IMG/VR virus record: IMGVR_UViG_3300038976_000011
Span: 1-62,227 of that record
Length of the DNA: 62,227 nucleotides
DNA from: a virus
Lineage: Duplodnaviria; Caudoviricetes
Reading direction: 5' to 3' (one strand)
Of this stretch, positions 1-62,227 are shown piece after piece. The notes below the pieces were generated by a model. That model saw only the letters and a list, made by a program, of their open reading frames with translations, searched no databases and was not told where the DNA came from. Numbering within the stretch: the stretch's first letter is position 1; each line of letters begins with the position of its first letter. The position numbers and the translations under genes were made by a program.

Positions 1-127
1 GTCGCTGGCCGGCTACTCGGAGGTGGCCCGCATCACGGGCGCGGTCGGGGTCACCCAAACCGAGCTCACCAACGCGATCATGAAGGGCGGGTCGGCGCTC
101 GACGCGATCAAAGCCCCGCTGCAGGCG
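1..127 (+). repeat. Terminal overlap identical to 62101-62227 (assembly circularisation)
   Basis: Base-for-base identity; falls in the middle of a gene; 127 matches a common assembler k-mer size. Confidence 0.95.
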
Positions 128-3100
128 TACGCGAAGGGCTTGGACACCTCCACCATCGAGGGTCGCGCGCAGATGACTGCGATCGACGGCACGATGGCCA
201 AGCTGGATGACTTGGCCAGCATGTACGGGAAGGGTACGGCGTCGGCGGACGCGAACTCCGCGGCGAGCCATCGGGTCGCGGAAGCCACGGTAGCGAACGA
301 CCGCTACTGGTCGGCGGCGGCGGGTACGGCGAACGCGCTGGGGATCTCGTTGGGTTCGGTGTCGGGCGGCTACACCAACATTGTCGCGACCGGCTCGGCG
401 GCCTCGAACGCGGTGCAGGACGTGAGTGCGGCGTTCATCAACTCGGCGTTGGGGGTGGCGCAGGCCAGTCAGGCGATCTCGGACCACTTCCAGTCCGCGG
501 ACAAGGCGGTGTCGCAGGCGCAGCAGGGCTTGGCGGACGCGAACCATTCGGCTGAGGCGTCGTCTCGGTCTGTCGCGGACGCCACCCACTCGCTGGCGAA
601 CGCGCGTCGTTCGCTGTCCGACGCCACACAGGGTGTCGCGACCGCTCAGGGTGCCTTGACGAAGGCGCAGGAGCAGGAGAAAGAGGCGCAGGCCGCGTTG
701 CACACGGCCCGCGAGCAGGCGATCCGCGATTTGAAGGAACTGCATCTGCAGTTGGCGGATCAGCAGGTGACGGAGCAGCAGGCGCGTGTGCGTCTCTTCG
801 ACGCCACCAAGGACGCCGCAGGGTTCGGTGTCACCAAAGAGAACGTGCACACGGTCGCGAACCAGGATGTCACCGACGAGAACGAAAGCCAGGTCAAGGC
901 GGCGCTGGACTTGCTGTCGGCGCAGAACGCCCTGAACAACGCTCTCAATTCCGGGCAGAAGTTGCGTGAGGATGTCGCGGACGCCGACAAGTCTGGTGTG
1001 GACGGCGCGAAGGGTGTCGTGTCGGCGCAGAAGGCAGTCAAGTCGGCGCACGAGCAGGTCATTTCCGCGCAGACCGGGTTGGCGAAGGCGCAGCAGCAGG
1101 TCGCGGACTCCGCGTATGGGGTGCAGCGGGCGCAGCAGGCGGTGTCGGACGCCGAGTATCAGCGTGCCCGCGCCTCGGATCGTGTGTCGCAGGCGCAGCA
1201 GACGTTGGCGGATGCGCAGGGCGCGGCTTCCCGCAGCCTGGATATTCACACGAAGGCCGGTCAGGAAAACCTGAAGATGCTGATGACGCTGTGGGCGGCG
1301 ATCGGCGCGACGGGTATGCCGGTGCAGCAGCAGTTCCAGGCGATGATCGACAACACTGCGCGGGTGATGGGGCTCTCGACGACCGCCGCGCAGCAGTACC
1401 TCACCAACCTGGGTCTCATCCCGAAGGACTTCAAGTACTCGGTGACAGCGGTCGCGGGCGCGGACCTGACGGCGATCACCAAAACCACCATCAACGGTGT
1501 CGAAATCTTCCAGTCCGGGCTCGGGAAGGGCGGTGTCGCCTCAGCGGGCCGGCTCGCCACCGGTGGCCCGGTCATCGGGCCGGGCGGTCCACGCGACGAC
1601 CTGGTGCCCCTGTGGGGGTCGCACGGCGAGTTCATGCAGCCCGCCGACTCGGTGTCCCACTACGGGCTCGGGTTCATGGAAGCGGTCCGCAAGAAGCGGC
1701 TACGGGTCGTGGGCGGTGACGGGGCCGCGATCCCCGGGTTCAAGGACGGCGGGCTGCTCGGCACCGTGATCGGTGCGATGGCCGCGTACACCAACCTGTC
1801 CACCGCTTACGTCACCGACGTCAACGCGCTCACCGTGATGGGTCTGAAGCACCCGCCGCAGCTCCCCAAGTATGTGCCGCCGCCGGTGGTCGCGCCGATG
1901 CTAGGCGGCGCGGCGGGTGTCCCCAACAAGGGCGGCAGCTACCGGGCCGGTTCGGGTGTGGCGCAGTGGACCGGGCTGGTGCTGCAAGTCCTCGCCGAAC
2001 TCGGCCAGCCGTCCAGCCTGCTACCCAACGTGCTGCGTCGCATGAACCAGGAGTCGGGCGGCAACCCGAACGCGATCAACAACTGGGACTCGAACGCCAA
2101 GAAGGGCACCCCCTCGATCGGCCTGATGCAGTGCGTTCCGCTGGATAGTGAGATCTTGACGCGCCGCGGGTGGCTGCGGCATGACCAGGTCGAGATCGGC
2201 GACGAGACGCTCGGCTACAACCCGGCGACAGGATGCTCCGAGTGGACGCGGATCACGAAGATCGTGCACTACGAGGACGCACCGGTGATCCGCATCGGCA
2301 ACAAGCACTGGTCGGCGAGGGTCACGCCGAACCACCGGTGGTGGTCGGACACGATGGTCGACGAGCGGGAGTCGTTCGATAGCTGCCCGGAATGCGGCTG
2401 GAAGTCGCGGGCGAAGAAGACGCCGTCCCGTGGCGTGCAGGTGCATCGCATGAAGATGCACGGCGCGGCGAACACGCCCACCCGACGGTCGCTGCTTCGC
2501 GGGGAGTTTGTGCGGTCGGACACCTTCCGGAACACGCACCGGCTCCGTGTCGCGGCCCCGGCAGCGACAGACCGCGGGATCGACCTGCTGCCGGACGAGG
2601 TCCGGATCGTGGCGTGGATTGTCGGCGACGGCCATATCACCAAGGATGGCGACGCCACGATCTACCAAAGCAAGCCGGACATGGTGGTGCTTCTACGCGC
2701 ACTGCTCGCCGACGTGCCGCACACCGAGGACGTTCGGCACCGCAATACCCGGCACTTGCCGGCGCACGCGTTCCGGCTGCGGCGGGCGTTTGGCCGGGAA
2801 CTGTGGAAGCGATCCCGCATCGACGAACTCGGCCCGGAGGCGTTCGTTCTCGCGCTCGACGCCGCACAGCGCCACGCCTTCCTCGACGCGATGATCCAAG
2901 CGGAAGGACACACCGCCGACAACTTCACCAGGATCGCCCAGGTGAACGGCCCGGTGCAGGACGCAATCAAGCTCGCGGTGTTCCTCGAGGGATACCGGCC
3001 GACTTACTCCGCGAACTCGGCGGAGAGGAACGGCTACCAGCCCGCGGGCACCATCGGGATGGCTCGCCCGCATGTGGCTCCGGCGATGTTCGATGAGCCG

Positions 3101-3541
3101 CAGGACACCGGAGTGGAGACAGTCTGGTGCGTGAAGACTGACCTGGAGACCTGGACGATGCGCCAGGACGGCCAGATCATGCTGACCGGTAACACCATCG
3201 GCCCGACCTTCAACCGGTGGGCTGGCCCGTACGTCGGGCGCGGAATCTACGACCCGCTCGCCAACATTTACGCCGGCATCAACTACGCCATCCACCGCTA
3301 CCCAAGCTTGCAGTACGCCATGGACAAGCCAGGCGGCTACAAGCGCGGCGGCTGGCTGATGCCTGGTCAGTTGGCCTACAACGAGACGTCGACGCCGGAG
3401 CCGGTGCTGTCCAGCGAGCAGTGGGATGCGCTGATAAACAGCCGGCGGGGCGGCGACCGGCACTACCACCTGACCGCTGTCACCCAAGCCCACCAGATTG
3501 ATCTTGGCGCCAAGTTCGCGCTGCTGGAGGCGATGTCGTGA
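1..3541 (+). CDS. Tape measure protein, 3' part, with coiled-coil region and intein-interrupted lytic transglycosylase (SLT) domain
   Basis: Q/A-rich coiled coil; SLT motifs QESGGNPNAINNWD...GLMQ / TIGPTF...DPLANIYAGINY; lies directly upstream of the distal tail gene. Confidence 0.92.
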   Translation, partial: SLAGYSEVARITGAVGVTQTELTNAIMKGGSALDAIKAPLQAYAKGLDTSTIEGRAQMTAIDGTMAKLDDLASMYGKGTASADANSAASHRVAEATVANDRYWSAAAGTANALGISLGSVSGGYTNIVATGSAASNAVQDVSAAFINSALGVAQASQAISDHFQSADKAVSQAQQGLADANHSAEASSRSVADATHSLANARRSLSDATQGVATAQGALTKAQEQEKEAQAALHTAREQAIRDLKELHLQLADQQVTEQQARVRLFDATKDAAGFGVTKENVHTVANQDVTDENESQVKAALDLLSAQNALNNALNSGQKLREDVADADKSGVDGAKGVVSAQKAVKSAHEQVISAQTGLAKAQQQVADSAYGVQRAQQAVSDAEYQRARASDRVSQAQQTLADAQGAASRSLDIHTKAGQENLKMLMTLWAAIGATGMPVQQQFQAMIDNTARVMGLSTTAAQQYLTNLGLIPKDFKYSVTAVAGADLTAITKTTINGVEIFQSGLGKGGVASAGRLATGGPVIGPGGPRDDLVPLWGSHGEFMQPADSVSHYGLGFMEAVRKKRLRVVGGDGAAIPGFKDGGLLGTVIGAMAAYTNLSTAYVTDVNALTVMGLKHPPQLPKYVPPPVVAPMLGGAAGVPNKGGSYRAGSGVAQWTGLVLQVLAELGQPSSLLPNVLRRMNQESGGNPNAINNWDSNAKKGTPSIGLMQCVPLDSEILTRRGWLRHDQVEIGDETLGYNPATGCSEWTRITKIVHYEDAPVIRIGNKHWSARVTPNHRWWSDTMVDERESFDSCPECGWKSRAKKTPSRGVQVHRMKMHGAANTPTRRSLLRGEFVRSDTFRNTHRLRVAAPAATDRGIDLLPDEVRIVAWIVGDGHITKDGDATIYQSKPDMVVLLRALLADVPHTEDVRHRNTRHLPAHAFRLRRAFGRELWKRSRIDELGPEAFVLALDAAQRHAFLDAMIQAEGHTADNFTRIAQVNGPVQDAIKLAVFLEGYRPTYSANSAERNGYQPAGTIGMARPHVAPAMFDEPQDTGVETVWCVKTDLETWTMRQDGQIMLTGNTIGPTFNRWAGPYVGRGIYDPLANIYAGINYAIHRYPSLQYAMDKPGGYKRGGWLMPGQLAYNETSTPEPVLSSEQWDALINSRRGGDRHYHLTAVTQAHQIDLGAKFALLEAMS
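2132..3193 (+). mobile_element. Intein (354 aa) with LAGLIDADG homing endonuclease
   Basis: Starts CVPLDSEILT (block A); TPNH (block B); VAWIVGDG and FLDAMIQAEG endonuclease motifs; ends VWCVKT...LTGN followed by Thr; removal restores GLMQ-TIGPTF. Confidence 0.92.
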
Positions 3542-4413
3542 GCGAAACCTTCAGCTGGATCGACGCTGACGGTGGAAGCCTCACGATCGGCGGACCCGGG
3601 GTCAACACCTACCAGGTGGATTGGAAAGCGTCCGGCCGGTTCATGCCGAAGATCGCTACCGAGGTTGATCAGGTGCCGGGGCAGCCGGGCGGGATCCTCC
3701 GCTCAGCACGCCACGACATCCACGACTTCGTGCTGCCGCTGTCGATCGCCACCACCACCGAGTCCAGTCTCCGCACCCTGCTGCGGGACCTCATGTACCG
3801 CATGGACCCAACCCGCGGCCCGGGGAAGATCCGTGTTGTCTCCCCGGTCGGGGACCAACGCGAAATCAACTGCGTCTACACCGCCGGCTTGGAAGTGGAG
3901 GAGCAGGAAGGCCCGTCCGGGCCGACGTACCAGGCGTGCCCGGTCGCGTTCACCGCGCATGACCCGTACTGGTACGACGTGTCCCCCACCTCGAAGACGT
4001 TCGTGTTGACCTCGCTGCCGTCCTTCTTCCCGATCTTCCCGATCCAGCTGACGGCGTCGCAGCTGGTGGTGGATGACACGATCCTCAACGACGGGGATGT
4101 GGAGACGTGGCCGGTGTGGACGATCACCGGTCCGGGCGCCTCGATCACGTTGCGGAACTCGACGACCGGGAAGCTGCTGTCCATCCCGTCGATCACGCTC
4201 ACCGCCGGGCAAGTGTTGACGATTGACACCCGCCCAGGCGCGAAGTCGGTACTGCTCGACGACGGCACCAGCCAGTTCTCCAGCGTCGACTGGACGGTGT
4301 CGACGCTGTGGCAGCTCCTGAAGGGCACCACCGTGATCCGGCTGGAGATGACCGGTATCACCGCGGCATCGGCGCTGTCGGTGTCCTACTACCAGCGGTA
4401 CCTGTCGCCGTGA
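3538..4413 (+). CDS. Distal tail (Dit-like) protein
   Basis: Follows the tape measure gene; FTAHDPYWY and NDGDVETWPVWTITGP motifs. Confidence 0.85.
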   Translation: MSETFSWIDADGGSLTIGGPGVNTYQVDWKASGRFMPKIATEVDQVPGQPGGILRSARHDIHDFVLPLSIATTTESSLRTLLRDLMYRMDPTRGPGKIRVVSPVGDQREINCVYTAGLEVEEQEGPSGPTYQACPVAFTAHDPYWYDVSPTSKTFVLTSLPSFFPIFPIQLTASQLVVDDTILNDGDVETWPVWTITGPGASITLRNSTTGKLLSIPSITLTAGQVLTIDTRPGAKSVLLDDGTSQFSSVDWTVSTLWQLLKGTTVIRLEMTGITAASALSVSYYQRYLSP

Positions 4414-5597
4414 CCCTCACCCCCTACCCGTGGCGGGTGCTGGTCCGCAACGGCGACCTCGAGATTGTCGGCGAGCTCGACGACTACCAGTCGCTGGACA
4501 TGCAGTTGAAGTTCAACGACGTGTCGAAGTGGTCGATCACGATCGACCGCCGAAACCGGTTGGCGTCGGCGCTGATCGCACCCGGTGGGGGGATCATCGT
4601 CACCCGAGACGGGGAAACGGTGCTGTCCGGTGACTCGGACGGTGACCGCTCCCATCAGCGGGACGCCGGCACCAACAAGCTCACCATCAACGGCTCCGAC
4701 GACACCGTGTGGCTGAAAACCAGGCAGGCGCATCCGCAACCGAGTTCAACCGCGCCGCCGTACAGCACCACCGCCGAGCACGTCGTCACCGGGATCGCGT
4801 CGTCGGCGATGGCTGTGTTCGTGGTGTTCGATGTGGGGCCGGCTGCCCCGGTCGTGGGACGCCGGAAGCTGGCTGGCTACACCGACGCCGGGTTCGGGAC
4901 GTCGGGGACGTGGCGTGGCAGGTGGCAGCCGCTGCTCACCCTGTTCCAGGAGATCGCGACCGCGAGCCCTTCAGCGGGGATCCCGTGCGGGTTCCGCATC
5001 GTGCAGCAGGTCGGCGTCGGGTTGTGGTTCGAAACCTACCGCCCGGTGGACCGCACCGACGACGTGATCTTTTCGTTCGGGCGGGAAAACCTGCTCGGCA
5101 TCGACTACCGCCACACCCCACCCGAAGCGAACTACGTGTACGTGGGCGGCCAGGGCGACGGCACCGCCCGCACCATCTACGAGCAGGGTGACGCGGCGTC
5201 GATCGCCAAATGGGGTCGCAAAGAAGCGTTCGTGGACGCCTCGTCGGCCGCCAACACGGGTGAGCTCGCGCAGGCCGCCACGAAAGCCCTCACCGAAATG
5301 GGTGAGAAGTCGAGCCTCGGGATCCGGCCGGTGGATACGCCGGCGCTGGCGTACGGCGTCCACTACGGGCTCGGGGACCGGGTCACCGCGGTCATGGATG
5401 AGGTCGGCCCGGACGGCGACGAGCTGCTCGGCGACGTCATCACCGACTTGGTTCGGGAGTGCTCGATCAAACTCGCCCCCGACTCCACGACGATCACCCC
5501 GGCGATCGGCACCGACGGCGGAGCGGTGAAACCGGTGAAGTTCCTGGACCAGATCGACGCCCTGAAGAAGCGCATGAACAACAGAGAGAGGGGGTAG
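4410..5597 (+). CDS. Minor tail / baseplate hub protein (ReqiPepy6 gp37-like)
   Basis: GTGA coupling to Dit; YVGGQGDGTAR, WGRKEAFVD and YGVHYGLGDRVT motifs. Confidence 0.8.
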   Translation: MTLTPYPWRVLVRNGDLEIVGELDDYQSLDMQLKFNDVSKWSITIDRRNRLASALIAPGGGIIVTRDGETVLSGDSDGDRSHQRDAGTNKLTINGSDDTVWLKTRQAHPQPSSTAPPYSTTAEHVVTGIASSAMAVFVVFDVGPAAPVVGRRKLAGYTDAGFGTSGTWRGRWQPLLTLFQEIATASPSAGIPCGFRIVQQVGVGLWFETYRPVDRTDDVIFSFGRENLLGIDYRHTPPEANYVYVGGQGDGTARTIYEQGDAASIAKWGRKEAFVDASSAANTGELAQAATKALTEMGEKSSLGIRPVDTPALAYGVHYGLGDRVTAVMDEVGPDGDELLGDVITDLVRECSIKLAPDSTTITPAIGTDGGAVKPVKFLDQIDALKKRMNNRERG

Positions 5598-5602
5598 GTG
5601 GG

Positions 5603-6640
5603 ATGCCGACGACGGTTGATGCGTACGCCCCCTTCGACTCCGGGCCCGGCGCGAACGTCACAGAGGCTGGGTGGCAGGCCATGATGCGCCGGATGGGTAA
5701 CCCTGGCGTGATCCCGGGCAGCCTCAACGGCTGGCAGGTGTACGCCGACAGCACGGGCATGCAGGTCAAGGTCAAAACCGGTGAGGGGTGGGCGGAAGGG
5801 TTCTGGGGTTCCACGTCGACGGAGCGGACCCTCGCTATCGCGGCCGCCAATGCGACGAACCCCCGCAAAGACCTGGTGGTGTGGCGGGTCGACGTCACCA
5901 ACAACAGGGTCGAGCTGGACGTGATCACCGGTACCGCCGCGGCGTCTCCCACCGAGCCTGCGTTGACCCGGAACACGTCGGTCTACGAGACACCGTTGGC
6001 GGTCGTGGATGTGCCGGCCACGGACACCTCGATCGACGCCGCGCAGGTGCTGGACGTGCGGTGGTTCGGTGGGCCACCGTCCCCGACGCTGCCGGACGAC
6101 AACCGCATGTTCGGTGACCAGGTCTCGACCTGCCAACGCGGGACGATCGCGGGCACCGACACCTGCCCGACCGGCAACACGTTCCTCACGTTGACCCAGG
6201 CGATCCGTGCGGTCACCGCCACCAACATCCGCTACTACCTGGCGACCGCCCGCAGCGGCGGGTTCGCTGACTGCCGCGTGTACACCGGCTACAGCCGGCA
6301 CCGGCTGACCGACGTCACCGGCAACATCTCGATCACGGACACGACCGGCGCGGGGCTCGTGCACGTCGACGCGCTGCCGTCCACCTTGAGTATCGCGGCG
6401 GGCCAGTTCGTGGCTATCGCATACCTGACCACCGTCACCACCACAGCACCGGTATTGGGTCGAGGCGCCTCGGTGACCTCCACGGAGATCCTGAACCCCT
6501 CGACCACCACCCTTGACCCACTCGGGCGGTGGTCCACCGTGTTCAAGACGGGGCAGTCGACGTTGGCGTCCACGATCACCGTGCACGTCGACGGGACCTG
6601 GTCCAAGAGAGACAGGAGTTTCTGGTTCGCGCTCGGCTGA
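5603..6640 (+). CDS. Minor tail protein / putative receptor-binding protein
   Basis: N-terminus typical of actinophage minor tail proteins (PFDSGPGA...PRKDLVV); Thr-rich beta-type C-terminus. Confidence 0.7.
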   Translation: MPTTVDAYAPFDSGPGANVTEAGWQAMMRRMGNPGVIPGSLNGWQVYADSTGMQVKVKTGEGWAEGFWGSTSTERTLAIAAANATNPRKDLVVWRVDVTNNRVELDVITGTAAASPTEPALTRNTSVYETPLAVVDVPATDTSIDAAQVLDVRWFGGPPSPTLPDDNRMFGDQVSTCQRGTIAGTDTCPTGNTFLTLTQAIRAVTATNIRYYLATARSGGFADCRVYTGYSRHRLTDVTGNISITDTTGAGLVHVDALPSTLSIAAGQFVAIAYLTTVTTTAPVLGRGASVTSTEILNPSTTTLDPLGRWSTVFKTGQSTLASTITVHVDGTWSKRDRSFWFALG

Positions 6641-6703
6641 CCATGTGCATCACCAGGATGGCGGGATCCTATGGGTTGCAACAGAAGAAGGGGAGGGAGC
6701 TGC

Positions 6704-6967
6704 GTGGACGCTAGCTCGATCATCGCGTTGATCAGCGTTGTCGCGGCTCTGTTGACAACGATCCTCGGCGGCACAGTCAAACACTTGCTGGGCAAGTTGA
6801 ACACAGCTGAGACGTTGGTGGATGCGAAACAGGAAACGATCGAGGAGCTGCGCCGCCAGTTGTCTGAGCACAGGATCACGGCGCAGATCCAGGACCGGTT
6901 CTTTTCGCAGCTGCCGCCGGGGGCAAGTGCGTACCGTCCACCGCCTCGGGGGGGCGACGAGAAGTGA
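6704..6967 (+). CDS. Small membrane protein (lysis cassette)
   Basis: N-terminal TM helix plus coiled coil; strong RBS. Confidence 0.6.
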   Translation: MDASSIIALISVVAALLTTILGGTVKHLLGKLNTAETLVDAKQETIEELRRQLSEHRITAQIQDRFFSQLPPGASAYRPPPRGGDEK

Positions 6968-7161
6968 GTTTGCGACGCCGCAGGAAGCTTCGGGAGTTGG
7001 AACGTGAGCTGCGTGAAGCCCGCCGCGAGCATGAGCGGTTGGTGCTGGAGGGTCGGGAGCGGGAACCGCAGCTGAAGCGCTTGAAGCGTGAGTTGCAGGA
7101 CAACCGGTTCGCGGAGCGGCTGATTGAGAGCTTGGAACAGACCCGCCGGAGGCACACGTGA
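6964..7161 (+). CDS. Small basic coiled-coil protein (lysis cassette)
   Basis: GTGA-coupled on both sides. Confidence 0.6.
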   Translation: MSLRRRRKLRELERELREARREHERLVLEGREREPQLKRLKRELQDNRFAERLIESLEQTRRRHT

Positions 7162-7547
7162 TCAACTGGATGATGAGCTTACCGTCCTTCGGTAAGCTGC
7201 TGGTCTACACCCTGCTGGGTGAGGGGATCTGCGCCTGCTGGGCGTTCGTGGTCCTGTACACGCTGCGGCACAAGTGGTGGCACAACCAGTTCGGGCGGCA
7301 CCTGGTGGCGCTGTCGTCATGTCTGGGTGCGTTCCTCACCTACTACGGGCTGCTCGTGTTCTGGCCTGACATGCCGGCGCGGGACACGGTTCGCATGGTG
7401 CTGTTCGTGGCACTGATCATCGTGATCAACCAGAGGTTGTGGGTGTTCGGCCGATACGAACGCGCCCGCCGGCGGGACGGCCACCCGCCGCTACACGGGC
7501 ACTTCGAACCCGAAGACAGCGAAGGCCCCCCTGATGCCGTTCATTGA
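7158..7547 (+). CDS. Holin-like membrane protein (3 TM)
   Basis: Three hydrophobic segments, WWHNQFGRHLV loop, upstream of the endolysin. Confidence 0.6.
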   Translation: MINWMMSLPSFGKLLVYTLLGEGICACWAFVVLYTLRHKWWHNQFGRHLVALSSCLGAFLTYYGLLVFWPDMPARDTVRMVLFVALIIVINQRLWVFGRYERARRRDGHPPLHGHFEPEDSEGPPDAVH

Positions 7548-8004
7548 GGCACCCCTGGATGTCACCAAGGTGGGGGACACCACCTGGGAACTCCGTTCCC
7601 CAGTCACCTACATCGGGGACTACGGCACCTACACCGTGCCCGTCGGCTATGTCACCGATTTCGCCAGCGTGCCGCGCCCGTTGTGGATCCTGTTCCCCCA
7701 GTCGGGCCGGTGGGACACGGCGGCGGTCGTCCATGACTGGCTCATCACTGACCTGCTGCCGGCTGCTGGCATCACCTCACCTCACGTCGACGCCGAGTTC
7801 CGTGGCGCGTTGAAGGCGATCAAGCCGGTCAGGGTGGGTTTCGTTCGCCGCTGGTTGATGTGGGCGGGTGTCCGGTGGGCGGCTCTGCCGAATCCGGTGC
7901 GCCGGCCCGGGTGGCTGGGCACGCTGCCTCAACTGCTGGCTGTTACGGCGGCTGCGTTGGCCCCACTCGCGGCGGCTGTGACAGCGGCCGTTGTTCTGCT
8001 CTGA
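7534..8004 (+). CDS. DUF1353-family protein
   Basis: VPVGYVTDFASVPR...AAVVHDWL motif. Confidence 0.85.
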   Translation: MPFIEAPLDVTKVGDTTWELRSPVTYIGDYGTYTVPVGYVTDFASVPRPLWILFPQSGRWDTAAVVHDWLITDLLPAAGITSPHVDAEFRGALKAIKPVRVGFVRRWLMWAGVRWAALPNPVRRPGWLGTLPQLLAVTAAALAPLAAAVTAAVVLL

Positions 8005-8029
8005 CTGTCCCACGAGAGGGGAAACAAGC

Positions 8030-8950
8030 ATGGCAGTTATGTCCGGGTCCCATTTCCTGGCCGCCGCGACCGGCCCCCCCATGTCCCGCTACGACGTGCT
8101 GTGTGTGCACACCATCGTCGGGCGTGCACCAGCGAACGCCGCCCACTTCTCCACCAACGCCGACGGCTACGTGTGGCAGTCCCGAGACACCCGCTACCAG
8201 TCGGCCGCCAACTACTACGGCAACCCTCGGGTGATCGCGGTCGAGAACGAAGACATGGGTCCCGCGTACGGTGCGTGGAACACCAACGACGGGCACGCGG
8301 TGCCCGGGTTCACGGCTCCGCAGGTGGAGTCGATCGCACAAATCTGTGCGTGGGCGAACCGAACCCACGGCATCCCGCTGGTGTTGTGCCCCGACTCCCG
8401 CCCGGGTTCGCGGGGCGTCGCCTACCACCGGCAGGGCATCTCCGGTAACTGGGCGGGGTTCGCCTACGGCGGACTTGTGTCCGGCGGCGAGGTGTGGACC
8501 CGCAGCCCCGGGAAGGTGTGCCCCGGCGACAGGCGGATCACCCAGGTCATCACGCAGATCATCCCCCGAGCTCGACAGATCGCAGGACTGGAGCAGGACA
8601 TGCAGGCAGACGAGCGCAGCTGGTTGGCGGATATCCATGAGGCCGTCATCTCCGGAATCAACTGGAGCACGAAGCACACCAAGGACCAGCTCTACAAGGT
8701 GCTGGGTGACGTCGCGAACCGTACTGTGGAAGCCGCGAACGCTGCTGGTGTTCGAGCGGACGCCGCCGCAGCGAAGGTGGACGCGTTGGCGGGAACGTTG
8801 GCGTCCGCTGCCCGCGAGGCCGTGGCCACTCACCTCGCGGCGAACCCCGTCACCGTCGCTGTCGACTACGAGGCATTAGCGAAGGCTGTGAACGACGACG
8901 CCGACGCCCGCGCCCGCGACCGTGACCCCTCCACCGGCCCGACCTCCTGA
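8030..8950 (+). CDS. Endolysin, N-acetylmuramoyl-L-alanine amidase (Amidase_2-like)
   Basis: CVHT, AHF, IAVENE, GVAYHR and KVCPG zinc-amidase motifs. Confidence 0.85.
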   Translation: MAVMSGSHFLAAATGPPMSRYDVLCVHTIVGRAPANAAHFSTNADGYVWQSRDTRYQSAANYYGNPRVIAVENEDMGPAYGAWNTNDGHAVPGFTAPQVESIAQICAWANRTHGIPLVLCPDSRPGSRGVAYHRQGISGNWAGFAYGGLVSGGEVWTRSPGKVCPGDRRITQVITQIIPRARQIAGLEQDMQADERSWLADIHEAVISGINWSTKHTKDQLYKVLGDVANRTVEAANAAGVRADAAAAKVDALAGTLASAAREAVATHLAANPVTVAVDYEALAKAVNDDADARARDRDPSTGPTS

Positions 8951-8963
8951 AAGGGGATCTGAC

Positions 8964-9377
8964 ATGCCCAACTGGTTCGCTGGTGTCGCTGACCGCGCCT
9001 CCCGCACCGCGCTCCAAACCATCGCCGGCTACCTGGCGGTAGCTCACGGATTCACCGAGGTCCACTGGTTACCGGCTCTGTCGGCGGCTGGGTTCGCGGT
9101 GCTGCTGTCGCTGCTCACGTCGCTGGTCGGGTCCCCGTCGTTCGGTGAGTCGTGGGGGTTCCAGGTCGCTGAGCGTGCGGTGAAGACGTTCGGTCAGTCG
9201 CTGCTCGCCGGGATCGGTGCGGCGACGCTGTTCGCTGATGTGGATTGGCGGACCGCGTTGAACGCTGCGGCGTTGGCGGCTGTCGCGTCGGCGGTGACGA
9301 GTGTGATGACCACCCGTGTTGGGGCTGGTCTGAGCCGCGGTCAGGTGGATCTGTCGGTGCCCCCGAACCGGGCCTGA
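8964..9377 (+). CDS. Holin with tandem r1t-type domains
   Basis: Two copies of (D/E)RAxxTxxQ...V(H/D)WxxALxAA...SxxTS; directly after the endolysin. Confidence 0.8.
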   Translation: MPNWFAGVADRASRTALQTIAGYLAVAHGFTEVHWLPALSAAGFAVLLSLLTSLVGSPSFGESWGFQVAERAVKTFGQSLLAGIGAATLFADVDWRTALNAAALAAVASAVTSVMTTRVGAGLSRGQVDLSVPPNRA

Positions 9378-9425
9378 CTGTTCTTTCTCCAGCTGCCGGT
9401 CGGGGCTTCACCCTCCCTGTCCGGT

Positions 9426-9495
9426 GACAAGGCCCCCGCAACCTGGATCGTCTCGTCCCCTCGGGCGATCCGTGGTTGCGGGGGCCTCCTTTGTC
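9426..9495. terminator. Long stem-loop between convergent lysis and accessory transcripts (probable bidirectional terminator)
   Basis: GGCCCCCGCAACC...GGTTGCGGGGGCC 13-bp stem, extended by inner GGATCG/CGATCC and outer GACAA/TTGTC pairs. Confidence 0.7.
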
Positions 9496-9507
9496 ATGCC
9501 CGCCACT

Positions 9508-9738
9508 TCACTTGCCGCGAGCGGCCCAGTAGCCGGCTTCCTGTCGCAACTGCTCCAGCGTGGACTTCAACGTCGCCACCGGCGGCAGGTTCGGCGGCGG
9601 GGTTCCGATGCCGCCGTCCGCGCACAGCACTCCATCACGGAAGTACTCCACATCCCACTGCGTCTCGTTCCGCTGTACGGCGCGCGCCGTGAACTTGTAC
9701 GGATCGCTGTCGTCTTCAAGAGTCAAGATCAAGGTCAT
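9508..9738 (-). CDS. Hypothetical protein
   Basis: ATGA-coupled to the recombinase stop. Confidence 0.6.
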   Translation of the reverse strand: MTLILTLEDDSDPYKFTARAVQRNETQWDVEYFRDGVLCADGGIGTPPPNLPPVATLKSTLEQLRQEAGYWAARGK

Positions 9739-10889
9739 GTTGCAACCCCTGCGTGGTAGATGCCGGAGACCACCCGAGCCGCGGACCGCTCCACCTCACC
9801 CGCATGCAGGTAGGTCTGGGTGGTCGACAGCGACGAGTGGCCGAGGTCTTGCTGGATCTGCGACACCGTCACCCCCGCCTGCTCAGCGGTGACCGCGTAG
9901 GCGTGCCTCAGTTGGTGGGGGTGGATGCTGTCGGCGATGGGGGCCAGGATGCGGGCGGCGTCCTGAACCTCTGGGCGGGGATCGTCGGGTCGGGCGTTGC
10001 GGGCGATGGTCCGCAGCATCCGGGACACTTGGTTAGCGTGGCACCTGCGACCGTGTTCTGTGGTGAACAGCGGCTGCGCCATACCGCCAGCGCTGACGTC
10101 GCCGATCCGTGCCACCGTTCCGCTCGTGAGCCGGGATACGCGGGTCTCCAGGTACGCCTCAACGAGCGCGACATCCGGTGCCGGGAGCAGCGCCCACCGT
10201 TCCTTCCCGCCTTTGCCGTGGAGCCGGAGCAGGGCGTGCCCGTCTGGCTTGGGCCGGTAGTCCCCGACGTCGAGGGCAACAAGCTCGGCGACACGGCATC
10301 CCGTCGCGGCGAGCACGGCGAGCATGGCCAGGTTCCGTTCCCGATGCCGCCTTGACAGGCGGGCGGCGAGGTAGAGGGCACGGACCTGGGCGGCGGCCGG
10401 CGCGATCGTGGTCGACGGATCGTTGCCGGCCAGTCCCATGGTGCGCCGGTTCACCATCTCCCCAGGGTCACAGGTCACGATGGCTTCGACGCGGAGGTAG
10501 CGGTAGAAGGCGCACAGCGCCGACCACCGTCTCTGCCGGGTCTTCTTCGGGGCGTCCTGCAGTACGTGTGCGTACGCTTCCGCCTGATCCCGCCGTAGCG
10601 GCCCGGCAGGGTTTATGCCGTGGTCGAGCGCCCACGGGATCCACGCCCCAGGATCGGCCGGTCTCGGGTTGATGGGCCCGCCGGGTAGCCGCCCGCCGTG
10701 GTCGATGTCGGTGCGCATCTCGCGGGACAAGCCGATGTCGCGGGCGTAGTCGTTCCGTGTGCTTGCCCCGGTGTAGCCGTGGAGCCAGCGCACTGCGTAC
10801 CCCTCAGCGCGGCGACGCAGCAACTCCCGTTGGTCGGCGACTCGGTCCAGCTCGACAGCGGAGACCGGGACCAGGGCGGAGCCAGTCAC
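9735..10889 (-). CDS. Tyrosine recombinase (XerC/D-like)
   Basis: Catalytic set TGCR, GKGGKER, HQLRH, LGH, TTQTY; SAM-like N-terminal domain; no obvious arm-binding domain. Confidence 0.92.
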   Translation of the reverse strand: MTGSALVPVSAVELDRVADQRELLRRRAEGYAVRWLHGYTGASTRNDYARDIGLSREMRTDIDHGGRLPGGPINPRPADPGAWIPWALDHGINPAGPLRRDQAEAYAHVLQDAPKKTRQRRWSALCAFYRYLRVEAIVTCDPGEMVNRRTMGLAGNDPSTTIAPAAAQVRALYLAARLSRRHRERNLAMLAVLAATGCRVAELVALDVGDYRPKPDGHALLRLHGKGGKERWALLPAPDVALVEAYLETRVSRLTSGTVARIGDVSAGGMAQPLFTTEHGRRCHANQVSRMLRTIARNARPDDPRPEVQDAARILAPIADSIHPHQLRHAYAVTAEQAGVTVSQIQQDLGHSSLSTTQTYLHAGEVERSAARVVSGIYHAGVAT

Positions 10890-11338
10890 CGGGCCCTCCA
10901 CTCCTGCCCCGGAGGCGGGTGCTCAGCCCACGAGTCTCCAGCGACCCACCGGTTCGTGGACGCCTCGACACCGACCCGCCACATGTAGACGTAGGGCCTC
11001 TCCGTCCAGGGCGCGAGCGACCAGCACCTCCGGACGTCCAGCACGATGGGATCGGGTGGCATCTCCGGCACCGTGTCGGGCTCGGTGACGAGCCGCCACA
11101 GTGGCTTCCCGGGCGCGGGCAGGAGTACCCGGCATTCGTCCCGCGCGATCATGTCCCGCACGAACGGTGCTTGCCGCTCGAACGACGGATGCGCGGTGTT
11201 GGGAGCAGGTGGCCACGAGTGGTCTTGTGAGGCGCTGAACATCTGCTCCAGATGGACGTGGTGCTCGGCGTCCGCTACCGCCTTCAGTCGCGCGAGCGCT
11301 TCGTCCAGCCGACGCATCTCATCGTCCGGGTTCACCAT
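10886..11338 (-). CDS. Hypothetical protein
   Basis: Translationally coupled within the leftward operon. Confidence 0.55.
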   Translation of the reverse strand: MVNPDDEMRRLDEALARLKAVADAEHHVHLEQMFSASQDHSWPPAPNTAHPSFERQAPFVRDMIARDECRVLLPAPGKPLWRLVTEPDTVPEMPPDPIVLDVRRCWSLAPWTERPYVYMWRVGVEASTNRWVAGDSWAEHPPPGQEWRAR

Positions 11339-11664
11339 GAGTGCATCTCCGCCTCGTCCATGTGTTTCCGCAGCCAGTAGAGGTCCTCGTGGCACAGGTC
11401 CAGAAAGCGTGGCCGCCCCGGAGTGGAGGCAACGATCGCGTACTGCGCCTGCTTGCCGCAGCGCAGGCACGCATGCGCCTCGTCCTGGCTACGGCGGTTG
11501 ATCGCCTCTACCCACTCGTCTGGATACTCCGGGGCCGGGTCCAGTAACGTCGGGTTGGCCTTGATGTGGTGCAGGAACGCCTCGCCGTCGTTGATCTCTC
11601 GCGGCCCGTACGTGGCCTCCATCGCGGCCTTCAGTTCCGGGTCCGGCTTCCACGGTTCGGTCAC
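11332..11664 (-). CDS. Hypothetical protein with CxxC motif
   Basis: Coupled ORF; CLRCG...LCH. Confidence 0.55.
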   Translation of the reverse strand: MTEPWKPDPELKAAMEATYGPREINDGEAFLHHIKANPTLLDPAPEYPDEWVEAINRRSQDEAHACLRCGKQAQYAIVASTPGRPRFLDLCHEDLYWLRKHMDEAEMHSW

Positions 11665-11667
11665 TGT

Positions 11668-11994
11668 TCAGTCCTCCGGGTCTTCACGGAGGCCCAGCTG
11701 GCGTCGCGCGCCTTCCGGGTCGGCTCGAATTGCGTCCGCCGCGATCCGCATGCCAGCTGCGTCGAGCGCGTGGTACAGACCGTGCGCGGCGGTGATGGTC
11801 TCCGGCTGGTCGGGCACATCGAGCGCGGTGAGCGTGTAGCCGTTCGGGTGCGCATCGACAGCGTCCGAGGCGTAGACCGCTATCAGTCGCCACGCGGTGC
11901 CGTCCGGGGCGGTTGTCTCGTAGATGCCCTGGACTATGTCGATCGGCGTCCACTGCGGCAACGGGCCGGTTCGGTTAGCTAGGGACCCACTCAC
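11668..11994 (-). CDS. Hypothetical protein
   Basis: GTGA-coupled to the DUF262 gene. Confidence 0.55.
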   Translation of the reverse strand: MSGSLANRTGPLPQWTPIDIVQGIYETTAPDGTAWRLIAVYASDAVDAHPNGYTLTALDVPDQPETITAAHGLYHALDAAGMRIAADAIRADPEGARRQLGLREDPED

Positions 11995-12554
11995 AACGAC
12001 ACCCCCGGCACGTAGGACTGCGCTCGCTTCAGGTCCTCGGCGGTCTGCGCGGTGCCCGCCGAGTTGATCAGCCCGTAGACCTCCGCCTCTTCGGCGAGGC
12101 TGCCGAGCATGGCCTCGGCGACCGGGATGATGAACCGGTTGTCCATGTAGCGGCGTCCGATGTCGGACAGGTCGTGGCACTGAACCAACCGCCCCGCGCC
12201 ATCAGCGACCATCCGGTCTTCTAGCCAGACAGCCGGGATCGCGAGGTGCCCGGACCACCACATGTGCATCGTGGTCAACCGCTGCTTCCCGTCGATGCAC
12301 GCGTACCAGACCTCGCCGGGGTCGCCCTCGTTCCGCGCCCAAGCGATGTTGCTGCCGCGCCGGTTGAGCACGATCGCCGCGACCGGCACACCGAGCAGCA
12401 GGGACCTGACGAGGTTGACGCGCTGCTCCACCGTCCACACGTCGCCTCGCTGGTAGGGCGGGTCCAGCAGCATGCCGCCGTCGTCGATGTGGTGGACGAG
12501 GTCCTTCATGCTGCGCGCGGTGGCGTTCATGTTGCGGTGGACGAGTGGTGCCAT
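11991..12554 (-). CDS. Stand-alone DUF262 (ParB/Srx-like, GmrSD N-terminal-type) protein
   Basis: PPYQRGDVW and IDGKQRLTT motifs, ending YGLINSAG; RBS GAGAGGGG. Confidence 0.85.
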   Translation of the reverse strand: MAPLVHRNMNATARSMKDLVHHIDDGGMLLDPPYQRGDVWTVEQRVNLVRSLLLGVPVAAIVLNRRGSNIAWARNEGDPGEVWYACIDGKQRLTTMHMWWSGHLAIPAVWLEDRMVADGAGRLVQCHDLSDIGRRYMDNRFIIPVAEAMLGSLAEEAEVYGLINSAGTAQTAEDLKRAQSYVPGVSL

Positions 12555-12594
12555 GTCCTGTTCCCCTCTCAATGGGTGCTCCACCACCCTATCA

Positions 12595-12630
12595 CGAGTG
12601 TGTGGATAATAAGAGTTATCCACACACTCG
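12595..12630. promoter_or_regulatory. 15-bp perfect inverted repeat containing two DnaA boxes
   Basis: CGAGTGTGTGGATAA-TAAGAG-TTATCCACACACTCG; TTATCCACA on both strands. Confidence 0.7.
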
Positions 12631-12639
12631 ACCAGCGGC

Positions 12640-12876
12640 CTACTCCTCTTCCTCGGCAGCGGCCTCCAGTCGTTCCAGGTAGTCCAGAACCATCAGCCCC
12701 GGCAGCGAAGGCCCGGGTACGTTCGGCCACACCCGCCCCAGCAGGGTCAGCGTCCGATCAAGGTCGGTGCCGACCAGCATCGGCTCGCCGTAGTCGCCCC
12801 ACATGCCGTCCACGGCCTGCTCGTGCATGTCGGCGACCTCGGCGCGCACATCGCGGATGACCTTCTTCGTGCTCAT
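12640..12876 (-). CDS. Hypothetical protein
   Basis: RBS AGAGAAAGGG before ATG. Confidence 0.55.
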   Translation of the reverse strand: MSTKKVIRDVRAEVADMHEQAVDGMWGDYGEPMLVGTDLDRTLTLLGRVWPNVPGPSLPGLMVLDYLERLEAAAEEEE

Positions 12877-12912
12877 GCCTGTTCCCTTTCTCTTCGTTGG
12901 AGTGTCCCTCAC

Positions 12913-13093
12913 GGGTTAGACCCAGAGTTAGATCCGGACATCGGGGTTAGGTTCCTAACCGGCGGGTTAACTGGGCCAGAATGTGGCCGTGACCTGCAAG
13001 AAGTTAGGTGAGTTAGGTCGATTCACCGGCCCAACTCACCCGCCAAACCAGGGCTGAAACAGGGGTTTTGACCTAACCCCAGCGACCTAACTC
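12913..13093. repeat. Array of about ten 8-bp G(G/A)GTTAG(G/A) repeats; putative clt (TraB recognition locus)
   Basis: Forward copies at 12913, 12925, 12944, 12964 (variant), 13001 and 13010; reverse copies at 12954, 13030 (variant), 13072 and 13086 (overlaps the traB stop). Confidence 0.72.
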
Positions 13094-15294
13094 TCGACAC
13101 TGTTCCGCACCCTCAGCGCCTCCCGGACGACCTCCGGCTTCACCGGCCACCGGTTCCCCGTCGACGGCACCTTCGCACCCTCAGCGGTCAACTGAGCCGC
13201 CAACATCTCGCCGGTCAACCGCCCCAAACCGTAGGCAGGATGCTCCGGGAACGCCCGCGCCAACAGCGGCGCGACCTTCGCGGCCGGCATCGGCACATCC
13301 CCGAGCACCTCCGCCACATCCGCCAGCAAGTCCCGGATCCCGACCCGCGCCGCCTCGATCACCCGCTGATGCCCGGACCGCAGCTGCATCGCCCGCTTCG
13401 TCACCCGACGCGCATCGGACTGCGGCACGTAGAAGCAACGCAGCATCCCGGGCGGGTTGGTGAACCCGCGGGCTGCGCAGGTCCCGGCGTCGTTCAGCTC
13501 GTCGTCGATCGCCGGCACCAGGTTCGCCGCGGTGATCCCCCGCTTGTGGAAGCCGGTACCGATCGCGGCGTCGTTGCCGATCTGGTCGCCGATCGGGAAA
13601 CACGCTCTGTTCGACATGACCCGCACCACCCCGGACGGCACCGCGTCCCCAGTCGGATCCGGGGTCAAGAAGATCAGGGTGGTGGCGTACTTGCGGGCCG
13701 TCGTGATCAGCTGCTTCACGATGGTCTCCGCGTCCTTGCCGTGATCGGACATGAACAAGTTCTGGCACTCGTCGAACACCATCACCCGCGGCCGCAGGCG
13801 GGGTTCCCGCTCCGCGTATGCGCGGCAAACGAACTTCTCCGGCTCGCGACCTGCGGCTTCGTCGATGGCCATCTGCTCCCGCAGCAGCTCACCCATCTCC
13901 GACAGGTCCCGGAACCGGTCCCGCAACAGTTGGATCGCGGCCTCCACCGTCGCGGTCTCCGCACCCGTGTGCAACGAACGCAACGCTGGCCGCATCGGCT
14001 CGTAGTCGCCGTTCTCCGCCATGACCACAACATCCACGTCCACCAGCGGATCCAGGATCGCGCCGAGCACCAGCGTGACCGCCATGCTCGACTTGCCGCT
14101 CCCCATGACGCCGGCCATGAAGTAGTTCTTCTGGGAGAGCGGACTGGTGACCACCTTCCCGCGCAGGGTCATGGCGACGGGGATGCCCTTGAAGTAGTCG
14201 CAGGTGGCGTGGTCCAGGTTCTTCAGCACCGGCCACGGCCCCACCGGTTTGGTCAGCACACCGGGGTCAGCGATCCACCCGTCGAGCACCCCGGCCTCGG
14301 GTTCGGTGGGCCACACCTCGATCGGGTACCGCTTCAAGTTGTGGGCGAACAGGTCACGCTTCTTGACGAACTCGAGGACCGGGGCGCGGGGTGGCAGGTC
14401 GATTTGGAAGTGGGTGCCGCCCTCGAAGTAGCGTGGCGGGATCTTGTAGCGGACCTTCCAGCCAGCCTTCACAGCGCGACCGAAGTCGGGAACGGTGTCG
14501 CAGAGCGCGGCGGTGATGGTGTCCTCGGTGAGCACGCTGGTCATCATGTCCCCGACACCGGTCTCCGGCGCCATCCAGCGGCCCGGGACCGCGTTCTTCT
14601 TCCCGACACACCACACCCCGCACACCAGCACCACCAGGCCGACCCGCCAGCCGATGGACCAGGCGACGCTTACGGCGTGCGCGGTCCACGCGATCCCCGC
14701 GTACATGCCCAGCATGGGCACCAGCATGTTGGCGACACTGCCGTTGATCCACAAAGCGAACCCGAGGAACAGCAGCAGCACGTGCAGCGCGAGGACGCTG
14801 ATCCCGAACGCCTTCGCCGCCCGCAGCGGCAGCTCGAGGAAGTCCATGTGCCGCTTGTGGCGGCTGTCGCGCATCTTCTCGCCGCGGTCATGCCACTCAC
14901 CGAGGTGGTCCCAGTCGCCGGCCGCTTCCGCTACCCGCATCAGCCGCTCGGGCCTGGCGTTTGTTTTGGCGTCCCACAGTCGGGCGGTGAGGATGCGGGT
15001 ACCAGCCACCATGTAGGTGCCCTGCCGGACCACGAACTTCGCGGCGGCGATGGTGCGCTTGGACTGGCGGACGGTGGCGACCACCGTGGCGCCAGTCTGC
15101 ACCACCCTGGCGACCCGGGTGGTGGGCGGCGGGTCGTCGACGATCTCCGCGTCGTACACTGGGCCGACATGCTCGACGTCGCTGGCGTCCATCTCCGCCA
15201 ACTCGCCGCCAGCCTGGCGGACGCGGGTGGGGAACTGGAGCAGCTCACCGCCAGCGTCCACGGTCTCGTGGTCGTAGCCCCCTGTGTCGGTCAC
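13087..15294 (-). CDS. traB: FtsK/SpoIIIE-family conjugal DNA translocase (TraB-like)
   Basis: N-terminal TM helices; Walker A GVMGSGKS; Walker B VMVFDECQ; ARKYAT; DQIGNDAAIG; C-terminal wHTH-like DLLADVAEVLG segment. Confidence 0.85.
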   Translation of the reverse strand: MTDTGGYDHETVDAGGELLQFPTRVRQAGGELAEMDASDVEHVGPVYDAEIVDDPPPTTRVARVVQTGATVVATVRQSKRTIAAAKFVVRQGTYMVAGTRILTARLWDAKTNARPERLMRVAEAAGDWDHLGEWHDRGEKMRDSRHKRHMDFLELPLRAAKAFGISVLALHVLLLFLGFALWINGSVANMLVPMLGMYAGIAWTAHAVSVAWSIGWRVGLVVLVCGVWCVGKKNAVPGRWMAPETGVGDMMTSVLTEDTITAALCDTVPDFGRAVKAGWKVRYKIPPRYFEGGTHFQIDLPPRAPVLEFVKKRDLFAHNLKRYPIEVWPTEPEAGVLDGWIADPGVLTKPVGPWPVLKNLDHATCDYFKGIPVAMTLRGKVVTSPLSQKNYFMAGVMGSGKSSMAVTLVLGAILDPLVDVDVVVMAENGDYEPMRPALRSLHTGAETATVEAAIQLLRDRFRDLSEMGELLREQMAIDEAAGREPEKFVCRAYAEREPRLRPRVMVFDECQNLFMSDHGKDAETIVKQLITTARKYATTLIFLTPDPTGDAVPSGVVRVMSNRACFPIGDQIGNDAAIGTGFHKRGITAANLVPAIDDELNDAGTCAARGFTNPPGMLRCFYVPQSDARRVTKRAMQLRSGHQRVIEAARVGIRDLLADVAEVLGDVPMPAAKVAPLLARAFPEHPAYGLGRLTGEMLAAQLTAEGAKVPSTGNRWPVKPEVVREALRVRNSVES

Positions 15295-16001
15295 GCTTCT
15301 GCACCACCCTGGCGGTCGACGTGCACCAAGTACGCCAGGATCGACGCCAGCGCCAACACCGCGACCGGCACCAGCGCCACCGCTGTCACCACCTGCCACG
15401 GCGCCCGGGTGTGTCCGTACGCCGTCAACAGGTGGTAGGCGACCTGCGCGGCGCCACCAACCACCAGGCTGGCGAACGCCGACGCGCAGGCATAGACGCG
15501 GACCGACTTACGGCTGGTGACGCGGGTCAACCAGATCCGCAGCGCATAGGTGCCGTACGCCTCCACACTGATCGGTAGGACGATCGCGGAGTTGATGGTG
15601 AGGCTGTCCCAGATCCCGGGCAGGGGGCGGACTGGTCCGTAGCCGGACATCTCACCGAGGCCCACCCAGCCGGACCAGACGGAGAACCCGGCGGCGACAC
15701 CCATCAGGATCAGCGCCCAGCGTTGACGGCGGACCCGTGACCACCACTCGGCTAGGCGGGAACGCTGGCTAGGTGCCAGGGCGGCGGGGTCTGGTGTGTC
15801 GCTGGTGCCGGCTGGTGTCGGGCTGGCGTCCACAGTCGCCATGGCCTGCCGCACCTGGTGCTCCGTCACCTGCGGGTCCACCCGCTCCTTCGCCAACTTC
15901 ACCAGGGTGGTGCGGCCTGGCGGCTTCTCGCCTGCCTCGGCGGCGCGGGTGCGCTCGTCAACGATCAGGCGCTCAAGTACTGCGGCTCCGTTGGTGCTCA
16001 C
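15291..16001 (-). CDS. Multi-TM membrane protein, Spd-like (plasmid spread) candidate
   Basis: N-terminal HTH-like segment (PPGRTTLVK); four TM helices, LPISVEAYG motif; coupled directly to traB. Confidence 0.6.
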   Translation of the reverse strand: MSTNGAAVLERLIVDERTRAAEAGEKPPGRTTLVKLAKERVDPQVTEHQVRQAMATVDASPTPAGTSDTPDPAALAPSQRSRLAEWWSRVRRQRWALILMGVAAGFSVWSGWVGLGEMSGYGPVRPLPGIWDSLTINSAIVLPISVEAYGTYALRIWLTRVTSRKSVRVYACASAFASLVVGGAAQVAYHLLTAYGHTRAPWQVVTAVALVPVAVLALASILAYLVHVDRQGGAEA

Positions 16002-16465
16002 CTGGCGCCACCCGCCACCATCACGGTGACCACCGCACCAACCGGGATCTGGACACCCTTGTGCACGGCCTGGTCCATCAGCATGCGGCCGTTCACCCCG
16101 TGGTCGGCGAGGTCATGGAACGCCCGCTTGCCGGTCACGTCGGCCAGCCGCCGCAGCAGCCGGCCGTCGTCGATGACCGCGTGCAACAGCCCCTCGACCA
16201 CGGTCCCGGCCAGCAGCGCCCTACCGGACACTCGCACACCGGTCGCCCGGTAGGCGATCCACTTCATGGCGGCCTGAGTCGCGGCGTAGGTGATGGCGTG
16301 GCGGGCGAGGGCGAACCGTCCCGCCCGGGTTTGGTGCTGCTTCGCTTGGGCGTCGCAGTCCAGTTGGATGAGGTAGTCGCCTACCTCGTGGCCAGCGATA
16401 CCCGCCAGCCAGGTCACAGCTAGGACAGTGGCGCGGGAATCTGTAAGGTCCACTTCAGCGGACAT
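15998..16465 (-). CDS. DUF3307-family membrane protein
   Basis: AGHEVGDYLIQ...HAVIDD...DQAVH motifs. Confidence 0.8.
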   Translation of the reverse strand: MSAEVDLTDSRATVLAVTWLAGIAGHEVGDYLIQLDCDAQAKQHQTRAGRFALARHAITYAATQAAMKWIAYRATGVRVSGRALLAGTVVEGLLHAVIDDGRLLRRLADVTGKRAFHDLADHGVNGRMLMDQAVHKGVQIPVGAVVTVMVAGGAR

Positions 16466-16492
16466 GGGAGGTCGGTCTCCTGTGTGCGTTAG

Positions 16493-16529
16493 GGGCCGCA
16501 CCCCGGCTGGAGGCCTGGGGGTGCGGCCC
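16493..16529. other. 12-bp inverted repeat (stem-loop) upstream of the DUF3307 gene
   Basis: GGGCCGCACCCC...GGGGTGCGGCCC. Confidence 0.55.
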
Positions 16530-16548
16530 TGTCCTATCGGTCTGGGTA

Positions 16549-16785
16549 CTAATCGGTCCATCTCTGCACAAGGCTGGCGATGTCTTCGCCGTACCTGGTC
16601 AAACAGCGGTGGCAGTGCGGCGGCACCAGGGTGGTGTCTTCCGGGCGCACGATCTTGTCGGGGGGCGCGGTGTGCAGACACAGCGCCTCCAAGTAGGTGT
16701 CGGTGGCGTGGGTGAAGGCATGGACCCGGAAGTCGTAGTCGGAGATCAGCCACTGCGCCTGCTGGTACGACTGGTCTGCCATCAC
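16549..16785 (-). CDS. Small Cys/His zinc-finger-like protein
   Basis: VHAF...ALCLH...CHRC pattern; such ORFs often lie divergent from Xre/DUF397 loci. Confidence 0.6.
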   Translation of the reverse strand: MMADQSYQQAQWLISDYDFRVHAFTHATDTYLEALCLHTAPPDKIVRPEDTTLVPPHCHRCLTRYGEDIASLVQRWTD

Positions 16786-17108
16786 ACGCTCCGGGGGTGT
16801 AGCCCGACGGGCGCAGCGGCGGGTGCACGGAAGGCTGCGCCCGTCGGGGCTGGGGCCGGCAGACGCGAGGACGAGCGGGGGTCACCCGCGCCTGCCGGGG
16901 CTGGGGTAGACGCAGACCGGGGGAGCGTGTGGGGGAGTCGCTCGACCCCGGCCTGCCTTCGGGTGCCCGCTGGGGGTCGGGTCACCCGAGTTGTCGTGGA
17001 GCCGTCTGGCGTGCGGCTCCACGGCTGGTTACGGCTGTGGAGGTGTAGGTCGCCGAGTACGGCGGCGGAGAGCATGATGACGTAGAGGTCGAACACGAGG
17101 CCGGTCAT
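16782..17108 (-). CDS. Hypothetical protein (N-terminal TM, Pro-rich)
   Basis: First ORF after the leftward promoter; coupled to the next gene. Confidence 0.4.
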   Translation of the reverse strand: MTGLVFDLYVIMLSAAVLGDLHLHSRNQPWSRTPDGSTTTRVTRPPAGTRRQAGVERLPHTLPRSASTPAPAGAGDPRSSSRLPAPAPTGAAFRAPAAAPVGLHPRSV

Positions 17109-17167
17109 GTCTCGTCTGCCATGGGGCTGCGCTCCAGCGCCTGGGTGTCACACGCATCTGCACGTGC

Positions 17168-17212
17168 TGTACCGGTACACTCTAGTCTGACTGTCCCGGG
17201 ACAGACTTGCAA
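17168..17212 (-). promoter_or_regulatory. Leftward sigma70-type promoter with palindromic operators
   Basis: Minus strand TTGCAA-N17-CAGACT; perfect palindrome CTGTCCCGGGACAG (17191-17204) in the spacer and TGTACCGGTACA (17168-17179) downstream. Confidence 0.6.
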
Positions 17213-17270
17213 CCCCACCCCTGGCGTCATCCCCCAACATCCCCCACCACACCCCCGATAGGGTCAATAC

Positions 17271-18086
17271 ATGACGACATCGTGGCGAGTCCGAGCACTG
17301 AAGAAGGTGCTTCGGGACGCGCTGAAGGAGGCCCGTGTCTCTGGCAGGGAGGCGGCGCGGCGCCTCAACGTACCGACCATGCGCGTGAGCCGATGGTTAG
17401 ATGACACCGAGGCCGCGCCCTCAACCGAGGACGTCGCCAGACTCATCACCGCGGTCGGCGTTACCGGGGATGACTTCGACCGGATCCTCCGGGTCGCGAA
17501 CGTCGGCGAGGACTGGTTCACCGGTGTCACCGCGTCAACGTTCATCGCGTGCGAGCGTGACGCGTTCCGCATCACCGAGTGCGCGCCGCTGGTCATCCCC
17601 GGGCTGCTGCAGACCCCGGAGTACACGCGGCACCTGAACTACGGCGGCCAGTCAGACGCGGCGACCGAGCAGGCCGTGGCTGTTCGGCGGGAGCGGGCCG
17701 CGGTGCTGGCCGGTGAGCATCCGACTGAGCTGCTGGCGCTGATCGGCATACCCGCGCTGGAGGGGATGATCGGCGGCCCGAAGGTGATGGCTGAGCAGCT
17801 GGCGCATCTGGCTTCGATGGCGAGGCGGAGCAACGTCACGGTGCAGGCCATTGACCTAGGCGGGGGATGGACGCCCGCGCATGTGACTTCGTTCTTCGTC
17901 TACGAGTACGCCGAGTTGCCTACCACGGTGTACGTGGAGCAGTTATCGGGTGGAACCTTCCACGTTGACTCACCCCACGTGGATAATTACGAGGCTGCGG
18001 TGGACTGGCTCCGCAGCGTGGCGATGAGCCCCGCCGACACGCTGGAGCTCATCGCCAGCATCATCCCGGAGAAGGAGGATATGTGA
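17271..18086 (+). CDS. Xre-family HTH regulator with DUF5753 domain (Scr1/WhiJ-like)
   Basis: N-terminal HTH; IPGLLQTPEY, IGGPKVMAEQL and VYVEQ motifs. Confidence 0.9.
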   Translation: MTTSWRVRALKKVLRDALKEARVSGREAARRLNVPTMRVSRWLDDTEAAPSTEDVARLITAVGVTGDDFDRILRVANVGEDWFTGVTASTFIACERDAFRITECAPLVIPGLLQTPEYTRHLNYGGQSDAATEQAVAVRRERAAVLAGEHPTELLALIGIPALEGMIGGPKVMAEQLAHLASMARRSNVTVQAIDLGGGWTPAHVTSFFVYEYAELPTTVYVEQLSGGTFHVDSPHVDNYEAAVDWLRSVAMSPADTLELIASIIPEKEDM

Positions 18087-18265
18087 CGAAGATACACGAG
18101 GTGACCTGGCGGAAGTCGACGTTCTCGGCGCAGGACACCGAGGCGTGTGTGGAGCTCGGGAACCGTGGCTGGGTGCGTGATTCCAAGAACCCTGCTGGCC
18201 CGGTGCTGGCGTTGCCGTGGTCGTCTTTGCTGGCGGCGGTGAAGACGGACCGTATCGCCCGCTGA
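18083..18265 (+). CDS. DUF397 protein
   Basis: WRKSTFS...CVEL...VRDSKNPAGPVL. Confidence 0.92.
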   Translation: MTKIHEVTWRKSTFSAQDTEACVELGNRGWVRDSKNPAGPVLALPWSSLLAAVKTDRIAR

Positions 18266-18325
18266 TCCGGCAGGCATGAGTTGGCCCCGGCGCTCCGATG
18301 GGGGAGGCCGGGGCCAACCTCTGTC

Positions 18326-18526
18326 TCAGGCCGGACCGTCGATCACGGACGCTGTGCGTTCGAAGTCCCGCAGCGACTGGCAGGGCCACGGCTCCAAGCA
18401 CGTCTCGCACTCCGAGCCGTCCCCGCTGTCGCGCGGCTGGTGGAGCCGGTACATCACTCGGGTGAGGCTGGCTACCGCCGCGCTCACATCCACCTTGATC
18501 GTGAACCGCAGGCCGTCTGTGCTCAT
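18326..18526 (-). CDS. Small Cys-rich hypothetical protein
   Basis: LHQP...CETCLEPWPC. Confidence 0.55.
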   Translation of the reverse strand: MSTDGLRFTIKVDVSAAVASLTRVMYRLHQPRDSGDGSECETCLEPWPCQSLRDFERTASVIDGPA

Positions 18527-18759
18527 GGGGTATCCACCTCGACTCGTATCGGTGAAGGCGTGGCGGCGACACATGCTGGACAGAAGTCGCCTTGCCCGTC
18601 AGCGCCCGGCTTCCATCCCTCCGGCAGCACGCCATCGGGCATGGCCTCAACGTTCCGGCAGCCGTCGCACTGTACAGCGGCCACCGTCACCTGGATGCGG
18701 CGCCAGAGACGCAGGCCAAGCCGGCGAGCCGTGCCCTGTTTGAGCGGCGTGTCAGCCAT
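18523..18759 (-). CDS. Zinc-ribbon hypothetical protein
   Basis: CDGC...GW...FCPAC. Confidence 0.55.
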   Translation of the reverse strand: MADTPLKQGTARRLGLRLWRRIQVTVAAVQCDGCRNVEAMPDGVLPEGWKPGADGQGDFCPACVAATPSPIRVEVDTP

Positions 18760-19093
18760 GGGTATCCACCCCCGAACACAAGACCGCCTTGGCGAGGTCC
18801 AGGGCCGGCGCGAACCGGTCCGCCAACGCCGCCTTGAACTGTACCGCGTTGAGCGTCATGCCCGAGACGGTGACGTCGTGAGCGGCTGCCCGCAGAAGCG
18901 CTTCGAGCCCTGGGGCTGCGGCTGGGGACAGAGCAGCGATCCACCGGCGCGCGTGCTCTGGGCACTGTCGGTCCAGGCTCCAGTACAACCACGACTCGTG
19001 GCGCTTCTCCCAGTCGCCCTCACCTGCGTGGTAGTGGGCTGCTAGGTCTCGGATGCGGTCAGCCGCCGCAACCAACGTCTCGACCGGGGTCAC
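18752..19093 (-). CDS. Hypothetical protein
   Basis: Coupled ORF; AADRIR...WIAALSP. Confidence 0.55.
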   Translation of the reverse strand: MTPVETLVAAADRIRDLAAHYHAGEGDWEKRHESWLYWSLDRQCPEHARRWIAALSPAAAPGLEALLRAAAHDVTVSGMTLNAVQFKAALADRFAPALDLAKAVLCSGVDTHG

Positions 19094-19476
19094 GGCCCGG
19101 CCTCGATCGCGGCGACAGGGAGCCACGCCAGGCCGGGGCTACCCGCATACGGGGACTTGTCGGTCGGAGTCAGGTACTCGCTGTCGGACGGCAACCACAC
19201 GTGGTACCCGTCGTCGCGTCTCTCGATCCGCATGGTGTTCGTCCCTCCCTGGAAGTCGATCGGTGCTTTCGTCGGCAGCCACGCGGCACCGTCCAGGTCG
19301 ACCCACACCACCCAGGGCAGCGTGTACTTGGACTCGCCGACCCGCATCGACTCGATCGTCCGCGTGTACTTCGGCGGGTCAGAGGTGGGTGGCGTCGTGT
19401 CCGGTGTCGGCGTTGAGCAGCCGCCGATCGCGGCGGCCAGCGTCGCGGCCAGCATGATGAGTCGTAGGGTCTTCAT
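19090..19476 (-). CDS. Putative lipoprotein
   Basis: Signal peptide MKTLRLIMLAATLAAAIGG-C followed by a Pro/Thr linker. Confidence 0.7.
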   Translation of the reverse strand: MKTLRLIMLAATLAAAIGGCSTPTPDTTPPTSDPPKYTRTIESMRVGESKYTLPWVVWVDLDGAAWLPTKAPIDFQGGTNTMRIERRDDGYHVWLPSDSEYLTPTDKSPYAGSPGLAWLPVAAIEAGP

Positions 19477-20504
19477 GGCAGTACCACCGTTCCGTTCCAG
19501 AGCTGCGAGGTCACGCCACCAGCCTGCTCCATCCCCACCACAACCCGCACCTGCTTCGGGTCGGCGACCGAAGGCACCATCGACGCGTACGTCATCATCC
19601 CGCCCGCCGGCGCCGCCAACACCACACCGCCCGGCACCCACGTCACCCCGTTGTCCACGCTCGTGGCCATCACCGCGGACCCGGTCGACGCCTCCCGATA
19701 CACCGTGAGCAGGGTGCCCCCCGACGCGATCACCGTTGGTCGGCCGGTCGCGTTGTCCAGGATCTTGCGGGGCTGTTCCGGCCACGACACCCCCGAATCC
19801 GGGGACGAGCGGATACCGATCGCGTTGTCACCCCACCTGAACAGCATGTGCGTCCAGGACCCGTTGACCACCAGGTACGGCTCCGCTGTCGACATACCCG
19901 CACCCAGGAAGTTGACGATACGGTTCTGCGTCCAGGACCAGGCGCCGTCGCTTGACCACCCCATCCACGCCGTCCAGACAGCTTCACCTGCCTGTTTGCC
20001 GTAGAACGCGACCGCCATGCGCCCGTCCGGGAGCTGTGTCACCGGCCCGGAGATCGCCGCCTGCTGGAGGGTGTCGATCCGGCGGGAGAACTCCCACCAC
20101 TCCCGCTGCACCGCGACACCCATCGCCGGGTTGGTGCTGTTCGCACCGAACCACGTCATGTAGTTGATGCCGCCGATCGATGACGTAGAGGGGTCGCGGT
20201 ACAGGTTGACCTTCACTGTCTGGGTGTTGCCCCAGGTGACACCGTCGTCGTAGGACTCGGCGGTCATCACCCGCCCGTCGGTGGCGAGGTGGGTGGAGCC
20301 TTGCCGCCACGTCAGCAGCAGCGTCCCGCCCGGCTCCCTCGCCAGCGACGGGAACGCTGAGTGGGCGGCTTGGCCTACGGTCATGGGTTGCATGGGTGTC
20401 TCCAGACGCGGTCTGGCCGCGGTTCGGGCCACCACGGTTGCGGGGGCGGCGGCGGTGCACGCGGCGACAGCAGCGGCGAGCACCGCGCAAAGTAACCGTC
20501 TCAC
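19473..20504 (-). CDS. BNR/Asp-box (sialidase-fold) putative lipoprotein
   Basis: Asp boxes SYDDGVTW, SSDGAWSW, SPDSGVSW, SVDNGVTW; signal peptide with AVAA-C. Confidence 0.8.
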   Translation of the reverse strand: MRRLLCAVLAAAVAACTAAAPATVVARTAARPRLETPMQPMTVGQAAHSAFPSLAREPGGTLLLTWRQGSTHLATDGRVMTAESYDDGVTWGNTQTVKVNLYRDPSTSSIGGINYMTWFGANSTNPAMGVAVQREWWEFSRRIDTLQQAAISGPVTQLPDGRMAVAFYGKQAGEAVWTAWMGWSSDGAWSWTQNRIVNFLGAGMSTAEPYLVVNGSWTHMLFRWGDNAIGIRSSPDSGVSWPEQPRKILDNATGRPTVIASGGTLLTVYREASTGSAVMATSVDNGVTWVPGGVVLAAPAGGMMTYASMVPSVADPKQVRVVVGMEQAGGVTSQLWNGTVVLP

Positions 20505-20893
20505 GGGGTCGGCTCCTCTACACCCAGACCACGAGCCAACACCCGCAGCGTCTCTTCCATGGCCTTCACGTACCCGTTGTTGCCCGAGTACTCCGGGTGG
20601 CAGGACTGCGTGAACAGCGCGCCGGTGTACAGGCTGATGATGTCTCGGTGTGCCCGACACAACCGAAGGGCCGGGGTCGGGTGCTGCTCCATCATGTGAC
20701 GGTCAGCTTCCCGGTTGGTGGACTCTTCCGCGCCTTCGGTTGCCCAACTGTCACACAGGTGACACTCGGCTCTCACCTCTTCGCTGTCGCCGGTCGTCGT
20801 CCAACCGGTGTAGCCGTCGATGAGTACGTTCAGTTCCTCACGCTCGACCTGTGCGATCTTGGCTAGGAGAGCAGACACCACGGTGTCAGACAT
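20501..20893 (-). CDS. DUF6221-like protein
   Basis: Shares the HPxxxLRxCxAxRxI and LRVLA pattern with the 43546 and 44145 genes. Confidence 0.5.
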   Translation of the reverse strand: MSDTVVSALLAKIAQVEREELNVLIDGYTGWTTTGDSEEVRAECHLCDSWATEGAEESTNREADRHMMEQHPTPALRLCRAHRDIISLYTGALFTQSCHPEYSGNNGYVKAMEETLRVLARGLGVEEPTP

Positions 20894-21290
20894 GACGGGC
20901 CTCCTGCGGCTTCCGTTGGATCACTGGACGGTCCACATGCAGGTGCTCCACCACCGTCGACCAGCCCCCCGCCGAAGCGCGCCGCGCCACCTCGGCGGCG
21001 ATCACCACAGACCGGTGCCGGCCCCCGACACACCCCACCGCCACCGACACCGGACCGGTCCCCGTCGCGAGAAGAGCCGACGCCACCTTCCACAACGCCG
21101 CGATATACCTGTCCACGCCGTCGGTGCCGAGAACCTTGTCCACCACCGCCTGGTCACGCCCCGTCATCCCACGCAACTGCGGGTCGATGTGCGGGTCACG
21201 GAACCGCATCCGCACATCAACCACCACATCAGCGGTCGGCAGCAGCTCACCATGCCCGTACCTGAACGAGTACACCAACAGGTCAGGCAT
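20886..21290 (-). CDS. RapZ C-terminal-domain-like protein (stand-alone)
   Basis: SFRYGHG...DVR..FRDP...LRGMTG...VAVGCVGGRHRSV. Confidence 0.85.
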   Translation of the reverse strand: MPDLLVYSFRYGHGELLPTADVVVDVRMRFRDPHIDPQLRGMTGRDQAVVDKVLGTDGVDRYIAALWKVASALLATGTGPVSVAVGCVGGRHRSVVIAAEVARRASAGGWSTVVEHLHVDRPVIQRKPQEARHV

Positions 21291-21669
21291 GACGTCCCTC
21301 CGTCCGCTTCTGCTGCGCGGTCCACGGCATGACCAAGCCGTCGTTCTCGCGGCGAGGCACGATGTGCCAGTGCAGATGAAACTCTGTCTGGTCAGCCCAC
21401 GGACCACAGTTCGTGATCAAATGGAAGTCGCTGATGTAGGTGAGGGTGGCCAGCTCAGCGGCCCGCGCCGCCACCATCCCCGTCACCGCGTAATCCTCGG
21501 ACGCATCCGCCACATGCCGGATCGGCACCACCAACAGGTGACCCTCGGTGCAGTCCCGACACCCCCACTCATCGACGAAGGGCAGGAACGCGACCGCGTC
21601 CCCCCACCGCCACACCACCTGCGCGGGCTCGGTACCTGCGACGATCCCACAGAACGTGCAGTCATTCAT
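21283..21669 (-). CDS. HIT-family nucleotide hydrolase
   Basis: CTFC, GHLLVVP and HLHWH triad. Confidence 0.92.
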   Translation of the reverse strand: MNDCTFCGIVAGTEPAQVVWRWGDAVAFLPFVDEWGCRDCTEGHLLVVPIRHVADASEDYAVTGMVAARAAELATLTYISDFHLITNCGPWADQTEFHLHWHIVPRRENDGLVMPWTAQQKRTEGRHA

Positions 21670-21916
21670 GGCGGGCACCCCCACCAGCAACCCCAGATGA
21701 CTGGTTGGCCTGTTGGCGCGCGTCGGCGACGGCCGCAAGCATGGCCAGCGCGACGGCCTCAGCCTCACCGTCGCGCCAGACCTGTCCGTTCAGCCGGATG
21801 TAGGGCCAGCCAGCTTTGTCCACCTCAGCGACGATCTCGACGCCAGCGTTCACGGCGGCGTCGAGCCACCGCCGGGCTTCGGCCTCCACCGTGTCCTGCT
21901 CGTTGCTGATGTTCAC
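21662..21916 (-). CDS. Hypothetical protein
   Basis: Coupled ORF. Confidence 0.5.
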   Translation of the reverse strand: MNISNEQDTVEAEARRWLDAAVNAGVEIVAEVDKAGWPYIRLNGQVWRDGEAEAVALAMLAAVADARQQANQSSGVAGGGARHE

Positions 21917-22257
21917 CGGTTCGCTCCCTGCTCTGTCGGTGCCCATATCCAATCCCCACCCACTTCGAGCGCCCGATACACACCCGGCTCCACCGGCGGC
22001 CTATCCAAGCCTTCGACATACTCGGGCAGCGTGCAGCCGTGGGTGGCGGTGTCGACCCGCTCCCGCAGCGGGTGAGTCACGGTGAACGAGGTCTCCGTGA
22101 ACGTCACCAGGTGTTCGGTTTCCTGGTCCATGAGGATCTGGGACACCGCGAACGGTGACGGGCAGGTCAGCTTTTTGCAGGCGATGTGCCCGTCGCACAT
22201 GAGGGTGAGGGTGGTGCCGCAGCCCATCGGGCAGAAGCCTGCGACGTCGACGGTCAC
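21913..22257 (-). CDS. Cys-rich hypothetical protein
   Basis: GFCPMGCG...HPLRER...PGVYRA. Confidence 0.6.
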   Translation of the reverse strand: MTVDVAGFCPMGCGTTLTLMCDGHIACKKLTCPSPFAVSQILMDQETEHLVTFTETSFTVTHPLRERVDTATHGCTLPEYVEGLDRPPVEPGVYRALEVGGDWIWAPTEQGANR

Positions 22258-22582
22258 GGGGTCTCCTCCCCACGCAACACAGAAGCCCGAGCCCGGCCGC
22301 TCACGGCCGCCACTTGGCCTCCCGTCTCCCGCACCGGCCGCACGTCACGATCGCCCCGTACCGCAGGCCCGTCACAGTCCTGACCCGATGCCCGGTCAGG
22401 GAGCAGCGCAGACGCCGCCACAGCGTTCTCACCGCCGGTCGCCCCTCTCGGATGGTTGCACTGGTCGCAGCACCGCACGTCCTCCTCGCCCTCGTCAGCG
22501 AACCCGCAGTCGGCGCGCCTCATGCGGCAACTGCGACAGTTCGTGCCGTCCCGCACCGCAGGCAGTTCGATGTAGCCGTACA

Positions 22583-22828
22583 TCACTGACCCCCAGACTC
22601 GTCGATCACCGTGAGCAGGTCGGCGACCAGGTTCGGCAACTCCTGTCCGACGCGCAGACACTCCTTCGTCGCGAACGGCGACATCCCCGTGTAGTTGCCC
22701 GGGTCCACGACCGTGCCGACGAACGAGCCGCGCCCCGAGCCACCGTCACCTTCGGTCACTCGCGCGGTGAACCACTGGCCGCGTTCGTGCTCCCAGCGGA
22801 CCAGCTTCCCGATCATGTCGCCGTTCAT
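22583..22828 (-). CDS. Hypothetical protein
   Basis: ATGA-coupled ORF. Confidence 0.5.
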   Translation of the reverse strand: MNGDMIGKLVRWEHERGQWFTARVTEGDGGSGRGSFVGTVVDPGNYTGMSPFATKECLRVGQELPNLVADLLTVIDESGGQ

Positions 22829-23031
22829 CGGGACACCTGCTCATCACGGTCATCGACATCCGACGCGACGACCGCCCGCGGCTTCTCGCCGCTACCCGAA
22901 CAGTTCGAGGGCGGACACACGCCCGGCGCGCCGTGCGCCCGCACGGTGCCGTCCTTCTTCAGGTTGAACAGGCGCACGCACACGTGGCAGATGCCTCGCC
23001 CGTACGGTGCCGTGTTCGCGAAGTCGCTCAT
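22825..23031 (-). CDS. Small zinc-binding protein
   Basis: CHVC...DGTVRAH...CSGSG; coupled to padR. Confidence 0.55.
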   Translation of the reverse strand: MSDFANTAPYGRGICHVCVRLFNLKKDGTVRAHGAPGVCPPSNCSGSGEKPRAVVASDVDDRDEQVSR

Positions 23032-23324
23032 GGTCGCTTCCTCTCTGACAGCAGCTGCTGCACGTACCCCCGACGCTCTTCCCGCAGCCGATACACCCGC
23101 CGCGGTGGGGCACCGGCACCCGTCGTCGGCTCCCACTCGTCGTCCACGATCCGCAGCTCCCGAAGTCGTTCCAAGATGCGGTACACGGTGCCCCGGCCGT
23201 AGCCGGCGAGCCGGGCGATCTCGTATCCGTGGAGCTCCATGGATGCCTTGTTCAGCACCTCCAGCACGTCACACAGTTGCGGTGTGAGGGTGGGGCGTGG
23301 TGGGTCCTCGCTTGCTTCGGTCAT
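23028..23324 (-). CDS. PadR-family winged-helix regulator
   Basis: LHGYEIA...GTVYRILERL...W...PPRRVYRL. Confidence 0.88.
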   Translation of the reverse strand: MTEASEDPPRPTLTPQLCDVLEVLNKASMELHGYEIARLAGYGRGTVYRILERLRELRIVDDEWEPTTGAGAPPRRVYRLREERRGYVQQLLSERKRP

Positions 23325-23450
23325 GCCACAACCCTACCGCACCTAGATGCATTCACACATAGATGTGACCTGACTGTGACCCTGAGTCGGTGTGCCCACT
23401 GCCACGGCTTGCCCTCGTACAACACCCGACAGCGGTGATACCGTGCGCGC

Positions 23451-24935
23451 ATGACCGACACCCCCACACTGCGCGAATTCCTACGAGTATCCAAGGACCA
23501 CTCCGGGAGAGAGAAGTCCCCCGACCAGCAGCACGACGACCACACCCGCGACGCCGACACCCAAGGCTTCCAACTCCACCCCGACCCCTACCGGGAAGTA
23601 GGAGCCGCCAGCCGGCAGAGCCGCCGGGTCCGCGACGTCTTCAACCAACTCATCGCCGACCTCCAAGCCGACACGTTCGGCGCCGACGGGCTCTGCCTGT
23701 GGGAAGGCTCCCGCGGAAGCCGACGCGTGTCCGAGTGGGCGCTGCTCCTCGACCTCCTCGCCGAACGCCGGAAGCTGGTGTGGGTCCACACCCACGCCCG
23801 CCTCTACGACGCCCGCAACCACCGCGACCGCAGAACCCTTCTCGAGGAGGCCGTCGACGCCGAGTACGAGACCGGCAAAGCATCCGACCGTCTACGGCGA
23901 GACGCCGCCGACCGGGCCGCCAAAGGCCGACCAGGCGGACGCTTGTCGTGGGGATACCGCTCCGTCTACGACCCCAACACCGGCAGGCTTCTCCGTCGGG
24001 AACCCGACACCGGCACGGGACGACCAGCGTTGGTACTCGAGCTGTTCAAGCGGTTCACGTCCGGTGTACCGCTGTCCCGGCTCGAAGCCGACTGGGCGTT
24101 GCGTGGCATCGTCAACGGGCGAGGCAACGCGTTCACCGCCGTGCAGCTGCGCGACATGCTCCGCAACCGCACCTACATCGGGGAGCGGGTCCACGTCGCC
24201 GGTCAGGAAACCCGCTGGTGGAAGGCACGCGACGCCGCGGTCATCACCCCCGGCCAGTGGAAACCGATCGTGCCACGGGAGTTGTTCTTCGCCGCGCAGG
24301 CGATCCTCGACGACCCCGCCAGGGTCACCACCAAACCCGGTGGGGCACGGCACCTGCTGTCGATGATCGCCGTCTGTGACCCGTGCGGGTCGGTCCTCGA
24401 CGCCAGCCTCCTGCGGGGCGAGGCCGTCTACCGGTGCCGCGAGAAGGGCTGCGTGCTGGTCCCCAAAGCAGACCTGGACAAGCTGGCGATGGCACGCATC
24501 TTTGACTACCTGTCCTCCGAGTCCGTCTACCTGGGGCTACAGCAGGCGGGGGAGGGCGTGGCAGAGCAGGTCGCTGCACTGGATGCACAGATCGCCGAGG
24601 CGCGGGCCGAGCTCGCCAACCTGAAGTCGAAGGTGTCGACGGGCGCCCTGTCGATCGACTTCGCGGCCGGTGTCGAACCAGGGATGCGTGCCCAACTCGC
24701 CGACCTCACCCGCAGGCGGGAGGAGCTGGCGGTGCCGTCCGAGCTGCACGGCTTGGTAGGGCCACGCGACGACGTGAAACTGCGGTTGGCGGGAATCACG
24801 GAGGTGGCGCGACTGCGGCGCATCGCCGCCCTCGTGCTCACCCGCCCGATGGCTGGGGAACTGCGTGTACTGCGCTCCCCCAGCCGGGGACATCGGGTAC
24901 CCGCCAAGGACCGGGTCCGGTTCCGGGTCGCCTAG
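23451..24935 (+). CDS. int: Large serine recombinase (integrase)
   Basis: LRVS catalytic motif, SRGSR, recombinase domain (NRTYIG), CDPC/YRC zinc ribbon, coiled coil. Confidence 0.92.
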   Translation: MTDTPTLREFLRVSKDHSGREKSPDQQHDDHTRDADTQGFQLHPDPYREVGAASRQSRRVRDVFNQLIADLQADTFGADGLCLWEGSRGSRRVSEWALLLDLLAERRKLVWVHTHARLYDARNHRDRRTLLEEAVDAEYETGKASDRLRRDAADRAAKGRPGGRLSWGYRSVYDPNTGRLLRREPDTGTGRPALVLELFKRFTSGVPLSRLEADWALRGIVNGRGNAFTAVQLRDMLRNRTYIGERVHVAGQETRWWKARDAAVITPGQWKPIVPRELFFAAQAILDDPARVTTKPGGARHLLSMIAVCDPCGSVLDASLLRGEAVYRCREKGCVLVPKADLDKLAMARIFDYLSSESVYLGLQQAGEGVAEQVAALDAQIAEARAELANLKSKVSTGALSIDFAAGVEPGMRAQLADLTRRREELAVPSELHGLVGPRDDVKLRLAGITEVARLRRIAALVLTRPMAGELRVLRSPSRGHRVPAKDRVRFRVA

Positions 24936-25252
24936 TCCAGGTCGACGTCGGCCGTCTCGAGCGTCGCACCGCGCTGCACCGGCATCACCAGCGGGAGGTG
25001 GGTGTCGACCCAAGCGGCCGCCATCCGCCGACACACACGCCGGTTCCGCTCCGCGCGGGCACGACCAGCAGCGAGCAGCCCCACCACCGCCCCCACACCG
25101 GCCGACAACCCCTTCCAAGTTCCGATCATGACGTGGCTCCCCTCGGACGACGCGTGAGTATGTCCGTATCTACCTGATACCTGACGGGGACCAGCTGGTT
25201 ACGGGTGCCTACCGGTTCGTTATCGAGTCTCCCCCTTGGCGGGGACCACCGC

Positions 25253-25780
25253 TCACTGAGGGTCGAGCGGCCCGTCATCCTCCGTGATCGATTTGCCGGC
25301 GGTGTTGGCCCTGGCCTGCAACTCGGCGTCAACATCAGCGAGGAACTGCCGCAGATGACGCGGCGTCATGGCCATCCGGTGTTTCCGGAAGAGAGACCGG
25401 AACCCCTCGAAGATCAGCTCCGCGTCTGGGCTGATGTCCGCTGCGGTGGCGCTGCCCTGGTTCGCAGGCTGTCTGCCGTCGGTCGACGGCTCTGGTGGCG
25501 TGCCGTCGGTGACGGCGGCTTCGATGGACCCACGTGGCCAATGCAGCGCTGTCTCCAGTCCCTCGGCCGCGCTCCAGGAGATGCTGATCCGGTTCTTGCG
25601 GATGCGCAGCAGATTCTCCTCGGTCATGCCGGCAGAGCGGGCGAGTTGCGCCCACGTGCGGCGTAGTTGCCGACGTCGTTTATCGATGAGTTGGTCGAGG
25701 GTGGCGCGACTATCAGCGGAACCTTCGATGCCTTTCACGTCTCTCTCCCCAGCTGTGATCAGGCCGTATGTCGTCGGCAT
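25253..25780 (-). CDS. Immunity repressor (HTH); start uncertain
   Basis: RRRQLRRTWAQLARSAGM...LETALHWPRGSI; divergent from the Cro-like gene. Confidence 0.75.
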   Translation of the reverse strand: MPTTYGLITAGERDVKGIEGSADSRATLDQLIDKRRRQLRRTWAQLARSAGMTEENLLRIRKNRISISWSAAEGLETALHWPRGSIEAAVTDGTPPEPSTDGRQPANQGSATAADISPDAELIFEGFRSLFRKHRMAMTPRHLRQFLADVDAELQARANTAGKSITEDDGPLDPQ

Positions 25781-25919
25781 GTCGCATGCACGCCGCCGAT
25801 ATTAGAGCACATGCGAAGCCACGTGGCTACTCCCTGTTGCGTGACAAGATCGTGACCACAAGATCGGGCTGCGTCGTAGACATGTCGCCCACATGCCGCC
25901 TACTGTTGCCGACATGCCA
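25768..25919. promoter_or_regulatory. Genetic-switch region with repeated RCATGYCG-like operator candidates
   Basis: GGCATGTCG, CACATGCGA, GACATGTCG, CACATGCCG, GACATGCCA, plus ACAAGATCG twice. Confidence 0.5.
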
Positions 25920-26162
25920 CCACCGATCACCCTCCCGTTCAAGGGAGCCAAGCTCCGCGCGATGCGCGAACTGCGTGGCCTGGAGCAGCGGCAACTGGCC
26001 GATCTCCTCGGCATCGCGCAGTGGAACCTCTCGAAGTACGAGAACAAGAAGCGCAAGCCGTCCGTCGAGATGTTCACCCGCTTCGTCGAGGTACTCGGCT
26101 GCACACCTGAGGACCTTCTCGACTACGAAGACCCGGACTACCCCGTGGGGGTGGCGGCATGA
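25914..26162 (+). CDS. Cro-like Xre HTH protein
   Basis: LRAMRELRGLEQRQLADLLGI...LSKYENKKRKPS. Confidence 0.85.
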   Translation: MPPPITLPFKGAKLRAMRELRGLEQRQLADLLGIAQWNLSKYENKKRKPSVEMFTRFVEVLGCTPEDLLDYEDPDYPVGVAA

Positions 26163-27117
26163 GCGAGCCCCCCTTCCGGGACCTGCGGGTCGATGACCCG
26201 ATCGTGTTCCCGGCCCCGACTCCCGAGGTGATGGCGGAGTTGCGGCGTCTGTTGCCGCCCGTGCCGCCGGTGGTTGTGGAGCGTGCGGCGTGAGCCCGCC
26301 GGTTGGGTCGGAGGAGTGGCAGGCGGAGTTGAACCGTCAGATCGCCGAGCACGACCGCCAGCAGCAGGAGTCGGGGAACGAGAACCAGACGTTCGAGACC
26401 GGAGGCGGACAGTGACGGGCGAGGAGTGGGACACCCACTGGTGGCGGGTCTACCAGGACGCGCGTGTCACCGAGGGTGTTGACACGTCATGCGAGATCGC
26501 GGACGACGAGACGCACGCACAGTTCGGTCCGCGGCCTGAGGCCGTCGACACCAAGACCTGATGGGCGCGGCCCGAGGCGGGGGGAGCCACCGTCGGGCCA
26601 CTTGCCACCTATCGAACCAAATGGAGAGGGAGAGTTCGAAGATGACCAGCCGATACCTTACCCCGGAAGAGTGGGCGACGATCATCGTCTGCGGTGTCCT
26701 TGCCCTGATGGTGTTAAGCGCGATCGTGTCCGCTGTCGTGAAGCGGGGTGGACGCCGTGGATGACCGCGACCTGATTGCCCAGTTCCAGCAACTGCGGGC
26801 TGACGTGGCCGCTGAGCCGTTCGCCCACGAGGACAACGCGGCTGCCGCTCTGGCCGTGTGTGATCGGCAGCGTGCGTCGTGATGCCCCCCCACAGGGTCC
26901 GGGACGCGGTGTGGACCGTGCTGTCCAAGTCGAGTGAGCCAGCGAGCGTGCGTGACCTGACGACCGCCGTCTACTACTTCCTCGACGACGAGCGGGTCGG
27001 CTACACCAACGTGGCGCATGCGCTAGGCGAACTGGCCCGGGACTTCCTGGTTGAGCGGTTGGCCGACGGCACGTGGCAGGCAGTCTTGCCCGTGACGACC
27101 TCGCCGGCGGTGGGCAG

Positions 27118-27363
27118 ATGACCGGCCCCAGCGATGCGGCGGACCTGGCCGCGATCCTCGCCGACGACCTGCAAATGGACGAACTACGCAAGGACGTCGA
27201 GACCCACCGGCAAGCCATCGTGGACCGGCATGGCATGGATGGTGTCGGGCCGGTGATGTTGGCGTTGGCGCGGATCTCTGGGCTGTCGGCGCAACTGTCT
27301 GGGGTGACGGAGCAGATGGCGATCGAGGTCCGGTTCATCCGCCGCTACTTCGGGGACGTGTGA
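27118..27363 (+). CDS. Hypothetical protein
   Basis: ATGA-coupled early gene. Confidence 0.5.
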   Translation: MTGPSDAADLAAILADDLQMDELRKDVETHRQAIVDRHGMDGVGPVMLALARISGLSAQLSGVTEQMAIEVRFIRRYFGDV

Positions 27364-27738
27364 TGGCCCGCCAACTGGTGCTCGCGGCCGGTGTGGGGGC
27401 GGGTGCTGCGGTGACGGTAGTGGCCGGCTTCCACGTGGGGGCGTGGCTGGTGGACGTGATGCTGTCCACCTTTTTCAGGGTCTGTGATCGGTGGGCCACA
27501 CGACAGGACATGGAGAGTGCGGAGTGAGTGAGACAGACAGGCCGGTAGTGCCGCTGCGGGTGCGGCAGAAGGTGGCAGAACACCTCGTCCGCAGGCAGGA
27601 CCGGCTCGCCGTGTTGACGCTGGTTGAGGCCGGGTTGGATGAGCTGACCGCGATCGCCTACGCCCGGTCGATGCCGGAGTACCAGACCGGGCTCAACCAC
27701 CGACCCACGGCGAACGTTGAGCTGCCGGACGGTGCGGC

Positions 27739-28008
27739 GTGACCGACATCGTGGTGGTGGTTACCCGGGACGTGGACGACACCACAGAGGTCAGCTGGTG
27801 GCTCGACACCGAAGCCTGGCATGCCGGGCATCCGGAGATGTACATCCACGGCTACGTCATCAACGGCAACGCCCGCGACCTCGACCCCGAGGCGGTGGTG
27901 GCGGCGTGGCGTCGTCTCACCGCGGACCGGCACGCGGACCTGTCCGACATGGCCACCCACCGTGTGGTGGATGGCGTGCTCACCCCGATCGAGGGGAGGG
28001 CGGCGTGA
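27739..28008 (+). CDS. Hypothetical protein
   Basis: GTGA-coupled early gene. Confidence 0.5.
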   Translation: MTDIVVVVTRDVDDTTEVSWWLDTEAWHAGHPEMYIHGYVINGNARDLDPEAVVAAWRRLTADRHADLSDMATHRVVDGVLTPIEGRAA

Positions 28009-28245
28009 CTGAGCAGGAGCTGTACGACTCACTCACCGTCAAGGTCGCCGAGCAGTTGACGGACGCCGAGTACCGGATGGGTTCGTGGCGGAAGATCAAC
28101 CGGGCGGACGCGTCGGAGCAGGAACAGCGCGCGGTTCTCTACTACCTGCGGATGGCGGGCGCAGCGCTGACGGTGCTGGTGCCGATGATCGCCGAACGGG
28201 ACACCCAGATCGAGCAGCTACGCGCACAGCTGGGTGGTGCTCCCG

Positions 28246-28689
28246 ATGCCGCGTAGCCGGGCCACCGCGAAGAAGGCGGGGACCGCTTTCGAGTCCCTCG
28301 TCGCCGCCTACCTCCGAGCCCACGTCGACGACCGGATCGAACGCCGAGCCCGCACCGGCGCGAAGGACCGGGGCGACATCTCCGGGGTTCGTACCGCGCA
28401 CGGTCACCGGCTGGTCGTCGAGTGCAAGGACGTGGCCCGTACCGACCTGCCAGGTTGGGTGCGGGAAGCCGAGTTGGAAGCCGGTAACGACGACGCGCTG
28501 GTGGGGGTGGTGGTGGCGAAGCGTCGGGGCACCACGGACCCGGGCGCGCAGTGGGTGCATTGCACGCTCGCTGATCTGGTGGCGTTGATCAAGGGTGAGC
28601 GTCCGCTGTCCCGGGAAGACCGGGTGGCGATAGCTGAGGACGTGGCGTTTGAACGCACGCAAGACCGGCTGTCGGGAGGCGAGGGATGA
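28246..28689 (+). CDS. Holliday junction resolvase (PD-(D/E)xK)
   Basis: KKAGTAFE...DRGDI...VVECK. Confidence 0.8.
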   Translation: MPRSRATAKKAGTAFESLVAAYLRAHVDDRIERRARTGAKDRGDISGVRTAHGHRLVVECKDVARTDLPGWVREAELEAGNDDALVGVVVAKRRGTTDPGAQWVHCTLADLVALIKGERPLSREDRVAIAEDVAFERTQDRLSGGEG

Positions 28690-29180
28690 CCGACAACCCG
28701 GTCGAGCTCGCCGAGGAAGCCGTCGCGCTCCGACTCATCGGCGACGCACTCCTCGCCAAGTCGAAGAACCTCGCAGCGCGTGCCGCCGCCGTGATGGGCA
28801 GAGGCACCCTCTTCCCCACCCTCCCGGACGGCACCGAGCTGGCGTGCTTCAACGTCCCGGCCGACGCCGAAACCGTGACCGTCGACGTGGACCTGCTGCT
28901 GCCCTTCGTGAAGCAGCACTACCCCACCGAGGTGATGGAGACCGTACGGCCAGCGTTCGTGGAGCGGGTGAAAGAGACGACCCGCAAGGCGAAGGCCCCA
29001 TGCGCACCCGACGGGGAACTGGATGTGCCGGGGGTGGAGTACTCGATGGAGCCGGCGAAGGGGCCGCGGATCACCGCGAAACCAGCCGGGAAGGACCGGG
29101 CCGCCGCCGCAGTCGAGCAGGTGTTGGCGGAAGCGTTGACATCGTTCGCGCGCCCCGCGTTGATCGAGGAGACGAGTTGA
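28686..29180 (+). CDS. Hypothetical protein (recombination module)
   Basis: Between the resolvase and the AAA ATPase; DGELDVPGV motif. Confidence 0.6.
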   Translation: MTDNPVELAEEAVALRLIGDALLAKSKNLAARAAAVMGRGTLFPTLPDGTELACFNVPADAETVTVDVDLLLPFVKQHYPTEVMETVRPAFVERVKETTRKAKAPCAPDGELDVPGVEYSMEPAKGPRITAKPAGKDRAAAAVEQVLAEALTSFARPALIEETS

Positions 29181-30064
29181 CCATCGAGTTCACGCCAGCC
29201 ACCCGGAAGTCGACGAAGGCGCGGATCGCGCTCGCCGGCCCATCCGGATCCGGCAAGACCTACACCGCGCTCGCCCTGGCGACCGCACTCGGCGACCGGG
29301 TCGCCGTCGTCGACACCGAACGTGGGTCGGCCGCCAAGTATGAGGGCGTCAACGGCTGGCAGTTCCACACCTGGGTACCGCAGGCCTTCTCCCCAACCTC
29401 CCTGGTGGAGGCGTTGGCGGTCGCGTCCGGCGCCGGGTTCGAGGTCGTCGTCGTCGACTCCCTGTCCCACTACTGGATGGGTGTCGACGGGATGCTGGAG
29501 CAGGCCGACCGGCGCGCGAAAGGCGGCAACACGTTCTCTGGCTGGAAGGAAGCCCGACCGGATGAGCGGCGCATGATCGATGCGCTGGCCGCCTACCCCG
29601 GGCACGTGATCGTCACCCTGCGAGTGAAGACCGAGTACGTGATCGAGAAGGACGACCGCGGGAAGAGTGTGCCCCGCAAGGTCGGGTTGAAGCCGGAACA
29701 GCGTGAAGGCATCGAGTACGAGTTTGATCTTGTCGGCGATCTGGACTTGGACAACACGCTGTCGGTGTCGAAGTCCCGCATCCCCGCACTGTCCCGCGCC
29801 GTGGTTCCCCAGCCCGGGGCCGAGCTGGCCGACACGATCCGCGAGTGGCTGTCCGACGGCGAGACCGCGCCGGGCGCCCTCGACTACCGCGAGCAGGCGT
29901 TGAAGGCCACCGACAAGGCGACGTTGAAGGCGCTCGGGCAGACGGTGAAGTCCCGCGGCCTGGCCGGCGCCCCGGTGGTCGACGAGCACGGCAACTCGAC
30001 CGTGTTGTTCGACCTCATCGTGGCTCGGTGGCACGACGCTAAGGACGAGGCGATGGCGTCATGA
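29177..30064 (+). CDS. AAA ATPase, Sak4-like recombination protein
   Basis: GPSGSGKT, VDTE, VVDSLSHYW, QREGIEYEFD. Confidence 0.85.
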   Translation: MTIEFTPATRKSTKARIALAGPSGSGKTYTALALATALGDRVAVVDTERGSAAKYEGVNGWQFHTWVPQAFSPTSLVEALAVASGAGFEVVVVDSLSHYWMGVDGMLEQADRRAKGGNTFSGWKEARPDERRMIDALAAYPGHVIVTLRVKTEYVIEKDDRGKSVPRKVGLKPEQREGIEYEFDLVGDLDLDNTLSVSKSRIPALSRAVVPQPGAELADTIREWLSDGETAPGALDYREQALKATDKATLKALGQTVKSRGLAGAPVVDEHGNSTVLFDLIVARWHDAKDEAMAS

Positions 30065-30453
30065 CCACCCGAGTGTTGATCACCTGCTCCCGCTCGTGGC
30101 GGTCCTGGTCGGTGATGCGCGAAGCCCTCACCCAGGTGCGCGCTCAACACCCCGACGCGGTGCTTGTGCACGGCGACGCACCGAAGGGTGACCGGGACGC
30201 GGCTGGTCTCTGGCGCGGCATGGGCGGCCAGGTGGAGGCGTGGCCCGCGAAGTGGCTGGAGCACGGCGACGACTGCCGCTGCCCCGACCGCACAGCGCGG
30301 TGCCGGTTCGCAGGGTTCCGCCGCAACCTGGCGATGGTCGACTCCGCCCCCGACCTGTGTCTCGCGTTCATCCACGCGGGCAGCAGGGGCGCCACGCACT
30401 GCGCTGACGCGGCCGAACACGCGGGCATCCCGACTGCGAGGTACCAGTCATGA
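30061..30453 (+). CDS. SLOG-superfamily (DUF2493/YspA-like) protein
   Basis: RVLITCSRSW...LVHGDA..G..AGFRRN..MV...SRGATHC. Confidence 0.85.
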   Translation: MTTRVLITCSRSWRSWSVMREALTQVRAQHPDAVLVHGDAPKGDRDAAGLWRGMGGQVEAWPAKWLEHGDDCRCPDRTARCRFAGFRRNLAMVDSAPDLCLAFIHAGSRGATHCADAAEHAGIPTARYQS

Positions 30454-30656
30454 GCGCGGAGCAGTGGGTGTGGCGGTTCCTCCGCTACCTGCCCGGCAAC
30501 TGCGACGTGTGCGGCAACCGTCGGGTGGTGCAGGTCCGACAGATCTCCGACGACCGCGGGTTGCGGCCGTGCTCGGTGGTGGTGCCCTGCCCGCACTGCG
30601 TCTCCCCGAACCAACTGGCGGCGAACATCGACCCGGCCGGAGGCGCGGCGGCATGA
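30450..30656 (+). CDS. Small zinc-finger protein
   Basis: CDVC...CPHC. Confidence 0.5.
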   Translation: MSAEQWVWRFLRYLPGNCDVCGNRRVVQVRQISDDRGLRPCSVVVPCPHCVSPNQLAANIDPAGGAAA

Positions 30657-31837
30657 CCGATCTCGTCATCGAGGGATTCGCGGGGCCCGGCGGATGGAGC
30701 GAAGGGCTTCGCCTGGCAGGCCACACCGGGTACTCCGTTGGCGTCGAGTGGGATGCTGCTGCATGCCGGACGGCGCGCGCCGCCGCGCACCAGCGGATCC
30801 GTGCCGACGTCTCGGCCTTCCCCCTCGGGCACCTCGCGGGGAAGGTCGACGGACTGATCCAGTCCCCGCCATGCCAGGCCTGGTCCACCGCCGGCGACCA
30901 GCTCGGCAAGGTCGACCAGCCACTTGTGTACGAGCGCATCGACTACTTCGCCCGCGGCCAGGAGCCACCTGAGCGGGAGTGGGCCGACGACCGGTCGAAG
31001 CTGACCGCCGAGCCGATGCGGTGGGCACACGCGCTCCGTCCACGCTGGATCGCGCTGGAGCAGGTGCCCCCGGTTCTGCCGCTGTGGCAGTACACCGCCG
31101 AGAAGCTTCGTGAGCTCAGCTACCGCGTGTGGTGCGGCATCTTGTCCGCCGAGCAGTACGGCGTCCCCCAGACCCGGCGCCGCGCCATCCTCATCGCCCG
31201 CCGCGACGGCCACCCCGTCGGACCGCCGGAACCGACGCACCAGCAGTACCGAGCCGGCCGCGCGCTTGAGACCGTGCCGGACCTGTTCGGCGACCCGCTT
31301 CCGCCGCCCGTCTCGATGGCCGAAGCGCTCGGCTGGGGTGTCGACGGCCGACCCGCCTGGACGGTCACTGGCGGTGGCACTGAGTCCGGTGGCGGCGTCG
31401 AGGTGTTCGGCAACGCGGATGCGCGGCGAGCGATCGCGCAGGCCCGCAACTCGGGGCCCGGTGCCGAGCGGGATCCGCGACCGATCGAAGCCCCCTCGTA
31501 CACGATCCGCGCTCAGGGCAGTGGCAGTCACCCGTCCGGTACCGAATGGCGCATGTGGCCGGCTGGGGTGACGAATAACCGCCAGTACAGCCGTGCAGCT
31601 TCGGCACCGAGTCCTACTGTGACCGGTGTTGGCAACCAGGTGTGGCAGGACACCGCCGCCGCCACTCAGGTGACGGTGCAGGAAGCCGCGATGCTGCAGT
31701 CCTTCCCCGCCGACTACCCGTGGCAAGGCAACAAGTCCGAGCAGTACCGCCAGGTCGGTGACGCCGTGCCGCCGCTGCTCGCCGCCGCGATCCTGCGACC
31801 CCTCATCCAAGACAACCCGAAGGAGGCGGCGGCGTGA
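30653..31837 (+). CDS. DNA cytosine-5 methyltransferase
   Basis: FAGPGG, SPPCQ, EQV (ENV variant), YGVPQTRRR, QVGDAVPP. Confidence 0.92.
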   Translation: MTDLVIEGFAGPGGWSEGLRLAGHTGYSVGVEWDAAACRTARAAAHQRIRADVSAFPLGHLAGKVDGLIQSPPCQAWSTAGDQLGKVDQPLVYERIDYFARGQEPPEREWADDRSKLTAEPMRWAHALRPRWIALEQVPPVLPLWQYTAEKLRELSYRVWCGILSAEQYGVPQTRRRAILIARRDGHPVGPPEPTHQQYRAGRALETVPDLFGDPLPPPVSMAEALGWGVDGRPAWTVTGGGTESGGGVEVFGNADARRAIAQARNSGPGAERDPRPIEAPSYTIRAQGSGSHPSGTEWRMWPAGVTNNRQYSRAASAPSPTVTGVGNQVWQDTAAATQVTVQEAAMLQSFPADYPWQGNKSEQYRQVGDAVPPLLAAAILRPLIQDNPKEAAA

Positions 31838-32460
31838 GGCCACCAGCAGGCGACCGGCTGGATGACGCGCTCAACCTGTTCCATGACGCGGCGTGGTCGT
31901 GTCCGGGTGGTAAGCCGCAGGTCACGGCAGAGCAGCTGGCGTACTGGCTGACGGTGGTGGAGCCGTGGTTCCGGGACGAGCTGATGCCGCGTCGACTGCC
32001 CACGGTCCCGAAGGAGTACCGGCCAGCGCATCCGAAGAAGGTGCGGGTGGCGTCGGCGTTGCAGTCGTCGACGATCCCGGCCCCGATCCGGCGCGACGTG
32101 GTGACCCGCGATGGGTGGGAGTGTCAGCGCTGCGGCCGGTCGATCTACGGGATCCGGGCGGGACTCCAACACAGACGTCCCCGCGGCGCCGGGGGAAGCA
32201 CACGGCTGCACACCATGGCGAACCTCGTCTTGCTGTGCGGGTGGGCGGATGACCCGGACACGTGCACGCACTTGGTGGAGCGGCTGGACCGGGCGGGTGC
32301 GACCCGTGATGGGTGGCTGGTGCCGAACGGTGTGGCCCCGGAGGAGTGGCCGGTGTTGCGGTACGGCAGGTACTGGATGCAGCCGGGCAGTGAGTGGGTG
32401 CCGGCGTTGCCGCACCCGGACCAGATCGAGAGGGGAGCAGTCGCATGCCCGACGAGCTGA
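31834..32460 (+). CDS. HNH-like protein
   Basis: RDGWECQRCG...QHRRPR...NLVLLCG...CTH. Confidence 0.7.
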   Translation: MRPPAGDRLDDALNLFHDAAWSCPGGKPQVTAEQLAYWLTVVEPWFRDELMPRRLPTVPKEYRPAHPKKVRVASALQSSTIPAPIRRDVVTRDGWECQRCGRSIYGIRAGLQHRRPRGAGGSTRLHTMANLVLLCGWADDPDTCTHLVERLDRAGATRDGWLVPNGVAPEEWPVLRYGRYWMQPGSEWVPALPHPDQIERGAVACPTS

Positions 32461-32683
32461 ACGACGGACGGGTGGCCTATCTCGAGGCCCGTGTCGGGGA
32501 GTTGCACCAAACGATCGCCGACCTACGGGACGGCTGGCGTGAGGCTGACCAGCAGCACGCGCGCTACGTGGAGCCGCTGCTGGCCGAGGTCGCCCGGTTG
32601 CGGCGTGAGGTGGAGTTCGAAGCCTGCGGGGCGGACACGTTCAGCGGCGCTGACGCGGCGGTTGAGGGTGGTGACCCCACCCC

Positions 32684-33478
32684 GTGACAGACCCGTACTA
32701 CCAAGACGATCACGTGACGCTGTATTGCGGGCGGATGGAAGATGTGCTGCCCGAGCTCGGACAGTTCGACGCCTGCGTGACCGATCCGCCGTACGGGGAA
32801 ACGTCGCTGGCGTGGGATCGGTGGCCGGTCGGTTGGCCCGCCCTGGTGTCCGAGCACACCTCGAGCATGTGGTGCTTCGGGTCCATGCGGATGTTTCTCG
32901 CGCAGCGGGATCAGTTTGCTGGCTGGAAGCTCGCACAGGACACCATCGGCGAGTTCGAGATCGACACCGCAGTCTGGGAGAAGAACAAGGCCAGTGGGCC
33001 AGGCAAGGACCGATTTCGCCGGGTGCACGAGCTGGCGACGCAGTGGTATCACGGACAGTGGCGCGACATCTACCATGAGACCCCGCGCGTCCCGGCAACG
33101 GCTGACCGGGTCAACAAGGTCGGATCGCTTGTCTACCGCAGTGCCAGGGGCGTGTCCCACCGGGGCGACTACGGGCCAAACCCGTACATAGACGATGGGA
33201 CACGGCTGGCGCGATCCGTCATCCGTGCGCGGGTTGTGCGGGGCCGCGAGACGCACCCAACCGAGAAGCCCCTCGATGTGCTGATACCCCTCATCGAGTA
33301 CAGCGTGCCACCCGCTGGCATTGTGCTGGACCCGTTTGCGGGGCGGGGTTCCACCGGCGTGGCCGCTCGGTATATCGGCCGCAGATCGGTGCTAATCGAG
33401 GGCGACGAAGCCATGTGCGAAAAGACCGTTACCCAGCGTCTCGCTGTCCCTGATCTGTTTGGGGGTGTAGTGGCATGA
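32684..33478 (+). CDS. DNA N4-cytosine/N6-adenine methyltransferase (beta class)
   Basis: TDPPY...HPTEKP...LDPFAGRGST. Confidence 0.92.
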   Translation: MTDPYYQDDHVTLYCGRMEDVLPELGQFDACVTDPPYGETSLAWDRWPVGWPALVSEHTSSMWCFGSMRMFLAQRDQFAGWKLAQDTIGEFEIDTAVWEKNKASGPGKDRFRRVHELATQWYHGQWRDIYHETPRVPATADRVNKVGSLVYRSARGVSHRGDYGPNPYIDDGTRLARSVIRARVVRGRETHPTEKPLDVLIPLIEYSVPPAGIVLDPFAGRGSTGVAARYIGRRSVLIEGDEAMCEKTVTQRLAVPDLFGGVVA

Positions 33479-34104
33479 CAGACACCGACTGGCGGCCCCT
33501 CGACCTCGCGCCCGACCCGGTCGTGGACCAGTCCTGGCGTGACCAGGCATCCTGCCTGCAAGTTGGACCTGAGCCGTGGTTCCCCGAGAAAGGTGACTCG
33601 GTCCGCGAGGCGCGTGTCATCTGCCGCCGCTGCCCGGTACGGCAGTCCTGCCAGGAGTACGCGGTCGCCACCGGGCAGCGGTTCGGCGTCTGGGGCGGGC
33701 TGACACCTCGCGAATTGCTGCACCTGAGGGCGCTCCGCGGCCTCACCGACACACCAGTCACCGAAGAAAACGCCGCCCCGGCCACCGCACCGTCGGTGGG
33801 GGTGACCCGCCGCAGGCAGGCCCTCGGCCGGCACGGCTACACACTCCGCCAGATCGCCGACGAACTCGGCATCAACGACTCCACCGTGTCCGGGCATCTC
33901 TCCCAAGATCTGGTGCTGGTGTCCACGCTCGAACGGTGGCAGGTCATGTACCGCCGCCTGTCCCAACGCGAGGGGCCCAGTGCGCGTGCCCGCATGGCGG
34001 CGGAACGCGCCCACTGGTTACCGGTGTCGGCGTGGACCGAGGACACGATCGACGACCCAGACGCGGAACCCCAGCTTGACGACGGAGCGGAGGACGTGGC
34101 ATGA
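33475..34104 (+). CDS. whiB: WhiB-family regulator with C-terminal HTH extension
   Basis: WRDQASC...CRRCPV...C...GVWGG followed by YTLRQIADELGI. Confidence 0.88.
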   Translation: MTDTDWRPLDLAPDPVVDQSWRDQASCLQVGPEPWFPEKGDSVREARVICRRCPVRQSCQEYAVATGQRFGVWGGLTPRELLHLRALRGLTDTPVTEENAAPATAPSVGVTRRRQALGRHGYTLRQIADELGINDSTVSGHLSQDLVLVSTLERWQVMYRRLSQREGPSARARMAAERAHWLPVSAWTEDTIDDPDAEPQLDDGAEDVA

Positions 34105-34475
34105 CCGACGAGTGGCGGCTACGCGCCGCCTGCCGGGGCAAGGACTTGGCGATCTTCTTCCCCAACGGCGGTGACCGGCACGACGAGGCGGAGAAGACGT
34201 GCGCTGCCTGCCCGGTCCGCGACACCTGTCTCGCTGACGCGCTGCGGGTGCTCGACGTGCACGGCTATCGGGGCGGCACCACCGGCGATGAACGCGCCGC
34301 GATGGTCGCCAACCGCCGCGGCAGACGAGCCACCGGCGCCCGGATGGCGGAGGACATTCTGCGGCTCCACGCCCGGCACTGGTCCTCTGACCGGATCGCC
34401 AGGTGGGTGGGCACGACACGGGAGACCGTGTGGCGACGGATCTCCCAGTCCCGCCAGGACGGGACAGTCACATGA
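34101..34475 (+). CDS. whiB: Second WhiB-family regulator with C-terminal HTH
   Basis: WRLRAAC...CAACPV...C...GYRGG. Confidence 0.82.
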   Translation: MTDEWRLRAACRGKDLAIFFPNGGDRHDEAEKTCAACPVRDTCLADALRVLDVHGYRGGTTGDERAAMVANRRGRRATGARMAEDILRLHARHWSSDRIARWVGTTRETVWRRISQSRQDGTVT

Positions 34476-34933
34476 ACGACAGCTCCGTCCGCCGCGACCA
34501 AGTGATCGCCAACTGTCCCACGGTGGACCGCCGCGAACACCGCGCCTACCTCGCCGTCCTCGACGCCCAAGACCTAGTGATCGCGGTCCGTGACCTCGAC
34601 CCCCGTGAGGTGTGGGGCACCCTCGCCACCTGGGGACAGGAAGACCCCCTCAGGGTGTATGCGGTGGTGACTGCGTTGGCGGCGATGGTGCCCACCGACC
34701 GCCCGGTCCGCGACATGCTCGCCTGGACCGAGCAGCTCACCCCCGAGGCGCACGGCGCAGTGCGTGCCGTAAAGCCCCGGGACACCACCCGCGACGAGCT
34801 GCTGAAGGCAGCCCGCGCCGCCTACGAACGCGGCTCCCGGGAGGAGTGGGTGGTGGAAGGCAACAGGGCCTACGACCGGGCCCGCAAGGCCCGCCACCGT
34901 GCCCGCAACAACACACAGAGGGGAGCCGCATAG
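34472..34933 (+). CDS. Hypothetical protein
   Basis: ATGA-coupled; LAAMVPTD...LAW. Confidence 0.6.
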   Translation: MNDSSVRRDQVIANCPTVDRREHRAYLAVLDAQDLVIAVRDLDPREVWGTLATWGQEDPLRVYAVVTALAAMVPTDRPVRDMLAWTEQLTPEAHGAVRAVKPRDTTRDELLKAARAAYERGSREEWVVEGNRAYDRARKARHRARNNTQRGAA

Positions 34934-34984
34934 ATGGCGCGGCTCCTGCCATTCGAACCGCGACGCAAACGAAGGGGAGGTGAC

Positions 34985-36013
34985 ATGGCGGCTACCCGAT
35001 ACACGGCCATCCGGTGGGCCAGGGAGGTTCCCACCTTGCTGCATCGCGGCCGTGTCGACCGTCTGGGCCGCCACGTGGTCCTGTTGATGGCGACGTACGC
35101 CAAGAACGACGGGACCGACATGTACGCGTCGGCAGCGTCGTTGGCGAAGGACGCGTGCGCGTCGGAGCGGGAAGTTGTGGACGCGCTCGACCGGCTCGAG
35201 AAGGCCGGTCTGATCGCGCGGGCGCACGCGTCCAATGGTGCCCCAGGGTGGTCGTTGAACCTGTCGGTTCGGGTGGAGTCGGATGGGGTGGCCGAGGATC
35301 GGCTGGAGCGTCGACGGGCGGCGGACCGCGCTCGGCAGCAACGTCGACGCGACCGCCAAAAAGCAGAGCGTCACGGTGCACTTGCCCGTGACGGTCACGC
35401 CCAACTAGACCGTGACGTCACGGGCAACTCGACCGTGACAACGGCGGATGTCACGCAAGAGTTGGGCGTGAGTCACGCAGAAGTCGCCCGTGACAACGGC
35501 CATGTCACGCAAGAGTTGCCCGTGAGTCACGCATCAATGACCGTGACACCTGCAGGTCAGACGGGGTGTAACTCCCTTGAACTCCCTAAAGATAGAACTC
35601 CCAAAGATGAACTCCCAGCGGACGCTGACGCGTCCGGCGCGAGCGTCCTCGCGCTCGGCGACATCACGCCACCCGTGAAACCAGCCAAGCGGCGCAAGAC
35701 GGAGCCCGCCGACCCGCGCGAGGCGCAAGCCAAGGACCTCGCCACGCGCTACTACGAGGCGATGTCCAAGCAGGTGGCGTTCATGGGCGTCAAAGGCGTT
35801 GTCAAGCAGGCGTTGACTGTCTTCACCTACGAGCAAGTCCGAGCCGGCCTGATCCACATGTCCACCGTGGACCGGTACCGGCCACTCACCCGGCAGACCC
35901 TGCTGTCCGCGATCGAGGCCCCTGCGGGCCGCGGCGCCAACAGGGCCGGGCATCAGCCCTACCGCGACGCCAAAGATGACTCCGCATACGACGAGGGATG
36001 GGGGATCGCATGA
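34985..36013 (+). CDS. Replication initiator (N-terminal wHTH, lambda O-like organisation)
   Basis: HTH N-terminus, internal iteron array, upstream of the DnaC-like ATPase. Confidence 0.8.
   Translation: MAATRYTAIRWAREVPTLLHRGRVDRLGRHVVLLMATYAKNDGTDMYASAASLAKDACASEREVVDALDRLEKAGLIARAHASNGAPGWSLNLSVRVESDGVAEDRLERRRAADRARQQRRRDRQKAERHGALARDGHAQLDRDVTGNSTVTTADVTQELGVSHAEVARDNGHVTQELPVSHASMTVTPAGQTGCNSLELPKDRTPKDELPADADASGASVLALGDITPPVKPAKRRKTEPADPREAQAKDLATRYYEAMSKQVAFMGVKGVVKQALTVFTYEQVRAGLIHMSTVDRYRPLTRQTLLSAIEAPAGRGANRAGHQPYRDAKDDSAYDEGWGIA
35370..35616. other. Putative replication origin: 7 palindromic iterons plus 4 AACTCCC repeats
   Basis: GTCACG-N11-CGTGA(C/G) six times and N10 once (35370-35547), followed by an A-rich tract. 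Confidence 0.78.
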
Positions 36014-36657
36014 CCAGCGACCCGACGATCGTCACACTCGACGACTACCCAGACCCGCAGCGGGACCGCTACTGGGTCGCGGAGAACCTTGACGCCGCCG
36101 CCCGGCACCTCGCCGAGACGCTGCCGGTGCACTACGCGGACGCGGTCGCCGACCACCCGGACGTGGTGGCTTGGGTCAAGGCCGTGGTGGAGTCCGCGGT
36201 GGCGTCGAAGCTGACGGTGCCGGCGCTCACCACCGGGCCGTCGCTGCTGCTGTGCGGCCGGGTGGGCAGGGGCAAAACCCATCAGGCGTGGGGTGCGGTG
36301 CGTGCGCTCGCTGTGACCGGGTTGCGGATCGGGTGGGTGGTGGTGACCGCAGCGGACCTGTACGCGTTGCTGCGGCCGCGAGCAGGCGTGGACTCGGAGA
36401 CGGTGTTCCAGCACCACGCCCGCGCCCGGCTGCTGGTCCTCGACGACGTGGGGGCGTCGAAGTCCACCGAGTGGACCGAGGAGATCAACTACCGGTTGGT
36501 GAACCACCGCTACGAGAACGAGCTACCGACCCTGTTCACGTCGAACCTGCCGCCGAAGGAGCTGCCGGCGATGTTGGGTGATCGGGTGGCGTCACGGCTG
36601 ATTGAGATGACATCGCCGGTGGTGCTCCGCGGTGAGGACAGGAGGCGGGCGGCATGA
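36010..36657 (+). CDS. DnaC/IstB-like helicase loader ATPase
   Basis: GRVGRGKT, LLVLDDVG, RYENELPTLFTSN, DRVASRL. Confidence 0.9.
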   Translation: MTSDPTIVTLDDYPDPQRDRYWVAENLDAAARHLAETLPVHYADAVADHPDVVAWVKAVVESAVASKLTVPALTTGPSLLLCGRVGRGKTHQAWGAVRALAVTGLRIGWVVVTAADLYALLRPRAGVDSETVFQHHARARLLVLDDVGASKSTEWTEEINYRLVNHRYENELPTLFTSNLPPKELPAMLGDRVASRLIEMTSPVVLRGEDRRRAA

Positions 36658-37097
36658 CCGTGCTGAGAGGCATCTTCGACATCCCGCTCGGCGAGCGGTG
36701 GCCGGTCGTCCGGACCGGTGAGCGTGCCCCGATCCCTGCCGATGTGCGGCAGTTGGTGAAGGCCCGGGACGATGGCCGGTGCGTGTTCTGCGGTCGATCT
36801 CCGGGGTGGCTGGAGCTGGACCACATCGTGCCGTGGTCGGCGGCCGGGCCGGACACCTCAAGCAACCTGCGGACGCTGTGCTCGGAATGCAACGAGACTC
36901 GCAGCAACTTCCGCACCTACTGTGACGAGCCGGCTACGCCGGTGACCCGAGCGTGCGACGACTGCCTCCGCGGTTGGGTGCGCAGGTACGGAGCTGCTCG
37001 TGGTGGTCGGATCGTGCCGGGTGTCGCCGTGGTGGAGGCGTACTGCGGGACGTGCGGCGAGCTGTCGGGGGTCACTGATCCGGCGAGGCTGCTGTGA
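36654..37097 (+). CDS. HNH endonuclease
   Basis: CVFCG...LDHIVPWS...NLRTLCSECN. Confidence 0.88.
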   Translation: MTVLRGIFDIPLGERWPVVRTGERAPIPADVRQLVKARDDGRCVFCGRSPGWLELDHIVPWSAAGPDTSSNLRTLCSECNETRSNFRTYCDEPATPVTRACDDCLRGWVRRYGAARGGRIVPGVAVVEAYCGTCGELSGVTDPARLL

Positions 37098-37288
37098 CGT
37101 CGTGGGCTGAGGCGCGCAGGCTCGCCGCACTCGAGCTGGACCATGTGCGGCAGGAGGCGCAGCGGGTGGCGTGCCCCGAGTGCCTGGTTGAGGCGGGGGT
37201 GGGGTGCCGGAACGTGCACGACGGGCAACCGTTGGAGCGTTTGCCGGCTCATTGGAGACGTATCCGGGCAGCCGAGGAGACACCATGA
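37094..37288 (+). CDS. Small zinc-finger protein
   Basis: CPEC...GC...AHWRR. Confidence 0.6.
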   Translation: MTSWAEARRLAALELDHVRQEAQRVACPECLVEAGVGCRNVHDGQPLERLPAHWRRIRAAEETP

Positions 37289-38393
37289 GCGGTGGGTGGC
37301 GGACGCTACTCGAGCAGGCCCGTCGGCCGGTGTCGGCGGGGCAGGCGGTTTGGGACGGCCACTGGGCTCGCTGGCTGGCGATAGCACGCGCACTGAGGCC
37401 CTGTACGGGCCTAGACCGACACAACCAGCAGAGGGAGAACCAGACATGACCGTCCAACTGGGCGCATACGCCGAGGGGCGACGCGAAGCAGATGCAGAGC
37501 TGCTGCGCTACTACTCGGCGGCGCTGGACGAGATCTACGCACTGCGGGCCGCGCTCGCTTCCGAAGCACGGATCATCGAGGCACACCTGATGCAGGCGGC
37601 GGCCAAGTACGGCACGCGAGGTCGGGCGTACAGCACGGACCGGCACTACGACCGCAAGGCGGCGTTGCGATCCGCTGGAGCGGGCGAGTGCCTGGGTCGG
37701 TCGCAGTTCGAGCGCGAGGTAGACCGCTCAACGCCGAAGCGGGGGCAGGCATGACTGCGGGTGTGCCTAACGCCGGGGCTGAGCGCAACGGAGACGGCCT
37801 GTCAGGGGTTGGCCGGTACGCGGGGACACCCGAACCGGTACAGGGCAACTCAGCGGCCGAAGCGTGGGCGTCTGTTGAGGCGCTTGCCGCGCTGCTGGAG
37901 CCGGAGGCTTTCGACCCGGAACAACTGGCTGACGAGGGCTGGCGGGAGCGGACGCAGAACACGGCACTCGGGTATGCGGGGCTGGTGATCGCGGCCGGCT
38001 ATCGGCGGGTGGTCGAAGACGACGACACCATCGAACGAGTAGCCCGCATTCTGCATGACCGTCTCTGCGACCGCGCTGATGGCGATGAAGCGTGCGAGGA
38101 CTACGACGACCACCGATGGTGGAAGGCCGACGCTCGGGCTGTTGTTCGGGCTCTCCGAGAGGACACGTGATGGCCGAACGCTGCGAGATGGAGCTGTGCC
38201 CGAACTGGGCTGGTGACGACGGATGCCCGTGCGCGGTCCTCCACTTGGAGCGCCCCACCATCCCGATCTCGACCCTGACCGGCCGACCCTGTACCGGCCA
38301 CCCTGTAGACGAGCGGTGCATCGAGTGCGTCGACGACGACCAAAAAGTCACGATCGACGACGGCTACGTCCACTTCGGCCGAGGAGACAAGCC

Positions 38394-38735
38394 GTGACCC
38401 GCATCTACATCGCCGGGCCGATCACTGGCCGTCCCGACCTGAACCGGGCCGCGTTCGCCGCCGCCGACGAGAGGCTTCGCAAGCTGGGGCATGACGTGGT
38501 CAACCCCCACGACATCCCCCCACGCCAGCACTCCGGCCCGTGCCCTGCCTCGTATGCGGTCAACGTGGAGGACGGGCACTCCGCGGCCTGCTACCTACGG
38601 CCCTGCATGGCAGCCCTGTTGACCTGCGACAGGGTGTACATGCTGCTGGGTTGGACCGACAGTGAGGGGGCATGCAGGGAGCACGAGCTGGCGGGGTGGG
38701 CGGGTATCCCGGTCACGTACGAGGAGGACGAGTGA
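38394..38735 (+). CDS. DUF4406 (nucleoside deoxyribosyltransferase-like) protein
   Basis: RIYIAGPITG...N..AF...VVNP...GWTDSEGACRE. Confidence 0.85.
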   Translation: MTRIYIAGPITGRPDLNRAAFAAADERLRKLGHDVVNPHDIPPRQHSGPCPASYAVNVEDGHSAACYLRPCMAALLTCDRVYMLLGWTDSEGACREHELAGWAGIPVTYEEDE

Positions 38736-38737
38736 CC

Positions 38738-38956
38738 TCAACTGGCCCGCTCGGCGCGACGTGCCCGGACCGCGTTGGCGATCATGCGGAGTCGTTCGCG
38801 GCTCATGCCGGTGATGTCCATCAGTGCGCGGTAGGGGACCTTGGCGTCGAGTGCGTCGGTGATGGTCTCGTGGAGTGCGCGGACGGCGGCGTCGTCGGCG
38901 GCTTTGGTGGCCGTCCGGTTGGCGTAGGCGTGTGCGACGTCGTCGGGGCTGCTCAT
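38738..38956 (-). CDS. Small HTH repressor (72 aa)
   Basis: VPYRALMDITGMSRERLRMIA helix-turn-helix; divergent from the 39000 promoter. Confidence 0.7.
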   Translation of the reverse strand: MSSPDDVAHAYANRTATKAADDAAVRALHETITDALDAKVPYRALMDITGMSRERLRMIANAVRARRAERAS

Positions 38957-38985
38957 GGCCTTAGTGTGACACCGTGTGGGTGCCC

Positions 38986-39028
38986 ATGCCAATAGGGGCT
39001 TGCATGCCCAGTCGAGTTGGCATAGACT
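38986..39028 (+). promoter_or_regulatory. Rightward promoter with two tandem imperfect palindromic operators
   Basis: TTGCAT-N17-TAGACT; ATGCCAA-N6-CTTGCAT and ATGCCCA-N6-TTGGCAT. Confidence 0.65.
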
Positions 39029-39067
39029 GGGTACAGCAAGCAGGACAGAGACACCAAGGAGGCAGAG

Positions 39068-39247
39068 ATGGCGAACGAAGACCAGAGCCTGGAGGACCTG
39101 ACCACCGTGTCCGGGCAGCTGCTGGGCCGGCTGGCGGACGCCGCGCCGGACGTGGCGAACGACATCATCAACGACCTGCCGGCCGGGCAGCAGCAGGCGG
39201 CTCGGGAGGCGGTGTCGACCGGGCGCTGGTGGAACAAGCTGGGCTGA
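39068..39247 (+). CDS. Small hypothetical protein (59 aa)
   Basis: AAGGAGG RBS; MANEDQSLEDL...WWNKLG; followed by a GGGGCCCG/CGGGCCCC hairpin. Confidence 0.65.
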   Translation: MANEDQSLEDLTTVSGQLLGRLADAAPDVANDIINDLPAGQQQAAREAVSTGRWWNKLG

Positions 39248-39283
39248 CGGTTCGGGGCCCGTGTCAGAGCGGGCCCCACTCAT

Positions 39284-39381
39284 CTCACTGCCGGGCGTGG
39301 ATGCCGGTGACCGGGCTTGTTCCCCGGAAGACTCGGGCTGTTGGCCAGCTCGACACGCGGGTTCGATACCCGCCGGTGAGG
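39284..39381 (+). ncRNA. tRNA-like cloverleaf (long variable arm, TGT at the anticodon position, non-canonical)
   Basis: Acceptor CTCACTG/CGGTGAG; D-like arm with GG; CCGGG-CTTGTTC-CCCGG; 8-bp variable stem; GCGGG-TTCGATA-CCCGC. Confidence 0.6.
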
Positions 39382-39416
39382 CTGTACTGCACACCCTTCC
39401 ACCTGAGGAGACACAC

Positions 39417-39665
39417 ATGACGACCATGACCCGGCCCGGTGACCCGGCCGTGAACGCGATCATCGGGGGGTTGGAGCTGCTGGCGGTGACCAACCAGGGG
39501 GGTGTCTTCCAGGTGCGCGAAACGCGGGGGTTCGCCACGGTGGGCCGGATCGTGCGGGACTGCGTGGACGGCGTGTGGACGGTGCTGGACGTGCGGGGGC
39601 GGCGGGTGTTGTCGGCGTCGACGTTGCGGGACGCGGCGGTCGAGTTCGACCGGCGTTTGGCCTGA
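39417..39665 (+). CDS. Hypothetical protein
   Basis: GAGGAG RBS before MTTMTRPG. Confidence 0.55.
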   Translation: MTTMTRPGDPAVNAIIGGLELLAVTNQGGVFQVRETRGFATVGRIVRDCVDGVWTVLDVRGRRVLSASTLRDAAVEFDRRLA

Positions 39666-39686
39666 CCCCGAGAGAGGCAAACAGAC

Positions 39687-39995
39687 ATGGACATGCAGAC
39701 GCCGAGCGGCAAGAACTGCGTCACCTGCGGTCGGGGCCTGATGCTCGGGGAATCCGTGTGGCAGTCGCCGGTCACCCACAACATCACCTCTGACGGGGTC
39801 AGGTCCACGGTGGACTACGAGTGCGACGGGTGCCACGACCTGGGTGACTGGGTGCGGTCACTGCTGCCGTCCGGCTATCAGGGATACGTGGAGGCGGTCA
39901 CGTCGGTCCGGGAGCGGATGGCCTGGTCGTTGCAGCAGTCGGCGGAGTTCGTGAAGGCGATCAAGAGGGAGTCGGCCAGTGTCCGACATGGATGA
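39687..39995 (+). CDS. Zinc-ribbon hypothetical protein
   Basis: CVTC...CDGC. Confidence 0.55.
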   Translation: MDMQTPSGKNCVTCGRGLMLGESVWQSPVTHNITSDGVRSTVDYECDGCHDLGDWVRSLLPSGYQGYVEAVTSVRERMAWSLQQSAEFVKAIKRESASVRHG

Positions 39996-40222
39996 GTTCG
40001 ACGTGCAGATGCAGGGGTATGTGGCTCAGTTGGTGTCCGACCGCGACGTCGCGGTCCGAGCCGCGCGGAACGAGGATCTGTCGGAGGTTGCGCAGACGCG
40101 AGCGCAATGCCAGTCGGACTCGTTGCGGTGGGCATTGTCCTACCTGCACACGTGGACAAGGGGTCGGTACGGGCAGCCGCTCGCCGATCAGCCCGACTGG
40201 CGGACGAAGGTGGGCGAGTCCG

Positions 40223-40447
40223 ATGGTTGAGCTGTGGCAGACGACGTCTCCTCGCAGAGTCGGTGCTGGTCATGTGGATGACCGGGGCTATGTGGTGGGG
40301 GCGGGGGCGAAAGGGTCGGTGTCGGAGCGGCGGCGGGCGGCTAGGTTCGTGGCCAGCTCAGCGCGGGATGCAGGGGATGCCGTGCTGCTCCTGCAGGCGC
40401 TCGGGCTCGAAGCGGTTGAGGGCAAGAGGACGGAGCAGGTGGCATGA
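40223..40447 (+). CDS. Hypothetical protein
   Basis: Coupled ORF ending in an ATGA overlap. Confidence 0.55.
   Translation: MVELWQTTSPRRVGAGHVDDRGYVVGAGAKGSVSERRRAARFVASSARDAGDAVLLLQALGLEAVEGKRTEQVA
40263..40359 (+). repeat. 97-bp exact direct repeat, copy 1 (copy 2 at 41255-41351), with diverged extension
   Basis: Direct comparison of the two segments. Confidence 0.92.
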
Positions 40448-41254
40448 CCGGGTTTGAGGAGGCGAAGGACCGCGCCGAGTTCTGCCTGACCTACGACCGC
40501 TGCGACCCCCGTGAGTTCAGCGAGGACCTGTTGATGGGGCCAAGCATCCCGAACGCGTTCGGTGACGGTCTCGCGCCGGGGGACTGGCAGAGCGGCGAGT
40601 GGCCTGCCGAGGACGCCGACGAGGAGACGTGTAAGCGGATGGCGGACCTGTATCGGCGGGCGGTTCGGCGTGACGCGGAGTTGATCCGGGACCTGGATCG
40701 GCGGTTGGAGCATGCCACGTTGCCGCTGCCACCTCCGGTGGATCAGTCGTGGCTTCGGGTGGAGGGCACATGACCGGCTTCAGGCTTAGGGAGGATCAGA
40801 TGACCCGCTGGTATGTGACGATCGGCGCGGGTTGCGCGGTCGCGATCGCCGCTGCGATCTGGCTGATGGCCGAGGGGCTCGCAGGGCGGGTGCCCACTCT
40901 GGGTGTTGGCCTAGGGCCGGTGGGTGCGCTCATCTCGGCCGTCGGGGTGGCCGGCATGCGACGCGAGGACAAGCGGGAGTTGGCGCGCCTGCGCGAGGAG
41001 ATCCGCCAGGGCGAACTCAGGCAGGCGTCCGCGACACGGTATGCCCCGTTCGACTCTGGTCCCGCTGCCCACATCGCCCAACCTCGGGAGGACGCATGAC
41101 CGACGCTGAGGACTACGCAAGCGAGACTGCTGAACTGGTTGTGGCGTTCATCGACGACCACCCGGAGCTGCTACCGCACGCCGACGTACTGGCCGGCTTC
41201 GCCGCGATGATGGTGCATCAGGTCACCCAAGTGGTCGACGAGCAGGTGAAGAAC

Positions 41255-41436
41255 GTGCTGGTCATGTGGATGACCGGGGCTATGTGGTGGGGGCGGGGGC
41301 GAAAGGGTCGGTGTCGGAGCGGCGGCGGGCGGCTAGGTTCGTGGCCAGCTCGGCGCGGGATGCGGGGGATGCCGCGCTACTCCTCGACATGCTCGGGCTG
41401 GACCCCGCAGAGGCAAGGACGGAGACGGCGGCATGA
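41255..41436 (+). pseudogene. Start-less second copy of the 40223-40447 gene, joined out of frame to the 41096 ORF
   Basis: The homologous frame ends at TGA 41434-41436, coupled to ATG 41433, but lacks its 5' end. Confidence 0.6.
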
Positions 41437-42889
41437 GAGAGCGGAAGCACTTCGACGCGGGCAGCGGCGAGCACCTCGGTGAGGCGCTGAGTTGGCTGCT
41501 GGAGTCCCGGCACGTGGACCTCGACGTGAAGGACCACTTCTGGCACATCGCGGACGGCTCCCCGTGTGACTGCGAGGAGGAGGGCCGTGTGGAGGCTCGC
41601 GAGGGTCGGGACGGAACGGAGACAGCAGCATGATCACACTGGTGTGGGTTTGGTTGGGTGTTGTGCTCGGTGTCCCCGTGTTGGTGGGGGTCGTGTCCTG
41701 GCGGGGTGGTGACGATGAGTGATCTGATGATCTACGGCGTGGTGATGTTCGTTGCGGGCTCGGTGTGTGAGCGGCTGTTCGCGGCGAGGATCACCGCGGC
41801 CGGTGTCCGTTCGGCTGAGTGGGTAGCACGAAAGCTTGGGTGGCGCAGGTGACGGCCGCCGCTGCTCCGGTTCGTTGGTACGGTCCCGTGCGCGTAGCCC
41901 TGTTGCTCACCGTGCTCTTCACCCTGTCAGGGTGCGGGTGGGTGGTGTCCACGGTCAACTCCAACGTGGTGACCTGTGTGTGGGACGACGACACCAGCAA
42001 GGTGAAGACGGTCAACTTGGATGCGTTCGCGGCTCAGTTCCTTGCGCCGGGGGATGACTGTCCGGAGAGTGACCAATGACCGAGCGTATGTCGTACCACG
42101 CCGAGGTGTGGCGTCAGCGTCAGGTGGAGAACGACGCACGCTGGGAGCAGACGAACCGTGAGTTGCGCGCCTGGGACGATCGGATGAAGGCGGCTACTAC
42201 GGCGGAAGAGTTCGAGGCGTTGGTCCGTTGGCGGCCAGGAGAGAGGCTGCCGTGACTGGGGTGACCACGATGACGCTGGAAGTCACCGCCTGTACTCCAC
42301 CGCAGCTCGCGGTGATGGTCGCAGGCCAGCGAGTGCGGCTGCCACCCGCGCACCCGAGTCTGGACCGTATCGACCTGGTCGTTGAGGCGACCGAGCACGG
42401 CCGGACATCGGTAGTGGTTCTTGCGGGGGTGCCCGCGTCCGTACCATCGGTGCCGATCTTGACCTGCAACTGGAGTCGCACCGAGGTGCCGCTGGCGCAG
42501 GTGTTGGTCAGAGCGGGGCAGGTCCAGATCGCGCAGGTGGACATCCACCCGCCTGACGCTGATGTGGTAGCGCGGGCCCGCCGTATAGACGAGGCGGTGA
42601 ACCGTCGATACGAGGCGGGCGGCGCGGTTACCCCGTCGTTCTTCCCCATCATGCCGCTGCGGTTGGGGCCTGGTCAGCGAGTGGGAACGCCGTTCAAGCG
42701 GAGCACCACCAGCCGGTCGGGAACACGTAGACCGCCGATGCCACCCAGGCACGAGGTGGTCACGTTAGAGGCTGGCCTGTTCACCGTCCGAGGCTGGCTA
42801 CTCGCGACGATCGACCGGGTCCTCGCGGAGGCCGTGGCCCGCGAGTTCGACCGCATCGACCCGCTGCCACCCGAGGACGGAGAGACCCC

Positions 42890-43549
42890 ATGAGCTTGCT
42901 CTGCGTCTGCTGCTCGACTCCCCGCAAGCCCCGCCGCGCCCCGGACGGCTACCGCACCTGCAACTCGTGTGCGGACCGTCTGCGGGAGGCTCTGGTGGAG
43001 ATCCCCGCCCAGTACGCCCGGCTGACGGATGTGGAGGCCCTGCTGCCGGGTAGCGGTGATGAGGGTCGCCGCGGGCCTGGGTTCGGGTCGAGGTCGCCGG
43101 CGAGGGATGTGGTGATCGCGGTGACGGACTGGCGTACCACGTGGGCTGAGGACTCCCGTCTGCATCACCCCCCGTCGATCTTGAACGCGTGGGCGTCGAT
43201 GGTGCGTGACCAGGTGGGTGAGAAGCCCCCGCCCGGCCCACCCGTGTGCAACGTGGAGGCGGCCCTGCTGGTCCGCCGGTTGGATCACGTGACCCGTCAG
43301 GAGTGGGTGGCGGACATGTGGACCGAGCTCCACGAGGTCGTCAACCAGCTGCGGACGATCGCCGGCGAACCCCGCCCGTTGCCGATCGGACGCTGCCCCA
43401 CCGTCGTGGACGACACCGTCGGCAAGACGTGCGGCACCCCGCTGTATGTGCGGCAGGGCACGGACACCATCACCTGCCGGGGCTGCGACAGGGTGTGGGA
43501 GCGACGGGAGTGGCTGCATCTGGGCAGGACGATGGGAGTAGTCGCATGA
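42890..43549 (+). CDS. Double zinc-ribbon protein, candidate late transcription regulator
   Basis: CVCC/CNSC and GRCP...CG..L...CRGC...W motifs; late-early position. Confidence 0.55.
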   Translation: MSLLCVCCSTPRKPRRAPDGYRTCNSCADRLREALVEIPAQYARLTDVEALLPGSGDEGRRGPGFGSRSPARDVVIAVTDWRTTWAEDSRLHHPPSILNAWASMVRDQVGEKPPPGPPVCNVEAALLVRRLDHVTRQEWVADMWTELHEVVNQLRTIAGEPRPLPIGRCPTVVDDTVGKTCGTPLYVRQGTDTITCRGCDRVWERREWLHLGRTMGVVA

Positions 43550-43860
43550 GTGACCCCACGGCGTGGCTGCTGGAACAGATCGCCGAGGATCGCCGGCGCG
43601 CCAACGCTGCGGACCGGCCGAGGCTTCTGGACGCGATCCGGCTGCCGCGCCGCTGGCGTGACTACTTCCTGACCTGGTCACCAGCGCGCATGCGAGACGA
43701 GTGCGCCTCGAAGCGGCGAATCGTCGAGGTCTCCGCAAGCACGGTCCGCACGCACAAGCTGTGCACACGCTGCGTCACATGTGTGACGGTCCGGGAGTTG
43801 ACGCAGCCGTATGCGGACCGCGTCGGCTACCTCGACGAGTGGCATCCCGCCGAACGATAG
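43546..43860 (+). CDS. DUF6221-like protein
   Basis: AWLLEQIAED...PARMRDECASKRRIV...PYADRVGY..EW. Confidence 0.75.
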   Translation: MSDPTAWLLEQIAEDRRRANAADRPRLLDAIRLPRRWRDYFLTWSPARMRDECASKRRIVEVSASTVRTHKLCTRCVTCVTVRELTQPYADRVGYLDEWHPAER

Positions 43861-44144
43861 GAGTAGGGGAATGACAACCAGTAACCAAACCGACGAGGTC
43901 CAGGCGTTGAAGGACCACGGTCAGGCCGGAAGGCTGCTGCCTGTGACCGGCTCATACGCCACCTGGCGGGTCTCGATATGGGATGTCGGAATCTTCCTGC
44001 TCCTGGATGTCGGGGTGGCGTTGACGCTCATCGGCGTCGCCCGCACCGTGCCGGCGCTGGCGGTGGTGGGTGGTGTGGCTGCCGGGCTCGCTGGGGTAGG
44101 CCTGCTGGCCGGTCTCGTCAAGGCAGCGTTCGGGAAGGACACGC

Positions 44145-44438
44145 ATGTCGGATGACCTCGCAGCCTGGCTGCTGGAGCAGATCGCCCAAGACGAGCGGGA
44201 GAACTCCGCCGCCGATGAGCCGCCCGACTGGTGTGATCGCAGCGCTGGGGCGCACTACGAGTACGACCGAATTCTGGCTGAGTGCGAAGCCAAACGGGGG
44301 ATCGTCGAAGCGTGCCGACCATACGCGGTCCGGTACTTCTCAACGGATGGTGAGGCTGTTGCTTGGGGTGTCCTAACGACTCTTACGCTGCCCTACGTCG
44401 ACCGGCCCGGTTACCGACAGGAGTGGGCGCTGACATGA
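44145..44438 (+). CDS. DUF6221-like protein (paralog)
   Basis: AWLLEQIAQD...RILAECEAKRGIV...PYVDRPGYRQEW. Confidence 0.75.
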   Translation: MSDDLAAWLLEQIAQDERENSAADEPPDWCDRSAGAHYEYDRILAECEAKRGIVEACRPYAVRYFSTDGEAVAWGVLTTLTLPYVDRPGYRQEWALT

Positions 44439-44872
44439 CCCTGGAAGCAACGCTCGCGGCTATCGACGAACTCGCCGTCGATGTGTGTGGGCAGTGCGAC
44501 CGGCCGCTCCACCCGGGCGGCCCGTCCCCCGACTTCTGCGACGCTGCGTGTCAGGAGGCGTGGACGCGTCACCGGAACGAGGTACAGGAGCTGATCGGGT
44601 ATCAGGAACCGACCGACCTGTCCGTCTACGTCGGTAACCAGCGGGAGATGGAAAGCCCGGAGACGACCCCACGCTACGGCGAGTGGCCACGCGAGTATCC
44701 CGTCGAAGTCTCCGTGACCCGCGACGAGGTCACATTCCTCGACGGCTTCTGGGTGTTCTCGAGCGACTACTACCGCCGCCGGTGGCGTACGTGAGACCTT
44801 CGGTCGCTGAAACACCTGCTCACTCCATCTACACTGGACCCCACAGGGGTGGAGCGCAGGGGAGGAGCCGGC

Positions 44873-45073
44873 ATGAAGGTCGTCCCGGTCACCAAGGAGC
44901 TGGTGCTGATGGACCGGCAGGCGTTGGCGCAGTGGACCCGCAGGTCGGCTCACACGATCCGCGCCAAGTGCCCGGTCCACTCCTACGACGAGCAGGGCCG
45001 CGCCATGTACGACGTCGGCGAGTGCGAACGCATCCTCTTGACGATCCACCGCAGCGGCCGACACGCCGCGTGA
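44873..45073 (+). CDS. Small HTH-like DNA-binding protein
   Basis: DRQALAQWTRRSAHTIR...GRAMYD; immediately before the late promoter. Confidence 0.55.
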   Translation: MKVVPVTKELVLMDRQALAQWTRRSAHTIRAKCPVHSYDEQGRAMYDVGECERILLTIHRSGRHAA

Positions 45074-45081
45074 CCAGTAAC

Positions 45082-45110
45082 TTGACAGCGCGCGATAGCA
45101 CCCGCATTAT
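45082..45110 (+). promoter_or_regulatory. Putative late promoter
   Basis: TTGACA-N17-CATTAT. Confidence 0.65.
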
Positions 45111-45153
45111 GCGAGCATGTTGTTACCTGTCACAGCAGGTGACACGTCCCCAC

Positions 45154-45182
45154 CGAGGCCCCCGAGCGGGGCTTTCGTCATG
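45154..45182 (+). terminator. Terminator-like hairpin downstream of the late promoter
   Basis: CGAGGCCCC-CGAGC-GGGGCTTTCG followed by TCATGT. Confidence 0.5.
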
Positions 45183-46173
45183 TGTAGGGCAGGTGATGTC
45201 CTCATGACCGCGTCCCTCAACCACGCACCTGCCATCACCGGGTTGCAGATCAACATGCTGGCCACGTTGGCCCGGATCGACGACGCCTTGGACAGGGGTG
45301 ATCGTCGGGCGTTCATGGTGTGGGCGAAGCGTTGGCGGTCGCTGGCTTTGCGGGCGGAGAACCTGCTGCTGAAGATCGCAACCACCGAGGGGTGACCATG
45401 ACCTGGACCGCGCTACTCGTGCCCCTCTCCGGCCTCGCACTGGCTATCGGTGTACTCCTCGGCGGCCGTGCCCTCCAAGTCCTGGCTGTCCTGGCCGCGG
45501 TGGGCTTCGGTGTCGCTACCGTCCTCACCCTCACCAACCTCTAGGGCGTGGGCCATGGTCAACGGTGGGCCAAGGAACGACTGCCCCAAGCGGCAGTGCC
45601 GAGGTCGCAGAGACCACAGCACCATCGGGCACTGGACGCCCGTGTATCTGAGTGAGGTCTCCCACGTGGTGAAGGCCCACGCACTCGGACGCTGCCGCTG
45701 CCGTCGCTCACTGGTTGGGGACCTAGTGGACATCACATGGGGGACGTTGACCTACTTCGTCCGCGAGCACCGCCACCGATGACCTCGGACAGCGGTACCG
45801 AGGACACCGGAGACCAGTACCGGTGGTGCATCTACTGCCAAGCCGACTGCTGGCTAGAGCCCGAGAACCAACAGCACACCCCCTCCTGCCCCACCCTCAC
45901 AGGCGTGTACCCAGTCCTACCCCCAGGTGTGGGCTGTACCGCATGCCACGTGCGGCTCCACCCTGGTGACGTGTACACGCTGGCTGACGTGGACACAGAG
46001 ACAGTGAACGGCTGCCAGTCAGGGTTCGTGGTGTGCCTGGGCTGTGGTGCCATGGCTGTACCCATCAGGTAACACCCACACCTCCGACCTATCCACACCA
46101 CACAAGATCCAACTACCGGGATCGTCGGGCGCACACCACACACACACACGCAGACATCCGAGGACAGTGACCT

Positions 46174-46530
46174 ATGGCGCTACGTCCCTGCTTAGGCTGC
46201 GGCACACTCACCCCACACTCACGCTGCACCGCATGCAGCAACACCCGCATGCAACCACGCTGCCCACGACCCGACTACACATGGGCCGAGAGGCAACGCC
46301 GCAAGCACACAGTCGACCAACACGTCACCATCCACGGCTACCTGTGCCCAGGATGGGACAGACCAGCACACCCTGCACGTGACCTCACTGCCGACCACAT
46401 CACTCCCGTGGCGTCAGGAGCACCAGAGTCAGGACCACTCCAAGTCCTCTGTCGCAGATGCAACGCAGCCAAAGGCGACACCATCCCCACCCCACCAACA
46501 CGGGGGATTGACACCGCAACCGCAACCTGA
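46174..46530 (+). CDS. Terminase-associated HNH endonuclease
   Basis: TADHITPVASG...LQVLCRRCNAAKG; directly upstream of terS. Confidence 0.85.
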   Translation: MALRPCLGCGTLTPHSRCTACSNTRMQPRCPRPDYTWAERQRRKHTVDQHVTIHGYLCPGWDRPAHPARDLTADHITPVASGAPESGPLQVLCRRCNAAKGDTIPTPPTRGIDTATAT

Positions 46531-46621
46531 TAGTGGGGGCGGGTCGAAACTCCACAAGATCAGGCAGCGCGACCCCTTTCCCACCCTCCCCGAAATCTGT
46601 ACGGCCTGGAGGTGACGCAGC

Positions 46622-47038
46622 GTGGCGATGACTGTGCCGCCGAAGGATGCTCCGGCCAGGCGTAATACGCGGGTGGGTCCGGTGAGGTTGCCGGCTGAGG
46701 GTCGGCAGGGTCCGGTGCCGGTGTGGCCGTTGGTGGGGGAGCCGTTGGAGGCTGAGGTGGAGGCGTGGGCGCAGTTGTGGGCGACGCCTCAGGCGGTGGC
46801 GTGGGAGCGGTTTGGGTGGACGCGCACTGTGGGCCGGTATTGCCGGTTGATGGTGGCTGCGGAGGAGTTGGATGCGCCGGCGAAGGTTTTGTTGGAGGCT
46901 CGGCAGCTTGAGGATCGTTTGGGGTTGACTCCGCGGGCTATGCGGATGCTTTTGTGGGAGATCACCTCGGATGAGGTGGGGGAAATGCGTCCTCGTGTCG
47001 CTGGTAAGAGCGCCCGCGATCGTATGCGCGCTGTCTGA
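46622..47038 (+). CDS. terS: Terminase small subunit
   Basis: WAQLWATPQA..W...EARQLEDRLGLTP. Confidence 0.8.
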   Translation: MAMTVPPKDAPARRNTRVGPVRLPAEGRQGPVPVWPLVGEPLEAEVEAWAQLWATPQAVAWERFGWTRTVGRYCRLMVAAEELDAPAKVLLEARQLEDRLGLTPRAMRMLLWEITSDEVGEMRPRVAGKSARDRMRAV

Positions 47039-47076
47039 GGGGCGGCGGAGCTTCTGGTGGAGTGGAGGTCCGCACT

Positions 47077-48675
47077 ATGCCGTGGCGCGGACCGGATGGC
47101 CCCGATGACTTCCCGACTCTCGGCTATGAAGTGGCTGACTGGATCGAGTCGCACGTCGTCATTCCAGACGGGTACAGCCAGGGTGAGCCGTACCGGCTGA
47201 CGAATGAGCAGCTGAGGTTCATCAAGCACTACTACCGGGTGTATCCGCATGCCGCGCCGTGGCCATCAGAGTTTGGGCTGGTCAACACTGGTGGGCAGCT
47301 GCGCCGCCCGCAAAAGCATGGCAAGGATCCCCTGGGGGCTGCGCTGATCCTCGCCGAAGCGCTCGGCCCGACCCGGTTCGACGGGTGGAACGCCGATGGT
47401 GATCCGGTGGGTCGCCCGTATCCGACACCGCTGATTGTGTGTCTGGGTACGAGCGAGGATCAGACGGACAACACGTACCGTCCGTTGTTGTCGATGATCC
47501 GGAATGGTCCGTTGGCGGATCTGCCGGGCATGGATGCTGGTGAGACGCGGGTTGTGTTGCCGTCGGGCGGGAAGATCGAACCGGTCACCACGTCGGCGAA
47601 GGCCCGGTTGGGTGCCCCGATGACGTTCGTGACGATCACCGAGAGCCACCTGTTCACCCTGCAGGGCGGGTTCCGTCGGGTGTGTGGCGCGGTCAAGCGG
47701 AACGTCGCCGGCATGGACGGCCGCTGGCTCGAACTCACCAACGCGTGGGACCCGACTGAAGGGTCTGAGGCGCAGGTGACCGCGGAGGCCGGCGATAAGC
47801 GGGTCTACGTGGACACGGTGCAACCGAGACGGGTGGATGACCTGTCCGACGACGACGCCCTCTACAAGGAGCTGCTGCGGCAGTACGGCGACTCTGCCCG
47901 CGAGAAGGGCGGGTGGGTCAATATCCGGGGCCGCATCTTCGACGAGGTGCGGTCGAACCGGTATCTCGAATCGGACCGGCGCCGCTTCTTTTTGAACGAG
48001 ATCGTGGTCGGCGAGTCGGTGTTCGTGGACCCGACCCGCTGGGACCTGCAGGCCCGCCCGGATGAGGACGGGTTGGCGCCGCGGGAGTTCATCGCGCTCG
48101 GGTTTGACGGCGCGAAGTATCGGGACGCGACCGCTCTGATCGCATCCAGGATTTCGGATGGCCGACTGTTTGAGCTGCGGATCTGGGAACGCCCACCGGA
48201 CGCAGACCAGGACTGGCGGGTGCCGTCGGTCGAGGTGGACGCGTACATGCGGGATGTGTTCGGCGCCTACCAGGTGGCGATCATGTTCGCTGACCCTTAC
48301 CGGTGGCAGGACTACCTGGATGCGTGGGCCGCCGAGTTCGGGGCGGACAGGGTGGTGGAGTTCCCCACCAACCAGGAGCAGCGCATGGACCGGGCGATTG
48401 AGCGGTTCACGACAGCGTTCTCCAACTTGGAGATCACGCATGACGGCAGCATGGTCACGACCCGCCATTTCAAGAACGCGGTGTTGGTGAAGGGCGGCCG
48501 GAAGAAGGCCCGCCCGGGTGAGGAAACGAACATCGCGTCGCACTACATGAAGATGGCGAAGCGTGGCGACGGGTTGCAGATCGACGCCGCGGTGGCCGGT
48601 GTTTTGGCGCACGAGGCTCGCGCGTACGCGATTGAGCATTCTCTGGTCCAGGAAGGGACACCGAGCTTGTGGTGA
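47077..48675 (+). CDS. terL: Terminase large subunit
   Basis: RPQKHGK Walker A, ITESH Walker B, LGFDGA nuclease motif, IDAAVA. Confidence 0.92.
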   Translation: MPWRGPDGPDDFPTLGYEVADWIESHVVIPDGYSQGEPYRLTNEQLRFIKHYYRVYPHAAPWPSEFGLVNTGGQLRRPQKHGKDPLGAALILAEALGPTRFDGWNADGDPVGRPYPTPLIVCLGTSEDQTDNTYRPLLSMIRNGPLADLPGMDAGETRVVLPSGGKIEPVTTSAKARLGAPMTFVTITESHLFTLQGGFRRVCGAVKRNVAGMDGRWLELTNAWDPTEGSEAQVTAEAGDKRVYVDTVQPRRVDDLSDDDALYKELLRQYGDSAREKGGWVNIRGRIFDEVRSNRYLESDRRRFFLNEIVVGESVFVDPTRWDLQARPDEDGLAPREFIALGFDGAKYRDATALIASRISDGRLFELRIWERPPDADQDWRVPSVEVDAYMRDVFGAYQVAIMFADPYRWQDYLDAWAAEFGADRVVEFPTNQEQRMDRAIERFTTAFSNLEITHDGSMVTTRHFKNAVLVKGGRKKARPGEETNIASHYMKMAKRGDGLQIDAAVAGVLAHEARAYAIEHSLVQEGTPSLW

Positions 48676-48911
48676 ACGAGTCGAGTGTGTGGAACAGCCT
48701 CAAGGAGTGGGTGGGGTACGGGCTGGTCATCGCGTTCCTGTGGTTCGTGTGGCCGCCGCTGGTGCTGCTCGGGTCCGGCCTGTTGATCGTGATCGACGCG
48801 AACGCCCGCAAGCGGGGCCGGATGGTGTCGGCGCTTGCGGCGGCGTGGACTGCGGGGCGTACCGCGTTCGCGAAGCGGGACGAACCGACGGATCTGCGTT
48901 CGGCTGCCTGA
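48669..48911 (+). CDS. Small membrane protein
   Basis: Two hydrophobic segments; between terL and the portal gene. Confidence 0.55.
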   Translation: MVNESSVWNSLKEWVGYGLVIAFLWFVWPPLVLLGSGLLIVIDANARKRGRMVSALAAAWTAGRTAFAKRDEPTDLRSAA

Positions 48912-48942
48912 TCCCGTGCCCGTTGATGCTTGAGGAGGCTCG

Positions 48943-51090
48943 GTGACGCTGTTCCGCGACGCGCGGGCCGCCCTGCAGGAGATTCGGGCGAACCCTGAGG
49001 ACCCGTCCTACCCGTTGACGTCGGCGACGTTGGTGGAGTTGTTCGCCGGCGGTAAGACCAGTGCCGGCGTGTATGTGTCTGAGGCGTCCGCGCACAAGGT
49101 GATCGCGGTGTATCGGGCGTGGGCGCTGCTGGCGGGCACGATCGGGTCGCTGCCGCTGCAAACGTTCACCGGCGAGCCACCCGGTGGTGAGCGGTGGTCC
49201 GGTGACCAGGCGTTCCTGCTGCAGTACCCGGGTGGCCGGGACGCGGTGTCGGGTCTCCCGACGCTGGGTGCGACCCCCGGCCCAGTGTTTTGGGAAACGC
49301 TCGGCGTTCACCTGCTGACCTGGGGAAACGCCTACGTGGTGAAGATCCCCAACGTGGTGGGGAACCGGGTCGTCGCCCTGGATCTGCTGTTGCCGAACAA
49401 GGTGCAGCCGAGGTGGGCGCGGAAAACTGAGGCGAACCCGGCGGGCAAAGAGTTCGTCGTCATCGACGACGACGGCACCTACATGGTCGCCACCCCCCGC
49501 GATGTGATCCACATCCGGGCGATGGGTGGGTCGCTGCTGCAAGGGCTGTCGCCGATCGGCGCGGCCCGGCAAGCGCTGGGTTTGGCGGTCGCCGCCGAGG
49601 AGTACGGCGCGAAGCTGTTCGGGTCCGGGAACCTGATGGCGGGGATCCTGCAAACCGACCAGAAGCTGCAGGAACCGGATGCGGAGCGGTTGAAGCAGCG
49701 GTGGAAGGCCAAGATGCATGGCCTCGCCAACGCCCACGACATCGCTGTCCTGGACTCCGGGGCGAAGTGGCAGCAGATCGGTATCCCGCCGGAGGACTCC
49801 CAGTTTCTGCAGACCCGCGAGTTCGCGGTCACCGAGGTCGCCCGCCTGTACGGCATCCCGCCGCACATGCTCGGCCAGGTGGAGAAGTCCACATCGTGGG
49901 GCACCGGGATCGAGCAGCAGGGTCTCGGGTTCAACATCTACACGCTGCGCCCGTGGTTGTCCCGCATCGAGGCGACGCTGTCGAACGAGCTGTTGCCGCG
50001 GGGCGTCAACTGCCGGTTCAACGTCACCGAACTGTTGCGCGGCGACATCAAAACCCGCTACGAGGCCTACCAGCTCGGCATCAACTCCGGGTTCATGTCG
50101 CCCGCGGACGCACGTGATCAGGAAGGGCTGCCGTTCGTGGCGGGCAGCAACGAGCTGATGTTCCCCCTCAACTATGGGTCGTTGAAGAACGTCGTCGACC
50201 CGCCGGCCCAACCGGTTCAGGAACCGGCTGTGTCCAACCCGGGAGGTCAACGGATGAGCAGCGGACGCGAACAGCGACGTGTCGCCCTGGACTCGGTCGA
50301 GATACGTGCCGATGTCACCGGCGACGAGATCAGGGTGGACGGTCACGCGGCCGTATTCGAGAGGACAGCGTGGATCGGACCACCCCAGTATGGGTTCTCC
50401 GAGCGGTTCGCGAAGGGCGCGTTCGCCAAGACGATCAGCGACGGCGCGGACATCCGCTACCTGTTCAACCACGACCCCAACGCGATTCTGGCCCGCACCA
50501 AGTCGGGCACGTTGAAGCTGAGTGAGGATCGAACGGGTCTCGCCGTAGACGCCAACCTCGCCCCGACCACGGTAGGACGGGATCTCGCAATCCTCATGGA
50601 GCGCGGGGACGTGAACCAGATGTCCATCGGCTTCGAGGTGGTGCGGGACCAGTGGGAAGAGGTACGCGGCGACGACGGCAACACGTACGAGCGGCGCACC
50701 GTCTTCGAGGCGAAGCTGTACGACGTCAGCGCCGTCACCTACCCGGCGTACGAAGGGACCGATGCTGGCCTGCGTGCCGCCGAGCTCGCCCGCGAACTCC
50801 GCGACGCCCGCGGCCAGCACGTCCAACGACGTTCGGATGATCGGGAGCCGCCAACCAGCACTCCCGACACCGACAGCCGCGGAAGCGGCGACCCCTCCAC
50901 CCCCGCGGTAGAGGTTCCTGTCCCACCCGTGGAGCCGGCAACAGCCACTCCCGCCGACGGTGAGGACTACGTGGAGGAGCGCAGCCTGCCGCTGCACGAA
51001 CTGCTTCTCCGGCACGCGGCCGGCTCTCATGCCGCTGCTCCGCGTGCCTTGTGCCCCGCCTGTACCCAGCCGGCAACCGCCACTGCCTGA
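48943..51090 (+). CDS. HK97-type portal protein fused in frame to prohead protease
   Basis: Portal motifs (LLTWGNAY, GLSPI, QFLQTR, EVARLYGIPP), then protease motifs (GHAAVF, LFNHD, QMSIGF, DVSAVTYPAY) with no stop between them. Confidence 0.88.
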   Translation: MTLFRDARAALQEIRANPEDPSYPLTSATLVELFAGGKTSAGVYVSEASAHKVIAVYRAWALLAGTIGSLPLQTFTGEPPGGERWSGDQAFLLQYPGGRDAVSGLPTLGATPGPVFWETLGVHLLTWGNAYVVKIPNVVGNRVVALDLLLPNKVQPRWARKTEANPAGKEFVVIDDDGTYMVATPRDVIHIRAMGGSLLQGLSPIGAARQALGLAVAAEEYGAKLFGSGNLMAGILQTDQKLQEPDAERLKQRWKAKMHGLANAHDIAVLDSGAKWQQIGIPPEDSQFLQTREFAVTEVARLYGIPPHMLGQVEKSTSWGTGIEQQGLGFNIYTLRPWLSRIEATLSNELLPRGVNCRFNVTELLRGDIKTRYEAYQLGINSGFMSPADARDQEGLPFVAGSNELMFPLNYGSLKNVVDPPAQPVQEPAVSNPGGQRMSSGREQRRVALDSVEIRADVTGDEIRVDGHAAVFERTAWIGPPQYGFSERFAKGAFAKTISDGADIRYLFNHDPNAILARTKSGTLKLSEDRTGLAVDANLAPTTVGRDLAILMERGDVNQMSIGFEVVRDQWEEVRGDDGNTYERRTVFEAKLYDVSAVTYPAYEGTDAGLRAAELARELRDARGQHVQRRSDDREPPTSTPDTDSRGSGDPSTPAVEVPVPPVEPATATPADGEDYVEERSLPLHELLLRHAAGSHAAAPRALCPACTQPATATA

Positions 51091-51145
51091 TCAGGTTCGG
51101 CACACCTGCGAAATCATCCCCCACCAAGAGTGAAGGAGACCTGCC

Positions 51146-52444
51146 ATGTCGCAGGTGTTGTACGACCGGCGCGCCCAGGTCTGGGAGGCTCAGAAGGCGC
51201 TGCTGGATGCCACCGCGGACCGCACCATGTCCGGGCAAGAGAAGGAAGCCCTGCAGCGGATGGACGTCGAGCTCGACGAGCTCGAGTTCTCCATCCGGGC
51301 GCAGGAGAAGGGTGAGGAGCGGCGCCAGAAGCTCGAGTCGCCCGCCGACGTGGCTCTGTCGACGCGGGCGTCGGAGGAGCCGCACCCGTTGACCCCGGAT
51401 GGTCGCGCCGGTTCGGCTGCGACACGTTCGGCGTCCCAGTCGGCGGTGTCGGCTGGCGAGTTCCCACAGCTCCACGAGTACGAGCGGGCGTTCGACGGCT
51501 ACCTGCGTCGCGGTGTGTCGGACCTCAACACCGAGCAGCGTGCGCTGCTGAACCGCCACGAGTTCCGTGACCTGTCGGTGGGTACGAACACCGCCGGTGG
51601 TTACACGGTGCCGCCGGGGTTCGCGCAGCGCATCACCGACGCGATGAAGGCGTTCGGTGGGATGCTCGACGTCGCGAACATCATCGACACCGAGTCCGGT
51701 CAGGGCCTGGTGTGGCCGACCGCGGATGACACCGGCAACGTCGGTGCGATCCTGGCGGAGAACAACGCCGCCCCGACGCAGGACATCACGTTCGGGCAGA
51801 AGACGCTCGGCGCGTTCATGTACACCAGCAAGATGGTGAAGGTCTCCTACCAGCTGCTCAACGACTCCGCGTTCGACCTGAACGCGTGGCTGCCGGAGAA
51901 GTTCGCGCAGCGCATCGGGCGTGCGGTGAACGCGCACTTCACCAACGGCACCGGCGGCGGCACCCAGCCGTCCGGGCTGGTGCCGGGCCTGACGGTGGGC
52001 AAGACCGGCGCGACCGGCCAGACCCTCACGGTGACCGGTGACGACCTGATCGACCTGATCCACTCGATCGACCCGGCGTACCGCAACGCACGCTCGCGGT
52101 TCATGCTCGCCGACTCGAGCGTGAAGGTGGTGCGGAAGCTCAAGGACACCACCGGCCAGTACCTGTGGCAACCCGGTCTCACCGCCGGCTCCCCGGACAC
52201 CCTTCTCGGGTACGGGGTGTCCATCAACCAGGACATGCCGGTGATGGCCGCGAACGCCAAGTCGATCGCGTTCGGCGACTTCAACGCCGCCTACGTGATC
52301 CGCCGCGTGCAGGGTGTCGCCGTGAAGCGCTTCGATGAGCGTTTTGCGGATGCCCTTCAAGTAGGGTTTTTGTCGTTTGCGCGTTATGACGGCGTGGTCG
52401 ACGACGCGAACGCGGCAAAAATCTATCAAAACAGCGCCACCTGA
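51146..52444 (+). CDS. Major capsid protein (HK97 fold)
   Basis: AGGYTVP, VSYQLLNDS, GQYLWQPG, FGDF; N-terminal delta-domain coiled coil. Confidence 0.93.
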   Translation: MSQVLYDRRAQVWEAQKALLDATADRTMSGQEKEALQRMDVELDELEFSIRAQEKGEERRQKLESPADVALSTRASEEPHPLTPDGRAGSAATRSASQSAVSAGEFPQLHEYERAFDGYLRRGVSDLNTEQRALLNRHEFRDLSVGTNTAGGYTVPPGFAQRITDAMKAFGGMLDVANIIDTESGQGLVWPTADDTGNVGAILAENNAAPTQDITFGQKTLGAFMYTSKMVKVSYQLLNDSAFDLNAWLPEKFAQRIGRAVNAHFTNGTGGGTQPSGLVPGLTVGKTGATGQTLTVTGDDLIDLIHSIDPAYRNARSRFMLADSSVKVVRKLKDTTGQYLWQPGLTAGSPDTLLGYGVSINQDMPVMAANAKSIAFGDFNAAYVIRRVQGVAVKRFDERFADALQVGFLSFARYDGVVDDANAAKIYQNSAT

Positions 52445-52476
52445 CAGGTGTGCGTCAGTTTTGATAGACTGACGCA

Positions 52477-53169
52477 ATGCGGACGACGCACAGACGAATC
52501 GGAGAGCAGGATCGCTGCGTGCGGTGCGAAAGCCCGTTCGTGCGAACGCATGGCAGGCAGCGATACTGCTCGTCCGATTGCAAGAAGATCGCCGACAACG
52601 AGAACCGAACGAATCGATATCGTGCGCGTGCGTTTGCGTGCCGCCGGTGCGGGGAGTCGTTCACTCGTGACGAGTGCACGGCACGCAAGGTGTACTGCTC
52701 CGACGACTGTCGGTTAGCCGACGACCGTGACACTCGAAGCACGTTCGAGTACGACCGCACGCAGTCACCGGAGCACATCGCTAAGAGAACTGCCGCGATG
52801 AAGGCGACGTTGGCGAAGCAGCGGCGGATCTGCGAACGGTGCAGCGAGGAGTTCACCCCGACTAGTGCTGCGCAGCGGTATTGCTCGGGTCAGTGTTGGA
52901 ACGCGGTCGCCAGCCAACGCAGGACTCGGGTAAACCGGCCGAGGATCTCAAGAGAGCGGTACGCCGAACTGCTTGAGCAGCAAGGCGGGGCATGTGCCAT
53001 ATGTGGGTCGGGGAACCGATCCGGTCACAGGCTTGCCGCCGATCATGACCACAAGACCGGTGCTATTCGCGGCCTGCTGTGCCATCGCTGCAACACCGCG
53101 ATCGGCCTGCTCCGTGATGACCCCGAGTTGCTCAGGGCCGCTATCGGATACCTGAGCAAGTTCAACTAG
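52477..53169 (+). CDS. Endonuclease VII-type HNH homing endonuclease with repeated Cys-rich N-terminal modules
   Basis: QQGGACAIC...ADHDHKTGAIRGLLCHRCN; three CxxC...YCS..C repeats. Confidence 0.88.
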   Translation: MRTTHRRIGEQDRCVRCESPFVRTHGRQRYCSSDCKKIADNENRTNRYRARAFACRRCGESFTRDECTARKVYCSDDCRLADDRDTRSTFEYDRTQSPEHIAKRTAAMKATLAKQRRICERCSEEFTPTSAAQRYCSGQCWNAVASQRRTRVNRPRISRERYAELLEQQGGACAICGSGNRSGHRLAADHDHKTGAIRGLLCHRCNTAIGLLRDDPELLRAAIGYLSKFN

Positions 53170-53207
53170 ACGGCCGGTGGCGTCCGGCCAGAAAGGACTT
53201 CGCCGGT

Positions 53208-53390
53208 ATGGCCCAGACATTCGACGAAGACGACCAGATGTGGGTCCCAGCTGCTGCGGTCACCAACGTGGCCGGCACGGCGGGCGGCACCTATACCGCC
53301 ACCGAGCAGGGCATCATCAACAACTCGGTCACCGCGATCAACGCGATCCTCGCGGCGCTCCGAGCAGCCAACATCATCGCGGAGGACTGA
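53208..53390 (+). CDS. Small head fibre/decoration-like protein
   Basis: INAILAALRAANII trimeric-helix-like C-terminus. Confidence 0.55.
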   Translation: MAQTFDEDDQMWVPAAAVTNVAGTAGGTYTATEQGIINNSVTAINAILAALRAANIIAED

Positions 53391-53393
53391 TCA

Positions 53394-53942
53394 ATGGCGA
53401 ACGATCACGCCGAGGAACTGACGCAGCGCCCGGCCGCGGAGGTGCTGCGGGACACCGACCGCACCTCGGTGGGTGTGGTGCGGATCCTGTCCAGCGCTGC
53501 CGGGAAGCCGGGCGAGGAGCGGGAGTACAAGACCGGTGACGAGGCGCTGGTGGAGGGTGGGCAGGCGGAGTGGGTGGTCGCGCCCGTGCATTCGCCGGCG
53601 TCCGGTCGGCGCATGGACGCTGACGCTGAGCGGGGTGCGACTCCGCTGGGCGGCGCTGAGGTGTATCCGCCGGCTGAGCCGACCACCAGCGGTCGCCGGT
53701 CCGCGGCCCGCGCTGACGGCTACGTCGACGCGCACACCGACGACAAGGCCGCGGGCACGATCGCCGCGAAGCGCAGCGAGGTTGCATCCTCCACGGACGC
53801 GGAGTCGGTGAAGACGGATGCCGCGCTCGGTGGGCTGGGTGCCCGTTCCGGCCCGGTGACCGCGCAGTCGGATCTTCCGGCGGACAAGGCGCGTGCCGAC
53901 GCCGACAAGGCAGCTGCTGACGCTGCGGCGAAGAAGAAGTAG
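53394..53942 (+). CDS. Hypothetical virion-region protein
   Basis: ORF within the head operon. Confidence 0.55.
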   Translation: MANDHAEELTQRPAAEVLRDTDRTSVGVVRILSSAAGKPGEEREYKTGDEALVEGGQAEWVVAPVHSPASGRRMDADAERGATPLGGAEVYPPAEPTTSGRRSAARADGYVDAHTDDKAAGTIAAKRSEVASSTDAESVKTDAALGGLGARSGPVTAQSDLPADKARADADKAAADAAAKKK

Positions 53943-53951
53943 GAGCGGTCG

Positions 53952-54275
53952 ATGCGACGCCTGCGTGTGCTGTCCGGGCATCCGCTGCTGGGCAAACCCA
54001 ACGATGAGGTGCCGGAGTTTCAGGGCGCGCAGGCGTACGTCGAGGCAGGGCTCGCGGAGTGGATCGTGGATCGTGTCGTGCCTGTCGAAACGGGGATGCG
54101 TCTGGGTGCGGCGGAGACGACCGCGGCGAACCCGGCGGTGGCCGGCGCCGGCGAAACCGACGCTGTCCTGCGAGCTCGTCTTGAGCGGCACGGCGTGAAG
54201 GTGGACGGGCGATGGAAGACGGCCCGCTTGCAGTCGGAGCTGGCCAAGGTCGAGCAGGCTGGGGAAACCCGATGA
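53952..54275 (+). CDS. Hypothetical virion-region protein
   Basis: AGGAG RBS; GVKVDGRWK..RL C-terminal motif. Confidence 0.6.
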   Translation: MRRLRVLSGHPLLGKPNDEVPEFQGAQAYVEAGLAEWIVDRVVPVETGMRLGAAETTAANPAVAGAGETDAVLRARLERHGVKVDGRWKTARLQSELAKVEQAGETR

Positions 54276-54288
54276 GCGGAGTGATCTG

Positions 54289-54912
54289 ATGGCCCAGTGG
54301 TACCGGCAGGCCCCGGCAAAGATCATGAACAAGGAGGTGGACTGGAACAGCGACACCATCTCGCTGTCCCTGCATACCTCCACCTACACGCCGAACCTGG
54401 ACACCCACGCTTACGTCAGTGACCTCACCAACGAGCTGTCCACCGCGTCCGGCTACACGGCGGGCGGGCTGACGTTGACGTCGTGCACGATCACGTATAC
54501 GGCGGCGAACTCGTGGGGCACCAGCCGCGCGAACTCGACCGCCTACGTGGTGGGTGACGTGATCCGGCCGGCGTCCGGGAACGGGTTCCTGTACGTGTGC
54601 GTGGTGGCCGGCACCTCGGCGGGCACCGTGACGACCCTGGGCACTGTGGTGGGTCGGGAAACCACCGACGGCACTGCGGTGTTCGAGAATGTGGGTGCGG
54701 GGATCGTCACCCTGTCGGCTGCGACAGCGACCTGGTCGAGCTTCTCGGCAGGCCCGTTCCGGTACGGCGTGATCTCCGACCGCACCCCCGGCACCGCAGC
54801 GACCCAACCACTGCTCGGGCTGATCGACTTCGGGTCGAACCAGACCGGCGGCGGCGCGACCTACAACGTGTCGTTCTCCAACAGCGGGCCGCTGCACATC
54901 TTCACCAAGTAG
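54289..54912 (+). CDS. Virion structural protein with inserted carbohydrate-binding-like module
   Basis: NELSTASGYTAGG...LIDFG scaffold; insert W...AYVVGDVIRP...YVCVVAGTS...DGT. Confidence 0.6.
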   Translation: MAQWYRQAPAKIMNKEVDWNSDTISLSLHTSTYTPNLDTHAYVSDLTNELSTASGYTAGGLTLTSCTITYTAANSWGTSRANSTAYVVGDVIRPASGNGFLYVCVVAGTSAGTVTTLGTVVGRETTDGTAVFENVGAGIVTLSAATATWSSFSAGPFRYGVISDRTPGTAATQPLLGLIDFGSNQTGGGATYNVSFSNSGPLHIFTK

Positions 54913-54918
54913 CCCCCG

Positions 54919-56346
54919 ATGTCGAACCGGTTTGATGCGGCCTCCGACCGCGTCTCACGTGCTGGCGGTTCACCGGATCCACAGACAGCGTTCACCATCT
55001 GCGGCTGGTTCTACCTGTCGGTGAACCGGGCCGACTTCTCCACACTGGCCCGGATCCACGCCTCTAGCGGATCGACCACCCGACTCACCCTCGCTACCAA
55101 CACCGGTGGGCTCCGCCCGGCGGTGTTCACCCCCGGCAACACCGGTGGTGTGCTGGCCGTCGACAGCTTCAGCGTTGGCGCGTGGCTGTGGGTCGCGGTC
55201 ACCCAGTCCTCAACGACCGCCATCATCTACACCTGCACTTCGGCGGGCGGCACCCTCAACTCGGCGTCCGGCACCTCGTCGGGCGGTGCGGCACCGGACG
55301 GGTACACGTTCGGTGGCCGGTCCTCGTCGGATGCGTCGGAGTGGTTCAACGGCCGCGCCGCCTACGTGCGGCTGTGGTCGGTGGTGCTGAACACGACCGA
55401 GCTCGCGGCGGAGCGGGACTCCACCGTGCCGGTGAAGACGGCGTCGCTGTACGCGGACTACCCGTTGACGGTGTTCACCGACCTCACCGACCACTCCGGA
55501 AACGCCCGTAACCTCACCGCCGGCTCAACGTCGACCACGACGGAAGCCGACCCACCGCTGGGGACGTTCGTCACCGACGCCCCTGTTGGTTTGCGGGTCG
55601 GCTACCCGACGGACACGACCACCTTCGGGGTCTCTGCCGTCGACGCGCCCGGTGGGCAGCGGCTGGGGTCCCCGCGAGAGCTGGTCACCCTGGGTGGCGC
55701 GTTCACGGACGCGCCTACCGGGGTAAGGGTCGGTTCGCCGGCGGAGACCGTAACGCAGGGCGGCGGCCTCACCGACGCGCCTGGCGGGGTGCGGCTCGGC
55801 ATCCCCGCAGACAGTGTGACGTTCGGTGTCACGGTCACTGACCCGCCCGGTTCGGCCCGGACCGGCGCGCCCGTTGAGGCGTCGTCGTCGGGTGTCACAG
55901 TCGTCGACGTCGTGCATGGTGCGCGACTGGGTCAACCGCGCGAGGCGGTGACATTCGGGTCGACGGTCGCCGACCAACCCGGACATGTCCGGCTCGGATC
56001 ACCCGCCGATTCGGCGAGCGCCGGCCTCACATACATCGACTTCCCGACTGCCGCCCGGCTCGGCTATCCAGGACAGGCTGTGACGGTCGGCTGGGCCGTC
56101 GTCGATGCCCCGACGGGGCTGCGGTTCGGGTCGCCCGCCGATCGAGTCACCTTCTCCACTCTGACGCTCGCGGACCCCGGTTCGCTGCGGCTGGGGTTCC
56201 CTCGCGATGAGGCGGCGACAGTCATCCCGCCGACCCGCGGCGACATGACCCCGACGGACCGTTCAACCGCCACCGCGACCCCCACACTCCGCCCGCTGGC
56301 GTCGATGGCACCAACCGGCCGCGTGAACGCAACGATGGGAGGGTAG
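54919..56346 (+). CDS. LamG/concanavalin-like domain plus ten 22-aa repeats (fibre-like virion protein)
   Basis: FTICGWF, WLWVAVT, FNGRAAYVRLW; repeats of the form xDAPxGxRLGxPxxxVT. Confidence 0.75.
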   Translation: MSNRFDAASDRVSRAGGSPDPQTAFTICGWFYLSVNRADFSTLARIHASSGSTTRLTLATNTGGLRPAVFTPGNTGGVLAVDSFSVGAWLWVAVTQSSTTAIIYTCTSAGGTLNSASGTSSGGAAPDGYTFGGRSSSDASEWFNGRAAYVRLWSVVLNTTELAAERDSTVPVKTASLYADYPLTVFTDLTDHSGNARNLTAGSTSTTTEADPPLGTFVTDAPVGLRVGYPTDTTTFGVSAVDAPGGQRLGSPRELVTLGGAFTDAPTGVRVGSPAETVTQGGGLTDAPGGVRLGIPADSVTFGVTVTDPPGSARTGAPVEASSSGVTVVDVVHGARLGQPREAVTFGSTVADQPGHVRLGSPADSASAGLTYIDFPTAARLGYPGQAVTVGWAVVDAPTGLRFGSPADRVTFSTLTLADPGSLRLGFPRDEAATVIPPTRGDMTPTDRSTATATPTLRPLASMAPTGRVNATMGG

Positions 56347-57150
56347 ATGGCCTACGACCTCGCCGACGTCGTACCGCTCACGGTCACGATCCGCGACACA
56401 ACCGGTGCACCCGCCGACGGCGGAACGGTGACTCTCACGGTCACTCTCCCGGACCTCACCACCGCGACGCCGGCGGTCACCCACGCTGGCGTGGGCGTCT
56501 ACCAGGTGGACTACGTACCACCAATGCCGGGCCGGTACAGCGTGAACTGGGTGTGCACCGGCACCAACGCATCCGGTTACAGCGACGCGTTCGACGTGCG
56601 GGAAGCCGCCCCCCACTATGCCGCCAGCCTCGCGGACCTCAAGCTACAACTGAACATGACCGGCACCACCGACGACGAAGAGCTGCGGCTGTACCTCGAA
56701 GCGGCGACCACCGTGGTGGAGCAGCATTTGAGGCGCGCGGTGGTGCGCCGCTCGTTTGTGGAGCAGATCACCGCGACCGGGTATCTGGCGTTGACGTGGA
56801 CCCCGGTGGTGTCCCTCACCTCCGTGATCTACACCAACGGGTCGGGGTCGTTGACCCTGTCGGACCTGGTGGTGTCGGCGGCGGGGCTGGTCACGTCCGT
56901 GACGAACCCGTGTCTGTTGGTGGGGGACTTCACCGCAACCTACGTCGCCGGGCCGGCGCTCGTCCCAGCTAACGAGACCCTCGCCTGCTTGATCATCGCG
57001 CAGCACCTGTGGGAGACCCAACGCGGCACGAAGGGCGCGGCGCACGCGGGCGGCCTCAACAACCCGGGCCTGGGGTTCACCAGCTTCGGGTTCGCTATCC
57101 CGAACCGGGCGCTCGAGCTGCTCGGGCCGCCTGTGCCCGGGGTGGTGTGA
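56347..57150 (+). CDS. Head-to-tail adaptor with N-terminal Ig-like domain
   Basis: SLADLKLQLN...DDEELRLYLEAAT...TYVAG...HLWETQRG. Confidence 0.75.
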   Translation: MAYDLADVVPLTVTIRDTTGAPADGGTVTLTVTLPDLTTATPAVTHAGVGVYQVDYVPPMPGRYSVNWVCTGTNASGYSDAFDVREAAPHYAASLADLKLQLNMTGTTDDEELRLYLEAATTVVEQHLRRAVVRRSFVEQITATGYLALTWTPVVSLTSVIYTNGSGSLTLSDLVVSAAGLVTSVTNPCLLVGDFTATYVAGPALVPANETLACLIIAQHLWETQRGTKGAAHAGGLNNPGLGFTSFGFAIPNRALELLGPPVPGVV

Positions 57151-57593
57151 TGCCCACCCGCGTGTTCGACGGCATCAACCGGATCATCGAGATGCTCACG
57201 GCAGCCGGCGCGAACGTCGTCGACGGGCCGCTGGTGGACGGGGACACCGCCACCAAAATCTTCGTCGGCTTCGACGCTGACCCGGAAGGCGACTGGTCCA
57301 CCGCGGTCATCGAACAGGACTGGTCCGGTATCGGGTCCTCCCGGAAACGGGACGAGCAGTTCGACATCGTCGGCGCGGTGGTGTGCGCCTACTCGGCCGA
57401 CAACATGAAGACGTTGCGGGCACGGGTGCAGGAACAGTTCACGCTGGTGGAGTCCACGATCCTCGCGGACCCGTCCCTCAGCCTGCCCGGCCAGGTCGAC
57501 TACTGCGTCGCTGGCGTGCACCCGGTCCAGTTGTTCGCCGAGTCCGGTCAGTACCGGTTGACGTTCGTGATCCGCGTCAAGACCCGCGTCTAG
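57150..57593 (+). CDS. Tail completion/terminator-like protein
   Basis: VVDGP...ILADPSL; synteny. Confidence 0.6.
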   Translation: MPTRVFDGINRIIEMLTAAGANVVDGPLVDGDTATKIFVGFDADPEGDWSTAVIEQDWSGIGSSRKRDEQFDIVGAVVCAYSADNMKTLRARVQEQFTLVESTILADPSLSLPGQVDYCVAGVHPVQLFAESGQYRLTFVIRVKTRV

Positions 57594-57613
57594 GGAAAAG
57601 GAAACCCCCAGCC

Positions 57614-57913
57614 ATGTTGCGATTCCGCCTGCTCGCAGACTCCGCGATCGATGTGTACCACCCCGCCGGTCACGGCGACTCGCTTCGTATCGATCCCGGC
57701 AAGACCGTGGAGGTGGCCGGCGAGGTGGTGACGTCGCGGCCGAAGCCGAAGGGCGACGAGCCGGAGCCGGCACCGCTGCCGGATGACGCCTACATCGTCG
57801 TCAACAACGGCGAGGAGAAGGCCTGGCCCCACACCCTGTGGGAGCTCGTGGAAGACAAGCCGGCCTCCAAGACCGCGGCGAAGCCCGAGTCGAAGACCGA
57901 GCCCGCTACCTGA
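57614..57913 (+). CDS. Hypothetical tail-region protein
   Basis: ORF upstream of the major tail gene. Confidence 0.6.
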   Translation: MLRFRLLADSAIDVYHPAGHGDSLRIDPGKTVEVAGEVVTSRPKPKGDEPEPAPLPDDAYIVVNNGEEKAWPHTLWELVEDKPASKTAAKPESKTEPAT

Positions 57914-58670
57914 GGATGTCGCCCTGCGCATGATGCAAGGCGGTGTGCTCGCTGTTGGTGAGTGGTAGCAAGTTAGAACGGTCGTTGTTGTCCTTCACGC
58001 CGTCGATGTGATGGACCACGATCTCCGGCCGCAGATAGAGCTTGTACCCAAGCTGCATGAGGTAGGGGCTACTGGGGTTCGTGTCGCGTAGATGCTCCTC
58101 GGCAACCAGGCGGTGTTCGAGCACGTAACCGTCTCTGTCGCTGAACGGGTGGTCGCGGGCGTCGACCTTGACGTATCCGTGGTATCGCATCCAACCGCGG
58201 TAGCGGATGGATCGGACGCCGCGCGAGTTGTGTCCGTTGATATAGCGGCGTCCACGGGGCGCTGTTCGTCCACATTGACAGGCGCAGTCCATCGGCGGGG
58301 CGGCCGGTAGGCGGTTCCGGGCGGGCTTGCCATATGCGGGGTTCAAGGCGCCGAGCTTTGAGGCCCGGAGCTTCGCGATCGTCTCGGGTGAACGCTTCTG
58401 GCCGCGCAGGTGATGAGTGGGCAGGTACCGCTTGCCGGGAGACGCGAGCGCGCCGCACCCACACGCGCACGGCGCCGCAGGAGGTCGGTCCTTCTTCTGT
58501 TGCAATCGGAGGTTGTGTCCGAGCACGAATTTGGGCGCGGTCGGGTAGTGCTCGGCCTTGATAGTGACCTGTTCACCGCAACCGCAGTGACACGGACGGT
58601 CCCCCTGCTGGGCAAGAGCCCACGCAGTTCGGGTGCCTTTGGGGACACGGATTCCCCTGCTCTTCGTCAT
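57906..58670 (-). CDS. HNH homing endonuclease with NUMOD3-like and CxCGCG repeats (antisense)
   Basis: CHCGCG/CACGCG/CACQCG, KRSPETIAKLR, YVLEHRLV, VHHIDGVKDNN...NL. Confidence 0.88.
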   Translation of the reverse strand: MTKSRGIRVPKGTRTAWALAQQGDRPCHCGCGEQVTIKAEHYPTAPKFVLGHNLRLQQKKDRPPAAPCACGCGALASPGKRYLPTHHLRGQKRSPETIAKLRASKLGALNPAYGKPARNRLPAAPPMDCACQCGRTAPRGRRYINGHNSRGVRSIRYRGWMRYHGYVKVDARDHPFSDRDGYVLEHRLVAEEHLRDTNPSSPYLMQLGYKLYLRPEIVVHHIDGVKDNNDRSNLLPLTNSEHTALHHAQGDILR

Positions 58671-58698
58671 CCCCAAAGTGTATCAGAAGGAGCATATT

Positions 58699-59730
58699 GT
58701 GAGCACGGGTTCCGGGCTTGACGCCCAGTTTATGGTGGCCACGGAGTCCACCTGGGGTACCCCCGTCACGGTCACCCGTGGCTACGAGATCCTCAGCGAG
58801 TCGCTGAACCGTGACATCACCTACGTGGACTCCGCGGGTCTGCGGGTCGGTACCACGTTCAAGCGGTCGGCGCGCACCAAGCAGGCCAGGTTCAGTGTCG
58901 GCGGCGACGTCGAGCTCGAGCTCCCCACGTTGGGTGCGGGTCTGCTGGTGAAGCACATGCTGGGCTCCACCGTGACGACCACGACCCTGGTGTCGGGGTC
59001 GGCGTACAAGCAGATCCACACCCCCTCCGGGTTGGCGGGTCTCGGCTTGACGATGCAGGTCGGTCGCCCGGAGCCGACGTCGCCGTACACGGTGCGGCCG
59101 TTCACCTACGAGGGCTGCAAGATCACCAAGTGGGAGATCAGCCTCAAGGACGGTGAGCTGGCGAAGCTGAAGCTGTCGGTGGACGGCCAGGAGGAGTCGA
59201 CGGTGACCGCGCTCGCCACCGCCTCCTACCTGGCCGGTACGCAGGTGTTCCCCTTCCTGCAGTCCACGATCAAGCTGGGTGGCACGGCGACCACCGCGGC
59301 CGGTGAGACCACGGTCGCGGGCGGTACAGCGTTGGCGACGGTCGCCAAGTCCATCACCATCTCCGGGGACAATGCGGTCGCCACCGACCGGTACGGACTC
59401 GGGAACGCGGGGCAGAAGCGTGAGCAGCTGCAGAACGGGATGCAGACGATCACGGTCAAGCTCGACACCGAGTTCTCGAAGACGGAACTGTACGACCTGT
59501 ACACGGCGGGTACCCCGACGCCGATGCAGTTCGACCTGACCGGCGCGGCGATCGGTGCCGCGAACTACCTGTTCTCGGTGATCCTCCCGGCCTGTTTCCT
59601 CAAGAAAGCGCCGCCTGCTGTGTCCGGCCCGGACATCGTGCAGATGTCGACGGAATGGGAAGCGGAATGGGACGAAACCAACCCGCCGATCCAAATCAAG
59701 ATTGTGTCGACTGAGTCCACGAACATCTGA
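58699..59730 (+). CDS. Major tail (tube) protein
   Basis: GSGLDAQF...ESTWGTPVT...LTMQVGRP...YEGCKI. Confidence 0.85.
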   Translation: MSTGSGLDAQFMVATESTWGTPVTVTRGYEILSESLNRDITYVDSAGLRVGTTFKRSARTKQARFSVGGDVELELPTLGAGLLVKHMLGSTVTTTTLVSGSAYKQIHTPSGLAGLGLTMQVGRPEPTSPYTVRPFTYEGCKITKWEISLKDGELAKLKLSVDGQEESTVTALATASYLAGTQVFPFLQSTIKLGGTATTAAGETTVAGGTALATVAKSITISGDNAVATDRYGLGNAGQKREQLQNGMQTITVKLDTEFSKTELYDLYTAGTPTPMQFDLTGAAIGAANYLFSVILPACFLKKAPPAVSGPDIVQMSTEWEAEWDETNPPIQIKIVSTESTNI

Positions 59731-60284
59731 TGCCGCCGATCCGGATCTCCATCGCGGCGACGAACGTGTCGGAGTACCGCAAGCTGGCGAAGGAGCTCCG
59801 GAAAGCCGGCAAAACGGATCTGCGGAAACAACTGCGAAAGCAGATCGCCGACGCCGGGCGCCCTGTGTTGGATGACGTGAAGGCAGCGGTGCGGGACATG
59901 CCGGTGACGTCACGCGGTGGCGGCGGTGCGCAGCGGCGCCGGTTCAACGTGGCGCGTGCGTCGACGGAGCGGGCGAAGGCGTCTGCCGCCCGTCGCGGCG
60001 CTGGTCTGCGGTCCACGATCGCGTCGGCGACGAAGTTGCAGATCACCGCGAAGGGTGTGCGGTTCGTGGTGCAGTCATCGAAGCTGCCCGCTGATCAGCG
60101 CACGCTCCCCCGTCATCTGGACAGTGAGAAGGGGTGGCGGCACCCGGTGTTTGGTGATCGGGATGTGTGGGTGACACAGAAAGGCCGACCGTATTTCGGG
60201 TCGACGATTAAGCGGAAGGCCCCGGCGTTCCGTAAGGCGATCGTGGACGCGATGGAAAAGATCCGGCAACAGTTGAGCCGGTAA
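59730..60284 (+). CDS. HK97 gp10-like tail component
   Basis: Basic protein; GWRHPVFG...WVTQ..RPYF. Confidence 0.65.
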   Translation: MPPIRISIAATNVSEYRKLAKELRKAGKTDLRKQLRKQIADAGRPVLDDVKAAVRDMPVTSRGGGGAQRRRFNVARASTERAKASAARRGAGLRSTIASATKLQITAKGVRFVVQSSKLPADQRTLPRHLDSEKGWRHPVFGDRDVWVTQKGRPYFGSTIKRKAPAFRKAIVDAMEKIRQQLSR

Positions 60285-60309
60285 GCAAACTGTTAGAGGG
60301 GAAATAGAG

Positions 60310-60663
60310 ATGGCTCGGTTCAAGATAGAAGACCGCGAGTACGAGTTCGACGGCGAGTTCACCGCTGCGGAGGCAATGCAGTTCTTCGACAGGGCGCACA
60401 TCGGCATGGCGCAGGTGGACGCCGAGCTTGAGCGGTGGAACCCGTACGCGATCGTCACCTTCATGCACATCTTGAAGACCCGCGCAGGTGAGAAGGTCCG
60501 GTGGGAGGACTTGATGAGCCTGCCGGTCAGGGTGTTCACGCCGGTCATCGAGGACACGTCGTCCGTCGACGGTGAGCCGAACCCGGCGGAGGGACAGCGG
60601 GAGGCGCAGGACCCTACCAGGGACGCTGGGACAACCCCCGAGAGCGATACCACCAGTACCTAG
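60310..60663 (+). CDS. Tail assembly chaperone (G)
   Basis: Between the tail tube region and the tape measure gene; ends ...DPT... Confidence 0.8.
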   Translation: MARFKIEDREYEFDGEFTAAEAMQFFDRAHIGMAQVDAELERWNPYAIVTFMHILKTRAGEKVRWEDLMSLPVRVFTPVIEDTSSVDGEPNPAEGQREAQDPTRDAGTTPESDTTST

Positions 60664-60773
60664 TCGCGTTCGCGTTCCACTTCAGCTTGCGTCCCGCTGA
60701 TGTGCGCTCTTTGACGTTGTTCGAGTTCGACCAGTTCGCGTCCACCATCGATCACATGGCGGAGGAGGACTGA
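60310..60773 (+). CDS. Tail assembly chaperone frameshift product (GT), -1 shift near GAC CCT A (60610-60616)
   Basis: The -1 frame is open from 60612 to TGA 60771-60773, which overlaps the tape measure ATG, and has no start codon of its own. Confidence 0.7.
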
Positions 60774-62227
60774 TGGCCGACCTGAGCTTCAACATCGTGG
60801 CGTTGGACAAGGCCGGGTCGACGTTCATCAAGCTCGCCGAGCAGGTCGACAAGCTGTCCGACAAGCTGGACCGGCTGGACCGCAAGGACGTCACCGCCAC
60901 CGTCAACGTCAAAACCGACGAGTCCCGCAGAGCACTCGACAGCTTCACCACCCGCTGGCAGTTGATGGCCACCGGGATCGCGGCGGCGTCCCCAGCGATC
61001 GGGGCTGCCCTCGTCGCAGGTGTCGGCGCTGGGTTCATCGGTGTGGCGGCGATCGCCCAGTCCTCCAACTCGGAGGTCCAGGAGTCCTACAAGGGACTCT
61101 GGCAGGACGTTGTCGCCACCACCCGCAACTCCACGCAGCAGCTGGTGCCGTTCTTCGTGGGCGCTGCGACCCAGATGAGCAGCGCGGTCCACCAGCTGGG
61201 TCCGCAGATCGCGGAAGCGTTCTCGGCGGCAGGACCGTCGATCAACGCCTTGACCCGGGGCATCACCGACGCAGCCACGAACGCAATGCCGGGCCTTGTG
61301 ACAGCGATGCAAAACGGGTTGCCGGTCATGGAGGGCGTGTCCCTCGCGATGGGGCAGCTCGGCGCGGCCGGCGGGCAGGCGTTCGCGGACCTGTCGCAGC
61401 ACGCGCAGGCGTTGGGGACCGGCATCCAGTCGTTCGGGTCGATCGTGTCGACGGTCCTCGGCCTGGCTGTCGATTTGGTGGCGGACCTGTCGGAGGCGTG
61501 GGCCGCGAACGCGGACTCGATCGACGGCGCGATCGCGGGGGTCGCCCAGGTCATCTCCGGGCTCGCTTCGGGTGTGCTGCCGGTGCTCACCGCGGCGTTG
61601 GGTGCGGTGTCGTCGACGATCCAGGCGGTCACCTCTGTCCTCGGCCCCCTCGCGCCCGCGTTGGGGTTTGTGGGTGGGGCAGCGTTGGCGACGTGGGCCG
61701 CGTTCAAGCTCGCGGACGTTGTGTCGGTCGGTGTGAAGCGGTTGGCGCTCGGCGTGGTAACGCTGGGCGGCAACATGGAAGGCGCGGCCGTCAAGTCGGC
61801 GGGCATGATCGCCGGCATGCGTGGCGTGTCCGTCGCCGCCTCAACAACCGCGACCACAGTCGCGGCGGCCGGGCGCGCTACCGCTACAGCGGCGGTGACG
61901 ATGGGTGCCTCGCTGGCCGCGATCGCCGGGCCGTTGGGGATCGTGTTGACGGCGGGCGCTGTGCTGTGGAGCCTGTTCGCGTCGTCCACGGATGAGGCCA
62001 GCACCAGCGCGGTGGACGCGGCGACAGGGATCGACACGGTCACCGCTGCCCTGCAGCGAAGCCACGGCGCGGTGGACCAGTCGGTGCGGGACTCGGTGAA
62101 GTCGCTGGCCGGCTACTCGGAGGTGGCCCGCATCACGGGCGCGGTCGGGGTCACCCAAACCGAGCTCACCAACGCGATCATGAAGGGCGGGTCGGCGCTC
62201 GACGCGATCAAAGCCCCGCTGCAGGCG
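60773..62227 (+). CDS. Tape measure protein, 5' part (continues across the junction into 1-3541; about 1622 aa including the intein)
   Basis: ATG at 60773 overlaps the TGA of the chaperone frameshift ORF and follows a GGAGGAGG RBS; Ala/Gly-rich helical sequence; in frame with ORF 23..3541 via the 127-bp overlap. Confidence 0.9.
   Translation, partial: MADLSFNIVALDKAGSTFIKLAEQVDKLSDKLDRLDRKDVTATVNVKTDESRRALDSFTTRWQLMATGIAAASPAIGAALVAGVGAGFIGVAAIAQSSNSEVQESYKGLWQDVVATTRNSTQQLVPFFVGAATQMSSAVHQLGPQIAEAFSAAGPSINALTRGITDAATNAMPGLVTAMQNGLPVMEGVSLAMGQLGAAGGQAFADLSQHAQALGTGIQSFGSIVSTVLGLAVDLVADLSEAWAANADSIDGAIAGVAQVISGLASGVLPVLTAALGAVSSTIQAVTSVLGPLAPALGFVGGAALATWAAFKLADVVSVGVKRLALGVVTLGGNMEGAAVKSAGMIAGMRGVSVAASTTATTVAAAGRATATAAVTMGASLAAIAGPLGIVLTAGAVLWSLFASSTDEASTSAVDAATGIDTVTAALQRSHGAVDQSVRDSVKSLAGYSEVARITGAVGVTQTELTNAIMKGGSALDAIKAPLQA

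Follow-up and report, generated by a model that had tools for sequence, protein, structure and literature searches.

Genes and features of the locus

The window, by which we mean the whole stretch of 62,227 nt that was analyzed, contains a leftward lysogeny/accessory region with a tyrosine integrase at one end and a large serine recombinase at the other. Within it lies a putative DNA-transfer cassette made up of a DUF3307-like gene, a gene for a membrane protein with about four transmembrane segments (4-TM), a Tra/TraB-type ATPase gene (tra) and a clt-like array of GRGTTAGG repeats. The features are as follows.

9735-10901, minus strand: tyrosine integrase (Pfam 2e-20; 88% identical in the viral record G001), at the end of the leftward block and adjoining the lysis genes
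11991-12623, minus strand: 210-aa protein whose sole domain is GmrSD_N/DUF262
12640-12912, minus strand: 90-aa ORF downstream of the array
12913-13093, no strand assigned: clt-like array, eight perfect and about two degenerate copies of GRGTTAGG/CCTAACYC in both orientations
13087-15294, minus strand: Tra/TraB-family FtsK-like dsDNA translocase, 735 aa (ORF, motifs, family alignment, profiles and AF2 model)
15291-16001, minus strand: 236-aa membrane protein, ~4 TM (3-4 hydrophobic segments by hydropathy), translationally coupled to tra
15998-16465, minus strand: DUF3307-like protein, 155 aa (Pfam E 2e-4; phrog_2470 2e-12; homology to a pCM32 gene)
16549-16785, minus strand: 78-aa ORF at the head of the operon, no family match
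16782-17108: ORF with poor coding statistics, upstream of the 78-aa ORF
17271-18265, plus strand: divergent regulator pair, Xre-DUF5753 (271 aa) and DUF397 (60 aa), by Pfam
23451-24935, plus strand: large serine recombinase, the second integrase (Pfam Resolvase and Recombinase domains; phrog_95 8e-44; 90% identical in G001)

The first 127 nt of the window are identical to its last 127 nt, and the IMG/VR class of the record is DTR, 100% complete. The virion, lysis and integrase genes stated in the first-pass annotation are present, and the window is in addition a complete phage genome of ~62.1 kb, circular or terminally redundant. The large terminase, portal-protease, capsid, tail tube, tape measure, tail proteins, endolysin and holin were all found, as were the integrases, of which the serine enzyme had been overlooked. 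The window appears to be the complete genome of a temperate siphovirus that infects a mycelial actinomycete, with a host from soil; the nearest genomic relatives of its ATPase are in Pseudonocardiales.

The DUF3307-like and 4-TM genes each overlap the following gene by 4 nt, the GTG start of tra lying across the stop codon of its upstream neighbor, so that the three genes form the translationally coupled leftward operon that had been proposed. The DUF3307-like protein scores 21.7 bits against Pfam, below the 23-bit cut-off, and is homologous to the annotated DUF3307 gene of pCM32; relatives lie 1-5 kb upstream of tra in 14 loci. Homologues of the 4-TM protein number 2382, and the gene stands immediately upstream of tra in 17 loci and is also present in G001 and in a third phage record, G002. 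It is a conserved partner of this Tra family, with no named family of its own; a Pfam search gave no match. The label ‘Spd-like’ holds for its position and topology, but not for kinship, since profile comparison with SpdB2 gave no match. This lack of detectable kinship counts against a role of the cassette in transfer, as does the dN/dS of the 4-TM gene (0.55, window vs G001), which indicates faster evolution than that of tra.

The Xre-DUF5753 gene (17271-18086, Pfam 1.3e-47) and the DUF397 gene (18083-18265, Pfam 4.5e-13) diverge from the operon, in line with the earlier statement that its promoter faces such a pair. The pair is conserved in G001, with an NCBIfam match to the Sco1979 family below cut-off, and relatives of Xre and DUF397 occur near tra in 8 and 3 loci, respectively. 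Presumably, this set resembles the developmental WhiJ/BldB pairs. It faces the operon in place of the GntR kil-kor control of AICEs; Pfam revealed in the window no GntR regulator of the kind that tames traB in plasmids, which also counts against transfer.

Kinship of the ATPase and its repeat array

The 735-aa protein was found as annotated, an FtsK-family ATPase with transmembrane helices and intact Walker motifs. It consists of a disordered N-terminal part, two hydrophobic helices (residues ~165-183 and ~207-225, within long helices of the AlphaFold model), a motor with Walker A (GVMGSGKS, K401) and Walker B (VMVFDE, D508 E509), and a C-terminal winged-helix-like domain of ~85 aa, and it keeps all invariant columns of a 44-member family alignment. 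The AF2 model (pLDDT 79.5) matched the FtsK motor best in Foldseek (7e-14), followed by TcpA and EccC, and a profile search matched FtsK in the PDB at 6e-7. Comparison of the ATPase with TraB and chromosomal FtsK, as had been suggested, placed pCM32 Tra (blastp 9e-66; 493 bits with the family-profile HMM) and pSVH1 TraB (1e-14; 111 bits) far above FtsK (1e-4; 19-31 bits). In addition, 21 plasmid records match the ATPase, mostly small actinomycete plasmids, including pCM32, pSVH1 and the Streptomyces sp. F11 plasmid NC_006911.1 (35,159 bp). These comparisons assign the ATPase to the Tra/TraB family found in plasmids and AICEs of actinomycetes.

The FtsK fold of the motor would also suit a pump that acts inside one mycelium, distributing the genome among chromosomes, compartments or spores like FtsK or SffA, or one that serves as a membrane defense against superinfecting DNA. 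TraB is reported to take part in intramycelial spreading with Spd proteins, and Thoma et al. 2015 suggested that phage DNA spreads with the aid of the SpdB2 homologues encoded by phiC31 and VWB (PMC4447253). The cassette also lies in the usual region of prophage-expressed genes, paired with Xre-DUF5753 and DUF397. The nearest characterized relatives are transfer proteins of plasmids and AICEs, and sequence cannot tell movement within a mycelium from movement between mycelia. To our knowledge, no exclusion function has been described for this ATPase family, which counts against the defense variant. Overall, we consider a purely internal or defensive pump unlikely.

The array begins on the tra stop codon and stops where the next gene starts. 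All six GRGTTAGR matches in the window lie within it (1.64 expected in the whole window), as do all five copies of GTTAGGT/ACCTAAC and 8 of the 19 GTTAG/CTAAC cores. The 8-bp repeat array said to follow the operon directly is present and dense; its copies occur in both orientations and so do not form a plain direct-repeat run. In pSVH1, which served as a control, GACCCGGA occurs five times directly after traB, where this plasmid carries clt and where the array lies in the window. The clt regions of plasmids reportedly contain direct 8-bp repeats recognized by the cognate TraB (PMC4447253).

The window, G001, G002 and pCM32 share CTAAC cores that are invariant and stay in register, despite differing downstream genes. 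Across 122 loci, 102 have a top 6-mer that occurs at least five times in the first 275 nt past the stop codon, compared with 120 of 583 control windows. Different C-terminal domains of the ATPase come with different repeat words: the signature ‘S[ST]-GNRWP’ is accompanied by GTTAG arrays at 15 of its 19 loci and by AGGGA arrays at none, and ‘YKS-GG’ by AGGGA arrays at 50 of its 53 loci and by GTTAG arrays at none, a mutually exclusive association that is confounded by shared descent. A switch is also seen within a single clade, at L014/L075.

It is conceivable that the array is not a clt at all and instead acts as an operator of the downstream genes, a centromere for the DUF262 (ParB-fold) protein or a replication origin, considering that it also occupies the 5' region of the 90-aa gene beside the GmrSD_N/DUF262 protein and that AICE RepAM reportedly binds 8-bp repeats (PMC2440964). 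However, such arrays follow tra ahead of quite different genes, namely Prim-Pol in pCM32 and the sister loci L078 and L086, a GmrSD_C-like gene in G002 and the 90-aa ORF here. The array is also kept in the window, where AICE Rep genes are missing, its word class varies with the C-terminal domain of Tra and its location is that of clt in pSVH1. We regard these alternative functions as very improbable.

Origin and maintenance of the cassette

The order of the block, with tra followed by the array, a missing rep and the tyrosine integrase, is AICE-like, which the first-pass annotation had overlooked. L078 and L086 have the makeup of canonical AICEs: GntR, NUDIX, Tra, Prim-Pol, DUF3631 or DUF3987, an HTH_17 protein and integrase. 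In addition, 5 other loci contain weak relatives of the window's tyrosine integrase at 3-5 kb downstream of tra. The 90-aa ORF and the DUF262 protein sit where the AICE relatives have Prim-Pol and RepAM. As had been stated, there is neither an AICE Rep gene between tra and int by Pfam, PHROGs and NCBIfam (Prim-Pol, RepAM and RepSA were not found in the window) nor a separate att boundary in the form of exact flanking direct repeats of at least 14 nt. A chimeric assembly, named earlier as a possible refutation, is unlikely because G001 is collinear from the serine to the tyrosine integrase.

These features raise the question of whether the cassette is the remnant of a pMEA/pCM32-type AICE that recombined into the lysogeny region, lost its Rep genes and att sites and now hitch-hikes, useless to the phage. 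The order DUF3307, membrane protein, Tra, array, [rep], integrase is that of pCM32, L078 and L086, and the block lies within an 18.5-kb mosaic segment common to the window and G001 (75-97% aa identity by tblastx, 84-95% nt identity by blastn), while their large terminases are only 37% identical. Because this mosaic block is common to two phages with different virion genes, the cassette could persist as a selfish passenger. Virus-borne and genome-borne ATPases are also interspersed on the tree, with 23 changes of the ‘virus with capsid or portal’ label compared with a shuffled mean of 25.8.

Against such a remnant, the dN/dS of tra between the window and G001 is 0.107, which indicates that purifying selection on the gene between these phages is strong, and the ATPase retains its family-invariant residues and the array its cores in register. 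G002 keeps the 4-TM gene, tra and the array, although the 13 ORFs called in the 10 kb downstream include no integrase. The window, G001 and G002 form one clade (starred) of the ATPase tree, and all three carry a large-terminase relative (the window's own being the query) and a PF05065 capsid. A capsid or portal is also encoded in 34 of the 50 IMG/VR records examined that have an ATPase relative; such relatives in phage records are a common phenomenon. We therefore think it rather improbable that the cassette is a useless passenger. The earlier view that the phage has domesticated the module fits the selection on tra and the G002 record. The data support the claim of an apparently intact Tra/clt-type module of actinomycete plasmid/AICE ancestry in a complete tailed-phage genome.

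Proposed transfer route and known systems

At the level of sequence, the kinship, integrity and parts of the cassette and the joint conservation of array and ATPase are demonstrated. Our preferred reading, at a probability of roughly 0.55, is that a complete siphovirus uses a pCM32/pMEA-type AICE transfer cassette to pump phage dsDNA across septa or between hyphae. Tra hexamers would be anchored in the membrane via the two N-terminal helices, and the winged-helix-like domain would dock on the array of a circular phage genome, either excised or newly injected. The motor, assisted by the membrane partners, would then drive dsDNA across septa or into adjacent hyphae, where the phage's own integrases and replication genes would re-establish the genome. 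Equipped with a plasmid-type DNA pump, its membrane partners and repeats for docking, the phage may also be able to spread in the absence of virions. If true, the same phage genome would move as dsDNA between cells, a third life route besides lysis and lysogeny.

The best characterized relative of the ATPase is Tra of pCM32, an integrative plasmid of Saccharopolyspora endophytica (NZ_KM260754.1; 37% identity), which has DUF3307, Tra and a CTAAC array in the same order and an integrase downstream; the title of Chen et al. 2015 on pCM32 concerns integration. While pCM32 and the pMEA-type AICEs with RepAM contain Prim-Pol, RepAM/DUF3631 or DUF3987, HTH_17 and GntR/NUDIX genes but lack genes for a virion, the window is devoid of these replication and GntR genes and instead encodes a full set of virion and lysis proteins, along with a serine enzyme as its second integrase. 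TraB of pSVH1 (Streptomyces venezuelae) is likewise a membrane-anchored FtsK-like ATPase with short repeats directly after its gene. In contrast, it shares only 23% identity with the window ATPase, and the window has another repeat word in both orientations, no SpdB2 homologue and no GntR-type TraR.

FtsK/SpoIIIE-like proteins of cultured Streptomyces phages are of the same superfamily as the window ATPase (phrog_1358, E 4e-7), and phage genome papers report such genes by annotation (PMC13587820, PMC11536984). The Tra lineage of the window appears to be absent among deposited cultured phages, because tblastn of the ATPase against 50,697 GenBank phage records gave no match at E 1e-5 or better. 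PhiNon1, whose portal is 45% identical to that of the window, has a DUF2637 gene as well as a Walker-A ATPase of 654 aa that reaches only 16 bits with the family profile. Together with pSLE1 and the conjugative plasmid-phage pZL12/phiZL12 of Streptomyces (Zhong et al. 2010, as cited in PMC3583192 and PMC4487206), PhiNon1 resembles the window in combining tailed virions with plasmid-type transfer genes. pZL12 and pSLE1 are reported to be autonomous plasmids with RepA or ParAB (PMC4487206), unlike the window, which has two integrases and no partition genes in a PHROGs scan. The idea of a conjugative phage thus has published precedent in pZL12 and in the suggestion made for the SpdB2 homologues, and many phage records carry relatives of the ATPase.

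Genome context of the leftward region

The opening 127 nt of the window are identical to its closing 127 nt, and IMG/VR classes the record as 100% complete with direct terminal repeats, which together indicate that the window is one whole phage genome of ~62.1 kb. Its G+C content is 67%. PHROGs and Pfam identified terminase, portal, HK97 capsid, tail, lysis and integrase genes; the window is therefore a temperate tailed phage (Caudoviricetes), and the complete virion, lysis and integrase gene set that the first-pass annotation had described around the transfer module is present. The leftward region at 9.5-23.3 kb, which holds tra, lies between the lysis and early genes and is bounded by two integrases.

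Main features of the window (virion, lysis and early genes by PHROGs/Pfam; G001 is a second viral record with an ATPase relative)
3538-6640, tail proteins
7991-9377, endolysin and holin
9735-10901, tyrosine integrase, adjoining the lysis genes, 88% identity in G001
12913-13093, clt-like repeat array
13087-15294, minus strand, tra, 735-aa FtsK-type ATPase
15291-16001, 236-aa membrane protein (4-TM protein)
23451-24935, large serine recombinase, adjoining the early genes, 90% identity in G001
from 25.9 kb, rightward, early genes: repressor-type HTH, RusA, two methyltransferases, two WhiB, replication initiator and DnaC-like loader
46622-48675, small and large terminase
48943-51090, portal-protease ORF
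51146-52444, HK97 capsid
58633-59730, tail tube
60773 onward to 3541, spanning the record's ends, tape measure

Several other features of this genome were observed. The 715-aa ORF at 48943-51090 fuses Phage_portal and Peptidase_S78 (prohead protease), which tblastn matched as two adjacent genes in related phages. One genome carries both a tyrosine integrase and a large serine recombinase, and both are kept in G001. Four HNH/endonuclease VII genes are present (31834-32460, 36654-37097, 52477-53169 and 57906-58676), two of which are inserted within the head and tail gene region, one of this pair lying on the opposite strand. The leftward region also contains a 395-aa BNR/sialidase-like repeat protein (19473-20660; 93% identity in G001), and a 173-aa protein at 20886-21407 consists of a RapZ C-terminal domain only (Pfam 4e-24); 11 other loci encode relatives of it within 10 kb of the Tra gene. 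A scan of the window detected no tRNA gene, and a scan of 12600-17500 for sigma-70 promoters and intrinsic terminators, which is uninformative for actinomycetes, returned 0 sites.

The Tra-type ATPase and its partner genes

Tra begins at a GTG overlapping the stop codon of the 236-aa gene, and the start of that gene likewise overlaps the stop of a DUF3307-like gene. The ATPase has intact Walker A and Walker B motifs with the invariant K401, D508 and E509, and it matches all columns that are invariant across an alignment of 44 family members. Hydropathy analysis revealed two hydrophobic 19-mers before the motor that are located inside long helices of the AlphaFold model (pLDDT 79.5), and N-terminal membrane association is predicted on this basis. 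The translationally coupled leftward operon proposed earlier, comprising the DUF3307-like, 4-TM and 735-aa ATPase genes, is thus borne out by the start/stop overlaps, the intact Walker motifs and the two hydrophobic helices.

Pfam matches to the ATPase were weak (Zot 1e-6, FtsK_SpoIIIE 8e-3), and the family profile matched solved FtsK in the PDB at 6e-7. A Foldseek search with the model placed the FtsK motor first (7e-14, target-normalised TM ~0.6), followed by TcpA, a conjugation coupling protein, and EccC/EssC. In blastp, the ATPase matched Tra of the Saccharopolyspora endophytica integrative plasmid pCM32 (NZ_KM260754.1) at 9e-66 and TraB of the Streptomyces venezuelae plasmid pSVH1 at 1e-14, as compared with ~1e-4 for three chromosomal FtsK proteins. 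The family HMM gave the same ranking (493, 111 and 19-31 bits, respectively), and the three chromosomal proteins formed the outgroup of the ATPase tree. By these sequence measures, the ATPase sides with plasmid and AICE Tra/TraB rather than with chromosomal FtsK, a kinship on which the proposed transfer function had been made to depend. Matches were found in 21 of 72,556 plasmid records, mostly small actinomycete plasmids, with pCM32 as the best and pSVH1 included; a tblastn search of GenBank phages gave no match at 1e-5. The C-terminal domain was modeled separately (pLDDT 78), and its best Foldseek match was weak (E 0.37), with no significant match to solved winged helices (Foldseek, VIA).

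The 4-TM protein has 2382 homologues in no named family and no Pfam family, and is located immediately upstream of tra in 17 loci; DUF3307 relatives are upstream of tra in 14. The 4-TM protein had been described as Spd-like, and this holds for its topology of ~4 TM segments and its place beside tra. Homology to SpdB2 did not hold up, since hhalign of a 26-member profile against pSVH1 SpdB2 gave a probability of 0.2%; the term Spd-like is therefore an analogy and not a family membership. An Atlas lead pointed to DUF2637 at 0.82, and Pfam found no such domain in 26 family members.

As described in the first-pass annotation, the operon and an Xre-DUF5753/DUF397 pair are divergently oriented. We found no GntR-type TraR/KorA regulator of kil-kor control by Pfam in the ORFs across 9735-24935. 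GntR is present in each of four loci with ATPase relatives (L075, L078, L086 and L090), and the window has the Xre-DUF5753/DUF397 pair instead.

The repeat array downstream of tra

All six GRGTTAGR matches of the window fall in the 181 bp 3' of the tra stop, where 1.64 matches are expected per 62 kb, confirming an 8-bp repeat array directly after the ATPase gene. The same 181 bp holds all five window copies of GTTAGGT/ACCTAAC, and array copies occur in both orientations. As a positive control, GACCCGGA was found five times in the corresponding 260 nt past traB of pSVH1. Plasmid clt regions are described, in passages of PMC4447253, as containing direct 8-bp repeats recognised by the cognate TraB. 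Downstream of the ATPase gene, GTTAG/CTAAC repeats are also present in G001, in G002 (another viral record) and in pCM32, whose proteins are 97%, 48% and 37% identical to that of the window, respectively. In a four-way alignment of these arrays, the cores form invariant columns with their order and orientation kept. The genes beyond the array vary: the window has a 90-aa ORF there, G002 a GmrSD_C-like gene and pCM32 Prim-Pol.

Across the family, the top 6-mer occurs at least five times in the first 275 nt past the stop in 102 of 122 near-full-length loci; for random windows drawn from these loci, the corresponding figure is 120 of 583. The repeat words sort into classes (GTTAG, GGTTAA, AGGGAG and others) whose distribution tracks the ATPase tree, with one switch, at L014/L075, within an otherwise AGGGAG clade. 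A variable segment of the ATPase C-terminal domain covaries with the repeat class, and the classes are mutually exclusive with respect to two signatures of this domain, in counts that are confounded by shared descent. Together with the conserved register of the array, these counts link the array to the ATPase and not to neighbouring genes, replication or packaging. The short-repeat locus beside tra is clt-like, and its binding by the ATPase and its role in cis are putative, resting on these comparisons.

A GmrSD_N/DUF262-only protein follows the array (11991-12623), and its counterpart at the same position in G002 (3011-3700 of stretch L003) combines a GmrSD_C-like domain with a signal-like N-terminus. 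One possibility is that the two proteins represent halves, or else variants, of a type IV restriction-like nuclease.

An AICE-type cassette within phages

The AICE gene order, seen in pCM32 and in the sister loci L078 and L086, is GntR/NUDIX, a large protein, Tra and the array, followed by Prim-Pol, RepAM/DUF3631 or DUF3987, HTH_17 and a tyrosine integrase. From DUF3307 through the tyrosine integrase, which is likewise downstream of tra as in AICEs, the window follows this order; in place of the AICE replication genes, it contains the 90-aa ORF, the GmrSD_N/DUF262-only protein and small ORFs without assignment. This resemblance raises the question of whether the block is a separate element within the phage. 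Between the tyrosine and serine integrases, we detected no RepSA, RepAM/DUF3631 or Prim-Pol by Pfam, PHROGs or NCBIfam, and no exact direct repeats of at least 14 nt flank the block, where imperfect matches are at chance level only. Both results agree with the earlier reading that an AICE Rep gene and a separate att boundary are lacking. The tyrosine integrase shows no detectable similarity to that of pCM32.

G001 shares ~18.5 kb with window positions 9747-28250 (84-95% nucleotide identity by blastn, 75-97% amino acid identity by tblastx), and the similarity ends at the 3' end of the tyrosine integrase gene. Its large terminase is merely 37% identical to that of the window, and its tail genes are of a different type (Pfam Gp77/Gp80 fibre families). 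The shared block and differing virion genes indicate that the cassette moves between phages with a mosaic lysogeny/early block, and the recurrence of this block in a second viral record argues against a chimeric assembly, an objection raised earlier. dN/dS between the window and G001 is 0.107 for tra, 0.26-0.32 for the integrases and Xre, and 0.55 for the 4-TM gene. In G002, tra lies with the 4-TM gene and the array next to lysis and tail genes, and no integrase was found downstream of tra among 13 ORFs. On the ATPase tree, the window groups with G001 and G002 in a starred clade, nested in a starred 27-row clade of mostly Pseudonocardiales genome loci. Among Logan contigs, the likely source run yielded short pieces only, tra, the 4-TM gene and the integrase have diverged relatives in two other soil runs, and no RNA run was listed. 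Joints reported for these contigs are effects of their low likeness and were given no weight.

Single-sequence searches, one of genome contigs and one of viral contigs with a tail protein, returned no loci, and the family alignment was required as the query. It matched 63 IMG/VR records and 300 genomic stretches; 80 of the latter were retained, and 50 of these were scanned for capsid. Among the first 50 of the 63 viral records, those scanned for virion genes (L062-L074 left out), 26 have a PF05065 capsid, 28 a PF04860 portal and 34 one or both, so that at least 34 viral records encode an ATPase relative together with capsid or portal. Three of these records are classed as having direct terminal repeats, with capsid in two. 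Among the 50 scanned genomes, 26 have no PF05065 capsid anywhere, while in at least two (L124 and L137) a capsid match falls within the 22-kb locus range, a placement that assumes that contig numbering matches the named contigs. Several cultured strains, among them those behind L107/G009, L124 and L137, have ATPase relatives near capsid genes. Viral records with capsid or portal and genomes without capsid indicate that the family lives in both AICEs and phages, and AICE-borne and phage-borne members are interspersed on the tree.

The closest genomic ATPase relative (L075/L014, Amycolatopsis taiwanensis; 47% identity) lies in a 58.9-kb IMG/VR record called a provirus (G003), where neither PF05065 capsid nor PF04860 portal was found. 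It is flanked by AICE-like NUDIX and GntR genes and an Rv2525c-like glycoside hydrolase.

In summary, a real and well-formed AICE-type Tra/clt cassette is kept under selection within a complete temperate phage. By analogy with plasmid systems, the cassette may work in transfer. In that case, an excised or newly injected phage genome would be pumped as naked dsDNA between hyphae or compartments, independently of receptors and virions, blurring the line between prophage and AICE. A tentative reading, to which we assign a probability of roughly one in three, is that temperate actinophages of a broad range maintain the cassette as a functional third route of transmission. A working cassette would allow temperate phages that infect mycelial actinomycetes to spread without virions or receptors, and this would change views of prophage spread, host range and resistance in antibiotic-producing soil bacteria, as well as the separation of prophage and AICE predictions in genome annotation. 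The cassette is a good starting point for experiments, and the conserved pairing of repeat word and Tra C-terminal domain at more than 100 loci could readily serve to work out the DNA-recognition code of these pumps.

The literature searched contained no published survey of Tra/clt cassettes in integrative phages, the available text of a NAR 2025 review is silent on TraB in prophages, and recent phage genome papers list, in the portions available, FtsK-like genes without assigned function (PMC13587820, PMC11536984). Thoma et al. 2015 (PMC4447253) suggested that the SpdB2 homologues of phiC31 and VWB aid the spread of phage DNA. In passages of the respective papers, the conjugative plasmid-phage pZL12 is cited as the model for pSLE1 (PMC4487206) and for the Nonomuraea plasmid-phage PhiNon1 (PMC5431353). 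PhiNon1 (NZ_LT559120.1; L187) has a portal 45% identical to that of the window and, at 43341-49075, a DUF2637 membrane gene and a 654-aa 'hypothetical' protein with a Walker A motif; this protein matches the Tra family profile weakly (16 bits), and no repeat array was seen behind its gene. PHROGs found no ParA, ParB or RepA among the 85 ORFs of the window. Whereas a pZL12-type plasmid-phage combines RepA/ParAB with virion genes, the window combines its virion genes with two integrases instead.

Follow-up and report, generated by a model that had tools for sequence, protein, structure and literature searches.

A candidate clt-type TraB recognition array of 8-bp repeats at the 3' end of a traB-like gene in a temperate actinophage-like genome

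The DNA analysed here (the window) is a whole virus record of 62,227 nt with a G+C content of 67%. The two ends of the record share an exact direct repeat of 127 bp, and the assembly therefore closes to a circle of ~62.1 kb. PHROG and Pfam scans revealed a full tailed-phage gene set, including a large terminase (47062-48675), a 715-aa ORF with matches to both portal and protease (48943-51090), a major head protein (51146-52444), a head-tail adaptor, minor tail proteins, an endolysin and a tape-measure gene that spans the record ends. The early genes encode RusA, a Sak4-like protein, a methyltransferase, WhiB, a replication initiator and a DnaC-like loader; a tyrosine integrase gene lies on the minus strand (9735-10901) and a serine integrase gene on the plus strand (23451-24935). 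The terminase shares no more than 37% identity with its counterparts in Streptomyces, Gordonia and Mycobacterium phages. It has a match in two of five related virus records, and the major capsid protein has none in these five. A search of the phage collection, from which the window's own genome records may be excluded, returned no DNA match to positions 9000-24000 and no protein match to TraB. Judging from this predicted gene content, the record is a complete circular genome of a temperate actinophage-like virus with a conjugation-type module in its accessory region. The replicon had been taken for a plasmid in the original prediction, a view that the phage gene set and the circular ends do not bear out.

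The feature under study is a clt-like array of 181 bp (12913..13093) located between the stop of a traB-like gene on the minus strand and the next gene. Starting from traB, a copy of GAGTTAGG on the minus strand (13086..13093) covers the traB stop codon (13087-13089), and a copy of GGGTTAGG, also on the minus strand, follows at 13072..13079. A copy at or over the traB stop was likewise observed at loci L001, L002, L003, L052 and L057 of the comparison described below. The next unit on the minus strand, GAGTTGGG (listed as the variant CCCAACTC; 13030..13037), is decayed and lacks the GTTAG core; at the same place L002 carries an intact GAGTTAGG. A direct pair with a 9-bp offset, GAGTTAGG at 13010..13017 and AAGTTAGG at 13001..13008, both on the plus strand, recurs in other loci with the same motif. 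It is followed, 92 nt past the stop, by a central non-repeat box, TGACCTGC on the plus strand (12990..12997), which reads GCAGGTCA in the traB sense. Beyond the box lies the plus-strand variant GGGTTAAC (12964..12971), which has no GTTAG core, carries the core of another motif class (class E below) and is not kept in L002. The outer part of the array consists of an inverted pair GTTAG-N4-CTAAC, formed by CGGTTAGG on the minus strand (12954..12961) and GGGTTAGG on the plus strand (12944..12951), a plus-strand copy of GAGTTAGA 19 bp from the previous one (12925..12932) and, 12 bp further, the outermost plus-strand copy, GGGTTAGA (12913..12920).

In total, the array contains eight intact RGTTAG sites, two decayed ones and the central box, in good agreement with the original count of about ten copies. 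The last copy was indeed found to contain the traB stop codon, reading CCTAACTC on the plus strand at 13086-13093 with CTA at 13087-13089. Counting the 8-mer across the genome, as had been suggested, clearly revealed that the motif is concentrated here: all six exact matches to GRGTTAGR in the 62,227-base window fall inside 12913-13093, at 12913, 12925, 12944 and 13010 on the plus strand and at 13072 and 13086 on the minus strand. Shuffled sequences held 1.64 matches on average, and six were reached in one of 100. The GTTAG core occurs 19 times in the window (~62 expected), eight times within 12905-13095 and 11 times at scattered positions, and eight of the 13 copies of [AG]GTTAG[ACG] are in the array. 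With the rate taken from outside the array, the Poisson probability of eight GTTAG in 191 nt is ~4e-17, or ~1e-14 when corrected for the number of windows. A weight matrix trained on 51 sites from eight other loci, with the window excluded, placed seven of its nine window matches at or above 10 bits, and six of seven at or above 12 bits, inside the array. The predicted scarcity of the TTAG core also held, with 29 occurrences on both strands against ~184 expected from base composition, which makes it about sixfold rarer. It is thus very unlikely that the array arose by chance clustering.

Simple scans of 12500-13500 gave no sigma-70-like promoter and no terminator, and an Rfam scan of 12400-13600 returned one chance-level match, far under its gathering score. 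The array strand folds better than shuffled versions of itself (z -3.1), which we put down to the inverted repeat layout and not to an RNA structure.

The traB-like gene occupies 13087..15399 on the minus strand and encodes 770 aa as its longest ORF, although the true start may lie further in. Its product comprises a disordered start, long helices with hydrophobic stretches (helices 94-269 in the model, hydrophobic stretches at about 199-264 in the sequence), an FtsK-type motor and a small C-terminal domain. The Walker A motif GSGKS (433-437) and the Walker B residues DE (543-544) are both present, and G433, S434, G435, K436, D543 and E544 are invariant in an alignment of 25 relatives. A family profile matched FtsK 2IUU in the PDB (E 6.6e-6), and Foldseek on the structural model (pLDDT 73.8) retrieved the FtsK motor 6T8O_A (E 2.4e-14, TM 0.60 on target), followed by the TcpA coupling protein. 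In Pfam, Zot passed its cut-off and FtsK_SpoIIIE scored 16 bits, under its cut-off of 24; NCBIfam gave no match for TraB or its neighbours. Sequence and model together identify the predicted product as an FtsK/TraB-type translocase. In the plasmid collection its best match, at 37% identity, was the TraB encoded by the Saccharopolyspora endophytica plasmid pCM32, with weaker matches to Streptomyces plasmid TraBs including that of pSVH1, and the family is large in Pseudonocardiaceae, Streptosporangiaceae and Streptomyces genomes.

The C-terminal domain (residues ~686-770; 13090..13344, minus strand) was modelled with a pLDDT of 78.5. Foldseek gave a best E of 0.55 and nothing at E ≤0.001, and VIA-align 2 against 48,161 chains gave a best Z of 5.3, which is within the noise range, with mostly winged-helix proteins in the list. 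FtsK gamma was absent among the structural matches listed, and neither the Pfam scan nor the profile comparison with the PDB returned anything meaningful for this domain. For the wHTH domain invoked in the original prediction, the model thus hints weakly at a winged-helix-like fold. Directly upstream of traB, and overlapping it, is a 236-aa gene (15291..16001, minus strand) with no family match; its relatives adjoin traB in 14 of 101 loci (tblastn, E 1e-5), and its product may be a partner in the transfer module. The adjacent gene (15998..16885, minus strand) encodes a 295-aa membrane protein with a DUF3307-like C-terminal part and has relatives in 10 of the 101 loci; pCM32, too, carries a DUF3307 gene upstream of its traB.

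To place the array in its family, we gathered 101 loci, made up of pCM32, 20 virus contigs and 80 genome contigs. Nine were dropped, four without a usable stop (L005, L039, L054, L092) and five that were too distant (L096, L098-L101). De novo 6-mer enrichment was then computed for the region from -20 to +263 around the traB stop relative to the remainder of the same locus, in the 92 relatives kept and the window. A word repeated at least three times at the traB stop was found in 84 of the 93 loci, and nine loci showed no clear word. The most frequent word was AGGGAG (class B, 51 loci, consensus AGGGAGGC). The window belongs to class A, which is defined by GTTAG (12 loci, consensus GAGTTAGG(TC)), and the other classes are C (CAGGGA, nine loci, CAGGGAAGC), D (AATGAG, two loci, CGAATGAG), E (GGTTAA, four loci, GGGTTAAG), F (AGTGGA, one locus, GAGTGGAT), G (GGGGAA, four loci, GGGGAAG) and H (ACGGAG, one locus, ACGGAGGCC). 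All class consensus words are about 8 bp long. Copies occur in both senses in every class, so that mixed orientation is a family-wide, positionally fixed trait and no peculiarity of the window array.

Class A includes the window, the phage-like contigs L002 and L003, pCM32 and elements in Amycolatopsis taiwanensis, Nonomuraea, Thermocatellispora and Saccharopolyspora thermophila. The TraB of L002 is 97% identical to that of the window and the TraB of L003 48%; the homology between the window and L002 (91.5% over traB and the array) breaks off at 12913, precisely the outer border of the array. A set of 59 class-A sites was taken from nine loci, with L002 (a twin), L089 (which duplicates L051) and the atypical loci L087 and L085 set aside. 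Although GTTAG was the sole selection criterion, all 59 have A or G immediately ahead of the core. The sites also follow a common order. Read in the traB sense, a copy at or over the stop is followed by a G+C-rich stretch, then by two to four direct copies ~9 bp apart and the box ttccGCAGGTCA, and finally by the inverted pair GTTAG-N4-CTAAC, a copy at +19 bp and often another at +12 bp. The 19-bp spacing occurs once in each of 11 class-A arrays: exactly one CTAAC-N14-CTAAC was observed per array, 117-154 nt past the stop, with the surrounding consensus GTTAg.AAcCTAACtCG.......cGA.CTAACtc. These 11 arrays come from different genera and lie on the plasmid pCM32, in integrated elements and on phage-like contigs. 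The central box was present in 12 of 12 class-A arrays, at 91-96 nt past the stop in 10 of them. The TGACCTGC box was also found in classes D and E and in pSVH1, and in the opposite sense in many class-B arrays; because this degenerate pattern has a background rate of 0.44 per 300 nt, only its constant position counts. The idea that the array has a clt specificity of its own is supported in that it represents a distinct motif class, but this class is common to pCM32 and several integrated elements and is not unique to the record.

The clt of the Streptomyces venezuelae plasmid pSVH1, in which Vogelmann et al. reportedly described 8-bp TraB recognition repeats in 2011, served as a positive control. 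The same method recovered GACCCGGA, which we take to be the pSVH1 TraB recognition motif, with five of its seven copies within ~100 nt past the traB stop, one of which is oriented opposite to the other four. We also searched five genomes of hosts of related elements (~50 Mb) for CTAACY pairs spaced within 2-14 bp, using the reversed pattern as control. Apart from traB loci, such pairs were about as rare as the control, and clusters of at least three overlapping pairs were confined to the five known traB loci and a sixth position (G008:C16), which abuts another traB whose product is 40% identical and carries the loop STGNKWP. In these five hosts, to which the originally proposed count on the host chromosome was applied, clusters stood only at traB loci, with no sign of many clt-like sites elsewhere on the chromosomes.

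Which protein reads the array? Among the 101 loci, relatives of the window's traB were found in 98 and relatives of its tyrosine integrase in three, and its two downstream genes (the 90-aa gene and the DUF262 gene) have relatives in none. The gene downstream of the array differs among L001, L002 and L003; it is a primase-polymerase gene in pCM32, a small ORF in L002 and a gene for a secreted-looking protein in L003. traB is therefore the only constant neighbour of the array. We further observed that the array class agrees with a signature in a C-terminal loop of TraB in 81 of 83 classed loci, a count that uses loop signatures drawn up with the classes already in view and from which pCM32 was excluded because the frame of its deposited traB changes near the 3' end. 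The loop reads VKVP[ST]TGN[RK][WFY]P in class A, YK[TS]..G in class B, [RS]KS[DG][GN][DQK][SI] (typically RKSDGDS) in class C, PSTDRK[FW] in class D and P.[ST]KNR[YH] in class E, and representative pairs of loop and word are PSTGNRW with GAGTTAGG, PS[ST]KNRY with GGGTTAAG, PSTDRKF with CGAATGAG and YKTGG with AGGGAGG. The two loci off the diagonal are L087, in which a GGGTTAG array goes with a different loop, and L006, whose word CAGGGAG overlaps two classes. In the window, the class-telling loop PSTGNRWP comprises residues 745-752 (13144-13167), and residues 745, 746, 749 and 751 were the most class-informative columns with low spread within classes. In the models, these residues lie in the loop between the third helix (730-739) and the last helix, which in a winged helix would be the position of a wing.

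A tree of the motor domain only, with the C-terminal 95 aa removed, required eight changes for class A, of which at least five are forced by branches that are well supported in this quick FastTree analysis with local supports only. For example, L022 falls inside the class-B Amycolatopsis clade, and L057 is sister to a class-D protein. The scatter of class A on the motor tree and the tracking of class by the loop imply that the C-terminal domain and the array change together and independently of the motor. It should be noted that the array directly adjoins the DNA for the C-terminal domain, all within ~300 bp, so that one recombination could carry both, and linkage as well as function could explain their joint switching.

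It could be argued that the repeats are operators of another DNA-binding protein, such as a Kor/TraR-type regulator, a spread protein or a host factor, that controls traB or the downstream gene, and that TraB does not read them. The array does lie between two genes of the same strand and could regulate the 90-aa gene, it has the conserved non-repeat box TGACCTGC in its middle, and the 236-aa gene upstream travels with traB in some loci. Nevertheless, such a protein has no constant gene beside the array to account for it other than traB, the motif class follows the TraB loop, the simple scans gave neither promoter nor terminator, and no GntR-type regulator is encoded near the array in the window. 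We consequently regard operators of another protein as unlikely.

It is equally improbable, in our estimate, that the array is a clt by descent only, carried as inert cargo after the phage captured a piece of an integrative conjugative element reaching from the integrase to traB. Such an origin would fit the location of the module in the accessory region between the lysis and early genes, beside the tyrosine integrase of a phage that also has a serine integrase, as well as the synteny with pCM32 (DUF3307 gene, intervening genes, traB, array), the decay of two of the ten copies and the finding that no replication gene of the conjugative-element type follows traB in the window. However, traB is a full-length open frame with intact Walker motifs, and the comparison with L002 over the distal 52 nt of the array showed a footprint, in which 20 of 20 core bases were kept against 17 of 32 spacer bases. 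In addition, the phage-like contigs L002 and L003, which carry traB and a class-A array, encode terminases as well, which indicates that a lineage of phages has retained the module and that the window is no isolated case.

There is very little room for a different cis-acting site, such as a partition site, origin iterons or arm-type attP sites of the tyrosine integrase. Sites of these three kinds typically contain short repeats in both senses, the pCM32 array lies directly upstream of the primase-polymerase gene and a ParB/GmrSD_N superfamily gene lies 300 bp downstream in the window, but the tyrosine integrase is 2 kb away and has relatives in only three loci, the DUF262 gene has none, the replication gene after the array in pCM32 is missing from this place in the window, L002 and L003, and the array always abuts the traB stop with a motif that follows the TraB C-terminus. 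Guide words of the KOPS or SRS type were also considered and rejected, as the sites are packed in one two-sense array and not dispersed with strand bias, and no enrichment was seen in the rest of the record or in the five host genomes.

FtsK with KOPS and SpoIIIE with SRS combine a small C-terminal DNA-reading domain with 8-bp words, and these words are dispersed over the chromosome with strand bias and steer direction. The window system shares with them the FtsK-type motor, and the words AGGGAGG, CAGGGAA and GGGGAAG of other classes are purine-rich like KOPS and SRS, but its sites are packed in one array and point in both senses. Further parallels are found among conjugative elements. The clt regions hold repeats that are recognised by the cognate TraB (PMC4447253), and the TraB of pSVH1 reads repeated 8-bp motifs via helix alpha-3 of its C-terminal winged helix (PMC3583192). 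The array of the window is an element-specific cluster of short repeats at the 3' end of a tra gene, as in a clt. As in pSVH1, a cluster of 8-bp repeats follows directly after the stop of an FtsK-type traB, one copy of the pSVH1 cluster is reversed, and a TGACCTGC-like box follows its repeats. In contrast to pSVH1, the motif is the unrelated GAGTTAGG, the two TraB proteins are only ~23% identical and over the motor only, the array is partly mirror-symmetric with fixed spacings, and the carrier is a phage. Whereas recognition in pSVH1 is attributed to helix alpha-3 (PMC3583192), the class-telling residues here are in the loop that follows.

The clt of the Streptomyces plasmid pWTY27 consists of 16 bp inside traA and the adjacent 159 bp; its repeats are both direct and inverted, and TraA binds to it (PMC3583192). 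Its 175 bp compare well with the 181 bp found here, it likewise starts inside the 3' end of a tra gene, and both regions combine direct with inverted repeats. The pWTY27 repeats are, however, TGACACC and CCCGCCC, and binding and transfer were shown there by experiment, whereas the window array is known from sequence alone. In place and repeat structure, the array resembles the clt loci of pSVH1, pJV1 and pWTY27, whose repeats adjoin or extend into the 3' end of the tra gene and are bound by the cognate translocase (PMC4447253, PMC3583192). From known clt loci the array is distinguished by four differences, namely the motif, the fixed mirror-like layout with its box, the likely specificity loop and the carrier.

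The plasmid pCM32 (NZ_KM260754) has the same motif class, array layout and DUF3307-traB order. It is, however, an integrative plasmid of 14.6 kb that lacks virion genes and whose array is followed by a primase-polymerase gene. Our literature search found no description of a pCM32 clt; a study of this plasmid by Chen et al. (2015) is cited in PMC12060398. Phage particle genes and transfer by a tra gene are combined in the Streptomyces plasmid-phage pZL12 (Zhong et al., 2010, as cited in PMC3583192 and PMC4487206). pZL12 resembles the window in having phage particle genes together with a tra gene and differs in being a 90-kb plasmid with ParAB, and no similarity between a pZL12 tra product and the window TraB was found in the collections searched. 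SpdB2-like proteins are found on some actinophages (PMC4447253). According to a 2022 survey, pJV1, pSVH1 and pIJ101 are the only plasmids whose TraB specificity has been demonstrated, and even pSAM2, the archetypal integrative element, has no described clt motif (PMC9513070). In the open-access literature we found neither the motif nor clt predictions in such elements, and a search for the 8-mers gave only telomere papers.

Taken together, the FtsK-type gene, the family-wide arrays, the tracking of array class by the loop, the constancy of traB and the pSVH1 control lend support to the original prediction of a candidate clt, and we consider it probable, from the sequence evidence, that the array is a clt-type TraB recognition site with the specificity GAGTTAGG. 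The 181-bp array would then be the recognition and loading site of the TraB-like translocase encoded just upstream. The C-terminal domains of a presumably membrane-anchored and hexameric pump would read the 8-bp sites GAGTTAGG(TC). About eight sites would be offered in a fixed, partly mirror-symmetric layout that begins at traB with two sites at the stop and continues with the 9-bp direct pair, the TGACCTGC box and the inverted pair, ending in the sites at 19 and 12 bp. With the sites so arranged, several C-terminal domains could bind together and thereby mark the DNA molecule as a substrate. As for the loading in both directions that was originally proposed from the mixed orientation, the comparison speaks neither for nor against it. 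The motor would then pump the excised circular double-stranded phage genome into a neighbouring hypha or across septa. The sequences themselves show the array with its statistics, the FtsK-type motor, the conserved layout, the joint change of motif and C-terminal loop across the family and the absence of any other constant neighbour, whereas binding by TraB, the hexamer, its loading, the direction of pumping and any transfer of the phage genome are inferred.

A broader picture can be put forward only tentatively, and we would sooner expect it to fail than to hold: the phage might be dual-mode, spreading both as virions and as naked double-stranded DNA that is pumped from hypha to hypha by array-loaded TraB, within a TraB family in which a swappable code of 8-mer and C-terminal loop decides which DNA is moved.

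The comparison yields a predicted clt for a large TraB subfamily, in which eight or more specificities share one layout and the DNA word can be predicted from a short loop of the protein, so that the choice of DNA by TraB becomes a question for direct swap experiments. A complete circular phage and two related phage-like contigs keep an intact pump together with its putative site. If this pair is active, lysogeny could spread within a mycelium or from strain to strain in a way that needs neither particles nor receptors nor lysis. Prophages and conjugative elements would then be less sharply separated, which would bear on estimates of gene flow in antibiotic-producing actinomycetes.

A conserved box that is not itself a repeat, TGACCTGC/GCAGGTCA, lies in the middle of the clt-like array, at 12990-12997. 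It recurs about 90-96 nt past the traB stop in arrays whose repeat word is of class A (GTTAG), D (AATGAG) or E (GGTTAA), and it appears in the opposite sense in many arrays of class B (AGGGAG). Among the compared traB loci, the box is present in plasmid pCM32 and two phage-like contigs (L001-L003), in L022, L023, L051, L052, L057, L084, L087 and L089, and further in L016, L026, L028, L060 and L086. In pSVH1 (L102), a word similar to the box follows the repeats.

The deposited traB of pCM32 (L001, NZ_KM260754) changes frame near its 3' end, at about 9040-9103. The annotated CDS ends at 9096, and the C-terminus of the TraB-like translocase family (VPSTGNTWPV...) is encoded in the frame that ends with the TAG at 9101-9103. 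This discrepancy is due to a sequencing error or else to a genuine frameshift. A search with the DNA motif, and that search only, led us to a second traB locus (L106; G008:C16:120000-128000) in the Nonomuraea genome that also holds L052. The L106 traB is 40% identical to that of the window and adjoins a class-A array of its own; this genome therefore contains two elements that are predicted to share one specificity. In some family members the array is lost or degraded: the stop in L080 is directly followed by coding-like sequence, the C-terminus in L056 is broken, and the repeats in L004, L010 and L085 are weak and drifted. These members may be decaying elements.

A perfect A+T-rich palindrome, GTGTGGATAA-TAAGAG-TTATCCACAC (12600-12625), covers the start of a DUF262/GmrSD_N-like gene (11991-12623, minus strand). 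It is out of keeping with a genome of 67% G+C and may serve as an operator or as a terminator. The phage accessory region also carries an XRE-HTH/DUF5753 gene followed by a DUF397 gene (17271-18265), the actinomycete pair named WhiJ/BldB-like, which occurs in the phage-like contig L002 as well with ~80% identity, and a run of cargo-like genes on the minus strand (19473-22257; BNR/sialidase-like, RapZ C-terminal-domain-like, HIT-family and DUF6085). Elsewhere, a single ORF of 715 aa (48943-51090) matches portal families over residues 1-440 and head-maturation protease families over the rest, and looks like a portal-protease fusion.

An exact direct repeat of 127 bp is common to both ends of the window (1-127 and 62101-62227), and the record is therefore a closed circle of ~62.1 kb. 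The tape-measure gene crosses its junction. Two integrases of unlike kinds, a tyrosine integrase (9735-10901, minus strand) and a serine integrase (23451-24935, plus strand), are encoded in this single phage genome. They flank a 13-kb accessory region, largely on the minus strand, that contains the traB module. This arrangement points to capture of an integrative element or to a composite origin.
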